NCBI GenBank assembly: GCA_016699425.1 | Contig: CP064975.1 | Location: 590,098-654,097 of the forward strand | Direction of reading: 5' to 3' | Source of the DNA: Candidatus Moraniibacteriota bacterium | GTDB lineage: Bacteria; Patescibacteriota; Minisyncoccia; Moranbacterales; UBA1568 | Length of the DNA stretch: 64,000 bases | Shown: in pieces, positions 1 through 64,000 of the stretch | Layout of the letters: each line of letters begins with the position of its first letter | How positions within the stretch are numbered: the first letter of the stretch is position 1 | Notes under the pieces: model-generated | What the model was told of the DNA's origin: nothing | What the model saw: the letters and a program-made list of their open reading frames with translations, nothing else | Databases searched by the model: none | Made by a program: the position numbers and the translations under genes

Positions 1-927
1 AGACAGGATCGCCGCGAAATACAGGAGATAGGTGAGGCCAAGCTCCGACATCTGTTTCGTCAAGGTCACGATACCCACCGGTCCGGCGATATCCATCTCT
101 GTCTTGGCCCCCGTAAACACACTTGCGATCATACCACCGAGCGCACCAAGGATTTCGGCCGTCTTCACATACGTCTGTTCGAAGCCGAGCCGAATTGCCT
201 GATACCAGGGGTACCGGACAATCGCTGTCTCAGAGAAACTGATGCCGAGTGCCCCTTCGCCTTCGGGCGTCGACACCCGCGGAGTACCGGAGAGGATTAG
301 CTCTGCGCCACCGCGCCGCACCTTCACCGAGATCTCTTGGCCGCGATGCTCACGGATATAGGTCGAGACAAAATCAAGTGTCGTGACCGGAGTCGTATCC
401 AGGGCGAGGATGATATCACCCGCCTTCAGTCCAATCTCTTCCGCTGGGGTATGCGGCTGCACCTGGAGGATCTGCACATCAGTCCGGGTATATTTCCCCC
501 GGTTCGTCGGGTCGATCTGCTCTGGGAAACCAAGCATCAACACGATGGAGAACAAGAGCCACGCAAGGAGGAAATTCATCGCGACTCCCGCACCGAGCAC
601 CTTGATCCGAGTCCACGCACTCCGACTCGCAAAGCTATCCACCTCGGCGGCGCTGTTCCGATCCTCGCCCTTGATCTTTACGAAGCCACCCAAGGGAATC
701 CAGTTGAGCGAATACACCGTATGTGGACTGACGACGTCCGTATTGCCGCGCACGAAACGATAACGGCCAGTCGCATCGTCTTTCACGACGCCGAAGATAC
801 GCGGCGGGAAACCGAAACCGAACTCGTCCGCCTTGATACCATTCATCCGAGCGACAACGAAATGACCAAGCTCATGTACGAACACGAGCACACCGAGTAC
901 CAAGGCAAAAATCAGAATCGTCAGCAT
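1..927 (-). CDS. rseP: RIP metalloprotease RseP (site-2 protease), 5'-partial in window; runs off the window start
   Basis: Reverse-strand translation from ATG (rc of 925-927) gives MLTILIFALVLGVLVFVHELGHF (HExxH), a PDZ-like middle region and C-terminal GPVGIV...LLYFAAILS. The forward ORFs 337-942 and 383-763 are spurious antisense. Confidence 0.85.
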   Translation of the reverse strand, partial: MLTILIFALVLGVLVFVHELGHFVVARMNGIKADEFGFGFPPRIFGVVKDDATGRYRFVRGNTDVVSPHTVYSLNWIPLGGFVKIKGEDRNSAAEVDSFASRSAWTRIKVLGAGVAMNFLLAWLLFSIVLMLGFPEQIDPTNRGKYTRTDVQILQVQPHTPAEEIGLKAGDIILALDTTPVTTLDFVSTYIREHRGQEISVKVRRGGAELILSGTPRVSTPEGEGALGISFSETAIVRYPWYQAIRLGFEQTYVKTAEILGALGGMIASVFTGAKTEMDIAGPVGIVTLTKQMSELGLTYLLYFAAILS

Positions 928-962
928 GATAGTAGGCAGTAAGGGTTACGAGGACAGACTCT

Positions 963-1520
963 CTACACGGTCATGATCTCTCCTTCTTTTCTCTCGCGCA
1001 CGGCTTCCAGCTTTTCATTGAACCCATCGATGACCTTCTGAAGATCATCTTTACCACGAAACTTCTCATCTTCACTGATCGTCCCTCCCTTTTCGGCCTC
1101 CTGAATCTCTTTCCAGGCTTCTTCGCGAGCATTGCGGATCGAGATGCGGGCTTCCTCAGCCCGGCTATTGAGCGTCTTGACCAACTCCCGACGCCGTTCC
1201 TCGGTCAAAGCCGGTAGTGTGATCCGAATAACGGAACCATCGTTCACCGGGTTCAGACCAAGGTCGGATTCACGAATGGCCGCCTCAACTTGGGTAAGCG
1301 CCCCCTTGTCCCAGGGTGAGATGACAATCTGCCGCGGTTCAGGAATCGAAATGCTTGCGATCTGTACGAGCGGCGTCCGCGCATTATAATACTCAACGAG
1401 GAGATTTTCGACGATCCCCGGATTAGCCCGACCGGTTCGAAGCGTCCCTGCCTCTTCGGTGAAGTGACTGAGAGCTTTCTCAAACGCTGTCTGCTGACTA
1501 TCGATGATATCTTTCACCAT
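963..1520 (-). CDS. frr: ribosome recycling factor
   Basis: 185 aa; matches the RRF family throughout (…NPVNDGSVIRITLPALTEERRRELVK…). Confidence 0.9.
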   Translation of the reverse strand: MVKDIIDSQQTAFEKALSHFTEEAGTLRTGRANPGIVENLLVEYYNARTPLVQIASISIPEPRQIVISPWDKGALTQVEAAIRESDLGLNPVNDGSVIRITLPALTEERRRELVKTLNSRAEEARISIRNAREEAWKEIQEAEKGGTISEDEKFRGKDDLQKVIDGFNEKLEAVRERKEGEIMTV

Positions 1521-1531
1521 AGGGATGATAA

Positions 1532-2695
1532 TTATTTGATCTTACGGAGACCGAGATAGAGCACTTCCGGATACACGGGATCATAGGTGATGACCGAGAC
1601 TTCGCGGTCGACATTGAGCATATTCACGGACCAAGTCTCCCCGCCATTTTGAGACTTGTACAGCGCCCGGCCCGCAACAAAGACGATCTCATTGGAGTTC
1701 TTCGGATTGATGGCAAAGGAACGCAGCTGGAATTTTTCGGCGCTTTCGATGATATTCATCTTCTCCCAGTTCTTGCCGAAATCCCGGCTCCGGTACAGCC
1801 CATTCTTGGTCCCGGCATAGACAGTCCCCGAGATATTTGGATCGGCCGCCAGCGAGGCAAACCCCTGGATAGCCACGGCGTTCGTCCCCGCGGTATTCGG
1901 ATTCTTCTTGCGCTCCTCTTGCCGGGCCTTCTCCCAATCGTCCCAGGTTTCGCCCATATCGAGCGAGACATAGACCTTTGCATTGAACGCCAGGAGGTAC
2001 ATGACATTGCGGTCCTTGGCATCGAACGCGATCGCGGTGACCGGGCCACTCACCTTGGTGCCGACATTCTTCCAAGTATCCCCGCCATCTGAGCTCTTCA
2101 CGACAGTTCCCGTACTTGTCCCAGCAAAGAGGAGATTCACATCCATCGGGTGCTCGGCCAGAGCCGGGAGTGATGACCCTGTGCCTGGTTCGCTATACAC
2201 GTCCTGCCAGGTCGTCCCACCATCCGTTGTCCGGAAAATCTTGCCGCGTTCCCCAGCGACACCGGTCGCATACATCCGGTCGACGCTCCGATGCGAAGCG
2301 ATAAAACTGTACACTTTCTGCGGCGGGAAATTCACCGGCTGCCACACTTCGGCGCCGTCTTCGGTTTTGAAAATCATGTCCTCTGCGGTCCCAACATAGA
2401 CATCGGGCGTACGACGGAGCTCTTGGGCTTTAGCCTGAGCATCATCGCGCTGCAAGAATGAGATAGCCAACACATCCGCCTTGGTGAACTTACGTTTTTC
2501 ATCGACAAAGGTCTTGGGTGCGAATGTCTTGCCACCATCATCCGATCGCCACACACTCCCCGGCAAAGCTGCCGTATCGAAAGCCGTCGTTTCCCCTCGG
2601 TCCACATTACCAATCGTGGGCGGAGTGAGACTGCAACCAGAAAGAGAGATGAGCGTAACCGAAAGGGCACCGAAACGGAGTGCTTTTTTGAGCAT
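1532..2695 (-). CDS. BNR/Asp-box repeat lipoprotein (Ycf48/sortilin-like beta-propeller)
   Basis: Lipoprotein signal (LISLSGCS); seven S/T-x-D-G-G-x-T-W Asp-box repeats (SDDGGKTF, TTDGGTTWQ, SSDGGDTWK, SQNGGETW, …). Confidence 0.7.
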   Translation of the reverse strand: MLKKALRFGALSVTLISLSGCSLTPPTIGNVDRGETTAFDTAALPGSVWRSDDGGKTFAPKTFVDEKRKFTKADVLAISFLQRDDAQAKAQELRRTPDVYVGTAEDMIFKTEDGAEVWQPVNFPPQKVYSFIASHRSVDRMYATGVAGERGKIFRTTDGGTTWQDVYSEPGTGSSLPALAEHPMDVNLLFAGTSTGTVVKSSDGGDTWKNVGTKVSGPVTAIAFDAKDRNVMYLLAFNAKVYVSLDMGETWDDWEKARQEERKKNPNTAGTNAVAIQGFASLAADPNISGTVYAGTKNGLYRSRDFGKNWEKMNIIESAEKFQLRSFAINPKNSNEIVFVAGRALYKSQNGGETWSVNMLNVDREVSVITYDPVYPEVLYLGLRKIK

Positions 2696-2808
2696 AACAA
2701 AAATATTGATTCGCCCCCATTATACCATGGCGCAAAAGACAGAAAAGCCGCCCTACAGGCGACCTATCCGAGATCTGATTGAGTAAGGCTCTGGGACAAT
2801 GTAGGAGC

Positions 2809-3099
2809 TTATTTTTTGTAATAGCTTTCCATCCACCATTTTTTTAGTAAAGGGAGAGATTGAGTGGAAAGAAAATAGCCGATCACTGGGATAAGAGCAT
2901 TTCGTAGAGGGTTTTCATTGCCGATGACTATGAACGCTCCATATGCGATCACATATGTCACCAGCATAATACTTGCAATCCTACATAGGCTCGTTTCCCA
3001 CGCCTTTTCAGCTTCTACACGAGCATTTCTTTTTTCGATTATTTCTAAGCGTTCGTCAATATTCATACAGTTGCGTGCCGAATCTTGGGACAAAGCCAA
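2809..3099 (-). CDS. small hypothetical membrane protein
   Basis: 96-aa ORF with one hydrophobic helix in an AT-rich segment; no recognisable family. Confidence 0.3.
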   Translation of the reverse strand: MALSQDSARNCMNIDERLEIIEKRNARVEAEKAWETSLCRIASIMLVTYVIAYGAFIVIGNENPLRNALIPVIGYFLSTQSLPLLKKWWMESYYKK

Positions 3100-3116
3100 A
3101 ACGCCTTATTAGAAAA

Positions 3117-3749
3117 TTAACCCCTTTCGATATAATTACGCAATTCTTCTACCGTGTCTACGATTCCTATGAGATTGTCATGTTTTTCGCGCTCAAAAAA
3201 AGTTTTGTCATGGACTCCCCACGTAACGGCTACTGTAGGCACCCCGGCAGTGTCTGCATCTCTTACATCTCCTAGTGCATCCGTCACAAACAGAGCATCC
3301 CCCATATTGATGTCATATTTTTCACCTATTAGGTTGAACTTTTCCACCTTATCCTTCGATATCTCTGCGGTAGGGATGAAATCGAACAGCGATCTTATGC
3401 CGGCGCGTTCGAGCAGGGGCAAACAATTTCTTTCGAACGCGTTTGTATTGAGCACGAGCAGATAACCCGCGCTATGCAAAGCCTTTAGAAAGTTGTCTAT
3501 TCCTTCAAACAACGGGGCTTCTTTTTTCTTCTCAGCATACGCAAGATTGCGGCGTACCACTTCTTCCTCAGTTTCCTCTTTCTTGAGGTGCGAGTATTTT
3601 TTTATCTCTTCGTGAAAATTGCCACTATGCAATTCCTTATACATTTCGCTCGTCACACCGAGATGACCCCCTAGAAAAGTTTCCTCTGCATATGGAATAG
3701 TGTCAAACAACACCCCATCCATATCAAAGATAATCACCTTTTTTCGCAT
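3117..3749 (-). CDS. HAD-superfamily hydrolase (beta-phosphoglucomutase-like)
   Basis: N-terminal motif I FDMDGVLFDT, then motifs II-IV of HAD subfamily IA. Confidence 0.75.
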   Translation of the reverse strand: MRKKVIIFDMDGVLFDTIPYAEETFLGGHLGVTSEMYKELHSGNFHEEIKKYSHLKKEETEEEVVRRNLAYAEKKKEAPLFEGIDNFLKALHSAGYLLVLNTNAFERNCLPLLERAGIRSLFDFIPTAEISKDKVEKFNLIGEKYDINMGDALFVTDALGDVRDADTAGVPTVAVTWGVHDKTFFEREKHDNLIGIVDTVEELRNYIERG

Positions 3750-3785
3750 AGTATATAATTCACTGGCTAAACTTATGGTACGAGA

Positions 3786-4406
3786 CTAGGGCTTACATTG
3801 AGCATCCGTGTCAATGGTAATACCGGAAAGGTAGTCTGCAAACGAGGCGCAATCGCTATAAACGAAGCCTTTTATACCGAGTGCAATCGCGGCGTCTACA
3901 TTGGGTTCACTGTCATCAATAAACAACGATTCTTCTGGTTTCGACTTCGCAAGATCAAGGGCGTGTAAATATATTTCTGAATCAGGCTTGACCATCCCCA
4001 CCGCCGAAGAGATTATTACCTCTGTAAAAAGACTTTTAAATTCAGGGTACTGGGTATAGACTTTTCTTTCAAAGAAAGCGTTGTTAGCGTTAGAGAGAAG
4101 AATAGTCTTGGAACCATCCCGCTTTAACTTTTTGATTATTTCTACGAGGTCCTTATCTATTGTGAGGTAGCTGTCAATTTCTCGGCGAAGTTGTGCTTTG
4201 TCTGAAATTATATTTGGGTACTGTAAGAAGTAATCAAGCATATCATCTTCAGATAAAAAACCGAGATCAAACTGCTTGAAAGTCTCTTGTAAATTCTCAT
4301 CTATAAAATCGTACTTTGTGCTGTGCTCTCTGTACCAAGTATTGAGTACGGGACTGCATACGACACCGAAGCAGTCGAAAATAAAAGTCGTGATGCGTGT
4401 AGACAT
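3786..4406 (-). CDS. HAD-superfamily hydrolase
   Basis: FIFDCFGVV (DxxG-type motif I) near the N-terminus and DD motif near the C-terminus; paralog of the upstream HAD gene. Confidence 0.65.
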   Translation of the reverse strand: MSTRITTFIFDCFGVVCSPVLNTWYREHSTKYDFIDENLQETFKQFDLGFLSEDDMLDYFLQYPNIISDKAQLRREIDSYLTIDKDLVEIIKKLKRDGSKTILLSNANNAFFERKVYTQYPEFKSLFTEVIISSAVGMVKPDSEIYLHALDLAKSKPEESLFIDDSEPNVDAAIALGIKGFVYSDCASFADYLSGITIDTDAQCKP

Positions 4407-4410
4407 ACAT

Positions 4411-4446
4411 TACTAGGTGAGAGATCGAGCTCTCGACCGTTGGCAT
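4411..4446 (-). pseudogene. degenerate tRNA-Lys 3'-half remnant
   Basis: rc reads TGCCAACGGTCGAGAGCTCGATCTCTC, versus tRNA-Lys nt 36-66 AGCCAACGGTCGAGGGTTCGATCCCCC (13-nt identical core plus TCGATC). Confidence 0.5.
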
Positions 4447-4500
4447 ACAAGCCCGCCAGTTGGCAGGCCTACTGCCTGAGGCGGGAGCGATGAATAAATT
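4447..4500 (-). repeat. GC-rich nested hairpin element flanking the tRNA-Lys 3' end
   Basis: gcccgcc-agttggcaggcctactgcctgag-gcggg: outer cccgcc/ggcggg stem with inner ggcag/ctgcc stem. Confidence 0.4.
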
Positions 4501-4576
4501 TGGTGGGTGCGGGGGGGATCGAACCCTCGACCGTTGGCTTAAAAGGCCACTGCTCTACCGACTGAGCTACGCACCC
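4501..4576 (-). tRNA. tRNA-Lys (anticodon UUU), CCA encoded
   Basis: rc is GGGTGCGTAGCTCAGTCGGTAGAGCAGTGGCCTTTTAAGCCAACGGTCGAGGGTTCGATCCCCCCCGCACCCACCA. 7-bp acceptor stem GGGTGCG/CGCACCC, D-arm GCTC-AGTCGGTA-GAGC, anticodon loop CTTTTAA, T-loop TTCGATC. Confidence 0.85.
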
Positions 4577-4812
4577 ATGTTTAGAACATTTTTTAAGAAC
4601 TTTCTCCCAGCTGCCGATTTTAGATACTTTTCTCTTTTTCTCGCTGATAGTCTATCTGACAGCTCTTCGGAGTATACTACACGCAGTCCACTCATGAAAC
4701 GCGTGGTTTTAGTACCGCCTGCTGTATGTTCCGCAAGGCGCCTTGAAAGGTCATTTGTCATGCCTTTATAAAGCTTTCCTAGACTATCTTGGAGGACATA
4801 GACAGTATACAT
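4567..4812 (-). CDS. GIY-YIG nuclease-domain protein (YhbQ/UPF0213-like, 81 aa)
   Basis: MYTVYVLQDSLGKLYKGMTNDLSRRLAEH is the GIY-YIG signature (Y-x-Y…Y-x-G…R…E). The stop TAG lies inside the first 10 nt of tRNA-Lys (…AAC ATG GGT GCG TAG = GGGTGCGTAG). Confidence 0.7.
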   Translation of the reverse strand: MYTVYVLQDSLGKLYKGMTNDLSRRLAEHTAGGTKTTRFMSGLRVVYSEELSDRLSARKREKYLKSAAGRKFLKNVLNMGA

Positions 4813-4815
4813 ACA

Positions 4816-4900
4816 ACTTTACCGACTGAGCCCCGCCCGTACCGAACGCTAGCCCGACAGACTACTGTCATTCTGGCGGGGTACGTTCGGGTGGGTACGC
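4816..4900 (-). pseudogene. tRNA-Lys 5' remnant split by a GC-rich palindromic element
   Basis: rc reads GGGTGCGTA + 64-nt insert (CCCACCCGAACGTACC…CGTTCGGTACGGGCGGG) + GCTCAGTCGGTAAAG. This duplicates tRNA-Lys nt 1-9 and 10-21 with the insert between them. Confidence 0.55.
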
Positions 4901-4959
4901 ACCCGAACATGTTCATCCAAAACACAAGCATTGTACCAAAACCACCCCTTCGGTCAATG

Positions 4960-6288
4960 CTACGCCACTTTTTTCCGAATTATATCCGTCCCGACGAATG
5001 GCTGCAGCACTTTCGGAACGCGGACATTACCATCGACATCCTGATGATTCTCGAGGATAGCGATAAGGATACGCGGAGTCGGTAGTGCTGTGTTGTTCAG
5101 CATATAGACGAACCGCTTCTCGCCGGTCTTTGCGTCGTTGTACTTCACATTGAGCCGACGCGCCTGCCAATCGAGAAAATTCGAGGCTGAACCGGTTTCT
5201 CCGTAGCGGTTCATGCCCGGCATCCACGCCTCGAGATCGAAGGCGCGATACTTACCGGCGCTCATGTCGCCCGTGCAGATCTGAATCTTGCGATACGGGA
5301 GCCCGAGCTCTTCGTGCATCTCCTGCGATAGGCCAATCATCTCTTCCTGCAGGGCATCCGAGAGATCGATATCCGCTGGTGCGATCACGACCTGCTCGAC
5401 CTTCATGAATTCATGGACACGATACATACCTTTCGTATCCTTGCCATACGAGCCGATCTCGCTCCGATAGCACTGGCTGAACCCGGCAAGACGCAGCGGC
5501 AAGACCGCTCCATCGAGCACCTCACCACTATAATACGCGAGGAGCGACGGTTCCGCCGTCCCGACGAGGAACTTCTGTTCTTTGGAAACGCGGCCATCGC
5601 TTTCCTTGTCAGTCGAAGCGATTTCGTATACCTCATCCACCGACCCGTCATATTCGAGCCCTTTGAAATAGCCGGAACCGAAGAGCGGAAAGCCCTTTAC
5701 GAGGGTTGGCGGGATCATCGGCTGATAGCCTTTGGCCGCGAGCTTCTGAAGCGCATACATCATGAGTCCCATGACGAGGGGGACCCCTTCATTCTTCACA
5801 TAGTAGCCACGGTAACCGCCGACTTTCGCCCCACGCTCGAGATCGAGGATATCAAGGTCGCGGCCAAGCTCGATATGTGTTTTCGGCGTAAAATCAAACA
5901 CTGGCTTTTCACCGGAAACATAAACCTCCTTATTTTCGGCATCGCTTTTCCCAACCGGTGTATCCGGTGAGACGATATTTGGCACCATGGCCATCAACTT
6001 ACGAAACTCGTCCTTGGTACGACGGTAAGACACATCCTTTTCCTCAAGCCTCACTTTGATCTCTTTCCCATTGGCGATGATTTCGGCTTTCTCCGTATCG
6101 CCAGCAGCCTTCTGAATCAATTCATTAAGATCATTTTTGAGCGAACGCAGCCCCTCCACTTCCTGGATGATCGAAGTATAATCGTCATGTTTAGCCAAGA
6201 GTGCATCAAGGTCGAGCGACAAATTCTTGTTCGTGATCGCTGTACGAATGGCCGCCTCATTGTCCCGGATAAATGCGATATCAAGCAT
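4960..6288 (-). CDS. serS: seryl-tRNA synthetase
   Basis: 442 aa with N-terminal coiled-coil arm; class II motifs (…GFSQCYRSE…, TGDMSAGKYRAFDLEAW) match SerRS. Confidence 0.9.
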   Translation of the reverse strand: MLDIAFIRDNEAAIRTAITNKNLSLDLDALLAKHDDYTSIIQEVEGLRSLKNDLNELIQKAAGDTEKAEIIANGKEIKVRLEEKDVSYRRTKDEFRKLMAMVPNIVSPDTPVGKSDAENKEVYVSGEKPVFDFTPKTHIELGRDLDILDLERGAKVGGYRGYYVKNEGVPLVMGLMMYALQKLAAKGYQPMIPPTLVKGFPLFGSGYFKGLEYDGSVDEVYEIASTDKESDGRVSKEQKFLVGTAEPSLLAYYSGEVLDGAVLPLRLAGFSQCYRSEIGSYGKDTKGMYRVHEFMKVEQVVIAPADIDLSDALQEEMIGLSQEMHEELGLPYRKIQICTGDMSAGKYRAFDLEAWMPGMNRYGETGSASNFLDWQARRLNVKYNDAKTGEKRFVYMLNNTALPTPRILIAILENHQDVDGNVRVPKVLQPFVGTDIIRKKVA

Positions 6289-6293
6289 ATGGG

Positions 6294-6331
6294 TAGCCTG
6301 CTAGCTTATTAGCTTTAATCTTCGTTAGCTT
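6294..6331. repeat. four direct TAGC(T/C)T hexamers upstream of serS
   Basis: tagcct (6294), tagctt (6302), tagctt (6310), tagctt (6326), all within 40 bp of the serS start. Confidence 0.3.
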
Positions 6332-6408
6332 TCTTAGGTATAAGAGATTCTCACCTAACAGCCTTCAGTGTACCGTTTTCACAAAAAACAGGAAGGATCT
6401 CATATTAC

Positions 6409-6984
6409 TCATTTGCTTTTCTCATTCTTCAGATATTCGTTCGCTTTCAAAATAAGAACGCATGTTGGGCCATGCGTGATTGCTCCAGTCATAACCATAT
6501 TCAAAACTTCTTGAAATGGCATCTTTATTAACTCTATCTGTTCCGTACCTTCTGGTAAAGCACTTCCCCCTACAACCAGTTCTCGTGCGAGAAAAAGAGC
6601 AGAGGGACAATTAACAACCGATGTGAAGGGATCAACACTGCCCAAAGGAACCCATTCAGAAGCTGTAATGCCCAGTTCTTCTTGCAGCTCGCGTTTGGCA
6701 GCAGTGAGAACATCTTCATTCTTGTCGATACCGCCACTCACCGATTCTATACTTTCCCTGTTGATTGCAAAACGAAACTCCTTGGTCAGATATACCGTTC
6801 TGTCGGAATCCATCGGCAACACAGAAACACCCGCTATCATTTCTACAATTCCGAATATGCCATCTTTCCCATCGGGGCGTATGACCTGATGTTCAGTAAC
6901 AGCGATCCACTTGTTCTTGTACTTTTCAATACTCTCTTTGATTTTCCAGGGTCCGTGAGTTCGCATATAATCAAAGTTCTTCAT
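6409..6984 (-). CDS. NUDIX hydrolase (ADP-ribose pyrophosphatase-like)
   Basis: Nudix box GGIDKNEDVLTAAKRELQEELGI (Gx5Ex7REUxEExGU). Confidence 0.85.
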   Translation of the reverse strand: MKNFDYMRTHGPWKIKESIEKYKNKWIAVTEHQVIRPDGKDGIFGIVEMIAGVSVLPMDSDRTVYLTKEFRFAINRESIESVSGGIDKNEDVLTAAKRELQEELGITASEWVPLGSVDPFTSVVNCPSALFLARELVVGGSALPEGTEQIELIKMPFQEVLNMVMTGAITHGPTCVLILKANEYLKNEKSK

Positions 6985-6999
6985 TTTTTTGTGGTCGCT

Positions 7000-7063
7000 G
7001 GTGGATTCCCCGCCTGCCGGACGGGCAGGGAACCAGGGACCCTTGCAATGTGAATGCTGTGCT
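7000..7063 (-). pseudogene. degenerate tRNA-Val-like 3' half with a GC hairpin inserted in the T-loop
   Basis: rc reads GAGCACAGCATTCACATTGCAAGGGTCCCTGGTTCC[ctgcccgtccggcaggcgggg]AATCCACCAGCGACCAC. The first 20 nt are identical to nt 22-41 of the complete tRNA-Val at 7123-7196. Confidence 0.5.
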
Positions 7064-7099
7064 CCCCGCCCGTACCGAACGCGGTACGTTCGGGCGGGT
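7064..7099. repeat. GC-rich palindromic element (second copy of the one at 4830-4900)
   Basis: ccccgcccgtaccgaacgc-ggtacgttcgggcggg. The 19-nt left arm is identical to the copy at 4831-4849; cccgcccg/cgggcggg form an 8-bp stem with an inner taccg/cggta stem. Confidence 0.6.
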
Positions 7100-7122
7100 A
7101 ACCTTTATCCCGTCACCTTTTG

Positions 7123-7196
7123 TGGATGATACTGGATTCGAACCAGTGACCCCAGCAATGTGAATGCTGTGCTCTAACCAACTGAGCTAATCATCC
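7123..7196 (-). tRNA. tRNA-Val (anticodon CAC), CCA not encoded
   Basis: rc is GGATGATTAGCTCAGTTGGTTAGAGCACAGCATTCACATTGCTGGGGTCACTGGTTCGAATCCAGTATCATCCA. Acceptor GGATGAT/ATCATCC, D-arm, anticodon stem CAGCA/TGCTG with loop TTCACAT, T-arm ACTGG-TTCGAAT-CCAGT. Flanked by the 12-bp inverted repeat cccgtcaccttt (7103-7114) / aaaggtgacggg (7201-7212). Confidence 0.8.
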
Positions 7197-7212
7197 GCCG
7201 AAAGGTGACGGG

Positions 7213-7270
7213 ACAAGCCTGAGCCCCGCCTGCAAAGCCTGTGCGTAGCACTACGGGCAGGGATGCGACC
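7213..7270 (-). pseudogene. tRNA-like 5' remnant with GC-rich hairpin insert
   Basis: rc reads GGTCGCAT-[CCCTGCCCGTAGTGCTACGCACAGGCTTTGCAGGCGGG]-GCTCAGGCTTGT. The 5' acceptor strand GGTCGCA is complementary to GCGACC at the end of the 3' remnant at 7000-7063. Confidence 0.35.
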
Positions 7271-7286
7271 ATATACAGCTCTCAAT

Positions 7287-7547
7287 TTAGCGTGTTTCCT
7301 CAGGCTTGTCTATCGCCTTTTCTCCCCAAAACCACTTGTAGATCCCATAGACCCAAATCGCCGAATAAACGATAGAGTTCAGGAAGATCCCCCACTGGTC
7401 ATGCGTGTAAGCCGTGAAAAACCAGAACGGCTGAGCGAGCAGACCCAGCACAAACCCCCATTTATTCTTCCGGGCGACGAGAAACATCGCCGAGAATCCG
7501 AAGATGGGTATACCAACCTGAGCGATCACATCGGCATTGATACTCAT
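7287..7547 (-). CDS. small Trp-rich membrane protein (PnuC-like fragment?)
   Basis: 86 aa, two or three predicted TM helices, W-rich (…KNKWGFVLGLLAQPFWFFTAYTHDQWGIFLN…). Confidence 0.4.
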   Translation of the reverse strand: MSINADVIAQVGIPIFGFSAMFLVARKNKWGFVLGLLAQPFWFFTAYTHDQWGIFLNSIVYSAIWVYGIYKWFWGEKAIDKPEETR

Positions 7548-7605
7548 AGAGCTACTCCTTCGTCTTCATCTCAGCACCAAAATATAAGACTGCACCCTGA
7601 ATTTC

Positions 7606-9138
7606 TTATCTCGTTCCTGCCTGGGACAACGGGTCATCTGTCGTCTTTCCCGATTGCTTTGGTGCGGGACGAGTCGGTGGAAAGATGACCGTCTCGCGTA
7701 TGCCCTTGTCCATGAGGACGGCAAAGAGCCGTTCACTCATGCCAAACCCAAACGCCGGTGGCATCCCGTACTCGAGCGCCTGGAGGAAATCCTCATCGAG
7801 CATCTGTGCCTCGGCATCCCCGGCCTCACGGAGCTTCATCTGCGCTTCGAAACGCGCGCGCTGGTCAATCGGGTCGTTCAATTCAGCGAAGCCGTTGCCG
7901 AGCTCACTGCGTCCCGCGATCGGCTGCATCCGGAGCGTTCTCTTTGAATTTTTCGGATCGAGTTTAGCCAAGGGCGACACCTCGACCGGATGACCGACCA
8001 GGATGCAGGGCTGGATCAATTTCTGTCGTACGGTTTTCTTGTAAATCGTATCGATGAGCCGACCCTTACCGGCTGCTGATTCATACTTGATGCCGAGCTC
8101 GTCTGCCTTGGCACGCAGCATCTCGACCGTCACTTCGCTCGAAAGATCAATACCGGTCTCAGTCTTGAAGGCTTCGAAGTAATCAATCCGCGGGAACGGC
8201 TTCGACCAATCGAGTGTCTCGCCCTCATGCGTTGTCGTGAGACTATCGCCCGCCACCGCCCGGACGATTTCACGGTACAGTTCCTCTACCATGGCACAGC
8301 CCGCCTCAAAATCAGTATAGGCGCTGTAGAACTCGATATGATCGAATTCCTGAAGATGTTCACGATCAATGCCCTCGTTCCGGAATACGCGACCGATTTC
8401 AAACACGCGTTCATAGCCGCCGACGAGGAGCCGCTTCAGTGGCAGTTCAAGCGAGATGCGCAGATAGAAATCCTGATCCAGTGCATGGTGATGCGTGACA
8501 AATGGCTCTGCCTCAGCCCCGCCTGGTACATGCTCCAAAACCGGTGTCTGTACCTCGAGAAAACCACGGGTCGCGAGAAAGGTGCGGACTGTCTGCCAAA
8601 ATGTGTTCTTCTTCACAAACAACTCTCGCGTCTCAGGATTCATCACCAGGTCAAGATAGCGTTGCCGGAGCAGCGCCTCTTCATCTTTCAGTCCGTAGAA
8701 CTCCGTCGGAAGCGGGAGGAGCGACTTCGACAACATCTGCCAACTTTCGACCCGGACGCTCTTCTCATTCTGTTTCGTCAGAAACACCGTACCAGTCATC
8801 GAAATGAAGTCACCCAGCTCGACCGTTTCTTTAAAAAGAGCAAACTTACTATTGTCTTGTGGTGCGTCAACTGGAGCAAGTAATTCCTGTGAAAAGAATC
8901 CTTGAATTTTTCCACTCCCATCTTCGATGTGACAGAACGCGATCTTGCCCATAGTCCGAAGCGAGCGCACCCGACCGACCACCGAGACCTGCGTGGCCGT
9001 GCCGTTCAGCTCATCAAAACGATCAAGGACCGCCTGGTTCGTATCTGTCCGACGGGCTTTTTCCGGATACGCCGAACCGAGCGCGGTGACGATCTTCGCG
9101 AGTTTTTCATGTTTTGCGGTGAGAATATCTTCGCGCAT
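7606..9138 (-). CDS. lysS: lysyl-tRNA synthetase, class II
   Basis: 510 aa with N-terminal OB anticodon-binding domain; class II motifs (FRNEGIDREHLQEFDHIEFY, motif 3 GFGMSERLFAVL). Confidence 0.9.
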   Translation of the reverse strand: MREDILTAKHEKLAKIVTALGSAYPEKARRTDTNQAVLDRFDELNGTATQVSVVGRVRSLRTMGKIAFCHIEDGSGKIQGFFSQELLAPVDAPQDNSKFALFKETVELGDFISMTGTVFLTKQNEKSVRVESWQMLSKSLLPLPTEFYGLKDEEALLRQRYLDLVMNPETRELFVKKNTFWQTVRTFLATRGFLEVQTPVLEHVPGGAEAEPFVTHHHALDQDFYLRISLELPLKRLLVGGYERVFEIGRVFRNEGIDREHLQEFDHIEFYSAYTDFEAGCAMVEELYREIVRAVAGDSLTTTHEGETLDWSKPFPRIDYFEAFKTETGIDLSSEVTVEMLRAKADELGIKYESAAGKGRLIDTIYKKTVRQKLIQPCILVGHPVEVSPLAKLDPKNSKRTLRMQPIAGRSELGNGFAELNDPIDQRARFEAQMKLREAGDAEAQMLDEDFLQALEYGMPPAFGFGMSERLFAVLMDKGIRETVIFPPTRPAPKQSGKTTDDPLSQAGTR

Positions 9139-9317
9139 ACCCGGTCAGTAGAATCTCGACATTTCTTCTGCGAAGAAACATCAATAAATGTATAAATAGA
9201 TCGTTAAGCCGGGGAAAGTTATTGTCTATTGTCCTCCGAACTCAAAGTGTAGCCTGGTCGAGATTTCACTGCCGGGCATATAGTCCACTCTATCGGTTTC
9301 TTTGACTCAAAGCAAGC

Positions 9318-9354
9318 CTGAACAAAAGGAAAACCCGCCCTTTCGGAGCGGGAG
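9318..9354 (-). terminator. rho-independent terminator after greA
   Basis: Minus-strand RNA forms cccgcucc-gaaa-gggcggg followed by UUUUCCUUUUGUU. Confidence 0.6.
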
Positions 9355-9370
9355 CAGTCATCCAAGAGAA

Positions 9371-9832
9371 TTATTTCACGGCGAGGATTTCGTACTTGAT
9401 ATTCCCGGCCGGGGCCATGACCGTGATGGTCTCGCCTTTCTCTTTGCCCATGAATTCGCGGCCAAGCGGCGACTCACTCGAAATCTTACCATGCTCCGGG
9501 TCGACTTCGTTCGCACCGACGATCTCAAAATCCATCTCCTTCCCATGGAGCTTCACCGAAAGCTTCGAACCAACCTGGACCTTCGATGATTTCTTGTGCG
9601 GGGCGGCCACGACGGATTCCTTCAAGAGCGCCTCAAGTTCCGCGATGCGCGTCTCGTTTTCATTCTGATGATGCTTGGCTTCGGTGTACTCGGCATTTTC
9701 CGACAAGTCACCCTGCTCCTTGGCCTCTTTGATCGAATGCGCGATCTCTTGCCGGACACGCGACTTGCGGTCCTCAAGTTCTGATTGCAATTTCTTCAAT
9801 CCTTCTTCCGTGAAAATTCTCGACATAGTCAT
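9371..9832 (-). CDS. greA: transcription elongation factor GreA
   Basis: N-terminal coiled coil plus C-terminal FKBP-like domain (…GKEKGETITVMAPAGNIKYEIL…). The start is placed at MTMSRIF rather than the 172-aa ORF start, so it is uncertain by a few codons. Confidence 0.85.
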   Translation of the reverse strand: MTMSRIFTEEGLKKLQSELEDRKSRVRQEIAHSIKEAKEQGDLSENAEYTEAKHHQNENETRIAELEALLKESVVAAPHKKSSKVQVGSKLSVKLHGKEMDFEIVGANEVDPEHGKISSESPLGREFMGKEKGETITVMAPAGNIKYEILAVK

Positions 9833-9922
9833 GAAATGAATATTTGTATCCTGCCACATGCACGATGCCACCCATGCTACTATACGCAACTCCCCCTGTC
9901 AACTGCCATGTTTGAGGCTCTA

Positions 9923-11776
9923 TCAAGGCCTTTTTTCACGGGAGAAATACCAATCATAAACGGCTTTCGTAATCGGCACCGCATGATAGGTACTGTCTTT
10001 CGACTGACCCTCGACGAGGACGATCATTACAAGCTCCGGATTCTCATATGGTGCAAAAGATACGAACCAGCCGTGTGTCTTGTCTCCCGTGCCGTACTGT
10101 GCTGTCCCCGTCTTGCCCGCCGCGGCCACGGAGAGCGTCTGAAGTGACTGTGCTGTCCCTTCGGTCACCGTCTCACGCATCCCTTCTCGGACGACCTGCA
10201 GGATATCAGGTGAGACTGATACGGGCTTCGAAGCCGTCGCTATTCCATCGCGAACATGTGGGACATAGAGCGTGCCACCATTGGCGATCGCGGCGATTGC
10301 ATTTACGATCTGGAGCGGCGTAGCCGTCACGAAACCCTGACCGATAGCCGCATGATAATCATCGCCGATATACCAACGCTCACCGATTTTCTCTTTTTTC
10401 CAGTCTGGATCTGGGAGGAAGCCATTCGCTTCGCCTGGCAAATCGATGCCCGAGACTGCCCCATAGCCGAACACCTGCTCATAGCGCTTCATCCGCTCCA
10501 TCCCGAGCCCACCGATACCACCATAGCCCCCACCGAGAGTATAAAAATACACATCACTCGAGACAGCGATCGCACGGCGGAGATCGGTAAATCCATGTAC
10601 CTTCCAATCACCGAAGAAAAAATTTCCCACGCTGATACCGCCCCGGCTTTCGATCCTCGTCTCGGGCGTGATGATATGTTCTGCGAGCGCGGCCGTTGCG
10701 ATGACTGGCTTGATGGTTGAACCCGGTGGATATTCACCCGCGATGGCCCGATTGAAAAGTGGCATCGCTGGATTCTCGATCAAGGCCGCATACTCATCGC
10801 TCTGAATGCCGCACGAAAAGAGGTTGTTGTCATAGCCCGGATAGGAAACGAGAGCTCGGATCGCGCCGGAGCGTGGGTCGATCGCGATCGCTGCTCCCAC
10901 CGACAGCCCGTTGGTCATGAACCAATCAGCCATGGTCGTGTAGAGTTTCTCCGTTAGCGCCTTGTCGATCGTGAGGGTGATGTCCTGACCCGGCTTCGGC
11001 GGAATGACGCCGAGCTCTTTCTTCACCCGGCCGAGCGAATCGACCTCCACCACTTCCCGCCCGTGAACACCGCGAAGCGTTGACTCATATGCCTTCTCAA
11101 CTCCCTGTTTCCCGATCGAGTCCGTGAAAAGGTATTCGGGATGCTCCGCGAGTTCTTCTTTTTTTATTTTCCCTTCGTACCCGAGAATGTGAGAAAAGAT
11201 CGTCCCATTCACATACTCACGCCGAGCTGATTTTTGAATGCCGATACCGGGCAGAGTATTCGCCTGGCTGTAATACCTGATCGCCTCTTCCTGTGTCAGG
11301 TCTTCCTTGATGAGTACCGCTTCATTCGGCCCAAACACCCGCGTCTCGACCGACAGACGCCACTCCGGTGACTCGAGAGGGAACAATTGTTCAGCTGCAT
11401 CCAAGACGCGCCGGCGCTCGGTAGGGTCTTCTGGTAGCACGGTGGGGATGATGATGCTATCGAGGCTCGGAGTATTCTTCACGAGCGGTTCACCGAAACG
11501 ATCTCTAATGATACCCCGTGGGGCCGCCAAGAGGATGGAACGCAAACTATTGTCCCGCGCCAATTGTTCATAATATGCACCCTTCCAGATATTCATGTAA
11601 GCGAAACGCCCGCCAAGCAAGAGGAGTGCGAACATAACCGCGATAAAATATATCCCTACTGGGCGACGATCGAGCGTCCACTCAATACGCGCTGCTTCCT
11701 GCTTGGTCAGTGTCAACACCGCGTCGTCGATTTCGCTCAGGGACGGAGGCTGTTGGCGTTGTGATCTGAATAGCAT
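9923..11776 (-). CDS. mrdA: peptidoglycan D,D-transpeptidase PBP2
   Basis: N-terminal TM anchor; SxxK (STIKP), SxN (SSD) and KTG (KTGTA) motifs; lies downstream of mreBCD. Confidence 0.9.
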   Translation of the reverse strand: MLFRSQRQQPPSLSEIDDAVLTLTKQEAARIEWTLDRRPVGIYFIAVMFALLLLGGRFAYMNIWKGAYYEQLARDNSLRSILLAAPRGIIRDRFGEPLVKNTPSLDSIIIPTVLPEDPTERRRVLDAAEQLFPLESPEWRLSVETRVFGPNEAVLIKEDLTQEEAIRYYSQANTLPGIGIQKSARREYVNGTIFSHILGYEGKIKKEELAEHPEYLFTDSIGKQGVEKAYESTLRGVHGREVVEVDSLGRVKKELGVIPPKPGQDITLTIDKALTEKLYTTMADWFMTNGLSVGAAIAIDPRSGAIRALVSYPGYDNNLFSCGIQSDEYAALIENPAMPLFNRAIAGEYPPGSTIKPVIATAALAEHIITPETRIESRGGISVGNFFFGDWKVHGFTDLRRAIAVSSDVYFYTLGGGYGGIGGLGMERMKRYEQVFGYGAVSGIDLPGEANGFLPDPDWKKEKIGERWYIGDDYHAAIGQGFVTATPLQIVNAIAAIANGGTLYVPHVRDGIATASKPVSVSPDILQVVREGMRETVTEGTAQSLQTLSVAAAGKTGTAQYGTGDKTHGWFVSFAPYENPELVMIVLVEGQSKDSTYHAVPITKAVYDWYFSREKRP

Positions 11777-11779
11777 AGG

Positions 11780-12283
11780 CTAAGAACGTACCCCTCGGAA
11801 CTCAGACATGAGGCTTGTTTCGATCTGTTCCTCATGCCAGCGGAAGACACCGAAGATGATCGGAAAAACTGCGAGGGCCACCAGCGCATTCCCGAGAACA
11901 AGCCAGGGCGAGAGGCCGGTTCCCTGGAGGAATGTGAGGGAGAGCATATAGATACTAGCGGAAAACGCCGCGACCAGCGAGAGGGCGAAGACATTTTGGA
12001 CCCGATGTTCGATCCGGAGACGACGCGACAGAAAGCTGGCGCCATACGCGATGCCGACCGCAAAGACCGGGAAGACACTGACTTCACCGATAAGGAGAGA
12101 CAGCCACGCCACGAGGAGTACCCAGCCGATACTCCGTTTGAAGCCCAGGAGAAATACGTAAGAAATGATAACCGCGATGAGAATACTCGGCGTCTCGAGA
12201 TTCGGCCAGAGGATATCGAGGAATGAGTGTTGGAGAACGACCGCCAACAGGAGCATGAAAAAACGTTGAAAGAAGAAGCTCAT
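11780..12283 (-). CDS. mreD: rod shape-determining protein MreD
   Basis: 167-aa polytopic membrane protein; placed between mreC and mrdA. Confidence 0.7.
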   Translation of the reverse strand: MSFFFQRFFMLLLAVVLQHSFLDILWPNLETPSILIAVIISYVFLLGFKRSIGWVLLVAWLSLLIGEVSVFPVFAVGIAYGASFLSRRLRIEHRVQNVFALSLVAAFSASIYMLSLTFLQGTGLSPWLVLGNALVALAVFPIIFGVFRWHEEQIETSLMSEFRGVRS

Positions 12284-13101
12284 GATGCTGGCACAATGAC
12301 GATAGTCACGAAACGGATATCACTCTCGGCGGCTGGGGTCACGACGACGGCCTGCTGGAAAAGCCGATCAGCGGATGGCCGCACCGCACCGATCTCACCA
12401 ATGGAAAGTTCTTTTGGCAATTCATCATCCAATCCCGATGTCACAAGCCGAGCACCTGGTTCCAATTTTTCCCCAGAAAGTGCCATATCAAAGATAAGCC
12501 CGAGGCCATGATCGCCCCGGATCACCCCTTGAATCGATGTCCCTGCAATTCGGGCCGCGATCGTGCTCTCGGGATGAGAGAGCAGAAACACCGTACAGCT
12601 CGTCAAGTGGACTGCCGCAACGCGTCCAACGAGCTGACCGGTACCGACAATCACTGGTAGCCCGCTCCGGACTCCATCCAGACTGCCCCGATTGAGTGTA
12701 AGTGAAAAAGAAGTCCCGGATGTATCGCGGCTGATGACTTCAGCCGAGAGTGATTGCCCCGCTTCGGTCTTAGGCAACTGAAAGGCTTCGCGTAGCCGCC
12801 GATTCTCTTCTCTCACTTCGGACAAGAGTGTCGCCTCATGGACGAGTACCTGATTCTCACGGGCCAGGCGTTCGTTTTCTTGTTTCAGGCCGCTGACCGA
12901 AGAAAAAAATTGGAAAAAATTACTCGTCTCGAATGCAACCCATGAAAAAAATCCCTGAAAGGGTGCCACGACTGGAGCGAGCACGGCTTGGGCGGGGGCA
13001 AAGAATCCAGACGGCAGAAATGTCACACACCCCCAAACGAGCCCTGCCGCAATGAGCGCCCGAATACTATTCCTCTGGAGAAATGTGTGTTGGGTATTCA
13101 T
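12280..13101 (-). CDS. mreC: rod shape-determining protein MreC
   Basis: N-terminal TM helix, coiled coil and beta-rich periplasmic domain; 4-nt overlap with mreD. Confidence 0.75.
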   Translation of the reverse strand: MNTQHTFLQRNSIRALIAAGLVWGCVTFLPSGFFAPAQAVLAPVVAPFQGFFSWVAFETSNFFQFFSSVSGLKQENERLARENQVLVHEATLLSEVREENRRLREAFQLPKTEAGQSLSAEVISRDTSGTSFSLTLNRGSLDGVRSGLPVIVGTGQLVGRVAAVHLTSCTVFLLSHPESTIAARIAGTSIQGVIRGDHGLGLIFDMALSGEKLEPGARLVTSGLDDELPKELSIGEIGAVRPSADRLFQQAVVVTPAAESDIRFVTIVIVPAS

Positions 13102-13107
13102 GGCACA

Positions 13108-14223
13108 CTAGCCTAGCGGTCGATTTTGTTCGTCTTCAATGAGCACCTCTTTGAGTGTATCCATATCATCGAGGACGATCCCTGTCCCGCGAACCACAGC
13201 CGTCAGCGGATCTTCTACTCGATTCACGGGCATCCCTGTCTGGCTCGCGAGGAGCCGGTCCAGTCCGCGGATGAGACTGCCGCCACCCGAGATCGAAATG
13301 CCGCGCTGCATAATATCAGAAATGAGTTCGGGCGGTGTCTCCTCGATAAGCGTCTTGATATTGTTCACGATGATGCGAATCGAACGCGACAGTGCTTCAC
13401 GCACATGTTCATCAGTGATGACCACTTCTTTCGGTAAACCCGAGACCAGGTCCCGGCCACGGATCGAGTACTGCAGGCGTTCTTTCAGTGGAAAAGCACT
13501 CCCGATCGCGATCTTTACGTCCTCAGCCGTCCGCTCCCCGACGAGCAGATTGAACTCATCACGACAAAAACGGATGATATCCTCATTCATCTCATCACCC
13601 GCGATCCGCAGACTGCGCGAGATGACCACCCCCCCGAGCGAAATGACAGCCACTTCGGTCGTCCCACCACCGATGTCGACGACCATATTGCCAGCGGCAT
13701 CGATAACCGGAAGTCGTCCGCCGATCGCCGCTGCCATCGGTTCGTCGATAAGGAAGGCTTGTCGAGCACCCGCGTTCATCGCAGCCTCGATGACCGCGCG
13801 CTTCTCGACCTCGGTCACACCCGACGGGATACCGATCAAGACTCGCGGGCGACGCAGGAACTTGAAGCTCCCCTCAGTCACCTTGCCGATGAAGAAGCGG
13901 AGCATCTGCTGGGTGATCTCGAAATCAGACACAACGCCATCCACCAAGGGCCGCGTCGCGACGATGTGCCCCGGAGTCTTACCGACCATTTTCTTGGCCT
14001 CACGACCGATAGCGAGGATCTGCCCCGTGCGCTGATTGACCGCTACGACGGACGGCTCATTGATGACGATGCCCCGGCCTCGCACGTAGACGAGCGTGTT
14101 GGCTGTGCCGAGATCGATGCCGATATCCTGAGTAAAATTACCGAAAAACCGCTCAGTGAGACGCTTCCAGAAGGTGTTCCAGGAGAAAGGCATAACAAAA
14201 GAATGGCTAAAGGATTCCCTCAT
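13108..14223 (-). CDS. mreB: rod shape-determining protein MreB (actin homolog)
   Basis: DIGIDLGTANTLVY phosphate-1 motif and DIGGGTTEVAVIS phosphate-2. The ORF stays open upstream to 14508 (466 aa); start chosen at MRESFSHSFVMPFSW. Confidence 0.85.
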   Translation of the reverse strand: MRESFSHSFVMPFSWNTFWKRLTERFFGNFTQDIGIDLGTANTLVYVRGRGIVINEPSVVAVNQRTGQILAIGREAKKMVGKTPGHIVATRPLVDGVVSDFEITQQMLRFFIGKVTEGSFKFLRRPRVLIGIPSGVTEVEKRAVIEAAMNAGARQAFLIDEPMAAAIGGRLPVIDAAGNMVVDIGGGTTEVAVISLGGVVISRSLRIAGDEMNEDIIRFCRDEFNLLVGERTAEDVKIAIGSAFPLKERLQYSIRGRDLVSGLPKEVVITDEHVREALSRSIRIIVNNIKTLIEETPPELISDIMQRGISISGGGSLIRGLDRLLASQTGMPVNRVEDPLTAVVRGTGIVLDDMDTLKEVLIEDEQNRPLG

Positions 14224-14276
14224 TATAGCGGAAAATAGTCGCTCCTTCAAGGAAAGCTGTCCGTAACCATTCGTAG

Positions 14277-15431
14277 CTAGAGTCCGACGAGCAGCTCCAG
14301 AAAGGTCCGTCCCACGCGTCCCCAGGTGAAGTCTGAACGTCGGGCAAGAGCTCGTTCGCGGAGTTTCATCTGATACGATTTGTCGCCGAGAATGCCCCGG
14401 AAGGCCTGGAGAATCTCGTCGGGACGATAGGGATCGATGAGTACGCCGGCCTCCCCGACGACCTCCGGCAGAGAAGCCGAATGCGAAGGAATCACTGGCA
14501 CGCCACAAGCAAGTGCTTCGAGTGGAGGAAACCCGAACCCTTCATAGAAGGACGGGTAGACGAACACGCTAGCGAGATTGTAGAGGGCGGGCTTGTCTCT
14601 ATCCTCGACAAATCCAATCAGCCGGATCTTGTCCCGGACCGGTGACTGGTCGATCGCCTGAAAGAGCTCTTCGTATTTCCAGCCGGGCCGGCCTGCGAGA
14701 ACAAGTTCGTAGCGCGACATCTCCTCGCCGACCGCCTCCCGCTGAAATGCCTCGAAGGCCGACAGGAGCGCGCCGAGATTTTTCCGCGGTTCGATGGTGC
14801 CGAGATAGAGGATAAATTTGTAGGGCAATTGGTACTTCTCTTGGACCGCGAGGAGTGACACATCATTGCGATCCGCGGGTGCGAAACGCGCATCGATGCC
14901 GCTCAGGATGACATGGATCTTCGAAGCAGCAATCCCATAGCGAGTCACGAGGTCGTCCTTGGTTGATGCAGAAACTGCGATGACCGCATCCGCTCGACGA
15001 AGCAGCGATCGGAAATTGACCGCAAAGTGCCAGAGCCGCTGTCTCCACGCAAACATCTCAGGGAAAAATTCAAACGACAAATCATGCGCCGTGACGATGA
15101 GCTTTACCTCCCGCGAGAGGGCCGCGAAATTCAGATTGGGCATGAAGAACACATCCACGCCGCCGATAAGCCGATCGAGTCTCGGACGCTTCAGATACCA
15201 GAGGCACAGATTGAGGAGCTTATTCGGAATCCGAAAACGTTTGATCGTGACATGAGGGAAACGCTGCGCCCAGGAGAGGTCCGGTTCACCCCTCCCCCAC
15301 GCATTGAAAAAGAGCACGTAGGTATGCTCTGACCCGATCCGAAAGAGCTCTTGCAAGAGCCCGATTGTATATTCTTCCACGCCGGTTCGCCGCCCCGCGG
15401 CGAGCGAACGGATGTCGATGCCGATGCGCAT
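14277..15431 (-). CDS. glycosyltransferase family 1 (GT4)
   Basis: C-terminal EX7E motif ([23 protein letters not shown]). Confidence 0.8.
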
Positions 15432-15491
15432 GCGTCGTTCCGTTAATCCATCTTCACCGTCACACAGTATCCCGTTTCTCCCTAATACCGG

Positions 15492-16118
15492 TTACCTACC
15501 ACGCGGCTGCCCTCGCCAGTACCACAAGCCAAGCACCGTCCAGAACGCGACGCCGAGTCCTGCTGCCCCACCAATACCGAGCGCTATCGGCAAGGTGAAA
15601 CGTCCATCCCGCAAGAGAGCTTCGGTCGCGACGAGCGTAAACCAATTCCGATCCCCTGCCTGTTCATTCAGACCAGCGATGTACCGCTCCCCCGCCTCGG
15701 ACAACGCCCCCGCGATCCGTTCGGCTTCGGTCGGCGTCTTCGCCCGATACGTCACCTCTACCAAGTTCGAAGCGAGCACGAGGGCCGTGACTTGGCCTTT
15801 GATAAATTCGGCCTCCCGAGCCCCGGACAAGAGCGCGCGACGAGCGGTATCACGGCGACCGATCGCTGTCTCGAGGTAACGCGCTACGGTATTGGCCATC
15901 CGCTCATCGGCTTGGAGACGGTAGTATTGGTCATACTGATAGTCTGTGGCCGCCTCGGTCCCCTGTCGTGTCACGGAGAGGAGCACGGTGCCCTGGTACC
16001 ACTGGGTTTGGAGCCGATACGTGAGAAAGCCGACGAGGAGCGAAACCACGACCACCCCGAAAATGAGATTACCCCGGCGGATGAACAGTTCGAGAAAGGC
16101 GCGCAGTTCCATAGTCAT
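15492..16118 (-). CDS. Wzz-like polysaccharide chain-length determinant domain protein
   Basis: N- and C-terminal TM helices flanking a helical domain (…YQYDQYYRLQADERMANTVARYLET…), located inside the GT cluster. Confidence 0.5.
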   Translation of the reverse strand: MTMELRAFLELFIRRGNLIFGVVVVSLLVGFLTYRLQTQWYQGTVLLSVTRQGTEAATDYQYDQYYRLQADERMANTVARYLETAIGRRDTARRALLSGAREAEFIKGQVTALVLASNLVEVTYRAKTPTEAERIAGALSEAGERYIAGLNEQAGDRNWFTLVATEALLRDGRFTLPIALGIGGAAGLGVAFWTVLGLWYWRGQPRGR

Positions 16119-16121
16119 GTC

Positions 16122-17267
16122 TCATGAGTATATCGTCGGCCCCGGTCCAAGACCAGCGCCCCGCCTGGCGAGATGCCCTTGGACGAGTGCCTCCACCGAG
16201 TCCCGTATTGTAGCCTGAAAGAGCGCCTTGTCAAACCGTTCGGCCTTGGCGCGGATGTACGCCCCGTCATAGTGCTGCCCCTGAAACCGCTCGACCGCCG
16301 CCACGAGTGAATCAGCCGACTGAACATCAAAAAACTCTCCCATCGTGCCCGCTTCGAGATGCTCGACGATGTCACCACCACGGTAGGCGATCACCGGCCG
16401 GCCAGACGCAAAGGCTTCCTCCGCGACGATACCAAAGTCCTCCTCCTGCGGGAAAACGAATGCGCGGCACTCGGCATAGTACTTCGGGAGTTCACTGTCT
16501 GGTACGCGCCCGAGGAACTCAATCGTCGGACCAGCGAGTCGCTTCAGTCGCTCAAACTCTGGGCCACGGCCGATGATCTTGAGCGGCAGCTTCAGTCGAT
16601 TGAAGGCCTCAATCGCGATATCGTGCCGCTTGTAGGCGATGAGCCGCCCCACCATGAGGAAATACTCCCGCTGTTCGCTCTCCGGTGCCACTTGGAAGCG
16701 CGCGACATCGACGGGCGGATGGATGACGACCGACTCCTTGCGATAGTACTTGGCGATACGAGCGCGGACAAATTCGGAATTCGCGATGAAGGAGTCGACC
16801 CGGTCCGCCGAGGCCTTGTCCCACAGTCGGATTGGATTCATGAAAAACGGCACGAGTTGCCGGATGAAACGCGGGAAGCCAAAATCCTGCGTATATTTCT
16901 GGCAATCATCCCAGGCATAGCGCATCGGCGTATGGACATAGGAGATATGGAGTGTCTCGGGCCGCGTGATGATGCCTTTGGCATAGCTCGATGAATCCGA
17001 CAAGACGACATCATACTGAGAGAAATCAAAGCTCTCAATCGCGACCGGCATGAGCGGGGGAAAAAGTCGGTGGTGTTTGCGCGCAAACCGCGAACGCTGG
17101 AGGAAGGAGGTATAAATCCGCTTGTCGGCGAACTTACCATGCATGGCCTCGGGGTCATGAAGGAGCGTATAGATCGGCGCATACGGCCAGATCTCGGTGA
17201 ACGCCTCGAGCACACGCTCGGCGCCACCGTACTGCACCAGATAGTCATGGACGAGTGCGATTTTCAT
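16122..17267 (-). CDS. glycosyltransferase family 1 (GT4)
   Basis: MKIALVHDYLVQYGGAERV N-terminus and GT-B C-terminal domain (…FPQEEDFGIVAEEAFASGRPVIAY…). Confidence 0.8.
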   Translation of the reverse strand: MKIALVHDYLVQYGGAERVLEAFTEIWPYAPIYTLLHDPEAMHGKFADKRIYTSFLQRSRFARKHHRLFPPLMPVAIESFDFSQYDVVLSDSSSYAKGIITRPETLHISYVHTPMRYAWDDCQKYTQDFGFPRFIRQLVPFFMNPIRLWDKASADRVDSFIANSEFVRARIAKYYRKESVVIHPPVDVARFQVAPESEQREYFLMVGRLIAYKRHDIAIEAFNRLKLPLKIIGRGPEFERLKRLAGPTIEFLGRVPDSELPKYYAECRAFVFPQEEDFGIVAEEAFASGRPVIAYRGGDIVEHLEAGTMGEFFDVQSADSLVAAVERFQGQHYDGAYIRAKAERFDKALFQATIRDSVEALVQGHLARRGAGLGPGPTIYS

Positions 17268-17437
17268 ATCAGGTATTTCCTACAATCAGGGTACGTATGC
17301 TTATAATACTACCCTATTTCCGGCATCACCCGCGAGGCTCGACAGAAACAGTATTTTGTGCAATAATCGCAATCCCTCGTCTCGAGACGATACTGCCGGA
17401 ATTGGTCCGACGGTATCCACCTCGAAAGGAGAACGCT

Positions 17438-17860
17438 ATGCCGCAAGTTGTCATTCGGTTCAATGAGCAGTTGCCACATGCCCCGATGGATCATCCGAGG
17501 TGGGAAGATCTTGAAAGACAGATCGCGGTGATTGTCGCAACTGCCCTCAATGTCGAAGGGTCAGCGTCATTCAAACTCCATCCCGATGATGTTGAAGTCT
17601 TCATCGAGCCTATCTTGGAGCGGCGGAGCTATTTGGATCGCAACGCAGCACCCATCACGATCCTCGTGACCGCAAACAAGTGCCCTGAACGTGTGGCTAA
17701 CTTGACTGAACGAAACGACCAAATTATCGATGGGGTTCTCGAATACTCGTGGGCTCTGGCAGAGGTTCTACTGCAACCAGATATGCCTCCCACGGGAAAA
17801 TCAAGGAAATTACTCGGTGTCTGGACCCAGCTCGTCGACGGCGCCTACGCCACCCGGTAA
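17438..17860 (+). CDS. hypothetical protein (140 aa)
   Basis: Strong RBS (gaaaggagaacgctATG). The 201-aa track ORF (17255) has an implausible N-terminal extension. Confidence 0.5.
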   Translation: MPQVVIRFNEQLPHAPMDHPRWEDLERQIAVIVATALNVEGSASFKLHPDDVEVFIEPILERRSYLDRNAAPITILVTANKCPERVANLTERNDQIIDGVLEYSWALAEVLLQPDMPPTGKSRKLLGVWTQLVDGAYATR

Positions 17861-17937
17861 CATGTACATCTCTGCTCAACTGAGCACTCGCCGCCCCTGA
17901 TTCAGTTCACGGGCGGCCCATTTTTTTATTATGCTCG

Positions 17938-18888
17938 CTACGTCGTCAAAAGCGACCAAGCCTCGCGTGAATCACGGAGTAAAAGATCCCAGGCCGTGAC
18001 CGAACACACGCCGTCGAGCGCCGCTCGGTCCTCGGTCGTGAGCGTGAGATGCTTCACGTCCTGCGCACCCATGATCGGATACATGATCGAAGCCGGATTC
18101 ACCACATGTGCGATGCCGAGTGCGTGCCCCAGCTCATGGATCAGCACCATGCGGAGGTGTTCGCGGTCGTCGAATTGATAGATGTCGATACCGGTACCCT
18201 CATACACTCCCTGGTCGAATGAGCCCTCGGTGCCATAGGTCGCAGTGAAGTCATTCACCCGCTCATTATAGCGGTCGACCACTTTCTCCCCCTCCTTGGC
18301 ATAGCGGTTCACTTCCGTCACCAGCGCATTCACTCTGTCCCGCTCCTTTTCCAGTGCCGTTTGGTCCTGTCGCAGCCGCTTCTCTTCACTTTGGATACCC
18401 TCGAGCTCATCTTGGTCCGTCCGCGCGCTCCGATTCCAAGCATCGACACGCGCATTGTACCGCCCGAGCCGAGTGTCAAAAGTGGCGGCTGATGCATCGT
18501 ACTTCTGGCGGGCCTTGGCCAGTTCGGCTGAAAACGCATCATATTTCCCCTTGATCGTCGTCTGCTGGGATTGGACTGCTGCCCATTCATGGTCGAGCGC
18601 CTGGCCATCGATCGTCCGCGCCTGCCGCTCGTCAAAGATGAGATTCACCGGAAAGAGCGCCCCGGCTTCATAGCGGAAGAGGTCCCGACCAAGCGCTTCC
18701 TCCCATGGCTGTTCGGCACTGGCAATGGCCTGTCGGAATTCATCCTCCGAGATCCCGAAGCGCGGATCAAACTGGCCCACCGAGTAGGCGAGCGCCTGTT
18801 GGCAAGGCACGCGTGTCGACTCGAACGCGTAGAGCGTCCCGATACCCGCGCCGAGGATGATGATCCAGATGATGATGCGTTTCAGCAT
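17938..18888 (-). CDS. membrane-anchored metzincin (matrixin-like) zinc metalloprotease
   Basis: HELGHALGIAH (HExxHxxGxxH) and a Met-turn (SIMYP); N-terminal TM helix and a long coiled-coil linker. Confidence 0.75.
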   Translation of the reverse strand: MLKRIIIWIIILGAGIGTLYAFESTRVPCQQALAYSVGQFDPRFGISEDEFRQAIASAEQPWEEALGRDLFRYEAGALFPVNLIFDERQARTIDGQALDHEWAAVQSQQTTIKGKYDAFSAELAKARQKYDASAATFDTRLGRYNARVDAWNRSARTDQDELEGIQSEEKRLRQDQTALEKERDRVNALVTEVNRYAKEGEKVVDRYNERVNDFTATYGTEGSFDQGVYEGTGIDIYQFDDREHLRMVLIHELGHALGIAHVVNPASIMYPIMGAQDVKHLTLTTEDRAALDGVCSVTAWDLLLRDSREAWSLLTT

Positions 18889-18995
18889 AGTCCCCTCCAT
18901 GATAGCACTCTGGGCTTTGACAAGCCGGCCAGCGGATTGCTAGTATCGACGGGTTCCCATCCCTTACATTAACAACCCAAACCCAGAGGTACCCC

Positions 18996-19346
18996 ATGGT
19001 AATAGCGCATATCCTGTATGCTCCACCCGAACTGGACGGTCTCCTCGCTGCTGCACTCGTCGGCTGTGTCGCCTGCATCCGTCCAGAGCTAGCTACCCTG
19101 TCCGATGACCCGGCGATTGGTCGGGATGCCGAGTTCGTCTGGTTCGACAACACCGATCTCCTGACCGGCCTCGTTCTTTGCCGAGGAGATGAGATGGCCG
19201 CTCGGCTCGTCCCCTTTCTCCCCATTGGCCGTGCAACCCGAATTCCTCGCGATTGCCTCGAGTGTTCTGAGGAAACCGAAAGTCCCGACATTATTCCGGG
19301 AAGTCAACCAAAACGCCCACCGAGGGCTCGTCCCTCTCATCACTAG
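18996..19346 (+). CDS. hypothetical protein
   Basis: 116-aa ORF with upstream agagg RBS; no recognisable family. Confidence 0.4.
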   Translation: MVIAHILYAPPELDGLLAAALVGCVACIRPELATLSDDPAIGRDAEFVWFDNTDLLTGLVLCRGDEMAARLVPFLPIGRATRIPRDCLECSEETESPDIIPGSQPKRPPRARPSHH

Positions 19347-19355
19347 GAGCACACC

Positions 19356-19652
19356 ATGGCAAAGGAAATCCTGATTATCTCCACTCCGAACGGCCCAGCC
19401 ACACCGGCTTTCCGTCAACCGCTCGTCGGCTGCATAATCGAGATCGATGAAGATGCGATACGATCAGCACTCAATGAAACATCGGGTGGCCGATGCATCA
19501 CAACTGACCAGACCGGTTACCTCGTGATGGTGAGTGCGATCGTCGCTGCCCTCAGAAAAGCCGGTTCGGATGCTGCCGCAACATACTGGAATGGCTTACC
19601 GGCAGGAGTATTCCGCTTCAACCGACAGTTCTGCCAGCCCATCAATGACTGA
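19356..19652 (+). CDS. hypothetical small protein, tandem paralog A
   Basis: 98 aa; aggag RBS; alignable along its length with the next ORF (…P.GPA.PA.R...VGC/I.I.ID…GY.VM…A…YRFN..C..I). Confidence 0.6.
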   Translation: MAKEILIISTPNGPATPAFRQPLVGCIIEIDEDAIRSALNETSGGRCITTDQTGYLVMVSAIVAALRKAGSDAAATYWNGLPAGVFRFNRQFCQPIND

Positions 19653-19663
19653 GGGAGACCAAC

Positions 19664-19954
19664 ATGCCCAAGAAACTTCGCATCACCGCGGTCCCGCCCG
19701 GTCCGGCACCACTCGCCATCCGCAAGCAGTGGGTCGGCATCGATATCCCGATCGACGAAGCTGCTGTGGAGCACGAGCTCCGAACTGACCCCGCCTGGGC
19801 ATACTCCAAAGTCGACGGCTACTATGTCATGGCTCTCGATGCCATTCAGGCGCTCACCGAGGCCGAGCGATTCGCAGCGGCATTCTTTTGGGACGGTATG
19901 CCCGTAACCATGTACCGCTTCAATAAGAATTGCGGCGAGATCATCGAAGCCTGA
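19664..19954 (+). CDS. hypothetical small protein, tandem paralog B
   Basis: 96 aa; gagggag RBS; paralogous to 19356-19652. Confidence 0.6.
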   Translation: MPKKLRITAVPPGPAPLAIRKQWVGIDIPIDEAAVEHELRTDPAWAYSKVDGYYVMALDAIQALTEAERFAAAFFWDGMPVTMYRFNKNCGEIIEA

Positions 19955-19960
19955 ATCCAC

Positions 19961-20010
19961 CTGCGCGCTGCGCAGATTCATCGGACGACCTCTCAAGGCC
20001 GTCCGTTTTC
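19961..20010 (+). terminator. intrinsic terminator
   Basis: ctgcgcgctgcgcag palindrome, then cggacg-acctctcaagg-ccgtccg hairpin and TTTTC. Confidence 0.6.
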
Positions 20011-20114
20011 ATTGACGGTAACCTGGATAACTGGTAGAGTGAGGTGTCCCAAAAGACATTTACCTAGAATCTTAGGTAAGCCGTTATCCCTTAACAATAT
20101 ATTTTGGAGGGCAT

Positions 20115-20633
20115 ATGCCCACGCTCGAACAAGAATCAAACATCGCAGCCGCCATCGCTGATGCTGCGGTCCATGCAAACCGACGACCCAGCCCGCTCAA
20201 GAAAGTGTATCTCCTCATCGCAGGCGGACCCGCGAACCGAGTCGAGATCATCCTCGAGGTCAAACTGGATGCCTATGACAGTTACCGCATGGACTGCCGA
20301 TTTGTCCCAAACTATTCTGTTCGACCGTTTTCAAGGGATACGCTGTACGACCAGTCCCGCCGATCAGAGGAATGGGCCCAACATGCGTGGGCTCGTCGAA
20401 CCAACATGGCGCTCAAGCTCATCGGTGTCAGACTAGAGACACTCGATCTGTCGGAAATCTCAGCCGCTACCGATGGATACCCCCTCGACGTCACCTGTCT
20501 TCCAATAGGCTGGGGCGATGAGAATTCCTGGGTATATCGGCACCTCCTCGAGGATGTACAAGGCAGTCAGGATCCAGGCTTCCTCGTCCGCGCCCGGGAA
20601 CACCGGCTACGGTTCTTTCCTCTACCAGCCTGA
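20115..20633 (+). CDS. hypothetical protein
   Basis: 172 aa; RBS ggaggg 7 nt upstream. Confidence 0.5.
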   Translation: MPTLEQESNIAAAIADAAVHANRRPSPLKKVYLLIAGGPANRVEIILEVKLDAYDSYRMDCRFVPNYSVRPFSRDTLYDQSRRSEEWAQHAWARRTNMALKLIGVRLETLDLSEISAATDGYPLDVTCLPIGWGDENSWVYRHLLEDVQGSQDPGFLVRAREHRLRFFPLPA

Positions 20634-20640
20634 CGCCCCC

Positions 20641-20695
20641 CTGCGCACTGCGCAAAACAAGAGACGACCCCGCAAAGGCCGTCTCACTTTTTTGT
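20641..20695 (+). terminator. intrinsic terminator, same architecture as 19961-20010
   Basis: ctgcgcactgcgcaa palindrome, then gagacg-accccgcaaaggcc-gtctc hairpin and CTTTTTTG. Confidence 0.6.
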
Positions 20696-20709
20696 ATACA
20701 CTATAATCT

Positions 20710-21723
20710 TTACTTTTTTTCTTTCGCTTTCAAGAAACTCAATCGCTTCTTTTTGAGCGCTTCGAGCGTTTGTACAGCTGAATTATCATCCTTGCCCATA
20801 TCGCCCAACCTTCGAAAGGCTCCCTCTCCAAAAGTTCCTTCAACGAGCTTCGCGATAGTCGGGAGCCGCCCACTAAAATGACCTTTGAGAAATTCAAAAT
20901 AAACTTCATTATCCGTACTCCCCTGTTCATCAGCAATCTCCCGACACAGGTAGCGTAGTACTTTCCTCTGCCCAGGATATCCGACCATTTCGTATTCTCC
21001 GGATTCGGAATCAAACCAGGACAAATCATCTTCAACCAATCCGGTACGGGTCAATATTTCTCGCTTCGTCTGCTGGCCGGATTCAGAATCCATTCTCTCT
21101 TTCAGTTCGCGGAATTCTGGACGTCTCAATAAATCGAACGAGAAATAGACCTCTTCCTGGGCGACAACGGCCTCTTCTAAGCCAATCAGATGCGTATGTT
21201 TTTCACCCTCGCGATTCTTCTTATTCGTTGACCCCACAACAAGACCTGATCGAAGCACGTTCTCGTGGATGTCTCCCTCGTGTTGAGACAGCTCTATGAC
21301 GATCTTCCCCTTACAATGCATGATCTCATGAAAGACGAAGGCCGTAAGCCTAAACGTATTCGCCCGATCGATTGCGACTACTCTCTGAGATTCGACATAC
21401 GCCGCTCCACTTCCTCGACCCCGGACCATTTCTCGATAACCCTCCTCCGTAAGTAGAAAGATATTCCGCGGAGGAAAGTCATAAGTCTGCACTCCGCAGA
21501 TTTTCTGCCGCTCTTGAGCCCAGGTATCGGCATGCTCAAATAGCTGTACATTTTTGGGTGATTTCGGAACTTCGTACTGATTGAGTTTTGCTTCTATCTC
21601 CGGCGTCAGATTGAGCCGGTGATCCTCGGTCACCTGCTGCTCATATTCCAGGGCCTTTTTCTCAACCGACTCCGCCGATACTCTTCCCACAAAGGAGATA
21701 TTTGGGAATTTTTCCATGGGCAT
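20710..21723 (-). CDS. hypothetical protein with HExxH motif (putative zinc metallopeptidase)
   Basis: FHEIMH motif. Start moved to MPMEKF to avoid overlap with the epimerase gene. Confidence 0.45.
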   Translation of the reverse strand: MPMEKFPNISFVGRVSAESVEKKALEYEQQVTEDHRLNLTPEIEAKLNQYEVPKSPKNVQLFEHADTWAQERQKICGVQTYDFPPRNIFLLTEEGYREMVRGRGSGAAYVESQRVVAIDRANTFRLTAFVFHEIMHCKGKIVIELSQHEGDIHENVLRSGLVVGSTNKKNREGEKHTHLIGLEEAVVAQEEVYFSFDLLRRPEFRELKERMDSESGQQTKREILTRTGLVEDDLSWFDSESGEYEMVGYPGQRKVLRYLCREIADEQGSTDNEVYFEFLKGHFSGRLPTIAKLVEGTFGEGAFRRLGDMGKDDNSAVQTLEALKKKRLSFLKAKEKK

Positions 21724-21746
21724 ACAGAAGTCTCTTAATAACCAAA

Positions 21747-22799
21747 CTACACTTTGAAATACTCCTTGTACCACTCGACAAAATTCTTGATACCGACTTC
21801 GATGCGGGTCGTCGGCTTCCAACCGAGCTTGCGGAGCCGGCGGATATCCGCGACAGTACTTGGTACATCGCCGGGCTGGATGGGCATCATTTTTTTCTTT
21901 GCTTTCTTCCCCACATTCTCCTCGATCACTTCGATGAAACGGGTGAGCTTTTCTTCTTTGTCACCACCAATATTCATCACCGCGCAGGCGAGGTTGGCGT
22001 CGAGGCAGGTCAAGATGCCCGACACAATGTCGTCGATATAAGTAAAGTTCCGCGTCATCAACCCATAGTTATAGACCTTGATCGGCCGTCCCGCGATGAT
22101 GTCCTGGGTAAAGGTGAAGAGGGCCATGTCTGGCCGGCCCCAGGGACCATAGACCGTGAAGAAGCGCAAACCCGTCGTCGGCATGCCGTGGATATGGCTG
22201 TAGACATGGGCCATGAGTTCGGTCGCTTTCTTCGTCGCAGCATAGGGTGAGATGGGCGTATCGACCGAGTCAGTCTCAGCAAACGGGAGTTTCTTGTTAT
22301 TGCCGTAGACAGATGATGACGAGGCGTAGAGGAAATTCTTCACCCCGTACTTCACCGCCAGGTCGAGGAGATAGGTGGTCCCCATCACGTTCACATCGGC
22401 GTAGAGCGCGGGGTCGCGCAGACTGTTCCGCACCCCCGCCATCGCCGCGAGGTGGACAACTTTGTCGGGCCGTTCTTTCTTGTAAAGTTTCTCCAGAAAT
22501 GCGCGGTCGCGGATATCGCCGCGATAGAGCTTGAACCCGCCCACGGCTCGCTTGTCGCTCGCAATGTTTCGGACAGGCTGTCCCTTGTAATTCTTCAAAA
22601 ATTTCTTGATGCGGTCCTCCTTGATCTGCGGATCATAGTAATCATTGAAATTGTCGATGAGGACTACTGTGTCGCCGCGCTCCATGAGGGCCTTCGCCGT
22701 CGCGCTCCCGATGAAGCCTGCCCCGCCGGTGATGAGAATCTTTATCCCTTCAAACTGCGCTTTCTTCGTCGTTTTCTTCGCTGTCTTTTCAACTGTCAT
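21747..22799 (-). CDS. NAD-dependent epimerase/dehydratase (UDP-glucuronate/UDP-GlcNAc 4-epimerase-like SDR)
   Basis: Rossmann ILITGGAGFIGS; catalytic S…YxxxK (SSSVYG…YAATKKATE). Confidence 0.85.
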   Translation of the reverse strand: MTVEKTAKKTTKKAQFEGIKILITGGAGFIGSATAKALMERGDTVVLIDNFNDYYDPQIKEDRIKKFLKNYKGQPVRNIASDKRAVGGFKLYRGDIRDRAFLEKLYKKERPDKVVHLAAMAGVRNSLRDPALYADVNVMGTTYLLDLAVKYGVKNFLYASSSSVYGNNKKLPFAETDSVDTPISPYAATKKATELMAHVYSHIHGMPTTGLRFFTVYGPWGRPDMALFTFTQDIIAGRPIKVYNYGLMTRNFTYIDDIVSGILTCLDANLACAVMNIGGDKEEKLTRFIEVIEENVGKKAKKKMMPIQPGDVPSTVADIRRLRKLGWKPTTRIEVGIKNFVEWYKEYFKV

Positions 22800-22812
22800 A
22801 CGGTTAAAGAAA

Positions 22813-23604
22813 TTATTTACGGATGAATTCACGAATGCGTTTCACGAGCCCGAGCGGCCCGCCGCGGAGGAGTTCGCGGTACGCGTTTCCGGCAAGCTCC
22901 AACGCTCGCCCGACCGTCGAACCGGGGCGGAAGAACGACTGCTCAAGCGCCTGCCGCTTTTCGAGATACGCGGCCCATTTCGCATCGATGTGGCGCCGCT
23001 CATCATCCGAGAGGATCCCCTTCCGGAGGACGACCGCAAAGCCGTTCCCTATCTTATCATCCGTGTCCTGAAAATCAACCAGCTCCCAGCCCTGGCCGAT
23101 ACTTCGGACGAGTTCGACGATATCCTCGGTTACCCAGTAGTTGCAGTGCCCGGTCTCGGGATCGGGCGTCGCGACCGAAGTCCCAGTATGCCGCGCCTGG
23201 AGGCTCGCCAACGTCGTCCGCTCCCGGCCCCGATCGAACGTCCGCTCCATATGCGGCACGATCATATAGATGTAGCCGTCCGGCCGGACGATGCGGTACC
23301 ACTCGAGGAGCGCAGCAATCGGATCAGCGAAATGCTCGAGCACATGCGACGAGATGATGAAATCAGCCGATGCATCCGGCACCGGAATCCTATCACCCGG
23401 CGCGACGATATCAATCGGTGCCACTTCGCCCGAGATCTGGAGCTCGCGCTTCTTGTAGGTGCTCCGGTTGAATTCGTCGGCGATGTCGACATTCTTCGTA
23501 TCGAGCCCAAAAGGGTTGTGTGCCGAAGCGCCGATCTCGAGGCCAGTGAGCCCGTCGAGATAGCGGTGCGCCAACTTGCTTTCGGGGAAAATACGTTTCA
23601 CCAT
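22813..23604 (-). CDS. class I SAM-dependent methyltransferase
   Basis: Motif I LEIGAS and Methyltransf_11-like core (…FIISSHVLEHF…RIVRPDGYIYMIVP). Confidence 0.75.
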   Translation of the reverse strand: MVKRIFPESKLAHRYLDGLTGLEIGASAHNPFGLDTKNVDIADEFNRSTYKKRELQISGEVAPIDIVAPGDRIPVPDASADFIISSHVLEHFADPIAALLEWYRIVRPDGYIYMIVPHMERTFDRGRERTTLASLQARHTGTSVATPDPETGHCNYWVTEDIVELVRSIGQGWELVDFQDTDDKIGNGFAVVLRKGILSDDERRHIDAKWAAYLEKRQALEQSFFRPGSTVGRALELAGNAYRELLRGGPLGLVKRIREFIRK

Positions 23605-23611
23605 AAGTCCT

Positions 23612-24790
23612 CTATCGCTTTTCCTTCAATACAGAACGCAAGTATGCGTAGTACGTTTCATTCCTTGCATTCGCATTCGTATACTTTTCCAACGCCGTCT
23701 CCCGGGCCGCCTGGCCCAGCCGGACGCGCAGTTCAGAGTCGGTGATGAGGCGGTTCAGCTTCTCCGTCCATTCCTCGGTCGTCGCCGCGACGAAGCCATC
23801 GGTGCCGTCCGTGATCGCCTCACGAAATGTCTGTGTCGCCGCTGCCACGGTCGGCACCCCGACGATCCCCGCTTCAAAAAACTTCAGCTCGGATTTGGAC
23901 TCTGGGTACGGATCACCTATCACCAGAGGTGCGAGATTGATATCGGCTCGGGCGATATTGGCAAAATGCTGACTCCGAGACGCAAACGGGAGCCGTTCAA
24001 TCTGACTTTTCACCGATTCAAATTCCTCGCCCAGCTCTAACATACCAACAATCATCAGCCGCGTCTGGGGATGTGTACTTAGGAGCGAGGTGAGCACCGG
24101 TACGATCGTGGCAAAGTCCTCAGAATGTGTCGGGGACCCGCTGAAGTATGCGAGTCGGATCAGACCATCACCCGGACGCCCGGTGTGGACGAGTTTTTCA
24201 GCGACTGCAACGTCGTGCTGCGAGAGTCGGTTCGGGACGATGATGACGTGCTTCTTTTCTCGGAGTTTTTCAGCGAGGAAACTGGTCGTCGTTGTCGCGA
24301 CCGCAACATACGGGTCATTGAAGAGACCGCCCCCGACCCCGTTCTTGTAGAGTTCTTTCTCCAAAAGATTGAGATCCTGAAAGTACTTCATGTGGAAAAG
24401 ATATTTCGGATCAAAAACCAAATCATCAGTCTCGAAAATGATCGTCTTGTTCCCCTCTTTGAGTCCGGTAATGAATTTTTGAATCGCTGGAACTTCGAGT
24501 ACGCGATGGAAGACAAATACCTGGAATTTGTCCGTATACGTTGGGAGAAAGGGGTTATCTGGAATCGTCACTGCTGTCTTGAAGCCATGCAAGGTGAGCT
24601 CCTCGGCAACGTGCGTGGTCCGATAACGCGCACTGTCCCCCACTCCGCTGGCGATGAACAAGATGTCTCCGGGCTCGACCCGACGAAACTGTGCGAGGAA
24701 TGCACGGAGGATGCGCCGTCCGCCATGAACCAGCCCTTCTCTTCGTAGGGCTCCCCAGGCCTTCCCAATTTTGATGAACAACAGTTTCAT
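23612..24790 (-). CDS. glycosyltransferase (GT-B fold, GT4-like)
   Basis: Two Rossmann-like halves; start set at MKLLFIK, which gives a 4-nt ATGA overlap with the upstream gene. Confidence 0.6.
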   Translation of the reverse strand: MKLLFIKIGKAWGALRREGLVHGGRRILRAFLAQFRRVEPGDILFIASGVGDSARYRTTHVAEELTLHGFKTAVTIPDNPFLPTYTDKFQVFVFHRVLEVPAIQKFITGLKEGNKTIIFETDDLVFDPKYLFHMKYFQDLNLLEKELYKNGVGGGLFNDPYVAVATTTTSFLAEKLREKKHVIIVPNRLSQHDVAVAEKLVHTGRPGDGLIRLAYFSGSPTHSEDFATIVPVLTSLLSTHPQTRLMIVGMLELGEEFESVKSQIERLPFASRSQHFANIARADINLAPLVIGDPYPESKSELKFFEAGIVGVPTVAAATQTFREAITDGTDGFVAATTEEWTEKLNRLITDSELRVRLGQAARETALEKYTNANARNETYYAYLRSVLKEKR

Positions 24791-26004
24791 ATCGAGAGAG
24801 TTTTCCGATACACCCCTTCCAAAATTTCTCCCGCCCGGTCCCAAGAGAATTTCTCTTTAGCCCGCGCCTGATTCGCCACGCCCTTGCGCCGGCGCAATTC
24901 GGGATCACGGAGGAGTCGGAGCACCGCAGCGGCCAGTCCTGAGCCCGAGAGGTCCCGCGCGTACTCACCGCCGTCCGCCAGATACTCACGGTTGTTCTCA
25001 GTATCAAAGCATGCAACCGGCAACCCGGCCCCCATATATTGGAGCATTTTCCCGCTTGCCTGACCCACCCCCTCTTCCTTTGGGTCGATGCCGACATCAC
25101 TCATGGCGAGAATTTCACGCAGTGAGAAATATGGGAGCGGTGTGATTGGCGTCACCCGATCCATCCAATGCTTGCCTTCGAAATACGGCGCGACTTCATT
25201 CCAGGGAAATCCCGCGACCACGACATGCGCCCGCGGATCACCTGCGAGGATCGCTGGGATCGCGTTCACGAAATGCCGGATGCCTTTGTTGGCGACCAGG
25301 GCACCGGTATACGTCACGACCAATGCGTCCTCTGAGATCCCATATTTATGCCGGAGTGCCGCGCGGGGAAACTCGATCGATGCCTCATCATCCGTCCCGA
25401 CACCATCCGGTACCGTGATCGGGGTGCTCTTCTTCCGGAGTGCCGCGATCTCACGCGTATTCCGCCACGAACTGGTCACGGCCTGGTCGCCGAGATCATC
25501 GACGACTCGCTCCACCCACTCAAAGAGGCGGCGGAGCAACCCCGCGCGGAGATACGCATGCGAGACCATTTCCTTCGTCAGACTGCCATGGAAGTCGCCC
25601 ACGAGTTTCATACCTCGCCAGAACAGAACCTTCTGCACGATCCAACCGATGAGGACACCCTCGTGGAGGTGCCCATGCAAGATGTCTGGCCGTGTGGTCC
25701 GCGCGAGGAAGAACACTTTCCGGATCAGCATCAAGTCGAGGACGAGCTTCTGCCAGTCCGGCCCGGCTTCGAGTTTCTGGTACCAAAAAAGGAGTCGACG
25801 GATCCGGCGGACTTCCACCTGGGCCGCCAATGGCTCGGGCAAATCCTGACCGATATGGTAGGTCGCGATCGTGACGGCAAAACCACGTCGGATCAAAGCC
25901 AACGCTTCCTCCAAAATGCGAATATGCGTCCCCCGATCCGAAAAGAACGGAGTCGGCGCGATCATCAGCACTTTCCGTTTTGTCTCCTTGGATGTTTCGG
26001 TCAT
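24787..26004 (-). CDS. glycosyltransferase family 1 (GT4)
   Basis: KVLMIAPTPFFSDRGTHIR N-terminus, GT-B C-terminal domain. Confidence 0.7.
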   Translation of the reverse strand: MTETSKETKRKVLMIAPTPFFSDRGTHIRILEEALALIRRGFAVTIATYHIGQDLPEPLAAQVEVRRIRRLLFWYQKLEAGPDWQKLVLDLMLIRKVFFLARTTRPDILHGHLHEGVLIGWIVQKVLFWRGMKLVGDFHGSLTKEMVSHAYLRAGLLRRLFEWVERVVDDLGDQAVTSSWRNTREIAALRKKSTPITVPDGVGTDDEASIEFPRAALRHKYGISEDALVVTYTGALVANKGIRHFVNAIPAILAGDPRAHVVVAGFPWNEVAPYFEGKHWMDRVTPITPLPYFSLREILAMSDVGIDPKEEGVGQASGKMLQYMGAGLPVACFDTENNREYLADGGEYARDLSGSGLAAAVLRLLRDPELRRRKGVANQARAKEKFSWDRAGEILEGVYRKTLSI

Positions 26005-26062
26005 AGCCCTTTCAGTATACCCTAGGCGCTATTTCGTAGGAAAAAGCTATCAGATACCACGT

Positions 26063-27822
26063 TTACTCGAGAGAATCACACCAGTTGTACCGGTGAAACT
26101 TGTCCTGCGGCATGCCATTTTTCCCTTTCAATACAAAGGTCTCTACATCAGCGCCAGAAAGAATGCTCCCTTCACAAAATACATTATCTTTATCTCTCGC
26201 ATAGCTATAGTAGATGAAATCACCATAGCCTTCATCAGAACTCAGCCCACGTCCCAAAACTCTGAAAGAATCATGGTCTGCACCACCTATTTTTTCCCCA
26301 TTATGATAGATGGATTCCTTATCCTTTCCATATACTCCACTACCCTCTGGTATCAACTGGAATGTAGAGACATCAGCCCCGATCTTTCTTGCTGGATGAT
26401 CAAAGTAGTAGACCGAATTTTTATCTTTGCTGTAACGAGATTTTTGAATTACCGTAAATGACACTGGATCAGCCCCGTCTATCACCTCATTTTCGTAGTA
26501 AACCTTACTACTGTCTTTCGAGTAGGGATATTCGAGCGGAGTAAAACTTTGAGCAGGGTCCCGCGTAAGAAGGTATTCGCGTAAATAGACATTTTCTTTA
26601 TCGCGAGCATACCCATTGTTCAACACTCGAAATGTAGGAGCATCCGCGTATGCTGGAGACTCGGAGAAAGAGTTCGCACGCACACGAACAAGATATGGAG
26701 GTTCATGACCACCAGGAGGAGATTGGTAGTAAATTGCTTCTTGATAAAGGTAGTAATTTTCCCCCAGGCTCTTAGCGCTTGTTGGCAGCTTCCCGCGCTT
26801 AAGGAAAGCAAGGTCCTGTTTCGGGAAAACCTGACCATCTTTGTAGGCTCTATTCTTGTCTTCTCCAAAACTACTGAAGAGTAATTGGACATCCTCGACT
26901 ATATGGAAGGTTTCTGGATCAGCCCCCTCTATTCGCTTGTGAGTGTGGTATACACTGTTCTTATCTTTCGCATACATGTTTGAATGTGGACCGTCGTCGT
27001 TGGCTCCTAAGATCTCAAGCGTAGCTGGGTCAGAACCCTCAATCAGGTGCGTCCCATAGTAAGTGTTCGTCCTATCCCTTGCCCACGCGCCTCTTATGAC
27101 TTCGAAAGTGGTCGGATCTGCGTCTAACACCTGCCTCATTTCATGTGCATCTGAATCAGAAAACCAAGCCTGCAGCAGCACCTTCTTGTCATCGACAAGA
27201 TAGGTCATCACAGGACTGCTCCCCTGGAGAATCCGAAAGCTACTCGCGTCAATATCGGTTAGTCTTTCTGCTTTGTAGAAAGCAAAGTTCTTGTCTTTAG
27301 CATAGAAAACAAAAGGTAAATCAGTTACCCAAAAAGTCTCAGGATCAGCCCCGTCAATCTCTTCGCCGCTAAAGTAAGCATTGTTTTTATCAGCTGCATA
27401 CCCATTTCCCAATATTCGGAATGTTGCAACATCTACCCCCTGAATCTGATACAACTTCCTCGTACTCCCGTCCTTTACATAGCCGTTAACATAAACAGCT
27501 CTATTATCGTGTGCGTACTCATTATTGTAGATTTGGAATGAATTCACGTCAGCATCAGCTATCACGTAAGAATCTAACCAGTAGACAGCCTCTTCATCTT
27601 TGGAAAAGTCTTCGGACAATTCTACTTTCCTATTAATATCATCCCAAGTTTCAACAAGGGATGCACGAGTTGGTGTTGAAACCTCCACTAAACTCGTGCT
27701 TCCAACCTGCTCTACTGCAGGAGATGTTTCTTTCTTTACGCCGCGAGAATACACCATACTTGCCGTGATGACAATCACAAGCGTAAGGAGCGCAACAATG
27801 ATAATTGATCGATAATTCATGT
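26063..27822 (-). CDS. DKNYY-repeat membrane-anchored protein
   Basis: N-terminal TM helix, then at least 10 repeats of (Y/F)xKDKNxVYxxGxxIxGADPxTFxxL. AT-rich relative to flanking genes. Confidence 0.75.
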
Positions 27823-27845
27823 CCCCAGTATACCCTAGGGATATT

Positions 27846-27907
27846 GCAGAGGAAAAAAGAAAAAGCGCCCAGGATCCATTCGGACCCCAGGCACTCAAGA
27901 CCTCGTT
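27846..27907. repeat. 62-bp conserved intergenic element, copy 1
   Basis: aagaaaaagcgcccaggatccattcggaccccaggcactcaagacctcgtttgttttgaaa; near-identical copy at 39508-39569. Confidence 0.8.
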
Positions 27908-27940
27908 TGTTTTGAAATCAAGTCCAGACTCCCTCAATAG

Positions 27941-29131
27941 ACCGTGATGGGACTACTCACCGTGCAATTGTTGGCTTCATTTGACTCTGTGACCGCACTT
28001 TGATAATCAGCGCAGCCCTTGAAGTAGTACGTGCCACGGGCACCAGATCTTCATGCCGCCATCGTACTGCTCGCGTTCTTCACAACCGACGCAGAGTTTG
28101 GAAGCCTCGGTCCCATCATCGGTAATGTACGTCCAGGTACCGCCCGTGCCCGGACCCATGAACCAGTACGAGCTCCGGATTGCTGCTGGTGAGGGAGCGG
28201 TGCCGACGTTTTTCACGTACATCGCTGGATAGAACTTGCTCCCCGCCTTGATCGACGCTGACCCACCCGCTGGACCAACCGCTCTCACGATGAAGTCGGG
28301 TTGGGGTGGTGGTTTGGGCGCCAACGTCACCGTCAGGCTGGCTGAGTTGTTGGTCTCATCTGTTTCCGGTTGTGTTCCCTGGTAGTCGGTGAAAAAAGAG
28401 AGGGTGCAGGTTCCGACCACATTCGGCAATTGAACCGGGGTAAGAGTCTCTTCCCAAGCACTCGCACCAGCCGTGAGGCTGCTGGCCATGGTGCCATCGT
28501 CAGTGAGCAGTATGTTCGATCCCCCATTGCAGGAAACCGTGTAGGCACTGCGGATGTCAGCTGTGGCATTGACCGTGCCTTGATTGGTGATGGTGGCGCC
28601 GAGACGGACGAAGTCGCCAGCGTAGGTAGGGGCTTGGAGGAGGGTGAAGCCGCTCGGGGTGAGGTCGACATCGGGGACGTTGACTGTCCCTTCGACGACT
28701 TCAATCACTGCTTCGGTACTGCAGTTGTTGGACTCGTGCTTTTCGTCGTGCTCGCCGCCGTTGTTGTGATCGTCCTGGGGATGATCGATACAGGCGACAA
28801 TATTGTAAATGCCGGGTTCCGTGATCCACTCCCGGATGACCGTATTCTTGGTCTCGGTATGCGTATCGCCTGGCTTCAAGCTGTCGCACTGGGTCGTCGT
28901 GCTATCGATCCTGCGCCGCGCACCGTCACCACTAGAAGAATCCTTCTTGTAGCCCTTGGAGAGGTAGAAGTGGCCGGTAATGGTCTGCGTGGTATCGTCT
29001 GGATTGCAGGGGCCGTCACCGATATTCTTGGTTTGGGCTTTGGTATCGAAGGATTCATCCAGGCCGAACGTGTTGACTCTGGTACCCCAGGGGGTTTCGA
29101 GCCAGGTCTTGGTGGTAACGAAGTCGGGTGG
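27941..29131 (-). pseudogene. C-terminal half of an IS-disrupted secreted M23-peptidase/CARDB gene (two CARDB-like domains)
   Basis: With the IS removed, the reading frame is continuous from the M23 ORF into this segment (…APPAPEPPD|FVTTKTWLETPWG…LKPGDTHTE…). An extra +1 frame break near 28030-28045 separates the final CARDB motif (…GTYYFKGCADYQSAVTESNEANNCTVSSPITVY*). Confidence 0.7.
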
Positions 29132-29231
29132 GATACCGTTACCTTTTCAGTTGATGGAAAGTGTTGTTCTTGTTAGACTAGAGCCTCAAACCGGCTGTAA
29201 AGTTGACTTTAAGCCTTAAATTTCATTCAGC

Positions 29232-29975
29232 ATGTCAAAAAAATGGTCACGTCACTGTCCCCGCTGCAGCAGTCGTGAGACGGTGAAGAATGGCTCCCAA
29301 GGCTACAGCCATCACTACCTGTGTCGTGCTTGTGAACATTCTTTTTCTCGTTACTTCGGGCATGATCCGAGACTGCTGTGGATCGAGCATATTGATGGGG
29401 TACCGTTTCGTAAATTAGGAGATGAATATGGTCTCTCGGGAAAACAAGCCTTCGTGAGAGTTACAAGAGAATTAGCACAACTTCCTTCCAATGACGCTCT
29501 GACGCAAACCCTCTGTGACCCGAGACGCTTCTCGGGCATCCTTGTCATGGATGGGAAGTATGTGGCGGTCAAAGGCTTTGCGAGAAAGATTCCTTTTCTC
29601 TACGGCATTGATTACTTGACCCACGATATTCCCTTCGGGGCTTTGTATACAGCGGAAGATGAGGTGTCCTTCTCACGTTTCTTCCATCAAGTGAAGCAAC
29701 TTGGCTATGATCTTCAGATCGTGGTCGCCGATGACCGCTCTGGCCTGAAAAAGGCTCTCCTGAAGGTTTTTCCGTCGGCTCGGCTGCAGCTCTGCCACAA
29801 CCACTACCTGGAGAATATCCGGGTGGCTTTACGGGTGCGGAGTGAAGAGCGATACCGGCCCTTCTTTTACGCTCTCAAGGAGAGCGTGTTTGGAGAACGA
29901 GAGGATGTGACGAACGCCATTCGATCTTTGCCGCGAGCATCAAGAGAGAGAAACGTCTGCTCAAAAACATCGTAA
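29232..29975 (+). CDS. IS transposase ORF A (InsA-like zinc finger plus most of the DDE domain)
   Basis: CPRCSSRETVKNGSQGYSHHYLCRACEHSF is an IS1 InsA-type zinc ribbon. Candidate catalytic D residues in LVMDGKY and IVVADDRSG. Ends …CSKTS* immediately after a CAAAAAC run. Confidence 0.75.
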   Translation: MSKKWSRHCPRCSSRETVKNGSQGYSHHYLCRACEHSFSRYFGHDPRLLWIEHIDGVPFRKLGDEYGLSGKQAFVRVTRELAQLPSNDALTQTLCDPRRFSGILVMDGKYVAVKGFARKIPFLYGIDYLTHDIPFGALYTAEDEVSFSRFFHQVKQLGYDLQIVVADDRSGLKKALLKVFPSARLQLCHNHYLENIRVALRVRSEERYRPFFYALKESVFGEREDVTNAIRSLPRASRERNVCSKTS

Positions 29976-30319
29976 GTGAGATAGCGTACCGGCAGGAGGA
30001 ACTCTTCAATTACTTGCTGCTGCCAGGCTGTCCCAACAACACCAATCTCATTGAACTCTACAATTCCCATCTCAATGGGAGGCTGAAGACGATCAAGGGT
30101 TTTCAGAGTTTTGCTTCGGCTCAGTGTTGGTTGAATGCGTGGATGATACGGAGGAGAACCAAGCCTTTTACAGATTGTGAAGCTAAATTTAAATATTTGA
30201 ACGGTTACCCTTCACTCTCTTTGAGTATCAAAAAACAGGCTCGCTGGCCTGAGACATTAGTAAAACTAGGCGTAGAAGCAGTAAAACTTTTTGAAAAAAA
30301 GCGCCCTACTATCAACTGA
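29846..30319 (+). CDS. IS transposase ORF B (-1 frame; carries the N…E…N motif with the catalytic Glu)
   Basis: …EIAYRQEELFNYLLLPGCPNNTNLIELYNSHLNGRLKTIKGFQSFASAQCW is the DDE-transposase E-region. Open from 29846 and overlaps ORF A by ~130 nt. Confidence 0.7.
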   Translation, partial: RAIPALLLRSQGERVWRTRGCDERHSIFAASIKREKRLLKNIVSEIAYRQEELFNYLLLPGCPNNTNLIELYNSHLNGRLKTIKGFQSFASAQCWLNAWMIRRRTKPFTDCEAKFKYLNGYPSLSLSIKKQARWPETLVKLGVEAVKLFEKKRPTIN

Positions 30320-30343
30320 AAAGGTAACGGTAACGTCGGGTGG

Positions 30344-31375
30344 CTCGGGAGCGGGCGGGGCGATAGCTTGGATGGGATAGCCCTGACCGGTACCGTACAC
30401 TGCTTTGGAAGCATTGCCCGCGACCACGTTGCCTGTGTAGACATTGATGGTGTTGATGGTCCCGAAAGCACGAATATCAGCTGCGCTGACTGTTTCCCCG
30501 AAGAAGTTACGAATGGCACGCCAGAACCTCTGCCACAGTGGATCTTCTGGTACTTGCTCTTGCGGATCCTGACTGTCCGCAATCGAAAAGAGTTGATTCT
30601 GGGCTTCGACACAGGCGTCCATACCAGCCGGTTGAGCAAACATATTGGTGCCCAGACGGTAACGAGTATCTGCGCCTTCACAAGAACTGGTGGTCGGTGT
30701 CCAACAGACTGTGCCCTGACAGCGCGCTTGGACTTCGGTAGATTGGTTGTAGGCAGAGTGGGTTTGAATGAAGCGGATGGGATCCTCGAATGAATTCGTA
30801 CAGGTGTTATCCCCTTCGCACGGAGTCCTCCATTCGGTATTTGCCATCATCCCCCAACCCTTTACACCCTTAACGGTAGCGGGAGGCGTACTTCCGAAGA
30901 AGATACCGAAATGCAAGTGGATGCCGCAACACCAGTCTCCGGTTTTCCCTATGGGTCTTCCAGCATAAACATCGTTTCCTGCCGGCAGACTTTCTTTCGA
31001 GAGATGCCCGTACAACGCAGTAAATACCTTCCCATCATACATTTTGTGTCGGATGAACAAGGCACAATTTCCGGGGCCCCATGCAGCATCATCACAATGA
31101 CGCTTGTAGATCGTACCATCTGCAATGGCATAGACATTGGCGTCCAGCCTGCGCGTCATCATATCCACGCCATTATGGTAGAAGCCATCGAAATAGTGCG
31201 GGGCTTCCGATGCGCTTTCATGTGCGTCATCCCTTCCTAACCATGTACCTCCCCCGCTCTCAAACGTTGCTTTTCCAATTGGATAGAAGAATCCCGTCTC
31301 CGTCTGGTCAATAGCATATACCGCATGCGCAAACAGACACAGCACTACCAGGATGAACATCGTTACTGCTTTCAT
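30344..31375 (-). pseudogene. N-terminal half of the IS-disrupted gene: secreted M23 (LytM-type) metallopeptidase domain
   Basis: Signal peptide MKAVTMFILVVLCLFAHAVYA and M23 motifs (…GRPIGKTGDWCCGIHLHFGIF…). The 369-aa track ORF (30266-31375) ends with 26 IS-encoded residues. Confidence 0.8.
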
Positions 31376-31485
31376 GTTGCTCTCCTTTCTGAGAGACTGA
31401 TTGTAAAGGGACTGCTGGTGTAGAGATAAAAAATACTATCCTACAGAATCTACGCATCATCTGATGTGTAGATTATTGTAAGACA

Positions 31486-32136
31486 CTATCTAACAAGCCT
31501 GATCGAGGAGAGAAATTGCTTTTTTATATTCTCATCCAATTGTTTTTGTACCCACGGGAAACTTATTCGGTAATATCCGCCATTGTATTCGAACATTATC
31601 GCTTCATAACCCATTTCGCCAGGCATTGAGAGGATGTATGCCTTTGTTCCATCTATTGTTGTCTCACCAGTTACATTAATGTATGTGTGTTCGCTATCTG
31701 CAAGAAAATCCTCAAAATTCTCATACTTTTTCTCTTCTTCCCAACTACCCCCTTTCAATTCCGGATTATTTATGTCTTCCCATCGATTAATTGAAATAAC
31801 CAGGAAATAGCCTGGGATCTTCTGACCAGTTAAATCCTTTGCGTCTCCATCAAACTCCATGAACATAACCACACAACCGATATCTGTTGACTCGCTATCT
31901 ACCTTGAATGCTGTCGGATATTTAACGCTGAGCTTTAGTGTATCATTTCGATAGGTTTTCCAGTCGGAAGTATCGATCGGGTTCGCTGGTTCAGTCTGTG
32001 TCACTGGCTCGACGACGGGCTCAGTGGTCACAGGTGGATGAATGACTGCCTGCCGCTTTTGCATCATCCAAAAGGCGCCAGCAATGACGAGCAGGGCGAT
32101 AAGGGCGGTAGCGAGGAAGAGGGGTTTATGATTCAT
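31486..32136 (-). CDS. membrane-anchored hypothetical protein, paralog family A
   Basis: MNHKPLFLATALIALLVIAGAFWMMQ N-terminal anchor; paralog of 41008-41688 (MHQKPLFLTIILITLLAVIAGAFWCLQ). Immediately upstream of the M23 gene. Confidence 0.6.
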   Translation of the reverse strand: MNHKPLFLATALIALLVIAGAFWMMQKRQAVIHPPVTTEPVVEPVTQTEPANPIDTSDWKTYRNDTLKLSVKYPTAFKVDSESTDIGCVVMFMEFDGDAKDLTGQKIPGYFLVISINRWEDINNPELKGGSWEEEKKYENFEDFLADSEHTYINVTGETTIDGTKAYILSMPGEMGYEAIMFEYNGGYYRISFPWVQKQLDENIKKQFLSSIRLVR

Positions 32137-32283
32137 AGATTTGGAAATTGAAAGTAGCAAAAAGGGACTGAGACTGTCAAGCCCAGAATACTTGATTCCG
32201 AACGGACGGTCGAGAAGCGTGAACAGTCCCGCAAGGATTCCGACCAGGTGATCAGGAATTAGCCATTGACTCGAGGAAATTCT

Positions 32284-33624
32284 TTACGGTGTGAGGCGCT
32301 TGACGTCGCGCGGATAGAGGATGGCTTCCTTGATAGAGCCGAGGCCGAGGAGCTTCTGGACGATACGTTCGCTGCCGAGCCCCCAACCACCGTGCGGGGG
32401 TGTCCCGTACTTGAAGATGTCGAGATAATCCTTGAAGGCTTCCGGATCGAGTCCTCGTTGTTCAAGTGTTTCTCTCAGTTGGGCATAGTCATGAATCCGT
32501 TCGGCACCTGACGCGATCTCCACACCGCGGAAAACGAGGTCGAAGGTTTCACTCTGCTTCGGGTCCCCAGGACTCGGCAGGCTATAAAAAGCGCGAGCCG
32601 CCGTCGGGTAATGCGTCAGGAATACCAGATCAGAATTGTACTTCTGCTTGACGTATTCGCCGATCAGCCGTTCCCCTTCACTGTCGATATCCTCTGCCTC
32701 CAATTCCTTGCCATATTCTTTCTTCAGAATTTCAAACGCCTCGGCAAGACGCATACGCGGAATAGCCACTGGCTCGGGGACCGTCGCTCCATACTGGGCA
32801 AGTGCACCGGCACACGTCGCGCCGATATGACGGAACATGTGGTGTATGGTCTTTTCTAGCATCGCCATCACGTCTTCCATGCTGTCGATGAACCCCATCT
32901 CGGCATCAAGTCCTGTAAACTCCGTCACGTGGCGGGTGGTATAGCTGGGCTCCGCGCGGAACACGCTGCCGATCTCGAAGACACGCTCGAATGCGCTCAT
33001 CCCCGCCTGTTTGTAGAACTGCGGACTCTGGGCCAGGTACGCATCCCGATCAAAGTACTTGATCTTGAAAAAGTTCGCCCCACCTTCGGTCGCGGCCGAA
33101 AGGATCTTCGGTGTCTTGATCTCCATAAATCCCTCGCTCCGCATATAACCCTCGTAGGATTCGAGGAGCACATCATACACCTGAAATATCGCCTGCACTT
33201 TCGGATTGCGCAGGGTCGCTGTCCGATGATTCAACAATGTCTCGAGCTGAAGATGCATCTCGGGCTGTGAGACGTCAATCGGCAAGTCCTCGACTGGCTG
33301 CCCAACAATCGTAAGCGCAGTGACTTCGATTTCGATCCGATCTTCCGGCCGAACCGAAACTCCTTCTCCATCGCTCCCCTTTTTCAGCGGACGCTCCTTG
33401 ACCAGCCCCTCAACAGTCACCGCATACTCCGCGCGAACCTCTCTGGCAGCCTCGATAACCGTCGACTTCTCTGGTGTCACGACGAGCTGCACCGCGCCGC
33501 TCCGATCACGCAGGACAAAGAAGATAAGCTTGCCATGGTCTCGGCGCTCCATTATCCAACCCGAGAGTCGGACCGTCTCACCGCCATTCCCCGCCGCGTC
33601 ATGAATCAGTGTCCGTGCCAGCAT
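32284..33624 (-). CDS. aspS: class IIb aminoacyl-tRNA synthetase, archaeal-type AspRS (or AsnRS)
   Basis: 446 aa with OB anticodon-binding domain; motif 2 FRAEPSYTTRHVTEFTGLDAEM; C-terminal GGWGLGSERIVQKLLGLGSIKEAILYPRDVKRLTP. AspRS type 2 and AsnRS cannot be separated by eye. Confidence 0.6.
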   Translation of the reverse strand: MLARTLIHDAAGNGGETVRLSGWIMERRDHGKLIFFVLRDRSGAVQLVVTPEKSTVIEAAREVRAEYAVTVEGLVKERPLKKGSDGEGVSVRPEDRIEIEVTALTIVGQPVEDLPIDVSQPEMHLQLETLLNHRTATLRNPKVQAIFQVYDVLLESYEGYMRSEGFMEIKTPKILSAATEGGANFFKIKYFDRDAYLAQSPQFYKQAGMSAFERVFEIGSVFRAEPSYTTRHVTEFTGLDAEMGFIDSMEDVMAMLEKTIHHMFRHIGATCAGALAQYGATVPEPVAIPRMRLAEAFEILKKEYGKELEAEDIDSEGERLIGEYVKQKYNSDLVFLTHYPTAARAFYSLPSPGDPKQSETFDLVFRGVEIASGAERIHDYAQLRETLEQRGLDPEAFKDYLDIFKYGTPPHGGWGLGSERIVQKLLGLGSIKEAILYPRDVKRLTP

Positions 33625-33645
33625 ATGTTTCCGTTCTCAGTCAGA

Positions 33646-34488
33646 TTATTTCTCAGAAAAAAATTCCTTCGCGATTGAGGTGAGTTCACTCGGCGTCACC
33701 TGAGTCTTCAGAAACGAACGATCCACCGCTCCCGATGCTTCAAGCGCTTTCACTTCTTCTTCCTCGAGTGAAGCGGTAAGGAGGAATATCGGTGTATGTT
33801 TCGTCTGCTCATCGGCCCGCAACGTCTCGATGATGGCTTTACCGTTCATCGTTGGCAGTAGATGGTCAGTAATGACGAGATCGAATCCCCCCGTCCGGGC
33901 CTGCTCCAACCCTGCCCGGCCATCGCTCTCGACCACGACATCATAGCCATCATCCCGGAGCGGCTTTCCAAACATCTCGGCGAACACCGGCTCGTCCTCG
34001 AGAAGCAGGATACGCTTCTTCATCCCCGGTTCCAGCACTGTCTCAGCAGACGAATTGACCTCGGCATGAATCGAGTCAGCCGCCGCCAGGAGGCTCGCAT
34101 GCCTTTGTTGGGAAGCAAATTGATCGAGATACCGCTGAACCTCAACAACGACTTCCGAAGGAGTGAAATCCGTTTTCGAAATGAAACCGTCCGCCCCGGC
34201 GGCGAGGGCCTCTTGCCGCTCCTGCGGACCAGACAGGTTGCTGAAGATGACGATCTTCAGACCAGTATCGAAGTCCCTATCCGTACGGAGCTCATGCAAG
34301 ACCTCCATACCGGACAGCTCCGGGAGGACCATGTCGAGCAGAACGAGGTCGAAAGTGCCCTCACGAACCTTCTTCAATGCATCGCGACCAGACAACGCCG
34401 GCACGACCTCGAACCCCGACGATTGAAATTTCTTGGTATAGATCTCGGATATGAACGGGTCATCTTCGACGAACAGGAGGGTGGCCAT
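33646..34488 (-). CDS. response regulator with two tandem receiver (REC) domains and no output domain
   Basis: REC1 LFVEDDP…DLVLLDMVLP…KIVIFSN; REC2 ILLLEDEP…DLVITDHLLP…PIFLLTAS. Confidence 0.8.
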   Translation of the reverse strand: MATLLFVEDDPFISEIYTKKFQSSGFEVVPALSGRDALKKVREGTFDLVLLDMVLPELSGMEVLHELRTDRDFDTGLKIVIFSNLSGPQERQEALAAGADGFISKTDFTPSEVVVEVQRYLDQFASQQRHASLLAAADSIHAEVNSSAETVLEPGMKKRILLLEDEPVFAEMFGKPLRDDGYDVVVESDGRAGLEQARTGGFDLVITDHLLPTMNGKAIIETLRADEQTKHTPIFLLTASLEEEEVKALEASGAVDRSFLKTQVTPSELTSIAKEFFSEK

Positions 34489-34520
34489 AGGGGTGATTCA
34501 TTTCTATCTTCTGCAGAGTA

Positions 34521-36188
34521 TCAGTGTTCGGATTCCTTTTCAAGCGGCGGATGACCAATTGGCAGACTAATCGTGAAGCACGTCCCCTTCCCACGTCCCG
34601 CTGACTCCACGCTGATCGTGCCGCCGTGTGCCTCGATGAAGCTCTTACCTACATAAAGACCGAGTCCCGTACTTGAGACGTTTACCTTGGCGGCATCCTT
34701 ACCCCGTTCGAATTTTTTGAAGAGGTGCGGCAGATCATCAGCATCAACTCCGACACCTGTGTCCGACACTGTCACCACGACCCGATCCCCCGCTTTCCCC
34801 GCCTTTACAGCGACCTCGCCCTTTTCAGTATATTTGATGGAATTATCAATGATGTTGGAGATCGCCTCCCGGATCTTTGCACTGTCAATCTGGAGCATCG
34901 GCAGCGGGTCCTTGGGGAGCGTAATCCCTAGCTTCAAGCCCTTCGCATGGGCCGCAAGAACAAAGACATCTCGCAGCTCGGTGAGAATATCCTCGATGTG
35001 TGCAGAGGCGAACTGATATTGGATCCGTCCCGCCTCGATGCGCGAGATATTGAGCAGGTTTTCCACCAGGTTCATGAGTCGATTGTTGGCGAGATACACT
35101 TTGTTCAAAGTATCCGAGACGCTTGGTTCGAGCCGACCATACGCGCCTTCGAGGAGGAGTGAAACGAAACCCTTGATCGCCGTCAGTGGCGTCCGGAGCT
35201 GATGCGAAGCAATCGAGATGAACTCGCTCTTGGCATTGTCCAGCCGCCGCAGCTCAGCATTGGCGATCGCGAGACTATCGCTGATTTTCTGTAATTCTTC
35301 CTTGCGTTTAATCTCCTCCTTCACTGAACGGATGAGGAAATAGGCAAATATAATTGCTATGAAAAGTGTGATTGTTGTGAGAATAAGTCCTGAAGTCGAA
35401 ACGATAAAGAAATATTCTGTCCCGATGAGTATGATGAAAGCCCCCATGAGTGCTTGAGCAGCCAGTATCTTTATGTTGAACGCTTCATACTTAACGATCA
35501 TTACAACGAGGAAAGCCATGAACACAAACATACCGAAAAGGCCATATTGTTCATACTCCCATGTCCCAAGGACATCCGCGACTAAATTCCCTGTGTAGAA
35601 ACTCATTATAAAGAAACCAGTACCCAAAGAAAGGAGGAGGGCCTGTCTCCTGTTTAACCACCAATTCTTTCGACACTCATAGAGAAGGAATAGCGTAAGC
35701 CAAACAAAATATACTGCTTGGAGACCACGGAAATAGACGGTAAGCCCACCTTCATTCGCCTCACAGATTGACAAGTCGAAGCCTGTGAGATTTAGATTCG
35801 TAGGAAGTAATAGTAAAAAAGGGAAAAGCGGCAAGACCCCCAGAGAAAAAAGCCATGCGCGAGGGTCCTTTCGTTCTAAAAATACATAAGAAAAATATAG
35901 CGTTAATGCTGGAACGAGAATATAGGTAAAATTCATGAAGGACCATGAGACCATGATGATCCGACTATCAACGTTGGTCCAATTAATCAGATCGATGAAA
36001 TTCCAGAGAGAGAATATGGAAACGACCGATAAAAGCAGTTTACTCTCAAGGCTCTTGTTCTTTGAAAAGACTAGCAGTCCGATAAGGATTGCTGTGAAAA
36101 TGACTGGAATATGAGAGTAATAAAGAAGAGTCGGAGTGGAGTTCGAGAAAATCAGCGCTATCGGTGATGGAATGTCAGTACAAAACAT
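34521..36188 (-). CDS. sensor histidine kinase with polytopic N-terminal membrane domain
   Basis: About 8 TM helices, then HisKA H-box SIASHQLRTPLTAIKG and HATPase_c boxes (DTGVGV…GTGLGLYVGK). Confidence 0.85.
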   Translation of the reverse strand: MFCTDIPSPIALIFSNSTPTLLYYSHIPVIFTAILIGLLVFSKNKSLESKLLLSVVSIFSLWNFIDLINWTNVDSRIIMVSWSFMNFTYILVPALTLYFSYVFLERKDPRAWLFSLGVLPLFPFLLLLPTNLNLTGFDLSICEANEGGLTVYFRGLQAVYFVWLTLFLLYECRKNWWLNRRQALLLSLGTGFFIMSFYTGNLVADVLGTWEYEQYGLFGMFVFMAFLVVMIVKYEAFNIKILAAQALMGAFIILIGTEYFFIVSTSGLILTTITLFIAIIFAYFLIRSVKEEIKRKEELQKISDSLAIANAELRRLDNAKSEFISIASHQLRTPLTAIKGFVSLLLEGAYGRLEPSVSDTLNKVYLANNRLMNLVENLLNISRIEAGRIQYQFASAHIEDILTELRDVFVLAAHAKGLKLGITLPKDPLPMLQIDSAKIREAISNIIDNSIKYTEKGEVAVKAGKAGDRVVVTVSDTGVGVDADDLPHLFKKFERGKDAAKVNVSSTGLGLYVGKSFIEAHGGTISVESAGRGKGTCFTISLPIGHPPLEKESEH

Positions 36189-36219
36189 AATATATTTTCA
36201 CTATAGCAATATATCGGCG

Positions 36220-37158
36220 TTACGTGGAGAGGAAGAATACACCGGTGCTAATTATAATGGAGCAAAAAATCTTAATTTTATACCCGACAAGCTGCTGACC
36301 ATACATCGCCACCCTAGCCTTAAGGGATGAAGAAAACTCAGAGGATAAGACAATAAAAACGCTAAACAGCATGACAATTATCGGACTCAGACTTTCTATT
36401 GTTGCCACCAGCGCAGATGAGGGGCTTAAGTCTAGCGCTCGCTGAGAAAACATGGTCCCCACCAACGCTAGGGCCTCAGCTGAGAAGAATACAAGAAAGT
36501 AACTTCTTGAAAGAGTGAAAATTCTCGCGAGATTTCCACTACCATGACGCAGGCGTCGGAATGCCACAAGAAATAACGTCCCAGCTATGGCTCCAGATGA
36601 GAACAATAGATAACCGTCGAAAAAAATTCCATCGGAGAGACTATAGCCATGGCTAGCCAATAACATACTGACTGAGAGAAAAACAACCGCTGACCCCATA
36701 GGTGCAAGGAGCGGAGTGAGTTGGTTCAAGCTAAAAGATTTACTTAAATGGAGTGCTGATACACCTAAGAACACAAGGAGACAACCGATATATTGATTTG
36801 CATGTAATACATCTCGATACATTACCCATGAGAGTAGCATCGTCATAGGGACTGTAAAATTCCAAAGGAGCTGAACCAATGAGGCATCGTTTTTTGCGAA
36901 TAGAGCCTTGAAGTAGAAAAAATTTGCCCAGACGAACAGTGCACCAGACAGAGCCAGACTTAAAACCCCCGCATTTGGTAGCGAAAATCTCCAGGCACCA
37001 ACAAGAACAGTGAGCCAGGGCAATAGTTGAAAAGCTCCAGAGACAATGGCGCCATCGTACTCGTCTGAATAGATAGAATCAACAAAGTAAACATCTATCA
37101 AATTCACGATTGCCCACAGCAACGGAGCGACTAGGGCGATAAACAGCCAGGATTCCAT
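36220..37158 (-). CDS. DMT/EamA-family membrane transporter
   Basis: 10 predicted TM helices in a two-fold EamA-like arrangement. Confidence 0.55.
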   Translation of the reverse strand: MESWLFIALVAPLLWAIVNLIDVYFVDSIYSDEYDGAIVSGAFQLLPWLTVLVGAWRFSLPNAGVLSLALSGALFVWANFFYFKALFAKNDASLVQLLWNFTVPMTMLLSWVMYRDVLHANQYIGCLLVFLGVSALHLSKSFSLNQLTPLLAPMGSAVVFLSVSMLLASHGYSLSDGIFFDGYLLFSSGAIAGTLFLVAFRRLRHGSGNLARIFTLSRSYFLVFFSAEALALVGTMFSQRALDLSPSSALVATIESLSPIIVMLFSVFIVLSSEFSSSLKARVAMYGQQLVGYKIKIFCSIIISTGVFFLST

Positions 37159-37167
37159 ATGATTCCA

Positions 37168-38472
37168 CTAATCTAACCAACCCCAATTTTTCAGCTGATT
37201 TCGGCTACTCAATTCAAAAGAAACACCGATATCATCACGGTAAAACGCCTTTGGAATAATGAGGTTTTTAACCCGTGTATATGCTTCGTCCCGCGCCAGT
37301 TCTATTGTCTTCCCGGAGCCACAGACATGAGCGACACAACCACGATTCCCAGCTATGTACAACTCCCCCATATCTTTGCAAGCCGCCTCTTCGAATCCGT
37401 AATGCTGCAACCCATCTAATGAAACCTTCTCTCTGAAAAGAATTGGTAGACCATTCGATGTTTCTGCAGTATGAACGTTCACATAGTAAGGATAGGGCGG
37501 GACAGCTACCGTCACGACGATGCCATACCCAGTCTTGTATTTCAGATCATATGTCTCTCCATCTGCAATCGCTGATAGAAACTCGATCCACGGAGACTCG
37601 TGTAACTCGATTTGAAGAGCTGTCGATGGGTTACCAAAACGAGCAGTGAACTCTAGTGGCCATGCTCCGTCTTGATTGACAATACAATTAATATCCACAT
37701 CTCCGCGGAAATCAATGTCTCTGAGATAATCAGCAACTTTCGCAAGTGTAGAAGAAAACAAGTGATTCTTCTCATTTCCGTCATACCACATCAAAGTACC
37801 CATCTCCGCCGTTTTTGGCCCAATCTCACCAGACATTAAGGCCTTGTGCTCAACATTCATTTCGATCGGACCAACCCAATCCTTACCGTTGAAATAACGT
37901 GCGACGCCAACCTCCACTCCGTCTACGCGCTGTTGCAGGTTTACTGCGGTTACGCCTTGATCCCGATAGTGCTCCAGCATGCCAATAAGGTCAGACTGAT
38001 CCTGGCTCTCGCCGACGAAGCAGAGCGAACTAATGTGCCCCCCATTCACCTTTGCCACCCAGCGATTCTCCGTATGTGTCTCAAGAAATCTCACCGCGTC
38101 CAAGAGATTCGAGAAGGTATAAGCCGGAAGTACATTCATTCCCGCCATTTCAAAGATCTGCTTCCCTACCAATCTATCAGTTTCGATGCGATCACCCTCC
38201 CGACTACCGCCAACTACTCGATACCCTTCCTTACGTAGGCTTGACTGTTCTACTCCGAAACCAATATCATCAAAAATGATAAGACCTTGCTTTCCAACCC
38301 ACGTCAATTCGCCCTTCCAGTCAGTAGTCTTCTGAACAAACCCGTCTAGACCAGAGGCAACTTCCGGATCTTGGATATACATCTTTACCTCACACTGCTC
38401 ACTGATAAGTTTAAATACAAGCTCAGACGCACCGAGTTCTCGGGATATAAAAAGTACTCGCATATTTTTCAT
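37168..38472 (-). CDS. ATP-grasp enzyme, PurD (phosphoribosylamine-glycine ligase)-like
   Basis: Collinear with GARS: MRVLFISRE… (N-domain), GPKTAEMGTL (cf. GPNTGGMGAY), EFTARFGNPST (cf. EFNCRFGDPE). Confidence 0.55.
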   Translation of the reverse strand: MKNMRVLFISRELGASELVFKLISEQCEVKMYIQDPEVASGLDGFVQKTTDWKGELTWVGKQGLIIFDDIGFGVEQSSLRKEGYRVVGGSREGDRIETDRLVGKQIFEMAGMNVLPAYTFSNLLDAVRFLETHTENRWVAKVNGGHISSLCFVGESQDQSDLIGMLEHYRDQGVTAVNLQQRVDGVEVGVARYFNGKDWVGPIEMNVEHKALMSGEIGPKTAEMGTLMWYDGNEKNHLFSSTLAKVADYLRDIDFRGDVDINCIVNQDGAWPLEFTARFGNPSTALQIELHESPWIEFLSAIADGETYDLKYKTGYGIVVTVAVPPYPYYVNVHTAETSNGLPILFREKVSLDGLQHYGFEEAACKDMGELYIAGNRGCVAHVCGSGKTIELARDEAYTRVKNLIIPKAFYRDDIGVSFELSSRNQLKNWGWLD

Positions 38473-38948
38473 TAATCTCCATCGTTCTTCCCCTCACCCT
38501 CAACCATATCCGAAACCGAGTCCGATTCCAATTCTGATACTAAGCCTGATTCACTCTCCTCGTCGACAGAAATCTGGCTACACTGCTCATTCTCCGGAAC
38601 ATTATTTTCACCACAGAACTCCTCTCTACAAGTGGCTACTTCTGAGCAAAGAATCTCCGGGCACGCACCTTCATTCGGACTACACAAAGGAACCTCTGCT
38701 GCCGAGACTGTTCTTATCTTATAGTAGTCAACTTCGCCCTCTTCACAATCTTCCTCACAAACGCGAACAAAACACGCCTCAATATCTGGATCACACACAA
38801 CTTCGCTCACTAGTAAATAATTCCTATCAATGTAAACCCTCTTCACGACAAGTCCGAAGGAAACCATAAAAAAAAGGAGAAAAGCAAGAATAATAGAAAA
38901 CTGTATCTTGCCCCCCCTTACATCCTGGCTCTGCATAGATTCAATCAA
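38472..38948 (-). CDS. Cys-rich acidic membrane-anchored hypothetical protein
   Basis: One TM helix, then 14 Cys in CxxxC/CxEE spacing and an acidic tail; ATGA overlap with the ATP-grasp gene. Confidence 0.45.
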   Translation of the reverse strand: MIESMQSQDVRGGKIQFSIILAFLLFFMVSFGLVVKRVYIDRNYLLVSEVVCDPDIEACFVRVCEEDCEEGEVDYYKIRTVSAAEVPLCSPNEGACPEILCSEVATCREEFCGENNVPENEQCSQISVDEESESGLVSELESDSVSDMVEGEGKNDGD

Positions 38949-39507
38949 ACTTTACTCTGCTTATATTCTACCAGATTATTCCTAAACCACTATAGAAAGT
39001 GCCGAATGTTTAGAATATTCTCACTATGGACACAACTAAAATAGAATCTGCTTGTTGTTAGTACTGCTCGTTGATATTTACCCCGAACGATACGAGAAGT
39101 GGGGATCTATCCTGAAATATCAATAGAAAGAAACACTCAAAGAAGAAAAAGGATTCGTCTCGGAGATGGAGTAATGTCACAACACCTGAAAGCCCCCACT
39201 GACTTATACCTGGGGTTAGATTCCCTTCGGACTTGGCTTACCTGTGCACGACCTAGTCACCGCTGTCCAGCCGAGATCGGCTGCACCAGCGGCAGTGAGG
39301 CTGGCAGCCCGGTCAAAAACGCCGCCAGAACGAAATACCCACCAAATAATAGAAAGACAATGGAAGAAAACACTACTGCCCGGTGAGACCCTTCAGTACG
39401 CATAAATTTTTTGTTTCGTGAGTTCAGTATAGTCCTCTCCATCCAAAAGGCGCAAGCAATCTCGCGACACTTAAGTGTGCTTGAGACTTTCCAGGTGTTT
39501 ATCTATT

Positions 39508-39569
39508 GCAAAAGAAAAAGCGCCCAGGATCCAGTCGGACCCCAGGCACTCAAGACCTCGTTTGTTTTG
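39508..39569. repeat. 62-bp conserved intergenic element, copy 2
   Basis: aagaaaaagcgcccaggatccagtcggaccccaggcactcaagacctcgtttgttttgaaa; 61/62 identical to copy 1. Confidence 0.8.
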
Positions 39570-39588
39570 AAAAAGCTCCACCGTGCCC

Positions 39589-40890
39589 TCAGTTCGTGAC
39601 CGTAATGGTCAGGCCTAAGGGTACTCCAGGGACGTTGTTGACGACTGAAAACGTCTGGATCTCCGTCCAGCTATCACCTTCATTGCTCTCAAAGGCTTCG
39701 TCCTCGGCATCGATCTTGGCTTTGAACGAAATGGTCGAGACCCCGAGTGGGACCGTGTAGTCGATGTGCTCGGTATGCGTAGCACCACTGGGGAGGTTGG
39801 TGGCCTGGATGTATTCGCGCTTGAGGAAGAACCAATCACCGAGGTCCAGACGAGCGTAGAGATCGACTTCGATTCGGTTCTTGCCGGGACGCATGTGGTC
39901 ATGGGTGTCGCCGTCCTTGGCTTTGACTTGGATCCGGGGTTGAATAACCTGACCAACTCGGACAGTTGATGTGGCCGGGTCAAGATCGGTACCCGATGCC
40001 ACGTCCCGCACCCAGAAACGGTTGACTTTCAGGTTAAAGGGGTCAGTACCGGCACCACCAAACACGCCATAGTGCTTGGTATCACTCGTTGCAACCCGAC
40101 CAGAGATCCGAGAACAGAGTCCCATAGTTGGATTGGAGAGACAGTAGGTCCTGTCCTGAGTGATATGGATGAAGTAATGTGGAAACTTAACGTCATTCGG
40201 ATCAGCGCTCTTGCACACCTTTCTCGCCCCAGTCCGACGGCCAAAGTTAAGTTCGTTGTCCCAGTTGTACTCAGAGACCTGCACGCACTTCACCCCGTTG
40301 TCTGCTCCGTCTGGTTCACCGTCTTCCTCTACTAGGGCAACATGGCCGTACTTATTGGCAGCGCGAATGATATTACCTTTCACATCTTTTTTCGCATCCC
40401 AGGCTTCCCAGACTGCGATATCTCCCTCGAATGCCCCGTTGAGACGGCTCTTTTCGAATGTGAACCTGTCTCGAGCGCCAGTGATTCCGATTTCGGATAC
40501 TCGAGCAGCATCGAACCAGTGATACCCACTCCCCCATGTCTGGCCGTAGTAGCTGTTCTTGAACTCGGGAGTTGTATTCCCCCAAGCCTCGTTCAGTTTA
40601 CTGGCCACATAAGAGGTACAGTTGCACTGGGCAAAACTCCATTTGTCGATGAAGTAACTCAGGTTATCCCACCGATATCTTGAGGTGCTGGCTATGTACT
40701 TGAAAGAATCAGCACTAGAGAGCACTCCTCCAGCCACCTGCTTTGTCTCATTTTCTCGTGTGACTTCGTCACCTTCATCTTTTGGACACTTGTCACGATA
40801 GAGGTATGTATCGTTTGTGTCTTCAGCAAAAGATGGAGATGGGGCAAACTGAAACATCAATGTACATAAGAAACACAGGAAAACTCGCAT
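39589..40890 (-). CDS. secreted CHAP-domain peptidoglycan hydrolase with C-terminal CARDB-like domain
   Basis: Start at MRVFLCF with RBS gaaggaggtgatagaATG (signal peptide). CHAP catalytic Cys (CNCTSYVASKL) and His (GHVALVEE). C-terminal …AEDEAFESNEGDSWTEIQTFSVVNN… resembles the CARDB motif. Confidence 0.75.
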   Translation of the reverse strand: MRVFLCFLCTLMFQFAPSPSFAEDTNDTYLYRDKCPKDEGDEVTRENETKQVAGGVLSSADSFKYIASTSRYRWDNLSYFIDKWSFAQCNCTSYVASKLNEAWGNTTPEFKNSYYGQTWGSGYHWFDAARVSEIGITGARDRFTFEKSRLNGAFEGDIAVWEAWDAKKDVKGNIIRAANKYGHVALVEEDGEPDGADNGVKCVQVSEYNWDNELNFGRRTGARKVCKSADPNDVKFPHYFIHITQDRTYCLSNPTMGLCSRISGRVATSDTKHYGVFGGAGTDPFNLKVNRFWVRDVASGTDLDPATSTVRVGQVIQPRIQVKAKDGDTHDHMRPGKNRIEVDLYARLDLGDWFFLKREYIQATNLPSGATHTEHIDYTVPLGVSTISFKAKIDAEDEAFESNEGDSWTEIQTFSVVNNVPGVPLGLTITVTN

Positions 40891-41007
40891 TCTATCACCT
40901 CCTTCGGTTGGAAAAGGACCACTCGCCAATGATACTGACGAGTCCTGAAACGATTATAGGTAAGTCGTTTCAAGACTAGCCACCATAAAGTATGGATCTT
41001 TGAATAG

Positions 41008-41688
41008 CTACCGAATCTCTTCCACTGAGGCGAAGACTTTCTTTAGGACTACAGATTGCGTTTCAATAAAATTCCCAATCCTGTTCTTTTCTTCACTCGA
41101 AATCTCTGATCGCAACCATTTACTATCATCGCTGTGGAAGCACATTGGAACTGTGGGGACATCTTCACCCGTTGGGATACCAAACGCAATAAAGAAGTCA
41201 GTGAACTGCAAACGTCCAATGAAGAAATCGGAAGGGGTCGACCATTCTTTCATGTCGCCTGCTTCTTTAGTAAAGTATCCGATAGCCCGCGTCCCTGGCT
41301 CACAAGCGGGCTCGAGCCCTAAGAGTGAATGAGAAGAAAAATGCACAGTTTCATGAAATGGCGTAGAGAATTTTTTTTCACCTTCAGTAATTTTCCCGTC
41401 TGACTTCGAATAAATGTATATCAAATCCTCTGCAAACTCTCTGTTTAACTTCATCCGGATACCCATCTCCGGGATGTTGTACCAGACCTCATCGGCATTC
41501 CCAGGGATAGTCTCGATGTGCTGGGGATACTTCTCTGTTTCAGCTTGGATGGGAGCCTGAGCGACTGGTTCAGACACGATTGGTTGATTCATCGCTCCCG
41601 GGCGGTTTTGGAGACACCAAAAGGCGCCAGCAATGACGGCGAGGAGAGTGATAAGGATGATCGTGAGGAAGAGGGGTTTCTGATGCAT
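41008..41688 (-). CDS. membrane-anchored hypothetical protein, paralog family A
   Basis: Paralog of 31486-32136; immediately upstream of the CHAP hydrolase gene. Confidence 0.6.
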   Translation of the reverse strand: MHQKPLFLTIILITLLAVIAGAFWCLQNRPGAMNQPIVSEPVAQAPIQAETEKYPQHIETIPGNADEVWYNIPEMGIRMKLNREFAEDLIYIYSKSDGKITEGEKKFSTPFHETVHFSSHSLLGLEPACEPGTRAIGYFTKEAGDMKEWSTPSDFFIGRLQFTDFFIAFGIPTGEDVPTVPMCFHSDDSKWLRSEISSEEKNRIGNFIETQSVVLKKVFASVEEIR

Positions 41689-41740
41689 AGAAATTAAAGG
41701 TGGAGATTAGCAAAAAAAAAATACAAGTTGTCAAATTCTT

Positions 41741-44302
41741 CTACCCGCCCAGGTCCGCCTCGGTGAAGGTGATTTCGGCCCCTTCGGCGAGCGTGCCTTC
41801 GAGGAGACGCTTCACGATCGTGTCTTCCACGACATCGGCGATATAGCGGTTGATCGAGCGCGCACCGAACTCGCGTTCGTAGCCATGTGCGACGACCGCG
41901 CGGATCGCGTCGGGTGTGAATGCGAGTTTCACTTTCTTTTCCTTATAGAGCTTGTCGGCAAAGGCCTGCAGCCGAAGAGTGGTCACCTGTTCCATCTCCT
42001 CCGTCGTGAGTGAATTAAAGAGGATGACTCCATCGAAACGGTTCAGGAATTCCGGCCGGAACGTACCTTTGGCGATGATCGCATCCATGAGTTCGTCTTT
42101 GATCTCGACCATCGAGCGGCCCGCCCCGGTTGCTTCGTGAATCATGTCCGCGCCGGCATTTGAGGTCGCGATGACGATCGTGTTCCGGAAGTTCACCTTG
42201 TGACCAAAGCCATCCGTAACATAGCCTTCATCGAGGATCTGGAGGAAGAGATCAAGTGCCCGTGGGTATGCCTTCTCCAGTTCATCGAGGAGGAGGATGG
42301 AATACGGTCGTTCTTTGATGAGGGACGTCATCCGGCCTTGGACATTCATCTCGGCTGAGCCAATGAGCTCATCGATTGATTGCGGTGTCTGAAATTCGCT
42401 CATGTCGAGTCGGACCATCCGGTTCTCGTCCCCGAAATACACCGCTGCTAGGGCTTTGGCGGTTTCCGTCTTGCCGACACCGGTCGGACCGAGGAAGAGG
42501 AAGGAGCCAATCGGTTTCTTGTCGTTCCCGAGTCCCGCGCGCGCCTTGCGGAAGGCCTCGGACATTTGTTTGATGGCTTCCTCTTGCCCGATGACTCGCT
42601 CATGGAGGAGTGCTTCCAAATTGAGCAGTTTCTGCCGCTCCTCTTCATTCGCTTCGCCCATCGGGATACCAGATTTCGCTTCGAGGAAATCCTCGACGGT
42701 TGTCCGTTCGATAAAAGCGAGATCGGGATGCTTCTCCCAATAGATAAGCACTTCCTGAGCGAGATCGATGGCCCGCTCCGGAAATGGCATCTCCCAATTG
42801 TAACGCTCGGAACCATCAACGATCGCCTGAAGCGCCTGGATGGTGAAGACCGGACGATTTTTCTCAAGCGTCTTGAAGGTATCGACGAGAATGGTGATCG
42901 TCTCTTCTTGCGTCGGTTCGGGTACTTGAATGGCCTCGAAGTACTTGAGCGCGGGGATCTGACGCTGACCCAAGGTGTGATAGGCCTCAGCCGTCATCAG
43001 CCCGATGATGCGGCAGGTCGGCAGCGAGAGGTAATCGTTCAGGACATCACTGACCGCCATATCGCTCTCGGGATCGAGGAAGAGGTTGATGTTTTCGATG
43101 ACCAGAACGACATTACCAGCATAGACCGCGCCGTTCAAGAGATCACGCAAGAGTCCTTTGGGGTCAATCCCCTGCGACCGACCGTCCGAGATGACCTGTC
43201 CCATGTCAAAGATGACCACGCGTGCCTCATCGATGATTTTGTCGGTGAAGGAATTTTCCCGGATGCGACGAGCGAAGGCATGGACGAGCGAACGTTTGCC
43301 GATACCAGGGTCACCCACGAGGAGCGCACTATTGTCCGTCGGTCGCGACAAGGTGAGCGTGAGCATCTCCATCACTGGTTCGCGCCCAACAAGCTCTTGA
43401 TGCGCATAGTTACTGAAATCATGCTCGGACAGATCGCTGATGTAGTGATCAAGGCGCGGTGTATAGGCATAGGCCCAGTACTTGCCGATGCGGGTCGCCT
43501 GGCGAAGTTCGGTCCATTCCCAGAATCGGCTCTGACGTTCTTTCGCGGCATAGGCGGCACCCTCGATCGCCCAGGCCAGGTCGAATAGTTCCGGCGTGAG
43601 GTGATGAGCCGAGAGAAAAGCTGTGCGCTGCTCTGGCACGGCGATCACCTCTGCCCGCGCCTCTTTGGCGGCGAGTCCCAATCGCATCATCGCCCGACCG
43701 CGCCACGGTGCGTGCTCGGGCTGTACCGTATAGTCGATCCGGCCGCGTTCATACTCATGCCACGCGAGCACCGCAACGATTGTCACGACAATCGCGACGA
43801 CGAAAGCAGCGATACCGGCGAACGTCCCAAAGAGCCCGCCGATGATGACACTGCCCCCGATGAGGATGAGCGGGGCGAGAGCCGCGAAGAGGGACAGGGC
43901 GATGACGGCGACCGCCATGAGCACGATGGCACCGAAACCCCAGGCCAAGACGACCGAACGGACAATCGCACCGAGAAAACGGGTGATCAGGTTATTCGCG
44001 AGGGCCTGGACAAAGAGAATCGGGTGCAGCCCCTGCCAAGTATGAAAGCTGATGTCACGCTTCCACGGCGAGATGAGCGTCCGGAAGAGACCGACGACAT
44101 TGAAGCGGTGCAAAACATAACGGACATAATTGCCCGCAATCCTCGCAATCGAGAGGATCCCGACGGAATAGTACCAAAGGAAGAAATTCATCTCAGAACG
44201 TTTTTGTCTGTTTTCTCTATTGTACCGTTTCGATACCCTTTCGTAAATTGAAGCCAGGCCTGTTTTTGCGTATACTAGAGCCATACTATGATATTCCCTC
44301 AT
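41741..44302 (-). CDS. Clp/Hsp100-family AAA+ ATPase (two AAA modules) with N-terminal transmembrane region
   Basis: Walker A1 GDPGIGKRS, Walker A2 GPTGVGKTE, sensor-2 region (…REFGARSINRYI…). Residues ~100-180 are strongly hydrophobic (GAIVLMAVAVIALSLFAALAPLILIGGSVIIGGLFG…). Confidence 0.75.
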   Translation of the reverse strand: MREYHSMALVYAKTGLASIYERVSKRYNRENRQKRSEMNFFLWYYSVGILSIARIAGNYVRYVLHRFNVVGLFRTLISPWKRDISFHTWQGLHPILFVQALANNLITRFLGAIVRSVVLAWGFGAIVLMAVAVIALSLFAALAPLILIGGSVIIGGLFGTFAGIAAFVVAIVVTIVAVLAWHEYERGRIDYTVQPEHAPWRGRAMMRLGLAAKEARAEVIAVPEQRTAFLSAHHLTPELFDLAWAIEGAAYAAKERQSRFWEWTELRQATRIGKYWAYAYTPRLDHYISDLSEHDFSNYAHQELVGREPVMEMLTLTLSRPTDNSALLVGDPGIGKRSLVHAFARRIRENSFTDKIIDEARVVIFDMGQVISDGRSQGIDPKGLLRDLLNGAVYAGNVVLVIENINLFLDPESDMAVSDVLNDYLSLPTCRIIGLMTAEAYHTLGQRQIPALKYFEAIQVPEPTQEETITILVDTFKTLEKNRPVFTIQALQAIVDGSERYNWEMPFPERAIDLAQEVLIYWEKHPDLAFIERTTVEDFLEAKSGIPMGEANEEERQKLLNLEALLHERVIGQEEAIKQMSEAFRKARAGLGNDKKPIGSFLFLGPTGVGKTETAKALAAVYFGDENRMVRLDMSEFQTPQSIDELIGSAEMNVQGRMTSLIKERPYSILLLDELEKAYPRALDLFLQILDEGYVTDGFGHKVNFRNTIVIATSNAGADMIHEATGAGRSMVEIKDELMDAIIAKGTFRPEFLNRFDGVILFNSLTTEEMEQVTTLRLQAFADKLYKEKKVKLAFTPDAIRAVVAHGYEREFGARSINRYIADVVEDTIVKRLLEGTLAEGAEITFTEADLGG

Positions 44303-46027
44303 CTCCTCTCTCGTTCGCCGTGGCTGATCGCCCTCTCTGGCTTCGTGCTCGCTCTCACGCTCGCTCTCACGCTCGCGCTATTCGGCTGGTTCCATCCGAC
44401 GCTGATTTTTGTTGCGGGCGGGTTTCTTTTCGGCGGCCTCGGTCTCGCCCTATTCGCTCTGTATCGGGAGCGTGACTGGTTGCGACTCTGCCTCATCAGC
44501 GGACTGACACTCTTGGCCATCCTCATCGCCCTCCGCGCCGAACCAACTATCTTCACCGGCCGCGACCAAGGATCAATCGCTCTTGCCGCGCTCGAACTCG
44601 CCGAGCGGCATGAACTCGCGTTCCAAACACCTGTTTCCGACGCCTTCTTCGCCATCTATGGTCCCGGCCGCGCGCTCAATTTCCCCGGTTTCTCTTACAG
44701 CGATTCTGGTGCGCTCCTCACTCAATTTCCCCTCGGCTATATCTCATACCTGGCGCTCTTCGCAAGCTGGTTCGGCCTCATTGGCCTCCTCCTGGCCAAT
44801 GCGCTCCTGTTCACTCTTTCCGGCTGGACTTTTTTTGAACTCGCTTCGCTCTTCGTCACCCGACGGAATGCGGTCCTCGGTACCACGCTCTTTGCGACAT
44901 CATTCCTCACGATCTGGCTCGCCCAGATGACACTGACCGAAAATCTCGCCCTCCTCCTCTTTCTCACCCTCGCCGTCGCACTCGTCCGCTTTGAACGCGA
45001 AGACGACCGCCACTTTCTCCCCCTGATTATCGTCACCGGATTTTTCCTCGCCCTGACACGTATCGAGGGCTTCGTCATCGCACCGCTCGCACTCGCTTTC
45101 ATACTCTGGCGGCCGATACTCCGCGCTCATCTCTTCACACTCCCTCGGAGGTGGTTCATCCCTGCCGTTCTCTTCCTCGGTTTTCTTCTCCTCCGTGATC
45201 TCTTCATGAATCTCCCCTTCTACACCATGATTGGCAAAGCGGCCGTCCGGTACTGGCACGAACTCGGGGCGATCGGCGGTGACAGTACCGAGCCACGACT
45301 TGGACCAATCCTTTCCTCCTACGGTCTCTTCCCCGTCTTCATCCTCGGTATCGCTTCGCTCGCGTTAGGCCTCATGCGACGCCGATTCACCCTCTTCATC
45401 CCCGTCCTGCTCGCGCTGCCAACTTTTGTCTATCTCCTGAACGGCCATATCTCGGATGACCACCCGTGGCTCTTGCGCCGTTACGCCTTCACACTGTTCC
45501 CCGTTTTCCTCCTCGCGACTGTCGTTCTCTCGCAAGTAGTAATAGACAAAGTGAATGCGGGCCGGAAATCTTTGGTTACCCTCGGCGTGTTCGGCCTCCT
45601 CTTCCTTCTCCAGGCGTGGCCAGCATATCAGGCCCTCTCGGTGATCGAGTATCAGACGCTCCACGCTCAAGCGACCGATTTCGGTAAGCAATTCACGCCG
45701 CACGACCTCATCCTCATCGACCGAGCAGCCACCGGTGATCCGTTCGCGTTGATCGCTGGTCCACTCATGAGTCTCGACGGGAAAAACGCCGCCTATTTCT
45801 TTAATCCCGATGACTACGTCCGTCTCGATCGGAGCGCTTTCGACCGTATTTATCTGCTCACGACCGAGGACACCGTCGGCCACTTCGCCGAGGCTTTCGG
45901 AGACCATCTTCTCCCCGTCGAAGTCCGCTCATTCTCCTTCCCCTCGCTCGCCGCGCCGAAACCCTTTGCCTGGCCGATCGAGAAAACTGTTGGGAGTGAC
46001 GCGATACTCTTTGAGATAACCCCCTGA
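44288..46027 (+). CDS. polytopic membrane protein (possible GT-C/ArnT-like glycosyltransferase)
   Basis: 579 aa, more than 12 TM helices, C-terminal soluble domain. Contains a 12-bp tandem repeat (gctctcacgctc x2.5 at 44349-44385) coding ALTLALTLAL. Confidence 0.4.
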   Translation: MIFPHLLSRSPWLIALSGFVLALTLALTLALFGWFHPTLIFVAGGFLFGGLGLALFALYRERDWLRLCLISGLTLLAILIALRAEPTIFTGRDQGSIALAALELAERHELAFQTPVSDAFFAIYGPGRALNFPGFSYSDSGALLTQFPLGYISYLALFASWFGLIGLLLANALLFTLSGWTFFELASLFVTRRNAVLGTTLFATSFLTIWLAQMTLTENLALLLFLTLAVALVRFEREDDRHFLPLIIVTGFFLALTRIEGFVIAPLALAFILWRPILRAHLFTLPRRWFIPAVLFLGFLLLRDLFMNLPFYTMIGKAAVRYWHELGAIGGDSTEPRLGPILSSYGLFPVFILGIASLALGLMRRRFTLFIPVLLALPTFVYLLNGHISDDHPWLLRRYAFTLFPVFLLATVVLSQVVIDKVNAGRKSLVTLGVFGLLFLLQAWPAYQALSVIEYQTLHAQATDFGKQFTPHDLILIDRAATGDPFALIAGPLMSLDGKNAAYFFNPDDYVRLDRSAFDRIYLLTTEDTVGHFAEAFGDHLLPVEVRSFSFPSLAAPKPFAWPIEKTVGSDAILFEITP

Positions 46028-46030
46028 TCT

Positions 46031-47215
46031 TTGTCTATGGAGCCACCCCTTACGCCCATTCCCACACGTCTCCAACCGCTCTATACGAAGCTCCGTATCA
46101 CACTCGCGATTGGTCTCGCACTGGCTGGTCTCGCGCTTGTCTATACTTTTCTGTTCCCGACGGTGACGACTGGCTTTGACTTCCGCAATCCGAAATCGAG
46201 CCGGAATCAGATCTTCGAGCCGCGCGCTGAATCGGGCACACCGCGAACGAATGGCAAACTCGAAGCGCTCGGCCGCCTCGTCGCCAACACGAGCCCGCTC
46301 GGAAATTTTTCGCACCTCACGGTCAGTATCGATCTCGAGAAGCAATCCGAAACCCCGAGCCAAATCGCAGTCAGCATTCGGAAGGGGTATCGCGCCTTCC
46401 TCTATCCGACTGGGGCTGAGATCACCGACTTTCCACAATCAACCGTCTACCGCATCCGCGATACATACTATGAGTCACGAAGTGGTGTACTGTATCCCTT
46501 TGTCAGTGAAGCGGCGTATCTCTCACGTTACCCGGCCAGTCATACCACACTTGAAGCGGACGATTTTGGCTGCATCGGAATAGCAAACTGCGATGGTAGA
46601 GTAGATGTTTCCGATCAATTCATTGGGTTCCGCGTCGGCACGCTCCTCTCGTTCGCCGATGGTGTCTACGTGGTCACGAGCGAATCCGAGATCCGCCCTA
46701 TCGGCAGCGCCGAGATCTTCCTGGCGCTCGGCTACCGTTTCGAGGACGTCTTGCCAGCCAATGAAGAAGATCTGGGGATATACAAACGCGGTCGCATTCT
46801 CCTTATGGGCGCCCCGCACCCAGACGGCACCCTCTTCGTGGACCAAGACACCAGCACACTCTTTCTCATTGAGGGCGAGATGCGCCATCCAGTCAAACCG
46901 GGCGCGTACCATGATTTCCTCTTCGCCAACTCGCATCCGATAACCGCGAGCGAGTCCGGAAGTCGTCGGAGTGCTCAATGCACAGCCACATCCGGATTGC
47001 TCCCGCGTGCGCTCGATTGTGTCACTGAGCTTGGAACTCTTGACGGCGTCATCGGGTCAGACTATGAAGTGACGCTCTCGGACAATGACGTAGCGATCGA
47101 CATCGCGAACCTGACCCTCGCCTTCGAGACTCGCCTCAGTTCCGACAACCTGACGACGCTCCTCGCCAAAGTGAAACAGCGCATCCTCGCCCGCTTTGGT
47201 CTCGCCACACCGTAA
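46031..47215 (+). CDS. membrane-anchored hypothetical protein
   Basis: 394 aa, N-terminal TM helix; no recognisable family. Confidence 0.45.
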   Translation: MSMEPPLTPIPTRLQPLYTKLRITLAIGLALAGLALVYTFLFPTVTTGFDFRNPKSSRNQIFEPRAESGTPRTNGKLEALGRLVANTSPLGNFSHLTVSIDLEKQSETPSQIAVSIRKGYRAFLYPTGAEITDFPQSTVYRIRDTYYESRSGVLYPFVSEAAYLSRYPASHTTLEADDFGCIGIANCDGRVDVSDQFIGFRVGTLLSFADGVYVVTSESEIRPIGSAEIFLALGYRFEDVLPANEEDLGIYKRGRILLMGAPHPDGTLFVDQDTSTLFLIEGEMRHPVKPGAYHDFLFANSHPITASESGSRRSAQCTATSGLLPRALDCVTELGTLDGVIGSDYEVTLSDNDVAIDIANLTLAFETRLSSDNLTTLLAKVKQRILARFGLATP

Positions 47216-47220
47216 TCCCT

Positions 47221-47640
47221 ATGGACACATTCTTCAAGAGATCACTCGACAAATACGCGTCTGACGGACGACTCGCCATCGCCGCCAACCTCCTCTCGGA
47301 TATCGTCTGCGTCGGTTGGATCGCTTTTGCCGGTCTGTACGCCGTCGAAGTATTGCTCCCCACATTCGTCACCGCCCGACTCTCACTCGTGAAATTCGCT
47401 ATTCTGTTACTCGCGCTGACAAGTATCCTCGTCTGGCTCATTCAAAGTCTGGCACCGACGAAGCAACCATCAAATAGAATACTCTCGCGCCCCTTACGGA
47501 TTCTCCTCATTATAATTGCGATTGGTATCATTTCGCTTGCACACTATCGCTTCCCCTGGTGGAGCATCCCGATTATCGTCAGCGGCTACAGCCTCGTGCT
47601 GTGGCTCTTCTTCCGGCTCACCCGAGGTGGTGAACACTAA
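47221..47640 (+). CDS. hypothetical membrane protein
   Basis: 139 aa, 4 TM helices. Confidence 0.45.
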   Translation: MDTFFKRSLDKYASDGRLAIAANLLSDIVCVGWIAFAGLYAVEVLLPTFVTARLSLVKFAILLLALTSILVWLIQSLAPTKQPSNRILSRPLRILLIIIAIGIISLAHYRFPWWSIPIIVSGYSLVLWLFFRLTRGGEH

Positions 47641-48752
47641 CTGAGGATCGTATCGAGCGTTTCTCGCGCCGTCTGATCCCAAGAAAAACGCCTGAGTTCA
47701 CCGTTCGCTTTTTCCCGCAGCGAATCCTGCAATGGTCTATCGTTCCAGAGCAGGACGAGCTTTGCGGCGATGTCCGAAGTGTTTTCCGCATCGACATAGA
47801 GCGCGCCGTCACCCGCCACTTCGCGCAGACTGGAATTGTCGGCGGTGAGGACGGGCACGCCTGAAGCAAACGCCTCGAGAATTGGGAGCCCGAACCCCTC
47901 GTAGAGCGATGGAAAAGCGAACAAACGAGCCCCTTGATAGAGTGCTCGCAGGTCTTCGAAACTCACGCGTCCCGTAAGGACGATATCCTCCCGATAGACA
48001 CTCTGCTCTCTCGCAGTGAGGATTCCTTCCGAGAGCCAGGCGGGTTCACCGGCGAGCACCAGCCGCATCTCCGGGCAGGTTCTTTTCGCATGCTCGAAAG
48101 CCTGGATGAGGCGAACGAGGTTCTTGCGGGGCTGCAGGGCTCCGACGTAGAGCGCGTAGCTCGTAGGTTGTAGGTTGTAGCTTTTTAGTTTTTCCGATAC
48201 TGCATCCGGAGCGAGCCTCGCGCCGAAGAACTCAGCATCGAAGCCATGATGGATAACCCGGATAGTGTCCGGATCAAGTTCGGGGAAAAATTCAAGGAGA
48301 TCGCGTTTCGTAGACTCAGAAACCGCGATGAGTCGATCAGCCTGCCGCACCGCCGTGTCGAGCATGAAGTTGAGTTTACGGAGATGGCTCGGTGGGAAGG
48401 TTTCGGGAAAACGCCGGAAAGCGAGGTCGTGAATGGTCGCTGTCACCGTCAAGCCACGAGGCAAGATCACTGGAGCCGCCTGAATCGGCAGAAACAGCCG
48501 ATCGGGTCGGGACCGGAACATCTCCCACGCGAATCGCGTCTGCATCCATGCGTACGGAAACGGGAGCGTTTTGACGTGGTAATTGAGGAGATCTGGTGGG
48601 GCAAGCAAAGGATTAAAGGTCCCCCGATGGTACAGCAGAAACTGCGTCTCAGGCGACAACGCACCAAAGCGTTTGAGGAGTTCGCGCACATATACCCGCG
48701 TCCCATCAATCCGGACATGGTCGAGATCACTCGCTTGAATAGCCAGTTTCAT
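47637..48752 (-). CDS. glycosyltransferase family 1 (GT4)
   Basis: EX7E motif (FPSLYEGFGLPILEAFASGVPVL). Confidence 0.8.
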   Translation of the reverse strand: MKLAIQASDLDHVRIDGTRVYVRELLKRFGALSPETQFLLYHRGTFNPLLAPPDLLNYHVKTLPFPYAWMQTRFAWEMFRSRPDRLFLPIQAAPVILPRGLTVTATIHDLAFRRFPETFPPSHLRKLNFMLDTAVRQADRLIAVSESTKRDLLEFFPELDPDTIRVIHHGFDAEFFGARLAPDAVSEKLKSYNLQPTSYALYVGALQPRKNLVRLIQAFEHAKRTCPEMRLVLAGEPAWLSEGILTAREQSVYREDIVLTGRVSFEDLRALYQGARLFAFPSLYEGFGLPILEAFASGVPVLTADNSSLREVAGDGALYVDAENTSDIAAKLVLLWNDRPLQDSLREKANGELRRFSWDQTARETLDTILS

Positions 48753-49711
48753 ACCTTCGCTGCTCTCTCTCGACGGATCTGCATGAGTTCCACCGGTTCC
48801 GCGAAGAACATCTTTTCTTCCTTCACCGAGAATCGTTCGGCGACCGCCCCTTGTCCGGTGAAGTAGTCGATCACGGTCTGGATCCGATCCTCAGGTGCAC
48901 TCGCCCCACCAGTCACGCCAACTATTGAAACGCCATCAAACCACGCGGCTTCAAGGTCGCTCGCATCATCAACCAGGTAGGCCCGGGCACCGGCTTGCTC
49001 GGCCGTCTCGCGTAAACGATTGGAGTTGGACGAGGTCACCGATCCGACGACAATCACGATGGGGACGGTCTTTGCGAGTGCTTTGACTGCCTCCTGGCGA
49101 TTGGTTGTCGCATAGCAGATATCTTCAAGCGGCGGAGCGACGATCTGGGGATATTTCTTTCGGAGTGCCGCGATGACGGCTCGCGTCTCATCGATGGACA
49201 AGGTCGTCTGCGTCAGATACACGAGTTTATCTGATGTTGGGAGTGTCAAAGCTTCGACATCTGCGACCGTCTCAACCACCGGAATACTGACACCCGGCGC
49301 TTCACCGAGCACCCCGACACCCTCGATATGACCACGGTGGCCGATATAGATGATCCGGTAGCCCTCTTTGATAAATCGCAACACCTCGAGGTGAACTTTG
49401 GTCACCAGTGGACAGGTTGCATCGATGAGATGGAGCTGGCGCTCTCGGGCTACCTCATAATGAGCGCGCGGCGAACCGTGGGCGGAGAAGATGACCACCG
49501 AACCCTCAGGCACTTCCTCGAGTGTTTCGACCGTGATCGCGCCTTGCTTCGTGATCGCATCGACCACATGCTTGTTGTGGACGATCTCATGCTTCACATA
49601 CACCGGCGCACCGAATATCGCCAGCGTATCCTCGACTGCCTTCACCGCCCGAGCGACCCCCGCACAAAACCCGTGCGGCTGTGCAATGAGGACTTTCTTG
49701 ATAGAATTCAT
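48749..49711 (-). CDS. ispH: 4-hydroxy-3-methylbut-2-enyl diphosphate reductase
   Basis: AQPHGFCAGVARAV and three conserved Cys/His clusters of LytB/IspH. Confidence 0.9.
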   Translation of the reverse strand: MNSIKKVLIAQPHGFCAGVARAVKAVEDTLAIFGAPVYVKHEIVHNKHVVDAITKQGAITVETLEEVPEGSVVIFSAHGSPRAHYEVARERQLHLIDATCPLVTKVHLEVLRFIKEGYRIIYIGHRGHIEGVGVLGEAPGVSIPVVETVADVEALTLPTSDKLVYLTQTTLSIDETRAVIAALRKKYPQIVAPPLEDICYATTNRQEAVKALAKTVPIVIVVGSVTSSNSNRLRETAEQAGARAYLVDDASDLEAAWFDGVSIVGVTGGASAPEDRIQTVIDYFTGQGAVAERFSVKEEKMFFAEPVELMQIRRERAAKV

Positions 49712-49826
49712 AGAGATTCACTATCCCAATGTCAGGATTTCATTACTCATTGACAAAAGCGAGGATCAACGATACTCTCTGCCTCAAACTACAGTATACC
49801 ATTCTGGTATATTAGAATAATCCGGA

Positions 49827-50273
49827 ATGAGAAACACTATGCCCGAAAAATCCCGCCCCTGTAAACTCGGTATGGTCTTCGGTGTCTTTGATGGACTCCA
49901 TCCCGGACATCAGAATTTCCTTCTCGAAGCGGCTCAATCCTGCGAGAAGCTCGTTGTGGTAGTCGCTCGGACAAGTATCGTCCGGAAGCTCAAGGGACAT
50001 GCTCCCCGGCACGGTACCCGCGTCCGGATGAATGCCATTCGAAGTTTCCTGGATCATGCCCACATCGTCCCGAGCGATCGAACTATCGGAAAGTGGCGCG
50101 TCCTCCGAGACCACTCACCAGACATAGTCTTCCTTGGCTATGACCAGGAGCGGATGGCCGAAAGCCTCACTCAAATCAAACAGCCCTTCCAATTCCTCAG
50201 TCCCCATCAACCGAAGAGATTCAAGTCCAGTCTGCTACACACGTCCGAGGAAAAGAAGAGGATCTCCCGATAG
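49827..50273 (+). CDS. FMN adenylyltransferase-like cytidylyltransferase-fold protein (stand-alone RibF N-domain)
   Basis: GVFDGLHPGHQ (HxGH nucleotidyltransferase motif); 148 aa; faces the rib operon convergently. Confidence 0.65.
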   Translation: MRNTMPEKSRPCKLGMVFGVFDGLHPGHQNFLLEAAQSCEKLVVVVARTSIVRKLKGHAPRHGTRVRMNAIRSFLDHAHIVPSDRTIGKWRVLRDHSPDIVFLGYDQERMAESLTQIKQPFQFLSPHQPKRFKSSLLHTSEEKKRISR

Positions 50274-50275
50274 AG

Positions 50276-50737
50276 CTAGAGGAGTGCTGCTTCAAGCGCG
50301 GCCGCCGTCGCTTCCCGACCCTTGTTATTCCCCTGTGTTGATCGGGCGATGGCTTGTTCGAGTGTGTTGACCGTCAACACGCCGAGCGTAATCGGGATCT
50401 CATACTTGATCGTCAGGTCAATGAGCCCTTGGGCCACTGCCTGAGCGATGATCTGGTCATGGTTGGTCTCACCCTTCACAACACAACCAAGCGTGACAAT
50501 TGCATCCGGCCGATGCTGCTTCATCAGTGAGACACAACCATAAGGGATTTCGAAGCTTCCCGAAACCTGCATCACAAAGATATTCTTCTTCTCCACCCTC
50601 CACTCTCCGAGCTCCGCCAATGCACCCCGAAGGAGTTTCTTGGCGATTGCCTCATAGTAAGGCGAGACAACAATTCCGACTCTGAGCCGCGAGGCATCCC
50701 TCCTGTTGGTGCGACTGACACTGCGTTTCCTTTGCAT
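50276..50737 (-). CDS. ribH: 6,7-dimethyl-8-ribityllumazine synthase
   Basis: …RVGIVVSPYYEAIAKKLLRGA…VMQVSGSFEIPYG… lumazine synthase core. Confidence 0.85.
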   Translation of the reverse strand: MQRKRSVSRTNRRDASRLRVGIVVSPYYEAIAKKLLRGALAELGEWRVEKKNIFVMQVSGSFEIPYGCVSLMKQHRPDAIVTLGCVVKGETNHDQIIAQAVAQGLIDLTIKYEIPITLGVLTVNTLEQAIARSTQGNNKGREATAAALEAALL

Positions 50738-50749
50738 AGGATTGATTCG

Positions 50750-51343
50750 TCAATGATTACTCTTTCCGAGGGCGTTCACCACATAGCGGGCCAAGAGATC
50801 CACCTCGAGATTCACCACACTCCCCTCTTCCAATAATTGCAGGTTCGAATGCCGCAGTGTATATGGAATGAGCGCCACTGTAAACGTCCGCTCCGTTTTA
50901 CGCGCCACAGTGAGGCTGACACCATTGACGGTAATCGCACCGTGTGGAGCGATATACGGTTTCAATGCCGGCGGAATGTTCACGGTCACTTCATGTTTCC
51001 CATGGACTTTCACAATTGATACGACCTCACTCGAACTATCGACATGCCCCTGAATGAGATGGCCATCCAAGGGTGATCGCAGCGTCACAGACCGCTCCAG
51101 ATTGAGCTCCGTTCCGCGCTCGACAAACTGCATAGTCGTCTTGGACAATGTTTCCGGCATATACTCGACATTGAAAGCGACCGGGCTCTGGCTCACTACC
51201 GTCGTACAGACTCCATCGATCGAGACGCTCTGCCCTTTCCGAAGTTTCCAATTCCTCGGCTTCCCGATCCGGACGTGACGAGAGCCATCTTTGTCCTGAA
51301 CCGAGAGCACGGGTTTTACTGCTTCGATGATACCGGTAAACAT
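50750..51343 (-). CDS. ribE: riboflavin synthase alpha subunit
   Basis: MFTGIIEAVKPV start and duplicated lumazine-binding half-domains. Confidence 0.9.
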   Translation of the reverse strand: MFTGIIEAVKPVLSVQDKDGSRHVRIGKPRNWKLRKGQSVSIDGVCTTVVSQSPVAFNVEYMPETLSKTTMQFVERGTELNLERSVTLRSPLDGHLIQGHVDSSSEVVSIVKVHGKHEVTVNIPPALKPYIAPHGAITVNGVSLTVARKTERTFTVALIPYTLRHSNLQLLEEGSVVNLEVDLLARYVVNALGKSNH

Positions 51344-51356
51344 AAAAAATAGGTCT

Positions 51357-51716
51357 CTAGATCTGAAAATAATCCTTCACTTTCTGCACAACCTGAGTAA
51401 TGAATTCTCGGGCATCAGTTTCCGATGTGAATTCAGCTGCTTCCGCGACTTTCGCCAGGAGGGTGATGCGAATTTCTTCGCCATAGAGATCGCCTGAAAA
51501 CCCAAAGAGATGAGCCTCGAGAAGCTGCCTCCCCTGATTCGCATATACCGCAGCGCGATATTCTCTCTCTCCGACCCATACCAGACCTGCATAGGTACCG
51601 GAAATATTCGGCTGATCGAAGTGAATATTGGCTGTCGGGAAGCCGATCGGTTTCCCGAGTTCCATGCCTTTCTCCACCACCCCGCTCTGCTCGTACACAA
51701 ATTCCTTCATCATCAC
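51357..51716 (-). CDS. riboflavin kinase (stand-alone RibF C-domain)
   Basis: GKPIGFPTANIHF flavokinase motif; 119 aa. Confidence 0.8.
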   Translation of the reverse strand: MMMKEFVYEQSGVVEKGMELGKPIGFPTANIHFDQPNISGTYAGLVWVGEREYRAAVYANQGRQLLEAHLFGFSGDLYGEEIRITLLAKVAEAAEFTSETDAREFITQVVQKVKDYFQI

Positions 51717-51767
51717 ATCATCATTAGGATTCCAGTTTCAATCACTATTCTTTCACGTTTTCTTCTC

Positions 51768-51796
51768 ATTGACAAGTATAGATATTGATGCTAGAA
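51768..51796 (+). promoter_or_regulatory. sigma70-like promoter for 51871-52367
   Basis: TTGACA, 17-nt spacer, TAGAAT; about 70 nt upstream of a GGAGGTG RBS and ATG. Confidence 0.5.
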
Positions 51797-51870
51797 TGTG
51801 CAATCAACTGGGGAGCATTCCTCTTTTGATGCATTCCTTGTCAATTGTAGTCCACAGCACAGGAGGTGCA

Positions 51871-52367
51871 CCATGACAACTGCGTTTCTCATCTCTCACG
51901 GCAAGCGGTATGAGGGGTTTAACCCGCTTCACACAAAAGACGGGCGCGAACAATTAGCCCGCCTCACCATCCCATCCGGTGTGACCAGGGTCGTCGCCGG
52001 AAGTGGCCGACGCTTCCAGGAAATCGCCGACGCTATCCGCCGCAAGTTGCCCATAGCGTCAGATGTGCCCTTTGAAACTTCCCCTTTCTGCGGCTCATGC
52101 GACGGCATCCGCTTCGGTAAGAATCCGGGCGAAGGCGACATGATCGTCTTGTCGGAGGGAGAAGTGCCGGTCGAGAAATATCTCGGCCTCGTCGGGACCC
52201 CGGGCTTCGATCCGTGGGCGTTCGTCAACGGACTGGGCAATGGCGCGTTGCTCTGCGGCGGCGGAGAACTACTACTTGCCCTCGGCTACAGTGGAGTCCC
52301 TCCGAAAGGGGCCCTGTTCGGCCTCGACGCCTTAACCAAGGAGATCACCCTGCTCCAACAGGGCTGA
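51871..52367 (+). CDS. SixA-sized histidine-phosphatase-fold protein with variant SHG catalytic motif
   Basis: MTTAFLISHGKRYEGF…DGREQLARLT parallels the RHG…LTxxG signature of PGAM/SixA-type phosphatases but with Ser in place of Arg; 165 aa; RBS caggaggtgcaccATG. Confidence 0.5.
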
Positions 52368-52441
52368 TCCACTCCCCTCGCCCCCGCTCCGCTTCCTCTC
52401 CTTTCACGCATCGCGCGAATGGTCGAGGAGTGGGGCTTTTT

Positions 52442-53848
52442 TTATTCTCCGAGAATCCGCACCACCCCCTCATTGGCATTCACCTCGACCAAGTCGCCAT
52501 CCTTAAGTACCTGCGTCGCAATCTTGGTGCCGATGATACAGGGGATGCCAAGCTCGCGGGAGACGATAGCCGCATGACAGGTTATCCCACCCTCATTGGT
52601 GACTACGGCCCCAGCCCGCTTCATGATCGGTACAAACTCTGGCCGCGTCATGCTCGTCACGAGTATGTCCCCCTCTTGAAAGCCATGATCATCGTGAGGG
52701 TCGGATACAACCCGCACGATTCCTTGCACGCGTCCGCGGCAAGCCGTTTGCCCCTTCAGCTCACTGGAGTCATGGACCTGATGTTTCGTCCAGGCATCAA
52801 ATTGTGCTATGGCATCTGGGAAATCACAGTACTCGACTTCGTACGAATGATCAGGATTCGCGAGATAGAGACATCCCTGATCCCGAGTGCTGATGTCGTC
52901 TTGTTTGCTCTTCAGATATGCAACTCCTTTTGTATATTCAGCGAGCAGAATATAGGGCACAAACCTCGGTTCTATACCGGCTCGCTCGGTCATGAGAGTG
53001 CCGACCTCGAGCATGACGGCGAGCATCTGAGCGATCGGATCCTTCCGGATATCACGTAAACGCATAACGAGCTGTGCATATTCGACGAGACGCCGTGCGT
53101 CTGGCGTGAGCGTCTCTCGCCAGGCCAGATGCGCATTCGCTCGATCTTGTGCCTCCGTATAGAGGCGCTCCGCTTCTTGTGTCTTCTCGGGGAGATGAGA
53201 TCGGACATCGTCCAGTGCCACCGCGATCTCGTCGTCGCTCTTCGACCGGAAGTAATCCGTGAACATGAACTTCGCCTTCCGCACGATGTCGCCCTGGCCA
53301 GCCGCTACGAGCTCGGTCATATTGCAGAGATAGCGCCCCTCAAAAGAGACAAAGGTCGCCTGTGTCGCGCGTTCCCATATCGCGTCGAGTTCACTCCTAT
53401 GCTCGATACCGATGACATCGAGTATCTTGTCGTGGTCGATCGTCTCGATATAGATAGTCGCTAGCAGTTCGGGGTACAGACGATTCATAATGACAAGCAT
53501 ATACTCCTGCAGTTCCGCGTCCGCTAGCTCAGAGAGCGTCTTGTCGGTCACCTCGTCATACAACTGCCGCGCATCCCGCTCGTATACGCGATACTCCTCT
53601 TCGAGTTCTCGGAGCGATATCGTCCCCGCATAGTATTGGCGAAATTTCTCTGTCGCGAGGGAAAAATATCTTTTCTCATTCAGAGCGATGCAGGTATCGC
53701 GCCCCTTCGCGAGAAAAAGGGTGTGTAGCGGATACTCCTGGGTATTCCATGGTACGCACATGAAGAAGGGTGCCATCGTGGCGTGAATGACAAAGACTGG
53801 GTCATCACCGACTATACTCTTAAATTTTTCCAGTATCTCGTAAGTCAT
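52442..53848 (-). CDS. PEP-utilising-enzyme mobile (phosphohistidine swivel) domain protein, paralog 1
   Basis: C-terminal GDILVTSMTRPEFVPIMKRAGAVVTNEGGITCHAAIVSRELGIPCIIGTKIATQVLKDGDLVEV, i.e. PpsA/PPDK-type swivel His (CHAAI). The ~380-aa N-terminal region belongs to no recognised family. Confidence 0.8.
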   Translation of the reverse strand: MTYEILEKFKSIVGDDPVFVIHATMAPFFMCVPWNTQEYPLHTLFLAKGRDTCIALNEKRYFSLATEKFRQYYAGTISLRELEEEYRVYERDARQLYDEVTDKTLSELADAELQEYMLVIMNRLYPELLATIYIETIDHDKILDVIGIEHRSELDAIWERATQATFVSFEGRYLCNMTELVAAGQGDIVRKAKFMFTDYFRSKSDDEIAVALDDVRSHLPEKTQEAERLYTEAQDRANAHLAWRETLTPDARRLVEYAQLVMRLRDIRKDPIAQMLAVMLEVGTLMTERAGIEPRFVPYILLAEYTKGVAYLKSKQDDISTRDQGCLYLANPDHSYEVEYCDFPDAIAQFDAWTKHQVHDSSELKGQTACRGRVQGIVRVVSDPHDDHGFQEGDILVTSMTRPEFVPIMKRAGAVVTNEGGITCHAAIVSRELGIPCIIGTKIATQVLKDGDLVEVNANEGVVRILGE

Positions 53849-53889
53849 ATTCCATACTACGTCCTAGAATGAGCATCAGGTATCGCTCA

Positions 53890-54849
53890 CTATTCCTGCT
53901 GATTGGCAGTGGTTACGAGTGTTTCGAATGCCTTCCGGTCATCGATAATTTTCGCCAATACCTCTCGACCAAATTGGACCGACTCCTTCCGATCACCTTG
54001 CTCGGCATCCTTGATCGTGTATGTCAGCACGATGGTCTGATCCATTCCGGTATTTACGATCTCGATACGCACACCCTCAGCCTCCAAAAAACCCGAACCG
54101 ATAGACTGTACGAACTTATCCTTGGCCTCCACACCTTTGACGGTCTCAAGTACTTTGGCAGTGAAGCACTCCGCGATACCCATATGTGTCCCTAGGTATC
54201 GCTCAAGTTGATTTCCGGTTTCCTCATATTTCCCCTCTGTATCCCTAGCAACGATCCGCTGGAAATTATTTCCCACCGTCGCATAGCGGGCGACGATCTC
54301 GGCTACGTTCCCGGCCATTCGGGTATACGTCGAGGATTTTTCATCTCCCTTTTCAATCGCGTCTCGATCACTGTCATTCATCGCCCATGGCAGGTAGCGC
54401 TTTTCCATATATGCCTTCACACCATCAGGACCGATCGGACCCTCATCAGTGAAACCCAAGCGATCATCCACGAGCATCTTTTTCCCATAGTGAACCTGCT
54501 CCGCGACCTTCGCTTCGATCACCTCAAGCGAATCATCTGGAGAAATATCCTCGTTGGCGAGCATCACCCGGTACGCCGTCTCCTGGGTCCGTACGCGCGA
54601 ACTCCCCATGCCCATGGCAACTTCCGGCTGAGGGTCGACTGTCTTCCCATGCTCGGTGACTTGTGCGCGGCCCTCTGGAGTCAGGCGCAGATTCGGATTT
54701 GCCTCCTCTTCCACTGTCTTCCCTCTCTCTCGCTTTCCATGGCGCATGAGTTCCAGGATCACCCTCGTGATTTGTTTTGGCTCTTGTTCTTTACTTTCTG
54801 GTCCCCGCTCGGGGCCACCCTCCATTGACTTGAAACTTCCCCCTTCCAT
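53890..54849 (-). CDS. histidine phosphatase superfamily protein (PGAM-like, branch 1)
   Basis: …ILELMRHGKRERG…LRLTPEGRAQVTEHGK… (RHGxR…LTxxG…H). Confidence 0.7.
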   Translation of the reverse strand: MEGGSFKSMEGGPERGPESKEQEPKQITRVILELMRHGKRERGKTVEEEANPNLRLTPEGRAQVTEHGKTVDPQPEVAMGMGSSRVRTQETAYRVMLANEDISPDDSLEVIEAKVAEQVHYGKKMLVDDRLGFTDEGPIGPDGVKAYMEKRYLPWAMNDSDRDAIEKGDEKSSTYTRMAGNVAEIVARYATVGNNFQRIVARDTEGKYEETGNQLERYLGTHMGIAECFTAKVLETVKGVEAKDKFVQSIGSGFLEAEGVRIEIVNTGMDQTIVLTYTIKDAEQGDRKESVQFGREVLAKIIDDRKAFETLVTTANQQE

Positions 54850-55058
54850 ACTTGTTTTCTTAAAAGTTTATAGTCTAGCGTATGACTCCTCTATTTTGAC
54901 ACAGAGCGTGTATTCTTGGAATTTGTCGACATCGGGATGTGCCGACGATTGACAGGACTATCGAATTGTGCTATCTTATCTTGTCAGAGCGACTCAAGTG
55001 TTGCTTTGATGAAACACCTTGACAACCCGATCAACGATCAAACCCAGGAGGTTACACC

Positions 55059-55754
55059 ATGATCGAACCCGTTTATACTGAACATCCTCTGCGTGGCATT
55101 TCGATGGCTCGAATGTCGGCACTCAGAGACAGGCTGCGGCCCGATGTGGAGTTCCACATCTACCGGCACGGCAATGCCGCCCCGCAAGCGAGTACGGCTG
55201 ATGGCACCGATTTCCAGCGTCAGCTGACGGAAAAGGGCCGGTCACAGGTCCGCAGGCTCGGTCAGAAGATCGTCGGGATTCCCTATGACCTGGTGATCTC
55301 GTCGCCGGCACCCCGCGCCATCCATACGGCACTGATCGCCACCGTTGAAAGCCGGATCGATTCCAATCCGATGTTCCACATCGGCACGGGGGTGCAGTTC
55401 TACTCGCCGACGACCCCGGGGCATTTCGCCGAGCTCCTCCGAATCGGCGCTGGACTACAATACAACAACTACGGCGAGTATCTCCGGGCCGACACGATGT
55501 CGATCTGGCCAACCTTCCGAGCCGAGATGCTCGGTAACCTACTCGGGATCCTCGGGATCGCAGCCGCCCGGCAGATTTTCGTGAGCAATCACGGAGTAAT
55601 CGGAAGCTGCCTCGCCGAGGCACTACTCCAGGTCCTCGCCGGCGAGATAGACGAACAGAGTCGGGAGGTGCTCTACAACACATCGGCGGCTGAGTGTAGC
55701 TGCTTCCAAGTGTCGAGAGCCGGCGTGCAATACATCGACTACCTGGCCACCTGA
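55059..55754 (+). CDS. histidine phosphatase family protein (SixA/PGAM-like)
   Basis: VEFHIYRHGNAAPQ…QRQLTEKGRSQVRRLGQKI…ISSPAPRAIHTA matches the canonical RHG/LTxKG/…SP..R…T signature. Confidence 0.75.
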   Translation: MIEPVYTEHPLRGISMARMSALRDRLRPDVEFHIYRHGNAAPQASTADGTDFQRQLTEKGRSQVRRLGQKIVGIPYDLVISSPAPRAIHTALIATVESRIDSNPMFHIGTGVQFYSPTTPGHFAELLRIGAGLQYNNYGEYLRADTMSIWPTFRAEMLGNLLGILGIAAARQIFVSNHGVIGSCLAEALLQVLAGEIDEQSREVLYNTSAAECSCFQVSRAGVQYIDYLAT

Positions 55755-55771
55755 TCACCCACCAACCGCAA

Positions 55772-55824
55772 CGCCCCGGAAGGGACGCCGCTCAATGAGC
55801 GCTGTCTCTCCGGGGCTTTTTTTT
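55772..55824 (+). terminator. intrinsic terminator
   Basis: gccccgga…tccggggc stem followed by T9. Confidence 0.5.
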
Positions 55825-55832
55825 TGAAGGGA

Positions 55833-57302
55833 TTATCCTGCCCGCTCGAGCACTCGCACCACCCCGTTGTCCGCGTCCACTTCGACCAGATCACCGTCGT
55901 GAAGTACTTGTGTTGCAATTTTCGTACCGATGATGCAGGGTTTTCGGAGCTCACGGGCGACGATGGCCGCGTGACAGGTGATGCCGCCTTCATCCGTGAT
56001 AATGGCAGTTGCTCGTTTCATAAGTGGAACAAACTCCGGACGAGTCATCCCGGTGACGAGGATATCGCCATCTCTGAAGTGGTCGAATTTGCTGGCATCC
56101 AATACTATACATGCCTTTCCCTGGATTTTCCCTGGTGATCCGATCTGCCCCCGTAGCGTATCTCCATTTTTTCCACCGGTAACCGATTGAACGTAAAACT
56201 CAGTGAGCTGCTGTTTGGCGATATCATACTCAATCGGCTCAAGCGTGATCGTTCCATCAAACTCGATGAGCAGAACAGCTCCATTCTTTCGCGCTTCAAT
56301 TTCAGTGGCATGCAGCTTCAGATACTCAACTCCGAGCAACATCTCATCGAACTGAATAGAGGTTATCAACGCATGATCCATCCGGGCTTCAGTCAGCACC
56401 TTTTCATAAATAAGCCACCAAATAACCAATGCCTTGGCAAAAAGATTCTTTCTCCGATCGCGGTATTCAATAATTCTCTGTATATACCAAACCAAAGCCT
56501 GCTCATCTTTTGAAAGCGTCTTGGTCCAATCATCAAGACGAGTCCTCGCTTCTTCTAATACATTATCCAGCGCCATCAATTTCAAACGAGCCTGATCTGG
56601 TGTGAAGGCGCCATATTCACTATCGATTTTCTCAGCCGTTTTTTCCAATGTTTCCACACCGAAATAGTTAGAGAAAATAAATCGGGCATTCTCTATTCTG
56701 TATTCATAAGGTCTGCCTTCGGCTATCGTCTTCAAAACAGATCGCTGCTGCGCTTTTTCGAACGACTCGACTGCTGGATGTGTCGCCCTCTCCCAGATTT
56801 CATCAAGTCGTTCTTGAAAGATCAAGGAATCGACCTCCTTCAGTACATCGAAACAAATCTCTTTATCGAAATACACCGTGAAAAATATGAAACCATTCAG
56901 GCCCCAGACTTCATCCCGAATAGCATCCATGACAGGGAGTAGTTCGCTTGTCGGAATTTCTAAGACTTTCTTACTGGTATACTCTTCGTAGAGTGAAGAT
57001 ATATGAGCCTCTATCTCATCAAATGTACGAAAACGATTTTCAGCCTCATTCGAGCCACTGAGGTACGATCTGAAAATATAACGAGAGCAATATTCGAGGG
57101 TATCGGCGGGAAGCATCTGCAGAGAATCCCCTTCTTTGGCAATCAGAATGAGATGCAGCGGCGGAAGGCCGGGATAGTAATCTCCAAAATATTTTGCCGT
57201 ATTAAATGCAGAACCTTGTCCAAAAAAAGTATAATTATGAAGCGGTGGCCACAGCTTCCGCCCATTCATCAAACCACTGAATTTTTGTAGCGCATTATTC
57301 AT
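55833..57302 (-). CDS. PEP-utilising-enzyme mobile domain protein, paralog 2
   Basis: C-terminal GDILVTGMTRPEFVPLMKRATAIITDEGGITCHAAIVARELRKPCIIGTKIATQVLHDGDLVEVDADNGVV. Confidence 0.8.
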   Translation of the reverse strand: MNNALQKFSGLMNGRKLWPPLHNYTFFGQGSAFNTAKYFGDYYPGLPPLHLILIAKEGDSLQMLPADTLEYCSRYIFRSYLSGSNEAENRFRTFDEIEAHISSLYEEYTSKKVLEIPTSELLPVMDAIRDEVWGLNGFIFFTVYFDKEICFDVLKEVDSLIFQERLDEIWERATHPAVESFEKAQQRSVLKTIAEGRPYEYRIENARFIFSNYFGVETLEKTAEKIDSEYGAFTPDQARLKLMALDNVLEEARTRLDDWTKTLSKDEQALVWYIQRIIEYRDRRKNLFAKALVIWWLIYEKVLTEARMDHALITSIQFDEMLLGVEYLKLHATEIEARKNGAVLLIEFDGTITLEPIEYDIAKQQLTEFYVQSVTGGKNGDTLRGQIGSPGKIQGKACIVLDASKFDHFRDGDILVTGMTRPEFVPLMKRATAIITDEGGITCHAAIVARELRKPCIIGTKIATQVLHDGDLVEVDADNGVVRVLERAG

Positions 57303-57303
57303 A

Positions 57304-59484
57304 CTATTTTATAATCCTCACCGCCCCATTATCTGTCACAGCACCAGAACTTCGTTCGGGGCTGGACTCCGCTTTGTTTTCACCGTCACCGAAAGCCACT
57401 CCGCTTTTCGCACTGGACGCTCTTTCAAGGATCATCACCACCCCATGATCCGCATCCACCTCGACGAGGTCGCCATCGTGGAGGACCTGCGTCGCGATCT
57501 TGGTCCCGATGATGCAGGGTTTCTTCATCTCCCGTGCGACGATGGCCGCGTGACACATGATACCGCCCTCATCAGTAATTATAGCGCCACACTTATGTAT
57601 TAGCGGCAAAAGAGAGGGATTTGAATTTATAGAAACCAAGATATCTCCCATGTTAAATTCTTTCTTCTCGTCGATTGAATACACGATACGCGCAATCCCC
57701 TTCACATTCCCCTGAAATACGGTCTGCCCTCGTACCCCATCGTGATCATCGACATGTTCGAGTGTTGCTATTACCGCAGCTGGATCTGAAACAAATGAAA
57801 CATTTTCGGCACCATCGAGAACCTGATAAACAAAGAATTTTCTTCTGTGAGATAGACTCATACGTTGGCTTGCGACCTCAGCGGCACCAGAGAGTAGTTC
57901 TTGCAAGGTCATGTAAGGAAGAACCGAGGGGTCAAGCCCACGCGCATGTAATTCCTCCTCAGCAAGAGGAATAATAACTTGAGAGACAAGATTCGGGTAT
58001 AAAGATACTGAACGAATATCTTCTGCCAATGTGAGGAGTTGTGTATCTTGATACGTTATATCTTCTGAGAAAGCGATAACCCAATATGGAAGAATGGTGG
58101 CTCGGAGAGAAAGACAAATCAGAAAATCCATCGCACTTGCAATGTCCACGAACTTCATTTCTCCTGAGAGATACTTTTTCGCCTCTTGATTTAAGAGTAC
58201 CCCCTCCTCAAGAAATACTATTACTTGTTGTTCATTCTGTTCGCATAACGTTTTGACATACCGCTTGTGGTCTTCTAACTCATCGTACTTTCTGTAGTTT
58301 CTCGCAACGCCAGTTACCTGTTCTATAAATAGGGCGTTCTTCATTTGTGAACCCAGAACCTTGAGAGTCTCTGGCGAGTTATACCACTCCTGCCAAAGCG
58401 ATGCGCCAAATAGCGTAAATGGACGCGTGAGGTAATGTGTCCAATGAGTATCTTTGTTATAGAGTGCATCTGAAACTCGCTCAATCACCCGCACCACCCC
58501 CCGATCTGCATCGACTTCGACCAGATCGCCATCGTGCAAGACCTGCGTCGCGATCTTGGTCCCGATGATACAGGGTTTCTTCATTTCCCGCGCGACGATG
58601 GCGGCGTGACAGGTGATGCCACCTTCATCGGTGACGAAGGCAATCGCTCTTTTCATAATAGGGAGAAAAGTCGGTATCGTCATCGGACTGACCAGCACCT
58701 CACCATCCCGGAAAGACTTCATATCCTCGTTTTTTATCACCCGCCGCACCCGACCCCTCACCACTCCGAAGCAGGCGACCTGTCCGGGAAATTCGCTCAT
58801 ATCTGATACGTCAACGCTTTCTTCGAGTCGAAAATCAAATTTCACCTGCAATTCATCAAACTCCGACGACGACGTCAACATATCATCCACCAATATAAGT
58901 TTCTCTTTTTTTCGTAAGGCAAGTGACGATAGTGAGGGAATATTTCCGGATGACACCTCCTCTAACATAAGGAAATCGGACTGCGATCCAAAATCTGGAT
59001 ATCGAGTTCTCAGTATCGTACGAACATGATTGAAAGCCTGATACTCAAATTGGTCTATCCCCTTCCGGAACCGAAAGGCGAGATCTCTGTCCTCTTCGCT
59101 GAATCGTTTATCCGAAGGGATATGGAGCGCTACGTATAATGAGTCCCAAGCCTCCAGAAGAAAATCTATGAATGTCATGAATTCCTTCTGACTCAGATCC
59201 GTACGCATACACAGGTTCCTCAAATCTTGAATTTTTTCTTGCGCCTGAAGAAAAAGACTTTCCACATACGCTGGGTTCTCGATGATTTTTTTCAGGAGGA
59301 TAGCATTGATTTCGCCATTCAATGCCGGGTGACGATACGCATCCCATACACCATTCCGAAAGATGCAGATGTTTCGAGGAAAAATATCAATTTTCGTGCC
59401 GAAAAAAGAGCGATACCGCTTCCCCCATATCTGGAGGAGGAGTAAGGGAAAATCCCTCGTATATATTTTCGGGAGGATAATCAT
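57304..59484 (-). CDS. PEP-utilising-enzyme mobile domain protein, paralog 3 (two swivel domains)
   Basis: Internal domain …GEVLVSPMTIPTFLPIMKRAIAFVTDEGGITCHAAIVAREMKKPCIIG… and C-terminal domain …GDILVSINSNPSLLPLIHKCGAIITDEGGIMCHAAIVAREMKKPCIIG…. Confidence 0.8.
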   Translation of the reverse strand: MIILPKIYTRDFPLLLLQIWGKRYRSFFGTKIDIFPRNICIFRNGVWDAYRHPALNGEINAILLKKIIENPAYVESLFLQAQEKIQDLRNLCMRTDLSQKEFMTFIDFLLEAWDSLYVALHIPSDKRFSEEDRDLAFRFRKGIDQFEYQAFNHVRTILRTRYPDFGSQSDFLMLEEVSSGNIPSLSSLALRKKEKLILVDDMLTSSSEFDELQVKFDFRLEESVDVSDMSEFPGQVACFGVVRGRVRRVIKNEDMKSFRDGEVLVSPMTIPTFLPIMKRAIAFVTDEGGITCHAAIVAREMKKPCIIGTKIATQVLHDGDLVEVDADRGVVRVIERVSDALYNKDTHWTHYLTRPFTLFGASLWQEWYNSPETLKVLGSQMKNALFIEQVTGVARNYRKYDELEDHKRYVKTLCEQNEQQVIVFLEEGVLLNQEAKKYLSGEMKFVDIASAMDFLICLSLRATILPYWVIAFSEDITYQDTQLLTLAEDIRSVSLYPNLVSQVIIPLAEEELHARGLDPSVLPYMTLQELLSGAAEVASQRMSLSHRRKFFVYQVLDGAENVSFVSDPAAVIATLEHVDDHDGVRGQTVFQGNVKGIARIVYSIDEKKEFNMGDILVSINSNPSLLPLIHKCGAIITDEGGIMCHAAIVAREMKKPCIIGTKIATQVLHDGDLVEVDADHGVVMILERASSAKSGVAFGDGENKAESSPERSSGAVTDNGAVRIIK

Positions 59485-60551
59485 ACTCTTTGTACTATCC
59501 TCACCACCCCGTGGTCCGCATCCACTTCCACTAGATCACCATCATGAAGGACTTGCGTCGCGACTCCGGTGCCGACAATACATGGGAGATCAAGTTCTCG
59601 GGCAGTTATCGCGGCATGCGAGAGCAACCCACCGACATCAGTCACCACGGCACTTGCTTTCTTGAACGCATCCATGAGATACGGATCAGTCGTGGTTGAA
59701 ACGAGCACATCTCCCTTATTCATTTCGTTTATTGTGCGGCGGGTTTTCTCAGGATCACCATAATCCCGTATGATAATTTTCACCTTGCCTCTCACTTTCC
59801 TCCCAGAATCATGCGCAACTTTTCCAGAAATCTCTGAGGCCTCGTCCTGGCCGTTCTTCGCATAAAACTGCTTTGCAAATTCTATTGCACGTTCGCCGGA
59901 GAAAAATCTATTGTTATCTTCAGAGATTTCAAAAACAAACGTCTGTCGCGCATCAATTTCCGCCTGCGAGACCCGCACACCATCAAACAACTGCCTCAGT
60001 TCCTCAATTCGATAGTACTGCAGCATTGTTTCTGGCATACTCAAACACTCGGATGTCTTCCGAACTAAAGTGCCAAGGTACCCGTCAGCATGGAAAAACG
60101 TCGGGTCGACATCCGCCCGAAGTTTATTTTTGCATTGCTGAACTATCGCTATTTTTTTGGCCGCTTGAGGATCGTCTGCCGCCGCGACAGAGACACGATC
60201 CCACGCGTACGGATCAAAAACAAAGTAGCTGTGACAAAATTTCGCGAGCATCTTTTCCATGTGTCCTGCGTCCTGTTTCGAGAAGTTTCTTTTTGTTGCA
60301 AACGTCGTCAGCTCAGCATTCATCGTCGCGATTGTCTGCTCTGTCTCTCTCACGATTGCCTCCAATTCGTCTGGCTGCAGAGCCATCCCGCGCTCGGCCA
60401 TTGTTTCAAGCGTCTTCGCTGACGTAAAAACTCTTTTACCACCGTTCTGCGAGATAGTTACCGTCCCGACAGGATCGTAATAGATATTAACGATACTTTC
60501 GAAAAACAGCGTTGTTCCTTTTGATTCAAAGGTAAATGTATACTCACTCAT
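59481..60551 (-). CDS. PEP-utilising-enzyme mobile domain protein, paralog 4
   Basis: C-terminal GDVLVSTTTDPYLMDAFKKASAVVTDVGGLLSHAAITARELDLPCIVGTGVATQVLHDGDLVEVDADHGVV. Start set at MSEYTF, which gives an ATGA overlap with paralog 5; the track ORF extends to 60695. Confidence 0.75.
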   Translation of the reverse strand: MSEYTFTFESKGTTLFFESIVNIYYDPVGTVTISQNGGKRVFTSAKTLETMAERGMALQPDELEAIVRETEQTIATMNAELTTFATKRNFSKQDAGHMEKMLAKFCHSYFVFDPYAWDRVSVAAADDPQAAKKIAIVQQCKNKLRADVDPTFFHADGYLGTLVRKTSECLSMPETMLQYYRIEELRQLFDGVRVSQAEIDARQTFVFEISEDNNRFFSGERAIEFAKQFYAKNGQDEASEISGKVAHDSGRKVRGKVKIIIRDYGDPEKTRRTINEMNKGDVLVSTTTDPYLMDAFKKASAVVTDVGGLLSHAAITARELDLPCIVGTGVATQVLHDGDLVEVDADHGVVRIVQRV

Positions 60552-63061
60552 AGTGATGCCCGTTGAATCACCCGCACCACCCCATGATCCGCATCGACCT
60601 CCACCAAGTCGCCATCGTGGAGGACCTGGGTCGCGATCTTGGTGCCGATAATACAGGGCTTTTTCATCTCTCTCGCGATGATTGCGGCGTGACAAGTGAT
60701 ACCCCCCTCGTCGGTAACAAACGCTGCAGCGCGCTGCATTGCTGGAACGTAATCGGGAGTAGTCATCGCAGTAATCAATATCTCACCTGCTTGTATAAGT
60801 AAGATATCGGCCTTTCTATGAAGTATCCGTGCTCTACCCTGAATTTTCCCTCTCGTAGCAGTCTGCCCCTTCAGCGTCCCCGTATCACTCCCCGGACTCA
60901 CACAGTCCTCCGTGATTTCAATATGAGCGCTCTTTAGAAATTGAATCAGAGTTCTGTCTGTATATATTTCCCTATCGTAATAGAGGAAATGCCTCTTTCG
61001 GTTCTTCAGAGCTGTAATAGTAGGAAACATATCATCTCCCCGTACCTCTTCAATTCGAATATATTTTACGAGGTCACCCAGTTCAGGATACAGAACACCC
61101 AAAGTGCGCTGAAACACATGATCTATCTCTTCCAAAAAATCAGAAGCCCGCTCACGCATACTCATCGCGAGCCGCTTATCGTCAACACTTGCCTGATCCA
61201 TTAGCGGAACAACATATGAGATATCCAAGCCACACCAGGCGTCCAAAGCCCGCTCATAGAATTCTAAAAGTTTTTCTCTACTTTGCAGCGGTCGCCCCAC
61301 TTTCCATACGGGCTCAAGATAATCTAGGATCTCCCCATACCAATGCATGGTCTTGGTGATAAAACCAGAATCCCTAAGCGTCTTCTTTATAATATTTGCT
61401 TCATAATCAATAAATGTCAGCTCATGATAATAGACATGAGCGACACCCTCATGAGCATCGAAAAGAATCGGACGATCAGCCCAATTCAATAATTCTGCAA
61501 TTGTTTTCGTCTGATGCTCCTCCCATACCTGAAACGCGAGTAGGCAATTCTCTCGCGTATATACTCTTTCGTACTTAGTCTGGGCATCGACATTATCCAC
61601 AGATAGCATCGTGTCCGATCGGCCTTGACCCTCTTCAACCACACCCCCCACTCGCTCAATCACCCGTACCACCCCCCGATCCGCATCGACCTCCACCAAG
61701 TCGCCGTCATGGAGCACCTGGGTGACGACTCCGGTGCCGACAATACACGGCACTTCCAGTTCCCGAGAGACGATCGCGGCATGTGAGGTAAGTCCGCCGG
61801 AATCCGTGACGATAGCCACTGCTCGGCGCATCGCAAAGATATATTCCGGGCTCGTCATCGGTGCCACGAGTACCTCTCCTGGCAACAGCCTATCCGATTG
61901 GTGGGGATCGAGCAGAATCCTCACCCGACCCGTAGCGAAACCTTTACTAGCAACGATACCGCTTATTTCCCGTTCGTCCCCTGAGGCCTCCTGATTTGAA
62001 TAGAGCTCAAAGTACTTTCTCGACTCGTCCGCATTCAAGAGCGTCCTCGTATTTGTAATATATTCGGCAAAACCTTTCTTCCGTTCTTCGATCTGTTCCG
62101 TGTAATCTATCCCAGTAAACGTCTCTGCGATTTCCTCGAAAGAAAAATTCAAGAGATCATCCTTCCGCCATCCTTTTCGACGAATCACCTCATCCAGCAA
62201 CATATTCTTATAATGCAGGTACCGGAGAATGTTCTCTTTCCGATTATCCTGCCAGAGAACACTCGATCCGATTGCCTTCCCGATAGACATGATTTCTTCT
62301 GGCAAGGAATATTTCCCCCGTACGTCGTCTTTGTTTCGTTGTACCTCGACTATCCTCAGACGTGACTTCTCTCGGAGACCAGGAAGCAGATTCTTCTTCC
62401 GCTCAATAAAAAACGACTGTGGCAAAGCTTCAACCTGAGAATAACTGTTTCCAATCCAATAATACTGCCTCTGGTGTTCCGCGATATCATCCGTTTCGGC
62501 GAGTCGCATCTCCTCTTCCTGATAGAACGAGATTTCCTCTGGCGCAGTGAGAACTTCCATGAGCGTCGGTATCGAGTCGACCGATGCCCCCAAATAACCC
62601 TTCAGTTTATCCTCGAGAAGTCTGTCGGCACCGTAATTACAAAGCTCGGGAATGAGCCCGGGGGTGATGAAACCGATGATTGCTCGGTGGAGCTCATTCC
62701 AACGGGCTATCAGATCCTCATCAGAGAGGCCCCCTACTCCGCTACCGTCGAGACGCCCCTCAATCCGGACGAGCTGGTCAAGCATCTGCTGATAGTCTCC
62801 TCGAATACGCTGCTCTTTTCCATTCAAGAATATATCCATGAAGGCAGCGCTCCCCTGTTTTCGCAAGGCGTCGAATTCATTCACCCACAAGATAGTGTGG
62901 TCGTTATAGAAAGCCAGTGCGGGCGGCCACATGTACTCGGGGTATTTTTTCTCAAATACTCCTCCACCCATCATCAGATTGAAGTCGCTCTGGTAGAAAT
63001 ACCGTAGCGGTGCCGGACCCCACTTGAACAATTCCACATGTGGATCAATGGGTATCTCCAT
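60548..63061 (-). CDS. PEP-utilising-enzyme mobile domain protein, paralog 5 (two swivel domains)
   Basis: Internal domain …GEVLVAPMTSPEYIFAMRRAVAIVTDSGGLTSHAAIVSRELEVPCIVG… and C-terminal domain …GEILITAMTTPDYVPAMQRAAAFVTDEGGITCHAAIIAREMKKPCIIG…. Confidence 0.8.
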   Translation of the reverse strand: MEIPIDPHVELFKWGPAPLRYFYQSDFNLMMGGGVFEKKYPEYMWPPALAFYNDHTILWVNEFDALRKQGSAAFMDIFLNGKEQRIRGDYQQMLDQLVRIEGRLDGSGVGGLSDEDLIARWNELHRAIIGFITPGLIPELCNYGADRLLEDKLKGYLGASVDSIPTLMEVLTAPEEISFYQEEEMRLAETDDIAEHQRQYYWIGNSYSQVEALPQSFFIERKKNLLPGLREKSRLRIVEVQRNKDDVRGKYSLPEEIMSIGKAIGSSVLWQDNRKENILRYLHYKNMLLDEVIRRKGWRKDDLLNFSFEEIAETFTGIDYTEQIEERKKGFAEYITNTRTLLNADESRKYFELYSNQEASGDEREISGIVASKGFATGRVRILLDPHQSDRLLPGEVLVAPMTSPEYIFAMRRAVAIVTDSGGLTSHAAIVSRELEVPCIVGTGVVTQVLHDGDLVEVDADRGVVRVIERVGGVVEEGQGRSDTMLSVDNVDAQTKYERVYTRENCLLAFQVWEEHQTKTIAELLNWADRPILFDAHEGVAHVYYHELTFIDYEANIIKKTLRDSGFITKTMHWYGEILDYLEPVWKVGRPLQSREKLLEFYERALDAWCGLDISYVVPLMDQASVDDKRLAMSMRERASDFLEEIDHVFQRTLGVLYPELGDLVKYIRIEEVRGDDMFPTITALKNRKRHFLYYDREIYTDRTLIQFLKSAHIEITEDCVSPGSDTGTLKGQTATRGKIQGRARILHRKADILLIQAGEILITAMTTPDYVPAMQRAAAFVTDEGGITCHAAIIAREMKKPCIIGTKIATQVLHDGDLVEVDADHGVVRVIQRASL

Positions 63062-63064
63062 ACC

Positions 63065-64000
63065 TTAATCTTGTTGACTCCAATCTTCTTTTCTTTTCCG
63101 AGAAAATACTTCGAGATCTTGTAGCATCTCTTCCAAACTCTTTTTCATAGCAACGACTTGATCACGATACTTCACCACGATCTGTTCCTCATGAAATTCT
63201 ATCTCTGTTGATTCCAAGAAATTTCTGAAGGTGCTCCCAAATTCCTCAAAGCTTTTCAGATTCAGCTCCTTGCCCATAAGAGCCATGGTAGCAAAGTCGC
63301 TGTAAAAATCATGCGTTATATTCACCACTTTCGTAAGCTGATGAGGAAAGTAGCGCTCAGCAAGGTCATGCATTCTTTTTATGGAAAGAATATAATTCCT
63401 GGCGAAATCTTCCGGCGTCAGGACAAAATCCCCCGAATAGAGAACTTCGGTATCAATACCCGGAACCTTCTTAGTGATCTCATCTTTCATCTGTTGCTGT
63501 TCCTCACTTGATGCCAACCAGAATTTTCCAGTCAGCTCTTCATCTCCATCGAACATCTGGAGATACTTTTTGAAAGCCGGGAGAGCAAGGTTGGTTTCTG
63601 TATAGCCCAAAAGAGTCTGCGGCGTAGCATCGGTAATAACAAACTTGTTATCAAAATTTCCTTTCGCCTGCTCGAGCGAATCACGAGAACGCTCTGCATC
63701 TGAGAGGGATATAAATCGAACATGTTCATTGCCCTGGTAATGTTCTTTCAGCTCCCGCTCGAAAATATCCCTCGTTAGAACATTGCGTGGAACAATCGAA
63801 GGAACGATGATCATCACTGACCCCATCGGCATCGCTTCAAGCTCCGAAATAAGCTCTTTCGCTTTCAATTTTGCCGCTTCCCTACCTTCTTCGGTAGGCT
63901 GAAAATCCTTGTCTCTTGGCAAGTGGCGCATCAAGGCAACTTTACGCTTTGCCTCTGCTGATTCTTCATTAGAAGGATTACCCTCCACTGGTGGCGTAAA
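63065..64000 (-). CDS. histidine-phosphatase-like protein with variant RHL motif; may continue past the window end
   Basis: …KVALMRHLPRDKDFQPTEEGREAAKLKAKEL… aligns with the RHGKR…LTPEGR segment of 53890-54849. The ORF is still open at 64000 (GTG at 63986-63988 is only a possible start). Its 3' end lies 3 nt upstream of paralog 5. Confidence 0.5.
   Translation of the reverse strand, partial: FTPPVEGNPSNEESAEAKRKVALMRHLPRDKDFQPTEEGREAAKLKAKELISELEAMPMGSVMIIVPSIVPRNVLTRDIFERELKEHYQGNEHVRFISLSDAERSRDSLEQAKGNFDNKFVITDATPQTLLGYTETNLALPAFKKYLQMFDGDEELTGKFWLASSEEQQQMKDEITKKVPGIDTEVLYSGDFVLTPEDFARNYILSIKRMHDLAERYFPHQLTKVVNITHDFYSDFATMALMGKELNLKSFEEFGSTFRNFLESTEIEFHEEQIVVKYRDQVVAMKKSLEEMLQDLEVFSRKRKEDWSQQD

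Follow-up and report, generated by a model that had tools for sequence, protein, structure and literature searches.

Seven tandem substrate-binding and swivel modules, probable components of RPH-family dikinases, beside histidine-phosphatase-like genes in a Candidatus Moraniibacteriota genome

Five genes of a Candidatus Moraniibacteriota bacterium encode seven modules, each a substrate-binding domain (SBD) joined to a phosphohistidine swivel domain. The modules are probably the HpeH/PpsA/CreH-type component of RPH-family ATP-dependent dikinases, the reading that best explains the locus as a whole. The arrangement is undescribed in the literature searched and is conserved in related genomes.

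RPH/PpsAB/HpeHI dikinases form a small family, and their characterization is recent. Known members act on an antibiotic and on phenolic compounds (PMC12167813). In current annotation, genes such as those described here appear as "PEP synthase," "pyruvate, water dikinase," or rph-like resistance genes, which probably distorts CPR metabolic and resistome reconstructions. Arrays of this machinery reach seven modules, and the one described here takes up about 1% of the 1.2-Mb genome (at least 12 kb). Its substrates, once found, could show how symbionts capture or modify metabolites.

The window is the whole 64-kb stretch of DNA that was analyzed, and its features are reported in Table 1. A Pfam profile search located seven PF00391 swivel domains across five intact minus-strand ORFs, as the preliminary description had proposed. 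Whole-protein E-values are 3e-23 to 9e-52 and scores 81.6–173 bits (gathering cutoff, 23.1 bits), with 1.7e-25 for gene B, 1.8e-47 for C, 3e-23 for D, and 9e-52 for E. Two PF00391 stretches apiece in genes C and E account for the second internal copies read earlier. The catalytic His and the motif GG[IL][TML][CS]HAAI are kept in all seven swivels. The GGxxxH loop reads GGITCH in four modules and GGIMCH, GGLLSH, and GGLTSH in one each; Thr at −2, the PEP-synthase type, is present in five of the seven. Over their full lengths, gene B is 33% identical to gene A, and C1 is 36% identical to E2. Same-length orthologs of the array proteins were found in other genomes and many metagenomes, including L001_356 and L006_361 for gene D. 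DNA identity among the swivel repeats is only 60–74%, so they are old paralogs rather than an assembly duplication. H4, E, D, C, and B are joined by a 3-bp gap, 4-bp overlaps of gene D with E and with C, and a 1-bp gap, as expected for a single operon. The array reaches past the window end, where the H4 gene is incomplete.

Table 1. Features of the array and flanking genes (positions within the window)
Feature	Coordinates	Strand	Description
H1	51873..52367	+	164 aa from ATG; ORF opens 51798; convergent with gene A
Gene A (IPJ68_03245)	52442..53848	-	468 aa; one long-type module: helical SBD of ~355 aa and C-terminal swivel
Gene A swivel	52448-52765	-	His425 in GGITCHAAI
H2	53890..54849	-	319 aa; divergent histidine-phosphatase-superfamily protein; founds "H2-like" family
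H3	55059..55754	+	231 aa; small SixA/PhoE-like histidine phosphatase; convergent with gene B
Gene B	55833..57302	-	489 aa; one long-type module, SBD and swivel (55839-56162); His444; RDRRK motif
Gene C	57304..59484	-	726 aa; two modules (C1, C2) on one polypeptide
C1 (gene C)	swivel 58471-58797	-	Short SBD and swivel; His293
C2 (gene C)	swivel 57415-57744	-	SBD and swivel; His645; GGIMCH
Gene D	59481..60551	-	356 aa; one module, swivel 59484-59837; His312 in GGLLSH
Gene E	60548..63061	-	837 aa; two modules (E1, E2)
E1 (gene E)	swivel 61646-61972	-	Long SBD and swivel; His427; GGLTSH; QDNRK
E2 (gene E)	swivel 60554-60877	-	Short SBD and swivel; His791
H4 (IPJ68_03285)	63065..64000	-	316 aa, first 9 codons outside the window; very divergent histidine-phosphatase fold

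The N-terminal regions had been described as resembling no recognized family, and they now find counterparts in RPH and in fused ATP-grasp proteins. The AF2 model of gene A is a confident fold prediction in which a helical SBD packs on the C-terminal swivel, as in the RPH family. RPH is its top structural match and the sole PDB structure aligning along the whole of the protein, over 354 residues spanning the RIF-binding domain and the swivel (17% identity). Gene B aligns with residues 318–806 of a fused PPDK_N-SBD-swivel protein of locus L012 (39% over 489 aa, 8e-121); in this 807-aa CPR protein, the ATP-grasp takes up the first ~317 residues. These two matches point to the array proteins as SBD and swivel components of RPH-family dikinases. 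C2 is 56% identical to residues 732–1077 of L008_1078, E2 resembles L025_344 and residues 306–677 of L016_677, and C1, E2, and C2 align to equivalent regions of other fused proteins. Residues 279–468 of E align with residues 675–866 of RPH (5fbs) in a phmmer search against the PDB. The AF2 model is of module A, and an RPH-like fold is predicted by homology for the short modules C1, C2, D, and E2. SBD lengths range from 225 to 385 aa across modules.

The second active site of RPH is R666-E667...K670 (PMC4844700). Its probable match in gene A is R265-D266-x-x-K269 (RDIRK), invariant in the gene A family and placed by distance to the His (160 residues in gene A, 159 in RPH), not by structural superposition. 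Only A (RDIRK) and B (RDRRK) show a clear R-[DE]-x-x-K motif. C1 and E2 retain the Arg in a 16-sequence alignment, E1 has Gln at this position (Q-D-x-x-K), and any match in D and C2 is uncertain. Array proteins score 58–132 bits against the RPH equivalog (NF041857, cutoff 999) and PigC (cutoff 1300) models. Scores for the NCBIfam RPH, PigC, and PRK08296 models are far under their cutoffs, and coverage is mostly of the swivel. The swivel sequences, including Thr at −2, are nearer to PEP synthase than to RPH or HpeH, an observation that runs against an RPH-type reading.

No PPDK_N (PF01326) or TIM-barrel (PF02896) match was found in the five array genes by Pfam search, in agreement with the preliminary description. 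Two CPR PPDK_N proteins used as tblastn queries found nothing in the whole window, which counts against the dikinase reading. The array exceeds the window end and related loci carry PPDK_N fused or adjacent, so the lack of dikinase context noted earlier is probably a truncation effect of the window. The ~80 related CPR/DPANN loci usually have the ATP-grasp fused to the modules or beside them. A PPDK_N gene lies directly before, or is fused to, the modules in L001, L004, L006, L008, L086, and most of the 34 loci L009–L042. A separately encoded PF01326 partner is present in L001, L004, L030, L086, and L088. The ATP-grasp is fused N-terminally in homologs such as L012_807 and L016_677, and L025 (1746 aa) and L026 (1311 aa) combine one ATP-grasp with two or three modules per polypeptide. 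Because PPDK_N is fused to or beside such modules, the swivels are better read as catalytic parts of kinases than as the free phospho-His carriers first suggested. The CPR ATP-grasp matches PDB 9goj (387 aa, deposited as "phosphoenolpyruvate synthase") at 1.9e-53. Its family among CPR sequences comprises >7900 clusters below 1e-30, and identity across the sampled loci is about 65–75%. The same machinery is common among sampled CPR loci and also occurs in MAGs labeled DPANN archaea. Fragmented swivel ORFs were seen in L004 and L005.

Four genes in the region had been described as histidine phosphatases, and three of them hold. Assignment was by HMM (PF00300 cutoff, 21.7 bits) or fold, together with an RH dipeptide, a second Arg, and a second His. 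H2 (4e-5) and H3 (1.6e-9) belong to branch 1 of the superfamily by Pfam and H4 by predicted fold, and all three keep these residues. H1 is unsupported, with no Pfam or NCBIfam match even at E ≤ 10, hhalign probabilities of 0.6% and 1.2%, SHG in place of RHG, and no second His. Its frame begins at 51873 rather than 51871, and it may lie outside the system. The best promoter-like site of the region (51769-51797) is near H1.

Co-localization of swivel and histidine-phosphatase-like genes, as noted earlier, is conserved and non-random in other loci. H2 is 41 bp upstream of gene A on the same strand and represents a conserved partner family, unnoticed before, with 288 cluster representatives among 1.84e9 proteins. 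RH[GAS], R87, H222, and E227 are conserved in the H2-like alignment (A2). An H2-like gene directly follows the last swivel gene in 6 of ~28 evaluable loci sampled via PPDK_N, about one fifth. A swivel or PPDK_N gene lies just upstream in ~29 of ~38 evaluable loci sampled via H2-like genes, about three quarters. In H3, R36, H37, R86, and H178 are invariant (alignment A5). Its convergent placement at the array end recurs in L004, L006, and L086, and a promoter-like site lies near it at 54949-54977. H4, 3 bp upstream of gene E, has a family of two proteins. The SixA model (TIGR00249) scores H3 at 8.7e-8 and 32.2 bits, against an equivalog cutoff of 74.5, and has no match for H1, H2, or H4; H3 also matches Alr0221 (3f2i) at 4.6e-4. 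The structures nearest to H4 are those of small-molecule phosphatases, SixA ranking 36th, and H2-like proteins and H4 are closest to PhoE, RosC, and GpgP. The SixA analogy drawn in the preliminary description is weak given the H3 score and this rank. The arrays of L086 and L088 also include genes of LMWPc, an unrelated phosphatase family whose targets are often proteins.

A mechanism can be proposed by homology. ATP would be bound by a separately encoded PPDK_N ATP-grasp, whose gene is probably just upstream of H4 or elsewhere in the genome. The swivel His would attack the beta-phosphate, AMP would leave, and the gamma-phosphate would be freed as Pi. The His~P domain would swing back to its own helical SBD, where a conserved Arg/acidic pair would orient the phosphate so that it passes to a hydroxyl of the small molecule bound there. 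Seven divergent SBDs could provide up to seven specificities with a shared ATP-grasp. H2, H4, and H3 would most likely hydrolyze the phosphorylated products or a derivative, giving a cycle of trapping or activation and then release; resetting of His~P is a less likely role. If a kinase and a phosphatase from one operon share a product, their cycle would be futile without an intermediate step, a point against the product-phosphatase role. It is quite unlikely, though conceivable, that CPR/DPANN use a hub-and-spoke system in which one highly conserved ATP-grasp charges many modules, at times several per polypeptide, each for a different scavenged metabolite, and H2-like proteins and H4 release the compound or accept the phosphoryl group. 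Within that system, phosphoryl transfer from the swivel His to the phosphatase catalytic His, a His-to-His relay into a PGAM-type enzyme, is likewise a long shot. A hub-and-spoke system, if true, could replace missing conventional kinases or transport steps in reduced genomes.

The swivels might instead be phospho-His carriers of a phosphorelay or "phospho-editing" system, with SixA-like phosphatases regulating or resetting them or accepting the phosphoryl group on their own His. The futile-cycle problem vanishes if the target is His~P, the swivel genes have conserved histidine-phosphatase partners, and LMWPc proteins often act on proteins. H3 is the window protein nearest the SixA type, but its score is well under the SixA cutoff, and H2-like proteins and H4 are nearest to small-molecule phosphatases. 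Each swivel is joined to a probable RPH-type SBD, with the Arg conserved in A, B, C1, and E2, which is superfluous for a mere carrier, and the swivels are homologous to parts of complete ATP-grasp enzymes. H2-like genes also occur in only about one fifth of cassettes, and a carrier role is unlikely. Very unlikely is an RPH-like arsenal of antibiotic- or xenobiotic-inactivating phosphotransferases that would shield the CPR episymbiont, or the host it lives on, against phenolics or compounds resembling rifamycins. Structural comparison does rank RPH first, CPR resistome surveys flag rph-like genes (PMC8651080), and characterized family members act on rifampin and phenolic compounds (PMC12167813). 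However, identity to RPH is 17%, the equivalog model gives 70 bits (cutoff, 999), and the SBDs are 225–385 aa against ~430 aa in RPH. The large CPR ATP-grasp family, ~70% identical among the matches listed, suggests a core role more than accessory resistance, and a product phosphatase would reverse resistance.

That the array is debris of a broken pps/PPDK gene or an assembly duplication is barely credible. The top NCBIfam matches of the swivel regions are PEP synthase models, and related loci L004 and L005 do contain fragmented swivel ORFs. Against this, the five ORFs are intact (356–837 aa) with tight operon junctions and have orthologs of matching length in many metagenomes. The repeats are too divergent in DNA (60–74% identity), Pfam and tblastn searches detected no trace of PPDK_N or a TIM barrel in the window, and the fold prediction is confident.

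Compared with known systems, H2, H3, and H4 keep the catalytic residues of the SixA/PhoE/dPGM superfamily, and H4 has the fold. They reach no SixA or other equivalog cutoff, and H2-like proteins and H4, at ~300 aa, carry large insertions or extensions and each make up a small separate family. The swivels are nearest to archaeal PEP synthase (8a8e, 1.5e-38) and share GGxT[CS]HAAI with PEP synthase/PPDK. In contrast to those enzymes, the array genes have no PEP/pyruvate TIM barrel or ATP-grasp, and the swivel is C-terminal rather than central. NCBIfam PEP-synthase models score 90–232 bits against cutoffs of 598–740 and cover only the swivel. Unlike RPH (5FBS/5HV1) and PigC/RedH, the array has its ATP-grasp off the polypeptide; identity is 17%, and the matches are not equivalogs, with scores 5–10% of cutoffs. 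HpeHI, PpsAB (phenylphosphate synthase), and CreHI (Dexter et al. 2025, PMC12167813) resemble the array in having an SBD and swivel polypeptide without ATP-grasp, a catalytic His toward the C-terminus in a GGxxxH loop, and RPH as the sole PDB structure aligning along the full protein. Their separate PF01326 partner, of ~320 aa, has a counterpart in related CPR loci. The array SBDs are much shorter (225–385 versus ~470 aa) and too divergent for sequence detection, PRK08296 matching the swivel only. Position −2 is Thr in five of seven array modules and Met in HpeH. The array also differs from these systems in lacking aromatic-catabolism genes nearby, in its seven tandem modules with two pairs fused head-to-tail, in its conserved histidine-phosphatase partners, and in its CPR host.

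The five minus-strand genes A–E (Table) each matched the swivel domain PF00391 in Pfam (whole-protein E-values between 3e-23 and 9e-52; cutoff 23.1 bits). They encode seven swivel domains, two each in C and E, and the phospho-accepting His is kept in all seven inside a GGxxxHAAI loop. The preliminary description had counted seven such domains from the sequence alone, and all seven matched PF00391. It had also reported that A–E lack an ATP-grasp and a TIM barrel, and no match to PPDK_N (PF01326) or the PEP/pyruvate TIM barrel (PF02896) was found in these proteins using Pfam. H4 and E lie 3 bp apart, E–D and D–C overlap by 4 bp each, and C and B lie 1 bp apart, spacing that is typical of an operon.

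Table. Features of the array and its surroundings (window coordinates)
Feature	Coordinates	Strand	Description
ClpB-like AAA+ gene	41741-44302		adjoins the ORFs of 44288-47640
Three consecutive ORFs	44288-47640	plus	579, 394, and 139 aa; no Pfam match
Riboflavin/FAD cluster	49827-51716		directly downstream of array
FAD-synthetase-like nucleotidyltransferase	49827-50273
Lumazine synthase	50276-50737
Riboflavin synthase	50750-51343
Riboflavin kinase	51357-51716
Promoter-like site	51769-51797		best of region
H1	from 51873		correct frame begins here
A	52442-53848	minus	468 aa, intact ORF
H2	53890-54849		PF00300 match, 4e-5
H3	55059-55754		PF00300 match, 1.6e-9
B	55833-57302	minus	489 aa, intact ORF
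C	57304-59484	minus	726 aa, intact ORF, two PF00391 stretches
D	59481-60551	minus	356 aa, intact ORF
E	60548-63061	minus	837 aa, intact ORF, two PF00391 stretches
H4	63065-64000	minus	first 9 codons beyond window edge

The repeated domains could have arisen as fragments of a pps gene or as an artefact, the outcome named in the preliminary description. Intact reading frames and conserved orthologues rule out pps fragments, and the swivel-coding segments share just 60–74% DNA identity (n = 7), which marks them as old paralogues rather than a product of misassembly. The near-identical swivel C-termini might instead reflect concerted evolution, or co-adaptation to one ATP-grasp. Both are ruled out by the identities: swivels within the array are 52–60% identical, versus a mean of 52.8% between loci, and since these values are alike concerted evolution is rejected. 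Each window swivel has a match elsewhere that is at least about as close as its nearest paralogue here, and for A the match is much closer (86%). A role in anti-phage defence was rejected, as PADLOC returned no match for any of the nine proteins.

GC3 is clearly lower in the H4–E–D–C–B operon (0.45–0.53) than in A and H2 (0.58–0.62), H1 and H3 (0.70–0.73), or flanking housekeeping genes (0.56–0.69). The H4–E–D–C–B block may have an origin different from that of the H2–A unit, such as horizontal acquisition. Locus tags run from IPJ68_03245 (A) to IPJ68_03285 (H4), one tag more than needed for the seven genes counted between H2 and H4 inclusive; the NCBI annotation therefore has an additional feature within the array.

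Each swivel is preceded by a substrate-binding domain (SBD), forming modules A, B, C1, C2, D, E1, and E2. The N-terminal regions had been described as mutually divergent and without a known family. The seven modules are instead related to one another, with 33% full-length identity between A and B and 36% between C1 and E2; B, E1, and D are related across the C-terminal half of the N-domain. NCBIfam and PDB sequence matches to rifampin phosphotransferase (RPH), PigC, and RedH reach upstream of the swivel, and E residues 279–468 align with residues 675–866 of RPH (5fbs). The E N-domain found no relative in a scan of the genome-contig collection. The second active site of RPH consists of Arg666-Glu667 and Lys670 (PMC4844700). 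In family A, R265-D266-I-R-K269 is invariant and lies 160 residues before His425, versus 159 in RPH. The corresponding motif is RDRRK in B and QDNRK in E1, and in a 16-sequence alignment of short-type modules, C1 (FRF-R-K) and E2 (MSM-R-E) conserve an Arg at the equivalent position. The reading of A–E as true RPH resistance genes is rejected on 17% identity and scores far under the cutoffs, although rph-like genes of CPR bacteria are listed in an in-silico resistome survey (PMC8651080).

Orthologues of A in other genomes always lie in arrays that hold a PF01326 gene (L001–L006 and L008). L001–L003 encode a stand-alone PPDK_N of 317 aa directly upstream of three module genes. PPDK_N is three genes upstream in L004 and L005. 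L006 encodes a 1236-aa protein with PPDK_N and two modules, with two further module genes after it, and L008 encodes two PPDK_N-module fusions and two module genes. A genome scan with the stand-alone ATP-grasp as query identified 34 loci in CPR MAGs and some labelled as DPANN archaea. Most encode a 670–860-aa protein that joins the ATP-grasp to a single SBD-swivel unit, with the domains ordered as in RPH. Longer proteins carry several modules on one ATP-grasp, including one of 1311 aa (L026) and one of 1746 aa with three modules that is followed by two more module genes (L025). Window modules align to fused proteins downstream of the ATP-grasp: B to residues 318–806 of an 807-aa protein (L012_807; 39% identity, 8e-121), E2 and C1 to residues 306–677 of L016_677, and C2 to residues 732–1077 of L008_1078 (56% identity). 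The ATP-grasp family exceeds 7900 clusters below 1e-30, and the CPR ATP-grasp lies at about the same distance from archaeal PEP synthase as from RPH. Relatives of the CPR PPDK_N are about 70% identical among the 120 best matches listed, of thousands, and an IPJ68 ATP-grasp copy was not identifiable among those 120.

ATP-grasp genes, often with modules alongside, also occur in MAGs labelled as DPANN or other archaea (Iainarchaeum, Woesearchaeota, 'Methanosarcinales', and Thermococci; L027, L028, L036, L039, L040, and L041). Most are 64–75% identical to the CPR query, and the Thermococci copy (L041) just 43%. Either gene transfer across domains, among ultra-small symbionts, or mis-binning may account for this. 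In L004 and L005 (6500–11700), the downstream part of the array, beyond the A orthologue, is split into many short swivel-containing ORFs of 63–199 aa, which are either decaying paralogues or products of frameshift-rich assemblies. NYN-domain (RNase-like) genes lie between module genes in L008 (6405–6986 and 8620–9123). PfkB-family kinase and SAM-cycle genes recur near the arrays of L004, L008, and L086, including AdoHcyase in L004 and SAM synthetase in L086; this may be plain synteny of related genomes or a functional hint.

The array had been described as having no dikinase context. This holds inside the window, where tblastn with two CPR ATP-grasp proteins as queries found no ATP-grasp across 64 kb. 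Related loci usually carry a fused or adjacent ATP-grasp, and the apparent lack is most likely an effect of truncation. In L086, two module genes precede an H2-like gene; a stand-alone PPDK_N comes next, then four module genes, with an H3-like gene in convergent orientation at the end. This layout closely parallels the window, whose order from the edge is H4, E, D, C, B, convergent H3, H2, and A, except that the window has no ATP-grasp between H4 and E. The sole H4 homologue sits 2 bp after a swivel gene, so at least one further module gene probably lies just past coordinate 64000.

Four histidine phosphatases had been proposed, and three of them stand. H2 and H3 match His_Phos_1 (PF00300) in Pfam and, in family alignments, keep the catalytic RH dipeptide, the second Arg, and the second His. 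H1 has SHG in place of RHG, no second His, no family match even at E ≤ 10, and hhalign probabilities of 0.6% and 1.2%; with no statistical support, its assignment as a histidine phosphatase is rejected. H1 is probably a real gene, based on the promoter-like site. H4 is placed in the superfamily by its predicted fold. The phosphatases had been likened to SixA, which acts on phosphohistidine. Their nearest relatives are instead small-molecule phosphatases or mutases, and the closest solved relatives of H2-like proteins are PhoE-type phosphatases. By structure and sequence, H3 and H4 have among their neighbours the histidine-family phosphatases RosC (8s6q) and HFP (9mmh), which act on flavin intermediates; with the riboflavin/FAD cluster next to the array, a flavin link is conceivable. 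H2-like proteins make up a small and distinct family, with 288 cluster representatives among 1.84 billion proteins. A few of them (P0158 and P0199) also contain amidohydrolase domains, through true fusion or a gene-calling merger; these domains, peptidase M20 (5e-37) and N-formylglutamate amidohydrolase FGase (3e-29), may be a clue to substrate class.

The link between phosphatase and swivel genes is real, and conservation of this neighbourhood, raised in the preliminary description, is seen in related loci where module arrays and phosphatase genes recur. In loci sampled through the ATP-grasp, a set unbiased as to H2, a hand tally gives 6 of about 28 evaluable loci where the start of an H2-like gene follows the last swivel by no more than about 30 bp. 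A metagenome scan with a four-sequence H2-like alignment gave 41 further loci, and a swivel or PPDK_N is directly upstream of the H2-like gene in about 29 of about 38 evaluable ones (hand tally), a sample biased by search patterns taken from H2-like genes already adjoining swivel genes. Two H2-like genes bracket four modules in L067, H3-like genes recur in convergent orientation where the arrays of L004, L006, and L086 end, and an LMWPc phosphatase is near or within the arrays of L086 and L088.

A–E are probably modules of split dikinases. The analysis shows the domain identities, the predicted folds of A and H4, the relationship to complete ATP-grasp enzymes, and conservation of the neighbourhood; the chemistry is proposed from known enzymes. 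By analogy to RPH, PpsAB, and HpeHI biochemistry, an ATP-grasp would pyrophosphorylate the swivel His from ATP, with Pi then released. The His~P domain would swing onto the helical domain and pass its phosphate to a hydroxyl on the small molecule bound there. The divergence among the seven binding domains implies several substrates, and the existence of multi-module proteins with a single ATP-grasp implies that many modules share one such domain. Assigning the phosphatases a specific role is far less certain. Most plausibly they hydrolyse the products or a derivative; alternatively, they could reset His~P or accept the phosphoryl group themselves.

The dikinase enzyme family and its split form are already known, and the literature searched yielded just one in-silico resistome survey as a CPR-specific description. 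Relative to these known enzymes, several features appear undescribed in that literature: tandem arrays of up to seven modules (the most in any of the roughly 80 loci covered), double modules fused head to tail, proteins that carry several modules on one ATP-grasp, dedicated H2-like and H4 histidine-phosphatase partners, and the CPR/DPANN distribution.

Follow-up and report, generated by a model that had tools for sequence, protein, structure and literature searches.

The closest described systems to the locus studied here are two-component dikinases, such as the one in which HpeH combines RIF-binding and swivel domains and HpeI is the ATP-grasp component (PMC12167813). HpeHI, PpsAB (phenylphosphate synthase) and CreHI share an acceptor subunit without ATP-grasp, in which a substrate domain resembling the rifampin-binding domain and a C-terminal swivel form one polypeptide, and a separate ATP-grasp protein of ~315-350 aa is encoded next to it. 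The rifampin phosphotransferase RPH (PDB 5FBS/5FBT/5FBU/5HV1), considered here along with PigC/RedH (NCBIfam PRK06241), likewise has a C-terminal swivel and carries R-[DE]-x-x-K about 160 residues before its catalytic His. For each of the characterised relatives, namely RPH, HpeHI, PpsAB and CreHI, the substrate that is phosphorylated is a small molecule. A homologous swivel domain also occurs in PEP synthase (PEPS)/PPDK, where it is central and accompanied by a C-terminal TIM-barrel (PF02896), and the same fold shuttles His-borne phosphate between two sites in PTS Enzyme I and multi-domain phosphoryl-transfer proteins.

Here, we analysed a 64-kb stretch of DNA (the window) from the tiny, reduced genome of a Candidatus Moraniibacteriota bacterium (Patescibacteria/CPR), in which five neighbouring minus-strand genes, A-E, together encode seven PF00391 swivel phosphohistidine domains. 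With a probability of about 60%, we read this region as belonging to an array made up of acceptor components of RPH/HpeH/PpsA-type dikinases that works with a separate ATP-grasp protein and whose similar 3′ ends are driven by selection. Our searches turned up no publication that describes arrays of this kind.

Genes A and B have the architecture of the two-component acceptor subunits, the GGxT[CS]HAA motif is common to both groups, and the adjacent ATP-grasp gene is found in relatives of the window. The known systems pair one acceptor with one ATP-grasp in aromatic catabolism, whereas the window encodes at least seven acceptor modules and some relatives ten or more. Fusions of two to four modules per protein, truncated (S-type) modules, interleaved phosphatase genes and the reduced CPR host further distinguish this type of array, and outside the swivel the similarity is remote. 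The structure that best matches the gene B model is RPH, whose full three-domain order recurs in some close homologs of the window proteins. Those encoded in the window differ from it in having no ATP-grasp and in scoring about 64-132 bits against NCBIfam cutoffs of 999-1700, and there was no sign of rifamycin as their substrate.

The similarity to PEPS/PPDK comprises the swivel, for which PEPS swivel domains are the best PDB sequence matches (E 2e-26), and the ATP-grasp of the relatives, which is PF01326. Pfam searches of A-E found no PF02896 PEP/pyruvate-binding domain and no PF01326 (PPDK_N) or PEP-utilizers_C, and the NCBIfam PEPS models match only the swivel, with scores far under their cutoffs. 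Because PF02896 is absent and the swivel is C-terminal instead of central, the database label of the relatives, 'phosphoenolpyruvate synthase/pyruvate phosphate dikinase', is misleading. The likeness to PTS Enzyme I is limited to the swivel, as neither an HPr-binding nor a PEP-binding domain nor any PTS component is present in the window.

Gene organization of the locus

Read along the minus strand, the first visible gene of the operon is F (IPJ68_03285; ORF at 63065..64000). Since its annotated start lies past base 64000, the operon probably extends upstream beyond the end of the window. After a gap of 3 nt follows E (60548..63061), which encodes 837 aa with two modules, E1 and E2, and matches PF00391 twice, and then D (59481..60551; 356 aa, a short N-domain plus swivel), C (57304..59484; 726 aa, two S-type modules, C1 and C2) and B (IPJ68_03260; 55833..57302; 489 aa, one B-type module). 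Exactly as the earlier note had claimed, E and D overlap by ATGA at 60548-60551 and D and C at 59481-59484, and C is separated from B by 1 nt. The ATG of D sits within its overlap with the stop of E; a longer TTG ORF for D has its start within E, in the 3′ part that codes for the swivel, and uses a different frame. B and HP231 converge on a GC-rich hairpin (55773..55816, no strand assigned) that has a run of A on the minus strand, one of T on the plus strand and a plus-strand terminator-like match at 55804-55816; judged from these letters, it is probably a bidirectional terminator ending the operon. The overlaps, the short gaps and the hairpin after B form a geometry consistent with the single coupled transcript, running from the 63065 gene to 55833, that had been predicted for the locus.

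On the far side of the hairpin lie HP231 (55059..55754, plus strand; histidine phosphatase superfamily, branch 1), HP319 (53890..54849, minus strand; a divergent member of the same superfamily) and, downstream of HP319 and on the same strand, gene A (52442..53848, minus strand; 468 aa, B-type module). Both HP proteins score above the PF00300 gathering score of 21.7 bits (HP231, E 1.6e-9, 38.1 bits; HP319, E 4.1e-5, 23.8 bits) and have an N-terminal RHG-type motif. HP231 is also weakly similar to SixA (TIGR00249, E 8.7e-8, under the cutoff of that model). Gene F, identical to NCBI protein P0241 (316 aa), has no Pfam match, and one homolog was found, at 40% identity, in which the motifs RHLPRD and VNITHD are kept. 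The AF2 model of F, built from a two-sequence alignment (pLDDT 75.6), retrieved only MINPP, PGAM, Sts-2 and acid phosphatases in Foldseek (E 1e-5 to 1e-2, TM about 0.33), which points to a probable divergent histidine-phosphatase-superfamily protein.

Swivel domains and N-terminal domains

The five genes score 81.6-173 bits against PF00391 (Pfam gathering score 23.1) and are all intact ORFs, and their seven swivel domains are C-terminal in their modules. Each spans, on the minus strand, a domain with a conserved C-terminal half: E1 at 61661-61948 (C-terminal half 61661-61798), E2 at 60569-60856 (60569-60706), D at 59496-59783 (59496-59633), C1 at 58486-58773 (58486-58623), C2 at 57430-57717 (57430-57567), B at 55851-56138 (55851-55988) and A at 52454-52741 (52454-52591). 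Six of these similar 3′ ends had been correctly listed before; the copy in D had been missed. The catalytic His of the GGxT[S/C]HAA loop, His444 in gene B, is kept in 7/7 copies, and the Thr before [S/C]H is replaced in C2 (GGIMCH) and D (GGLLSH). Gene C continues for a 38-aa tail after the C2 swivel.

Upstream of the swivel, the high divergence described in the earlier note was borne out, as no two paralogs share more than 28% identity in their N-domains and pairwise similarity is often undetectable. The AF2 model of gene B (pLDDT 93.2) has as its top Foldseek matches the RPH-Lm structures 5FBU, 5FBT and 5HV1 (E 8.5e-12, ~575 alignment columns), and the region matched comprises the rifampin-binding domain and swivel of this phosphotransferase; sequence identity to RPH is about 14%. 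As modelled, the N-domain of B is a rifampin-binding-domain-like fold. The family profile extends to RPH residues 684-866. Gene B carries R281-D282-x-R284-K285, of which R281, D282 and K285 show no variation among 50 homologs, and gene A has R-D-I-R-K at residues 265-269. The distance from motif to catalytic His is 156-163 residues here versus 159 in RPH (R666-E667-x-x-K670 to His825). This spacing, together with the profile offsets, suggests that the R-D-x-x-K of A and B is equivalent to R666/E667/K670 of RPH.

Gene A matches the family profile over its full length (E 4e-145), and its N-domain has an ortholog in locus L001 that is 42% identical. E1 also has a long N-domain, with Q-D-N-R-K at residues 271-275, i.e., with Gln in place of Arg, and matches the profile only partly, from position 264. 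The NCBIfam models for RPH/PigC/RedH align beyond the swivel, positions 672-863 of the RPH model corresponding to residues 278-467 of E, with scores below their cutoffs (57.9-132 bits vs 999 for NF041857; at most 93 bits vs 1700 for NF000283). The other modules are shorter: the N-domain is S-type in C1, C2 and E2 and of a separate short kind in D, and the family profile matches gene D only from position 306 onward. Comparison of the S-type with the B-type N-domain by hhalign gave a probability of 96.6%, but only for the last ~80 residues, and what C1, C2, D and E2 share with the B-type domain is limited to its last 40-80 residues. According to the alignment, S-type modules keep only the Arg of R-D-x-x-K; because the Asp and Lys are absent, C1, C2, D and E2 may not be conventional phosphotransferases.

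Similarity of the 3′ ends

The 3′ ends of the swivel copies had been described as almost identical at the DNA level, which is not what we observed: over the last 46 codons (138 nt), pairwise nucleotide identity is only 65-87% and third-position identity 0.28-0.67. NG86 dS is 0.62-2.4 or saturated, and at least 0.62 for every pair, against a median dN of 0.16. Protein-level identity among the copies is 81% over the C-half of the swivel and 86% over the last 26 residues, and the C-half consensus is nearly invariant across the family, other genomes included. Because dN is this low relative to dS, most of the 3′-end pattern is attributable, as far as these sequence comparisons reach, to purifying selection on a domain that is conserved family-wide. 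Such selection would act strongly, throughout the family, on the loop with the His and the strands after it, and the conservation of this C-half plausibly stems from all modules docking on the same ATP-grasp partner.

An alternative, put forward in the earlier note, is that the ends are similar mainly through gene conversion, or because a C-terminal cassette was recently shuffled onto N-terminal modules that vary. With dS at 0.62 or above in all pairs and a segment that is nearly invariant family-wide, this is improbable as a recent event or the main cause; a weaker form, in old and short tracts, survives. The last 26 residues are more alike within this genome (0.86) than relative to copies in other genomes (0.65-0.70), an effect absent from the swivel N-half, and this likeness exceeds that in each of 13 other arrays (permutation p < 0.0005 over 14 loci). 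For the C-half, 50% of nearest neighbours come from the same genome, versus 17% expected. Run tests flag E1-E2 (p 0.0005 for the whole domain; 0.0035 for the C-half only), C1-C2 and D-E1, and short shared tracts are present in E1-E2 and C1-C2, but run tests restricted to third positions give no significant result after correction. The 9-mer GGGGTGGTG is the same in six of the seven copies and one base off in the seventh, E1; yet gene B, which has the protein motif, matches five of the six other copies in its codons at about chance level. A relic junction also appears in the tail of gene C, the last ~30 nt of which (about 57300-57330, into the start codon of B) resemble a swivel end joined to the next gene and are identical to the end of D at 24/29 nt.

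Same-codon sharing is 0.52 versus 0.35 expected, and GC3 is 0.66-0.73 in the C-half versus 0.48-0.52 upstream; in the swivel N-half, sharing equals the expectation. Once region-specific codon bias is controlled for, however, an excess of +0.11 is left, which is close to that of other genomes. For identical residues in the last 26 codons, sharing in most other arrays is close to that predicted from upstream codon usage in the same genes. Close relatives share the QVLHDGDLVEVDAD motif, and therefore any homogenisation is older than their split. The residual likeness may owe something to conversion in old, short tracts or to co-evolution with a common partner, and the former would represent a minor extra homogenisation in this lineage.

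Probable ATP-grasp partner and related arrays

No PPDK_N (ATP-grasp) domain encoded anywhere in the window, which ends inside gene F, was found by tblastn. Among related Patescibacteria, a highly conserved ATP-grasp gene (PF01326, ~315 aa) heads such arrays, preceding 3-7 swivel genes, or stands among at least nine, and separate ATP-grasp genes lie beside swivel genes in a JGI contig and in loci L003, L006, L012, L029 and L030. Stand-alone ATP-grasp proteins from across Patescibacteria show 71-86% identity to the query and a mean column identity of 80%. In relatives, one polypeptide of up to 1,763 aa can also combine the ATP-grasp with between one and four modules. Fusion to PPDK_N is seen in orthologs of B (68-73% identity), PF01326 is present in the fused homologs P0003, P0004, P0006 and P0243, and PPDK_N is combined with 2-4 swivel modules in proteins from L059 (1763 aa) and L054 (1752 aa) and in P0243 (1339 aa). 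The array in the window is likely to depend on a single, separate protein that binds ATP as its partner. Large arrays are the minority state, as 15 of the 29 ATP-grasp loci (at least 8 kb downstream) have just one downstream swivel. Phosphatase genes (His_Phos_1, HAD, LMWPc) recur in the arrays, among them HP319-like proteins of ~290-320 aa, and one related array contains an HTH-swivel fusion, which hints that some modules may be regulatory.

Function of the array

This fusion also bears on the possibility that the modules are phospho-carriers in a regulatory histidine phosphorelay, with N-domains that bind protein or DNA targets and SixA-like phosphatases that reset the system. Phosphatase genes are interleaved with modules in several genomes, the short modules have no full R-D-x-x-K, and HP231 weakly matches the phosphohistidine phosphatase SixA, albeit under the curated cutoff. 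We nevertheless regard a phosphorelay as unlikely, given that the N-domains of A and B have the predicted fold of the RPH substrate domain with an invariant catalytic-type motif, and that RPH and the two-component dikinases act on small molecules. It is highly implausible that the repeats are a collapsed or mis-joined assembly or decayed PEPS/PPDK fragments, as their clustering and the database names of the relatives might suggest, since they are short (about 140 nt) and too diverged for collapse, every gene is intact with its catalytic His conserved, equivalent arrays occur in many independent assemblies, the PEP/pyruvate-binding domain is absent, and the swivel is C-terminal, like that of RPH and unlike the central one of PEPS/PPDK.

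For the dikinase acceptor array that we favour, the separate, conserved ~315-aa ATP-grasp protein would transfer the ATP beta-phosphate onto the swivel His of each module in turn. The swivel would then hand the phosphate to a module-specific substrate, presumably a small molecule, held by the variable N-domain, and the interspersed histidine-phosphatase-type proteins may act on the phosphorylated products or on phospho-histidine. More tentatively, and at somewhat less than even odds, we propose that one extremely conserved ATP-grasp loader charges many swivel acceptor modules in Patescibacteria as a 'hub-and-spoke' dikinase. The acceptors, separate or strung two to four per polypeptide, would each have their own substrate domain, and their uniform swivel C-termini would provide a common docking surface for the hub. 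If this is true, a symbiont with a minimal genome would gain a multi-substrate phosphorylation platform, driven by the conversion of ATP to AMP, that would trap or activate scavenged metabolites or detoxify compounds and would have dedicated phosphatases of the histidine, HAD and LMW types as its counterpart.

Gene layout and junctions of the array

The array, on a 1.2-Mb contig of a Candidatus Moraniibacteriota MAG, comprises six minus-strand genes: F (63065-63988, an ORF within the window), E (60548-63061), D (59481-60551), C (57304-59484), B (55833-57302; locus tag IPJ68_03260) and, separated from B by two intervening genes, A (52442-53848). Pfam searches detected seven copies of the swivel domain (PF00391) in A-E, two each in C and E and one each in A, B and D, and matched no other dikinase domains in these five genes. 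Each swivel forms the C-terminal part of a module with a variable N-domain; the paired modules of C and E are termed C1/C2 and E1/E2. All seven swivels retain the catalytic histidine within a GGxx[CS]HAA loop. An earlier note on this DNA had listed six of the seven copies and overlooked the one in D (59496-59633).

The tight gene junctions described in that note were confirmed. The stop codon of E overlaps the start codon of D as ATGA (60548-60551), the same arrangement joins D to C (59481-59484), and a single nucleotide separates C from B. Furthermore, F and E are spaced by 3 nt, and a GC-rich hairpin (55773-55816) follows B, facing the convergent gene. This geometry is compatible with a single translationally coupled operon. 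Since the NCBI version of F has 316 aa, its start lies past base 64000 and the operon is cut by the window. A consensus scan for promoters and terminators gave counts not above those of shuffled sequence. The conserved GGGGTGGTG was considered as a Shine-Dalgarno sequence and rejected, as it lies 25-35 nt off the next start codon and was found as well in internal modules and in gene A, where no gene follows.

Several gene boundaries deserve comment. For D, the mechanically derived ORF list has TTG at 60695 as the start codon. This TTG precedes the ATG at 60551 by 144 nt and is located in the swivel-coding 3' end of E in a different frame; the 48 extra residues are rich in glycine and arginine. 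The ATG inside the ATGA overlap is the likelier start. B is annotated by NCBI (P0001) with 427 aa from an internal methionine, but the alignment with its homologs begins at an ATG further upstream (57302), 1 nt past the stop codon of C, and the protein then has 489 aa. The locus tags from 03260 (B) to 03285 (F) contain one step of five beyond those taken up by C, D, E and F; thus, the NCBI record probably has an extra or split feature in B-F. Gene C carries a 38-aa extension past its second swivel, and in this 3' tail (57300-57345) the final ~30 nt (...GATAATGGGGCGGTGAGGATTATAAAATAGTATG) are identical in 24 of 29 nt to the junction between the swivel end of D and the next start. The tail looks like a remnant of a lost module or a junction duplication.

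Identity of the modules

The AlphaFold2 model of B (pLDDT 93) was searched against the PDB with Foldseek. The top matches were six structures of rifampin phosphotransferase (RPH-Lm; E 8.5e-12 to 2.5e-10), aligned over about 575 columns, and all other PDB matches covered the swivel alone. The B family profile extends to RPH residues 684-866, and the NCBIfam models for RPH, PigC and RedH align past the swivel with scores far below their cutoffs.

The second phosphotransfer of RPH-Lm requires R666 and E667, and K670 takes part in the same network of hydrogen bonds (PMC4844700). The residues R281, D282 and K285 are invariant in the B family, and the R-[DE]-x-x-K spacing is identical in the B family and RPH-Lm. 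The motif and the catalytic histidine are 163 (B), 160 (A) and 156 (E1) residues apart, compared to 159 in RPH, and the offset of the NCBIfam alignment places Q-D-N-R-K of E1 at about RPH 665-669. From spacing and offset, rather than superposition, we infer that R-D-x-x-K of the B family is the counterpart of the RPH motif. A and B are thus built from a RIF-binding-domain-like domain and a swivel, without the ATP-grasp.

The remaining modules depart from this B type to different degrees. The long N-domain of E1 matches the B family profile from position 264 onward only. C1, C2 and E2 have in common a shorter class of N-domain (S-type), whose homology to the B type is recognisable over the last ~80 residues only and in which, by alignment, the arginine of the motif is kept and the aspartate and lysine are absent. 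The N-domain of D is a further short type. A search with the N-domain of B returned 147 representative clusters among 1.84 billion, indicating a small, fast-evolving family.

Similarity of the 3' ends

In a gap-free codon alignment (96 codons), the seven swivel domains displayed a gradient: mean pairwise nucleotide identity was 0.34-0.52 for the first 40 codons and 0.72-0.79 for the last 46 (the C-half), and mean third-position identity climbed from about 0.3 to 0.4-0.66 along the swivel. N-domains are at most 28% identical between paralogs, with many pairs undetectable, and protein identity of the swivels is 81% in the C-half, reaching 86% in the final 26 residues. The contrast between divergent 5' regions and similar 3' ends drawn in the earlier note is thus real. 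Its description of the 3' ends as almost identical at the DNA level is wrong: pairwise DNA identity over the last 46 codons is 65-87%, third-position identity is 0.28-0.67 and Nei-Gojobori dN has a median of 0.16, while dS is 0.62 for C1-C2, 0.83 for E1-E2, 0.87 for C2-E2 and 0.9-2.4 or saturated for the remaining pairs. Near-identity exists at the protein level.

In an alignment of B and 49 homologs, the C-half consensus (GGITCHAAIVSRELKKPCIIGTKIATxVLKDGDLVEVDADKGIV) is mostly invariant or at least 90% conserved, so conservation of this region is a property of the family under purifying selection. The dN/dS of the C-half is roughly 0.03-0.15. At identical residues in the last 26 codons, most of the 14 arrays compared from other genomes have about the codon sharing that usage further upstream in the same genes would predict. 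We therefore read selection as the main cause of the similar 3' ends.

The earlier note had proposed gene conversion or recent cassette shuffling instead. Against this as the main cause speak dS values of at least 0.62 and the family-wide conservation; old conversion of short tracts may have made a minor contribution. A Sawyer-type run test flagged E1-E2, C1-C2 and D-E1, the first two being the two modules of one gene each, but run tests on third positions only gave no significant result once the 21 pairs were corrected for. Codons of B match those of most paralogs at about chance level, the excess of codon sharing fell from +0.17 to +0.11 after control for region-specific codon bias, a value similar to that in other genomes, and the QVLHDGDLVEVDAD motif is common to close relatives too. 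Conversion would also fit the leap in GC3 from 0.48-0.52 to 0.66-0.73 at the swivel C-halves. As evidence for GC-biased conversion, however, it is not decisive: the F-B operon has a higher AT content than its flanks, selection for particular codons at conserved catalytic residues could produce such a leap, and in the relatives L002 and L005 it is found chiefly around the His loop.

A genome-specific residual similarity is present in the last 26 residues. Comparing 68 modules from 14 loci, we found no difference within and between loci for the first 50 swivel residues (0.404 vs 0.402, p 0.39), but higher similarity within loci for the last 26 (0.691 vs 0.631, p < 0.0005), with the window genome as the extreme of the 14 (0.86 vs 0.65). 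Likewise, B differs from its ortholog L2_9707 (66% identical) at 6 of 46 C-half positions, compared to three differences from its paralog C1 and four from E2. In our reading, a minor contribution next to selection came from ancient conversion over short tracts, or from co-evolution with a partner common to the modules. An assembly artefact is very unlikely to explain the repeats, which are short and diverged; moreover, many independent assemblies contain equivalent arrays.

Base composition varies along the region. GC is 0.44-0.49 and GC3 0.45-0.53 in the F-E-D-C-B operon (55833-63988), GC3 is 0.58-0.73 in gene A, both neighbouring phosphatase genes (52442-55754) and the housekeeping genes of the window, and spikes of 0.7-0.8 coincide exactly with the swivel C-halves. 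This profile may stem from a foreign origin of the operon, from a GC-rich copy acting as conversion donor, or from selection on codons at conserved sites.

Candidate ATP-grasp partners in related Patescibacteria

No ATP-grasp domain (PPDK_N, PF01326) was found encoded in the 64-kb window. Proteins of 750-815 aa with PF01326 fused in front are among the closest homologs of B (68-73% identity). A search with this fused N-terminal part recovered thousands of stand-alone ATP-grasp proteins of ~315 aa from Patescibacteria, 71-86% identical to the query part, and 31 of these aligned (A3) with 80% mean column identity. Named sources in this alignment include Paceibacterota, Campbellbacteria and Moranbacteria. 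Substrate domains of acceptor modules in the same system are only about 25-40% identical.

Related loci combine such genes with swivel arrays, which the ATP-grasp gene can head: seven PEP-utilizers genes come after PPDK_N on a JGI contig and six in L003. In L006, an ATP-grasp gene lies among at least nine PEP-utilizers genes, and in L012, L029 and L030 a stand-alone ATP-grasp gene is located upstream of three to six swivel domains. Rosetta-stone fusions of ATP-grasp and modules are frequent. Pfam confirmed PPDK_N with four swivels in a 1,763-aa protein (L059, 9968-15259) and with three in a 1,752-aa protein (L054, 9998-15256). Among database proteins, P0243 (1,339 aa; 67% identical to the N-domain of B) joins ATP-grasp to two modules, and P0349 has the ATP-grasp at its C-terminus. 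Other giant proteins with one PPDK_N and two to four modules include L012 11150-14740, P0281 and P0282.

Swivel domains downstream of the ATP-grasp were counted in 29 metagenomic loci that extend at least 8 kb in this direction; there were none in 1 locus, one in 15, two in 5, three in 3, four in 3, five in 1 and six in 1. The common state is one-to-one, large arrays are lineage-specific expansions, and the array of the window is among the largest.

Accessory and neighbouring genes

Both genes between B and A encode proteins that Pfam places, above its threshold, in histidine phosphatase branch 1: HP231 on the plus strand (55059-55754) and HP319 (53890-54849). HP231 weakly resembles the phosphohistidine phosphatase SixA. 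F has no Pfam match, and homology searching yielded two proteins in all, i.e., a single homolog (40% identical, on a 6.5-kb contig), so its model (pLDDT 75.6) derives from a two-sequence alignment. The structural matches of this model are weak and all belong to the histidine phosphatase superfamily; F contains the motifs RHLPRD and ITHD. In related arrays, F/HP-like genes of ~260-320 aa, some matching His_Phos_1, are interleaved, as are a HAD hydrolase and an LMW phosphatase.

A riboflavin/FAD gene group (49827-52367) directly adjoins the array, with a FAD-synthetase-like nucleotidyltransferase, lumazine synthase, riboflavin synthase and flavokinase. Adjacent to this group, a putative gene of 189 aa (51798-52367, plus strand) has SHG at the RHG position of histidine phosphatases and no Pfam or NCBIfam match. 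Two adjacent plus-strand ORFs of 579 and 394 aa (44288-47215) have no Pfam match at E <= 0.001.

Proposed mechanism and biological meaning

By analogy with RPH and HpeHI, an ATP-grasp protein would present ATP, the swivel histidine of a module would attack the beta-phosphate, the gamma-phosphate would be hydrolysed, and the swivel would then swing back to its own N-domain and pass the phosphate to the bound substrate. One loader would serve many modules, which would explain why loader and swivel C-half are unusually conserved and substrate domains diverge freely. The model predicts that the full genome encodes at least one ATP-grasp gene, most likely immediately upstream of F (IPJ68_03285) or as a fusion with another module. 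The phosphatases may act in product turnover or in resetting phosphohistidine.

The main rival is a regulatory phosphorelay. The SixA-like gene and the incomplete motif of the short modules fit this alternative, as does a 563-aa protein inside the large swivel array of L006 (2410-4101) that fuses HTH_3/19/26 to a PEP-utilizers swivel; its domain composition suggests a DNA-binding protein controlled by, or feeding, the phosphotransfer system. On the other hand, A and B have an RPH-like substrate fold and the invariant motif, which argue against a phosphorelay.

Split enzymes have a precedent in HpeHI, along with PpsAB and CreHI (PMC12167813). HpeI is the ATP-grasp and HpeH the RIF-binding and swivel part, their complex is only transient, and HpeH alone can move phosphate between substrates (PMC12167813). 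However, the characterised RPH/HpeH-type dikinases that we found have one ATP site per acceptor site, in contrast to the one-to-many layout proposed here. A full-text literature search of incomplete coverage gave no description of multi-module arrays or multi-swivel fusions in CPR; it yielded papers on two-component dikinases and a CPR resistome survey that merely counted rph-like genes.

While the similar 3' ends mostly reflect ordinary domain conservation, a genome of ~1.2 Mb devotes ~12 kb to seven RPH/HpeH-type acceptor modules and three or four phosphatase-type genes. Related Patescibacteria build equivalents, some as a single protein with one ATP-grasp and up to four swivels. These genes at present carry the labels 'PEP synthase/PPDK' or 'hypothetical', by which metabolic reconstructions of CPR genomes are misled. 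The array is directly testable with recombinant proteins. If true, the one-to-many layout would be a new organisation of dikinase chemistry and an unrecognised, possibly central part of CPR metabolism, regulation or resistance.
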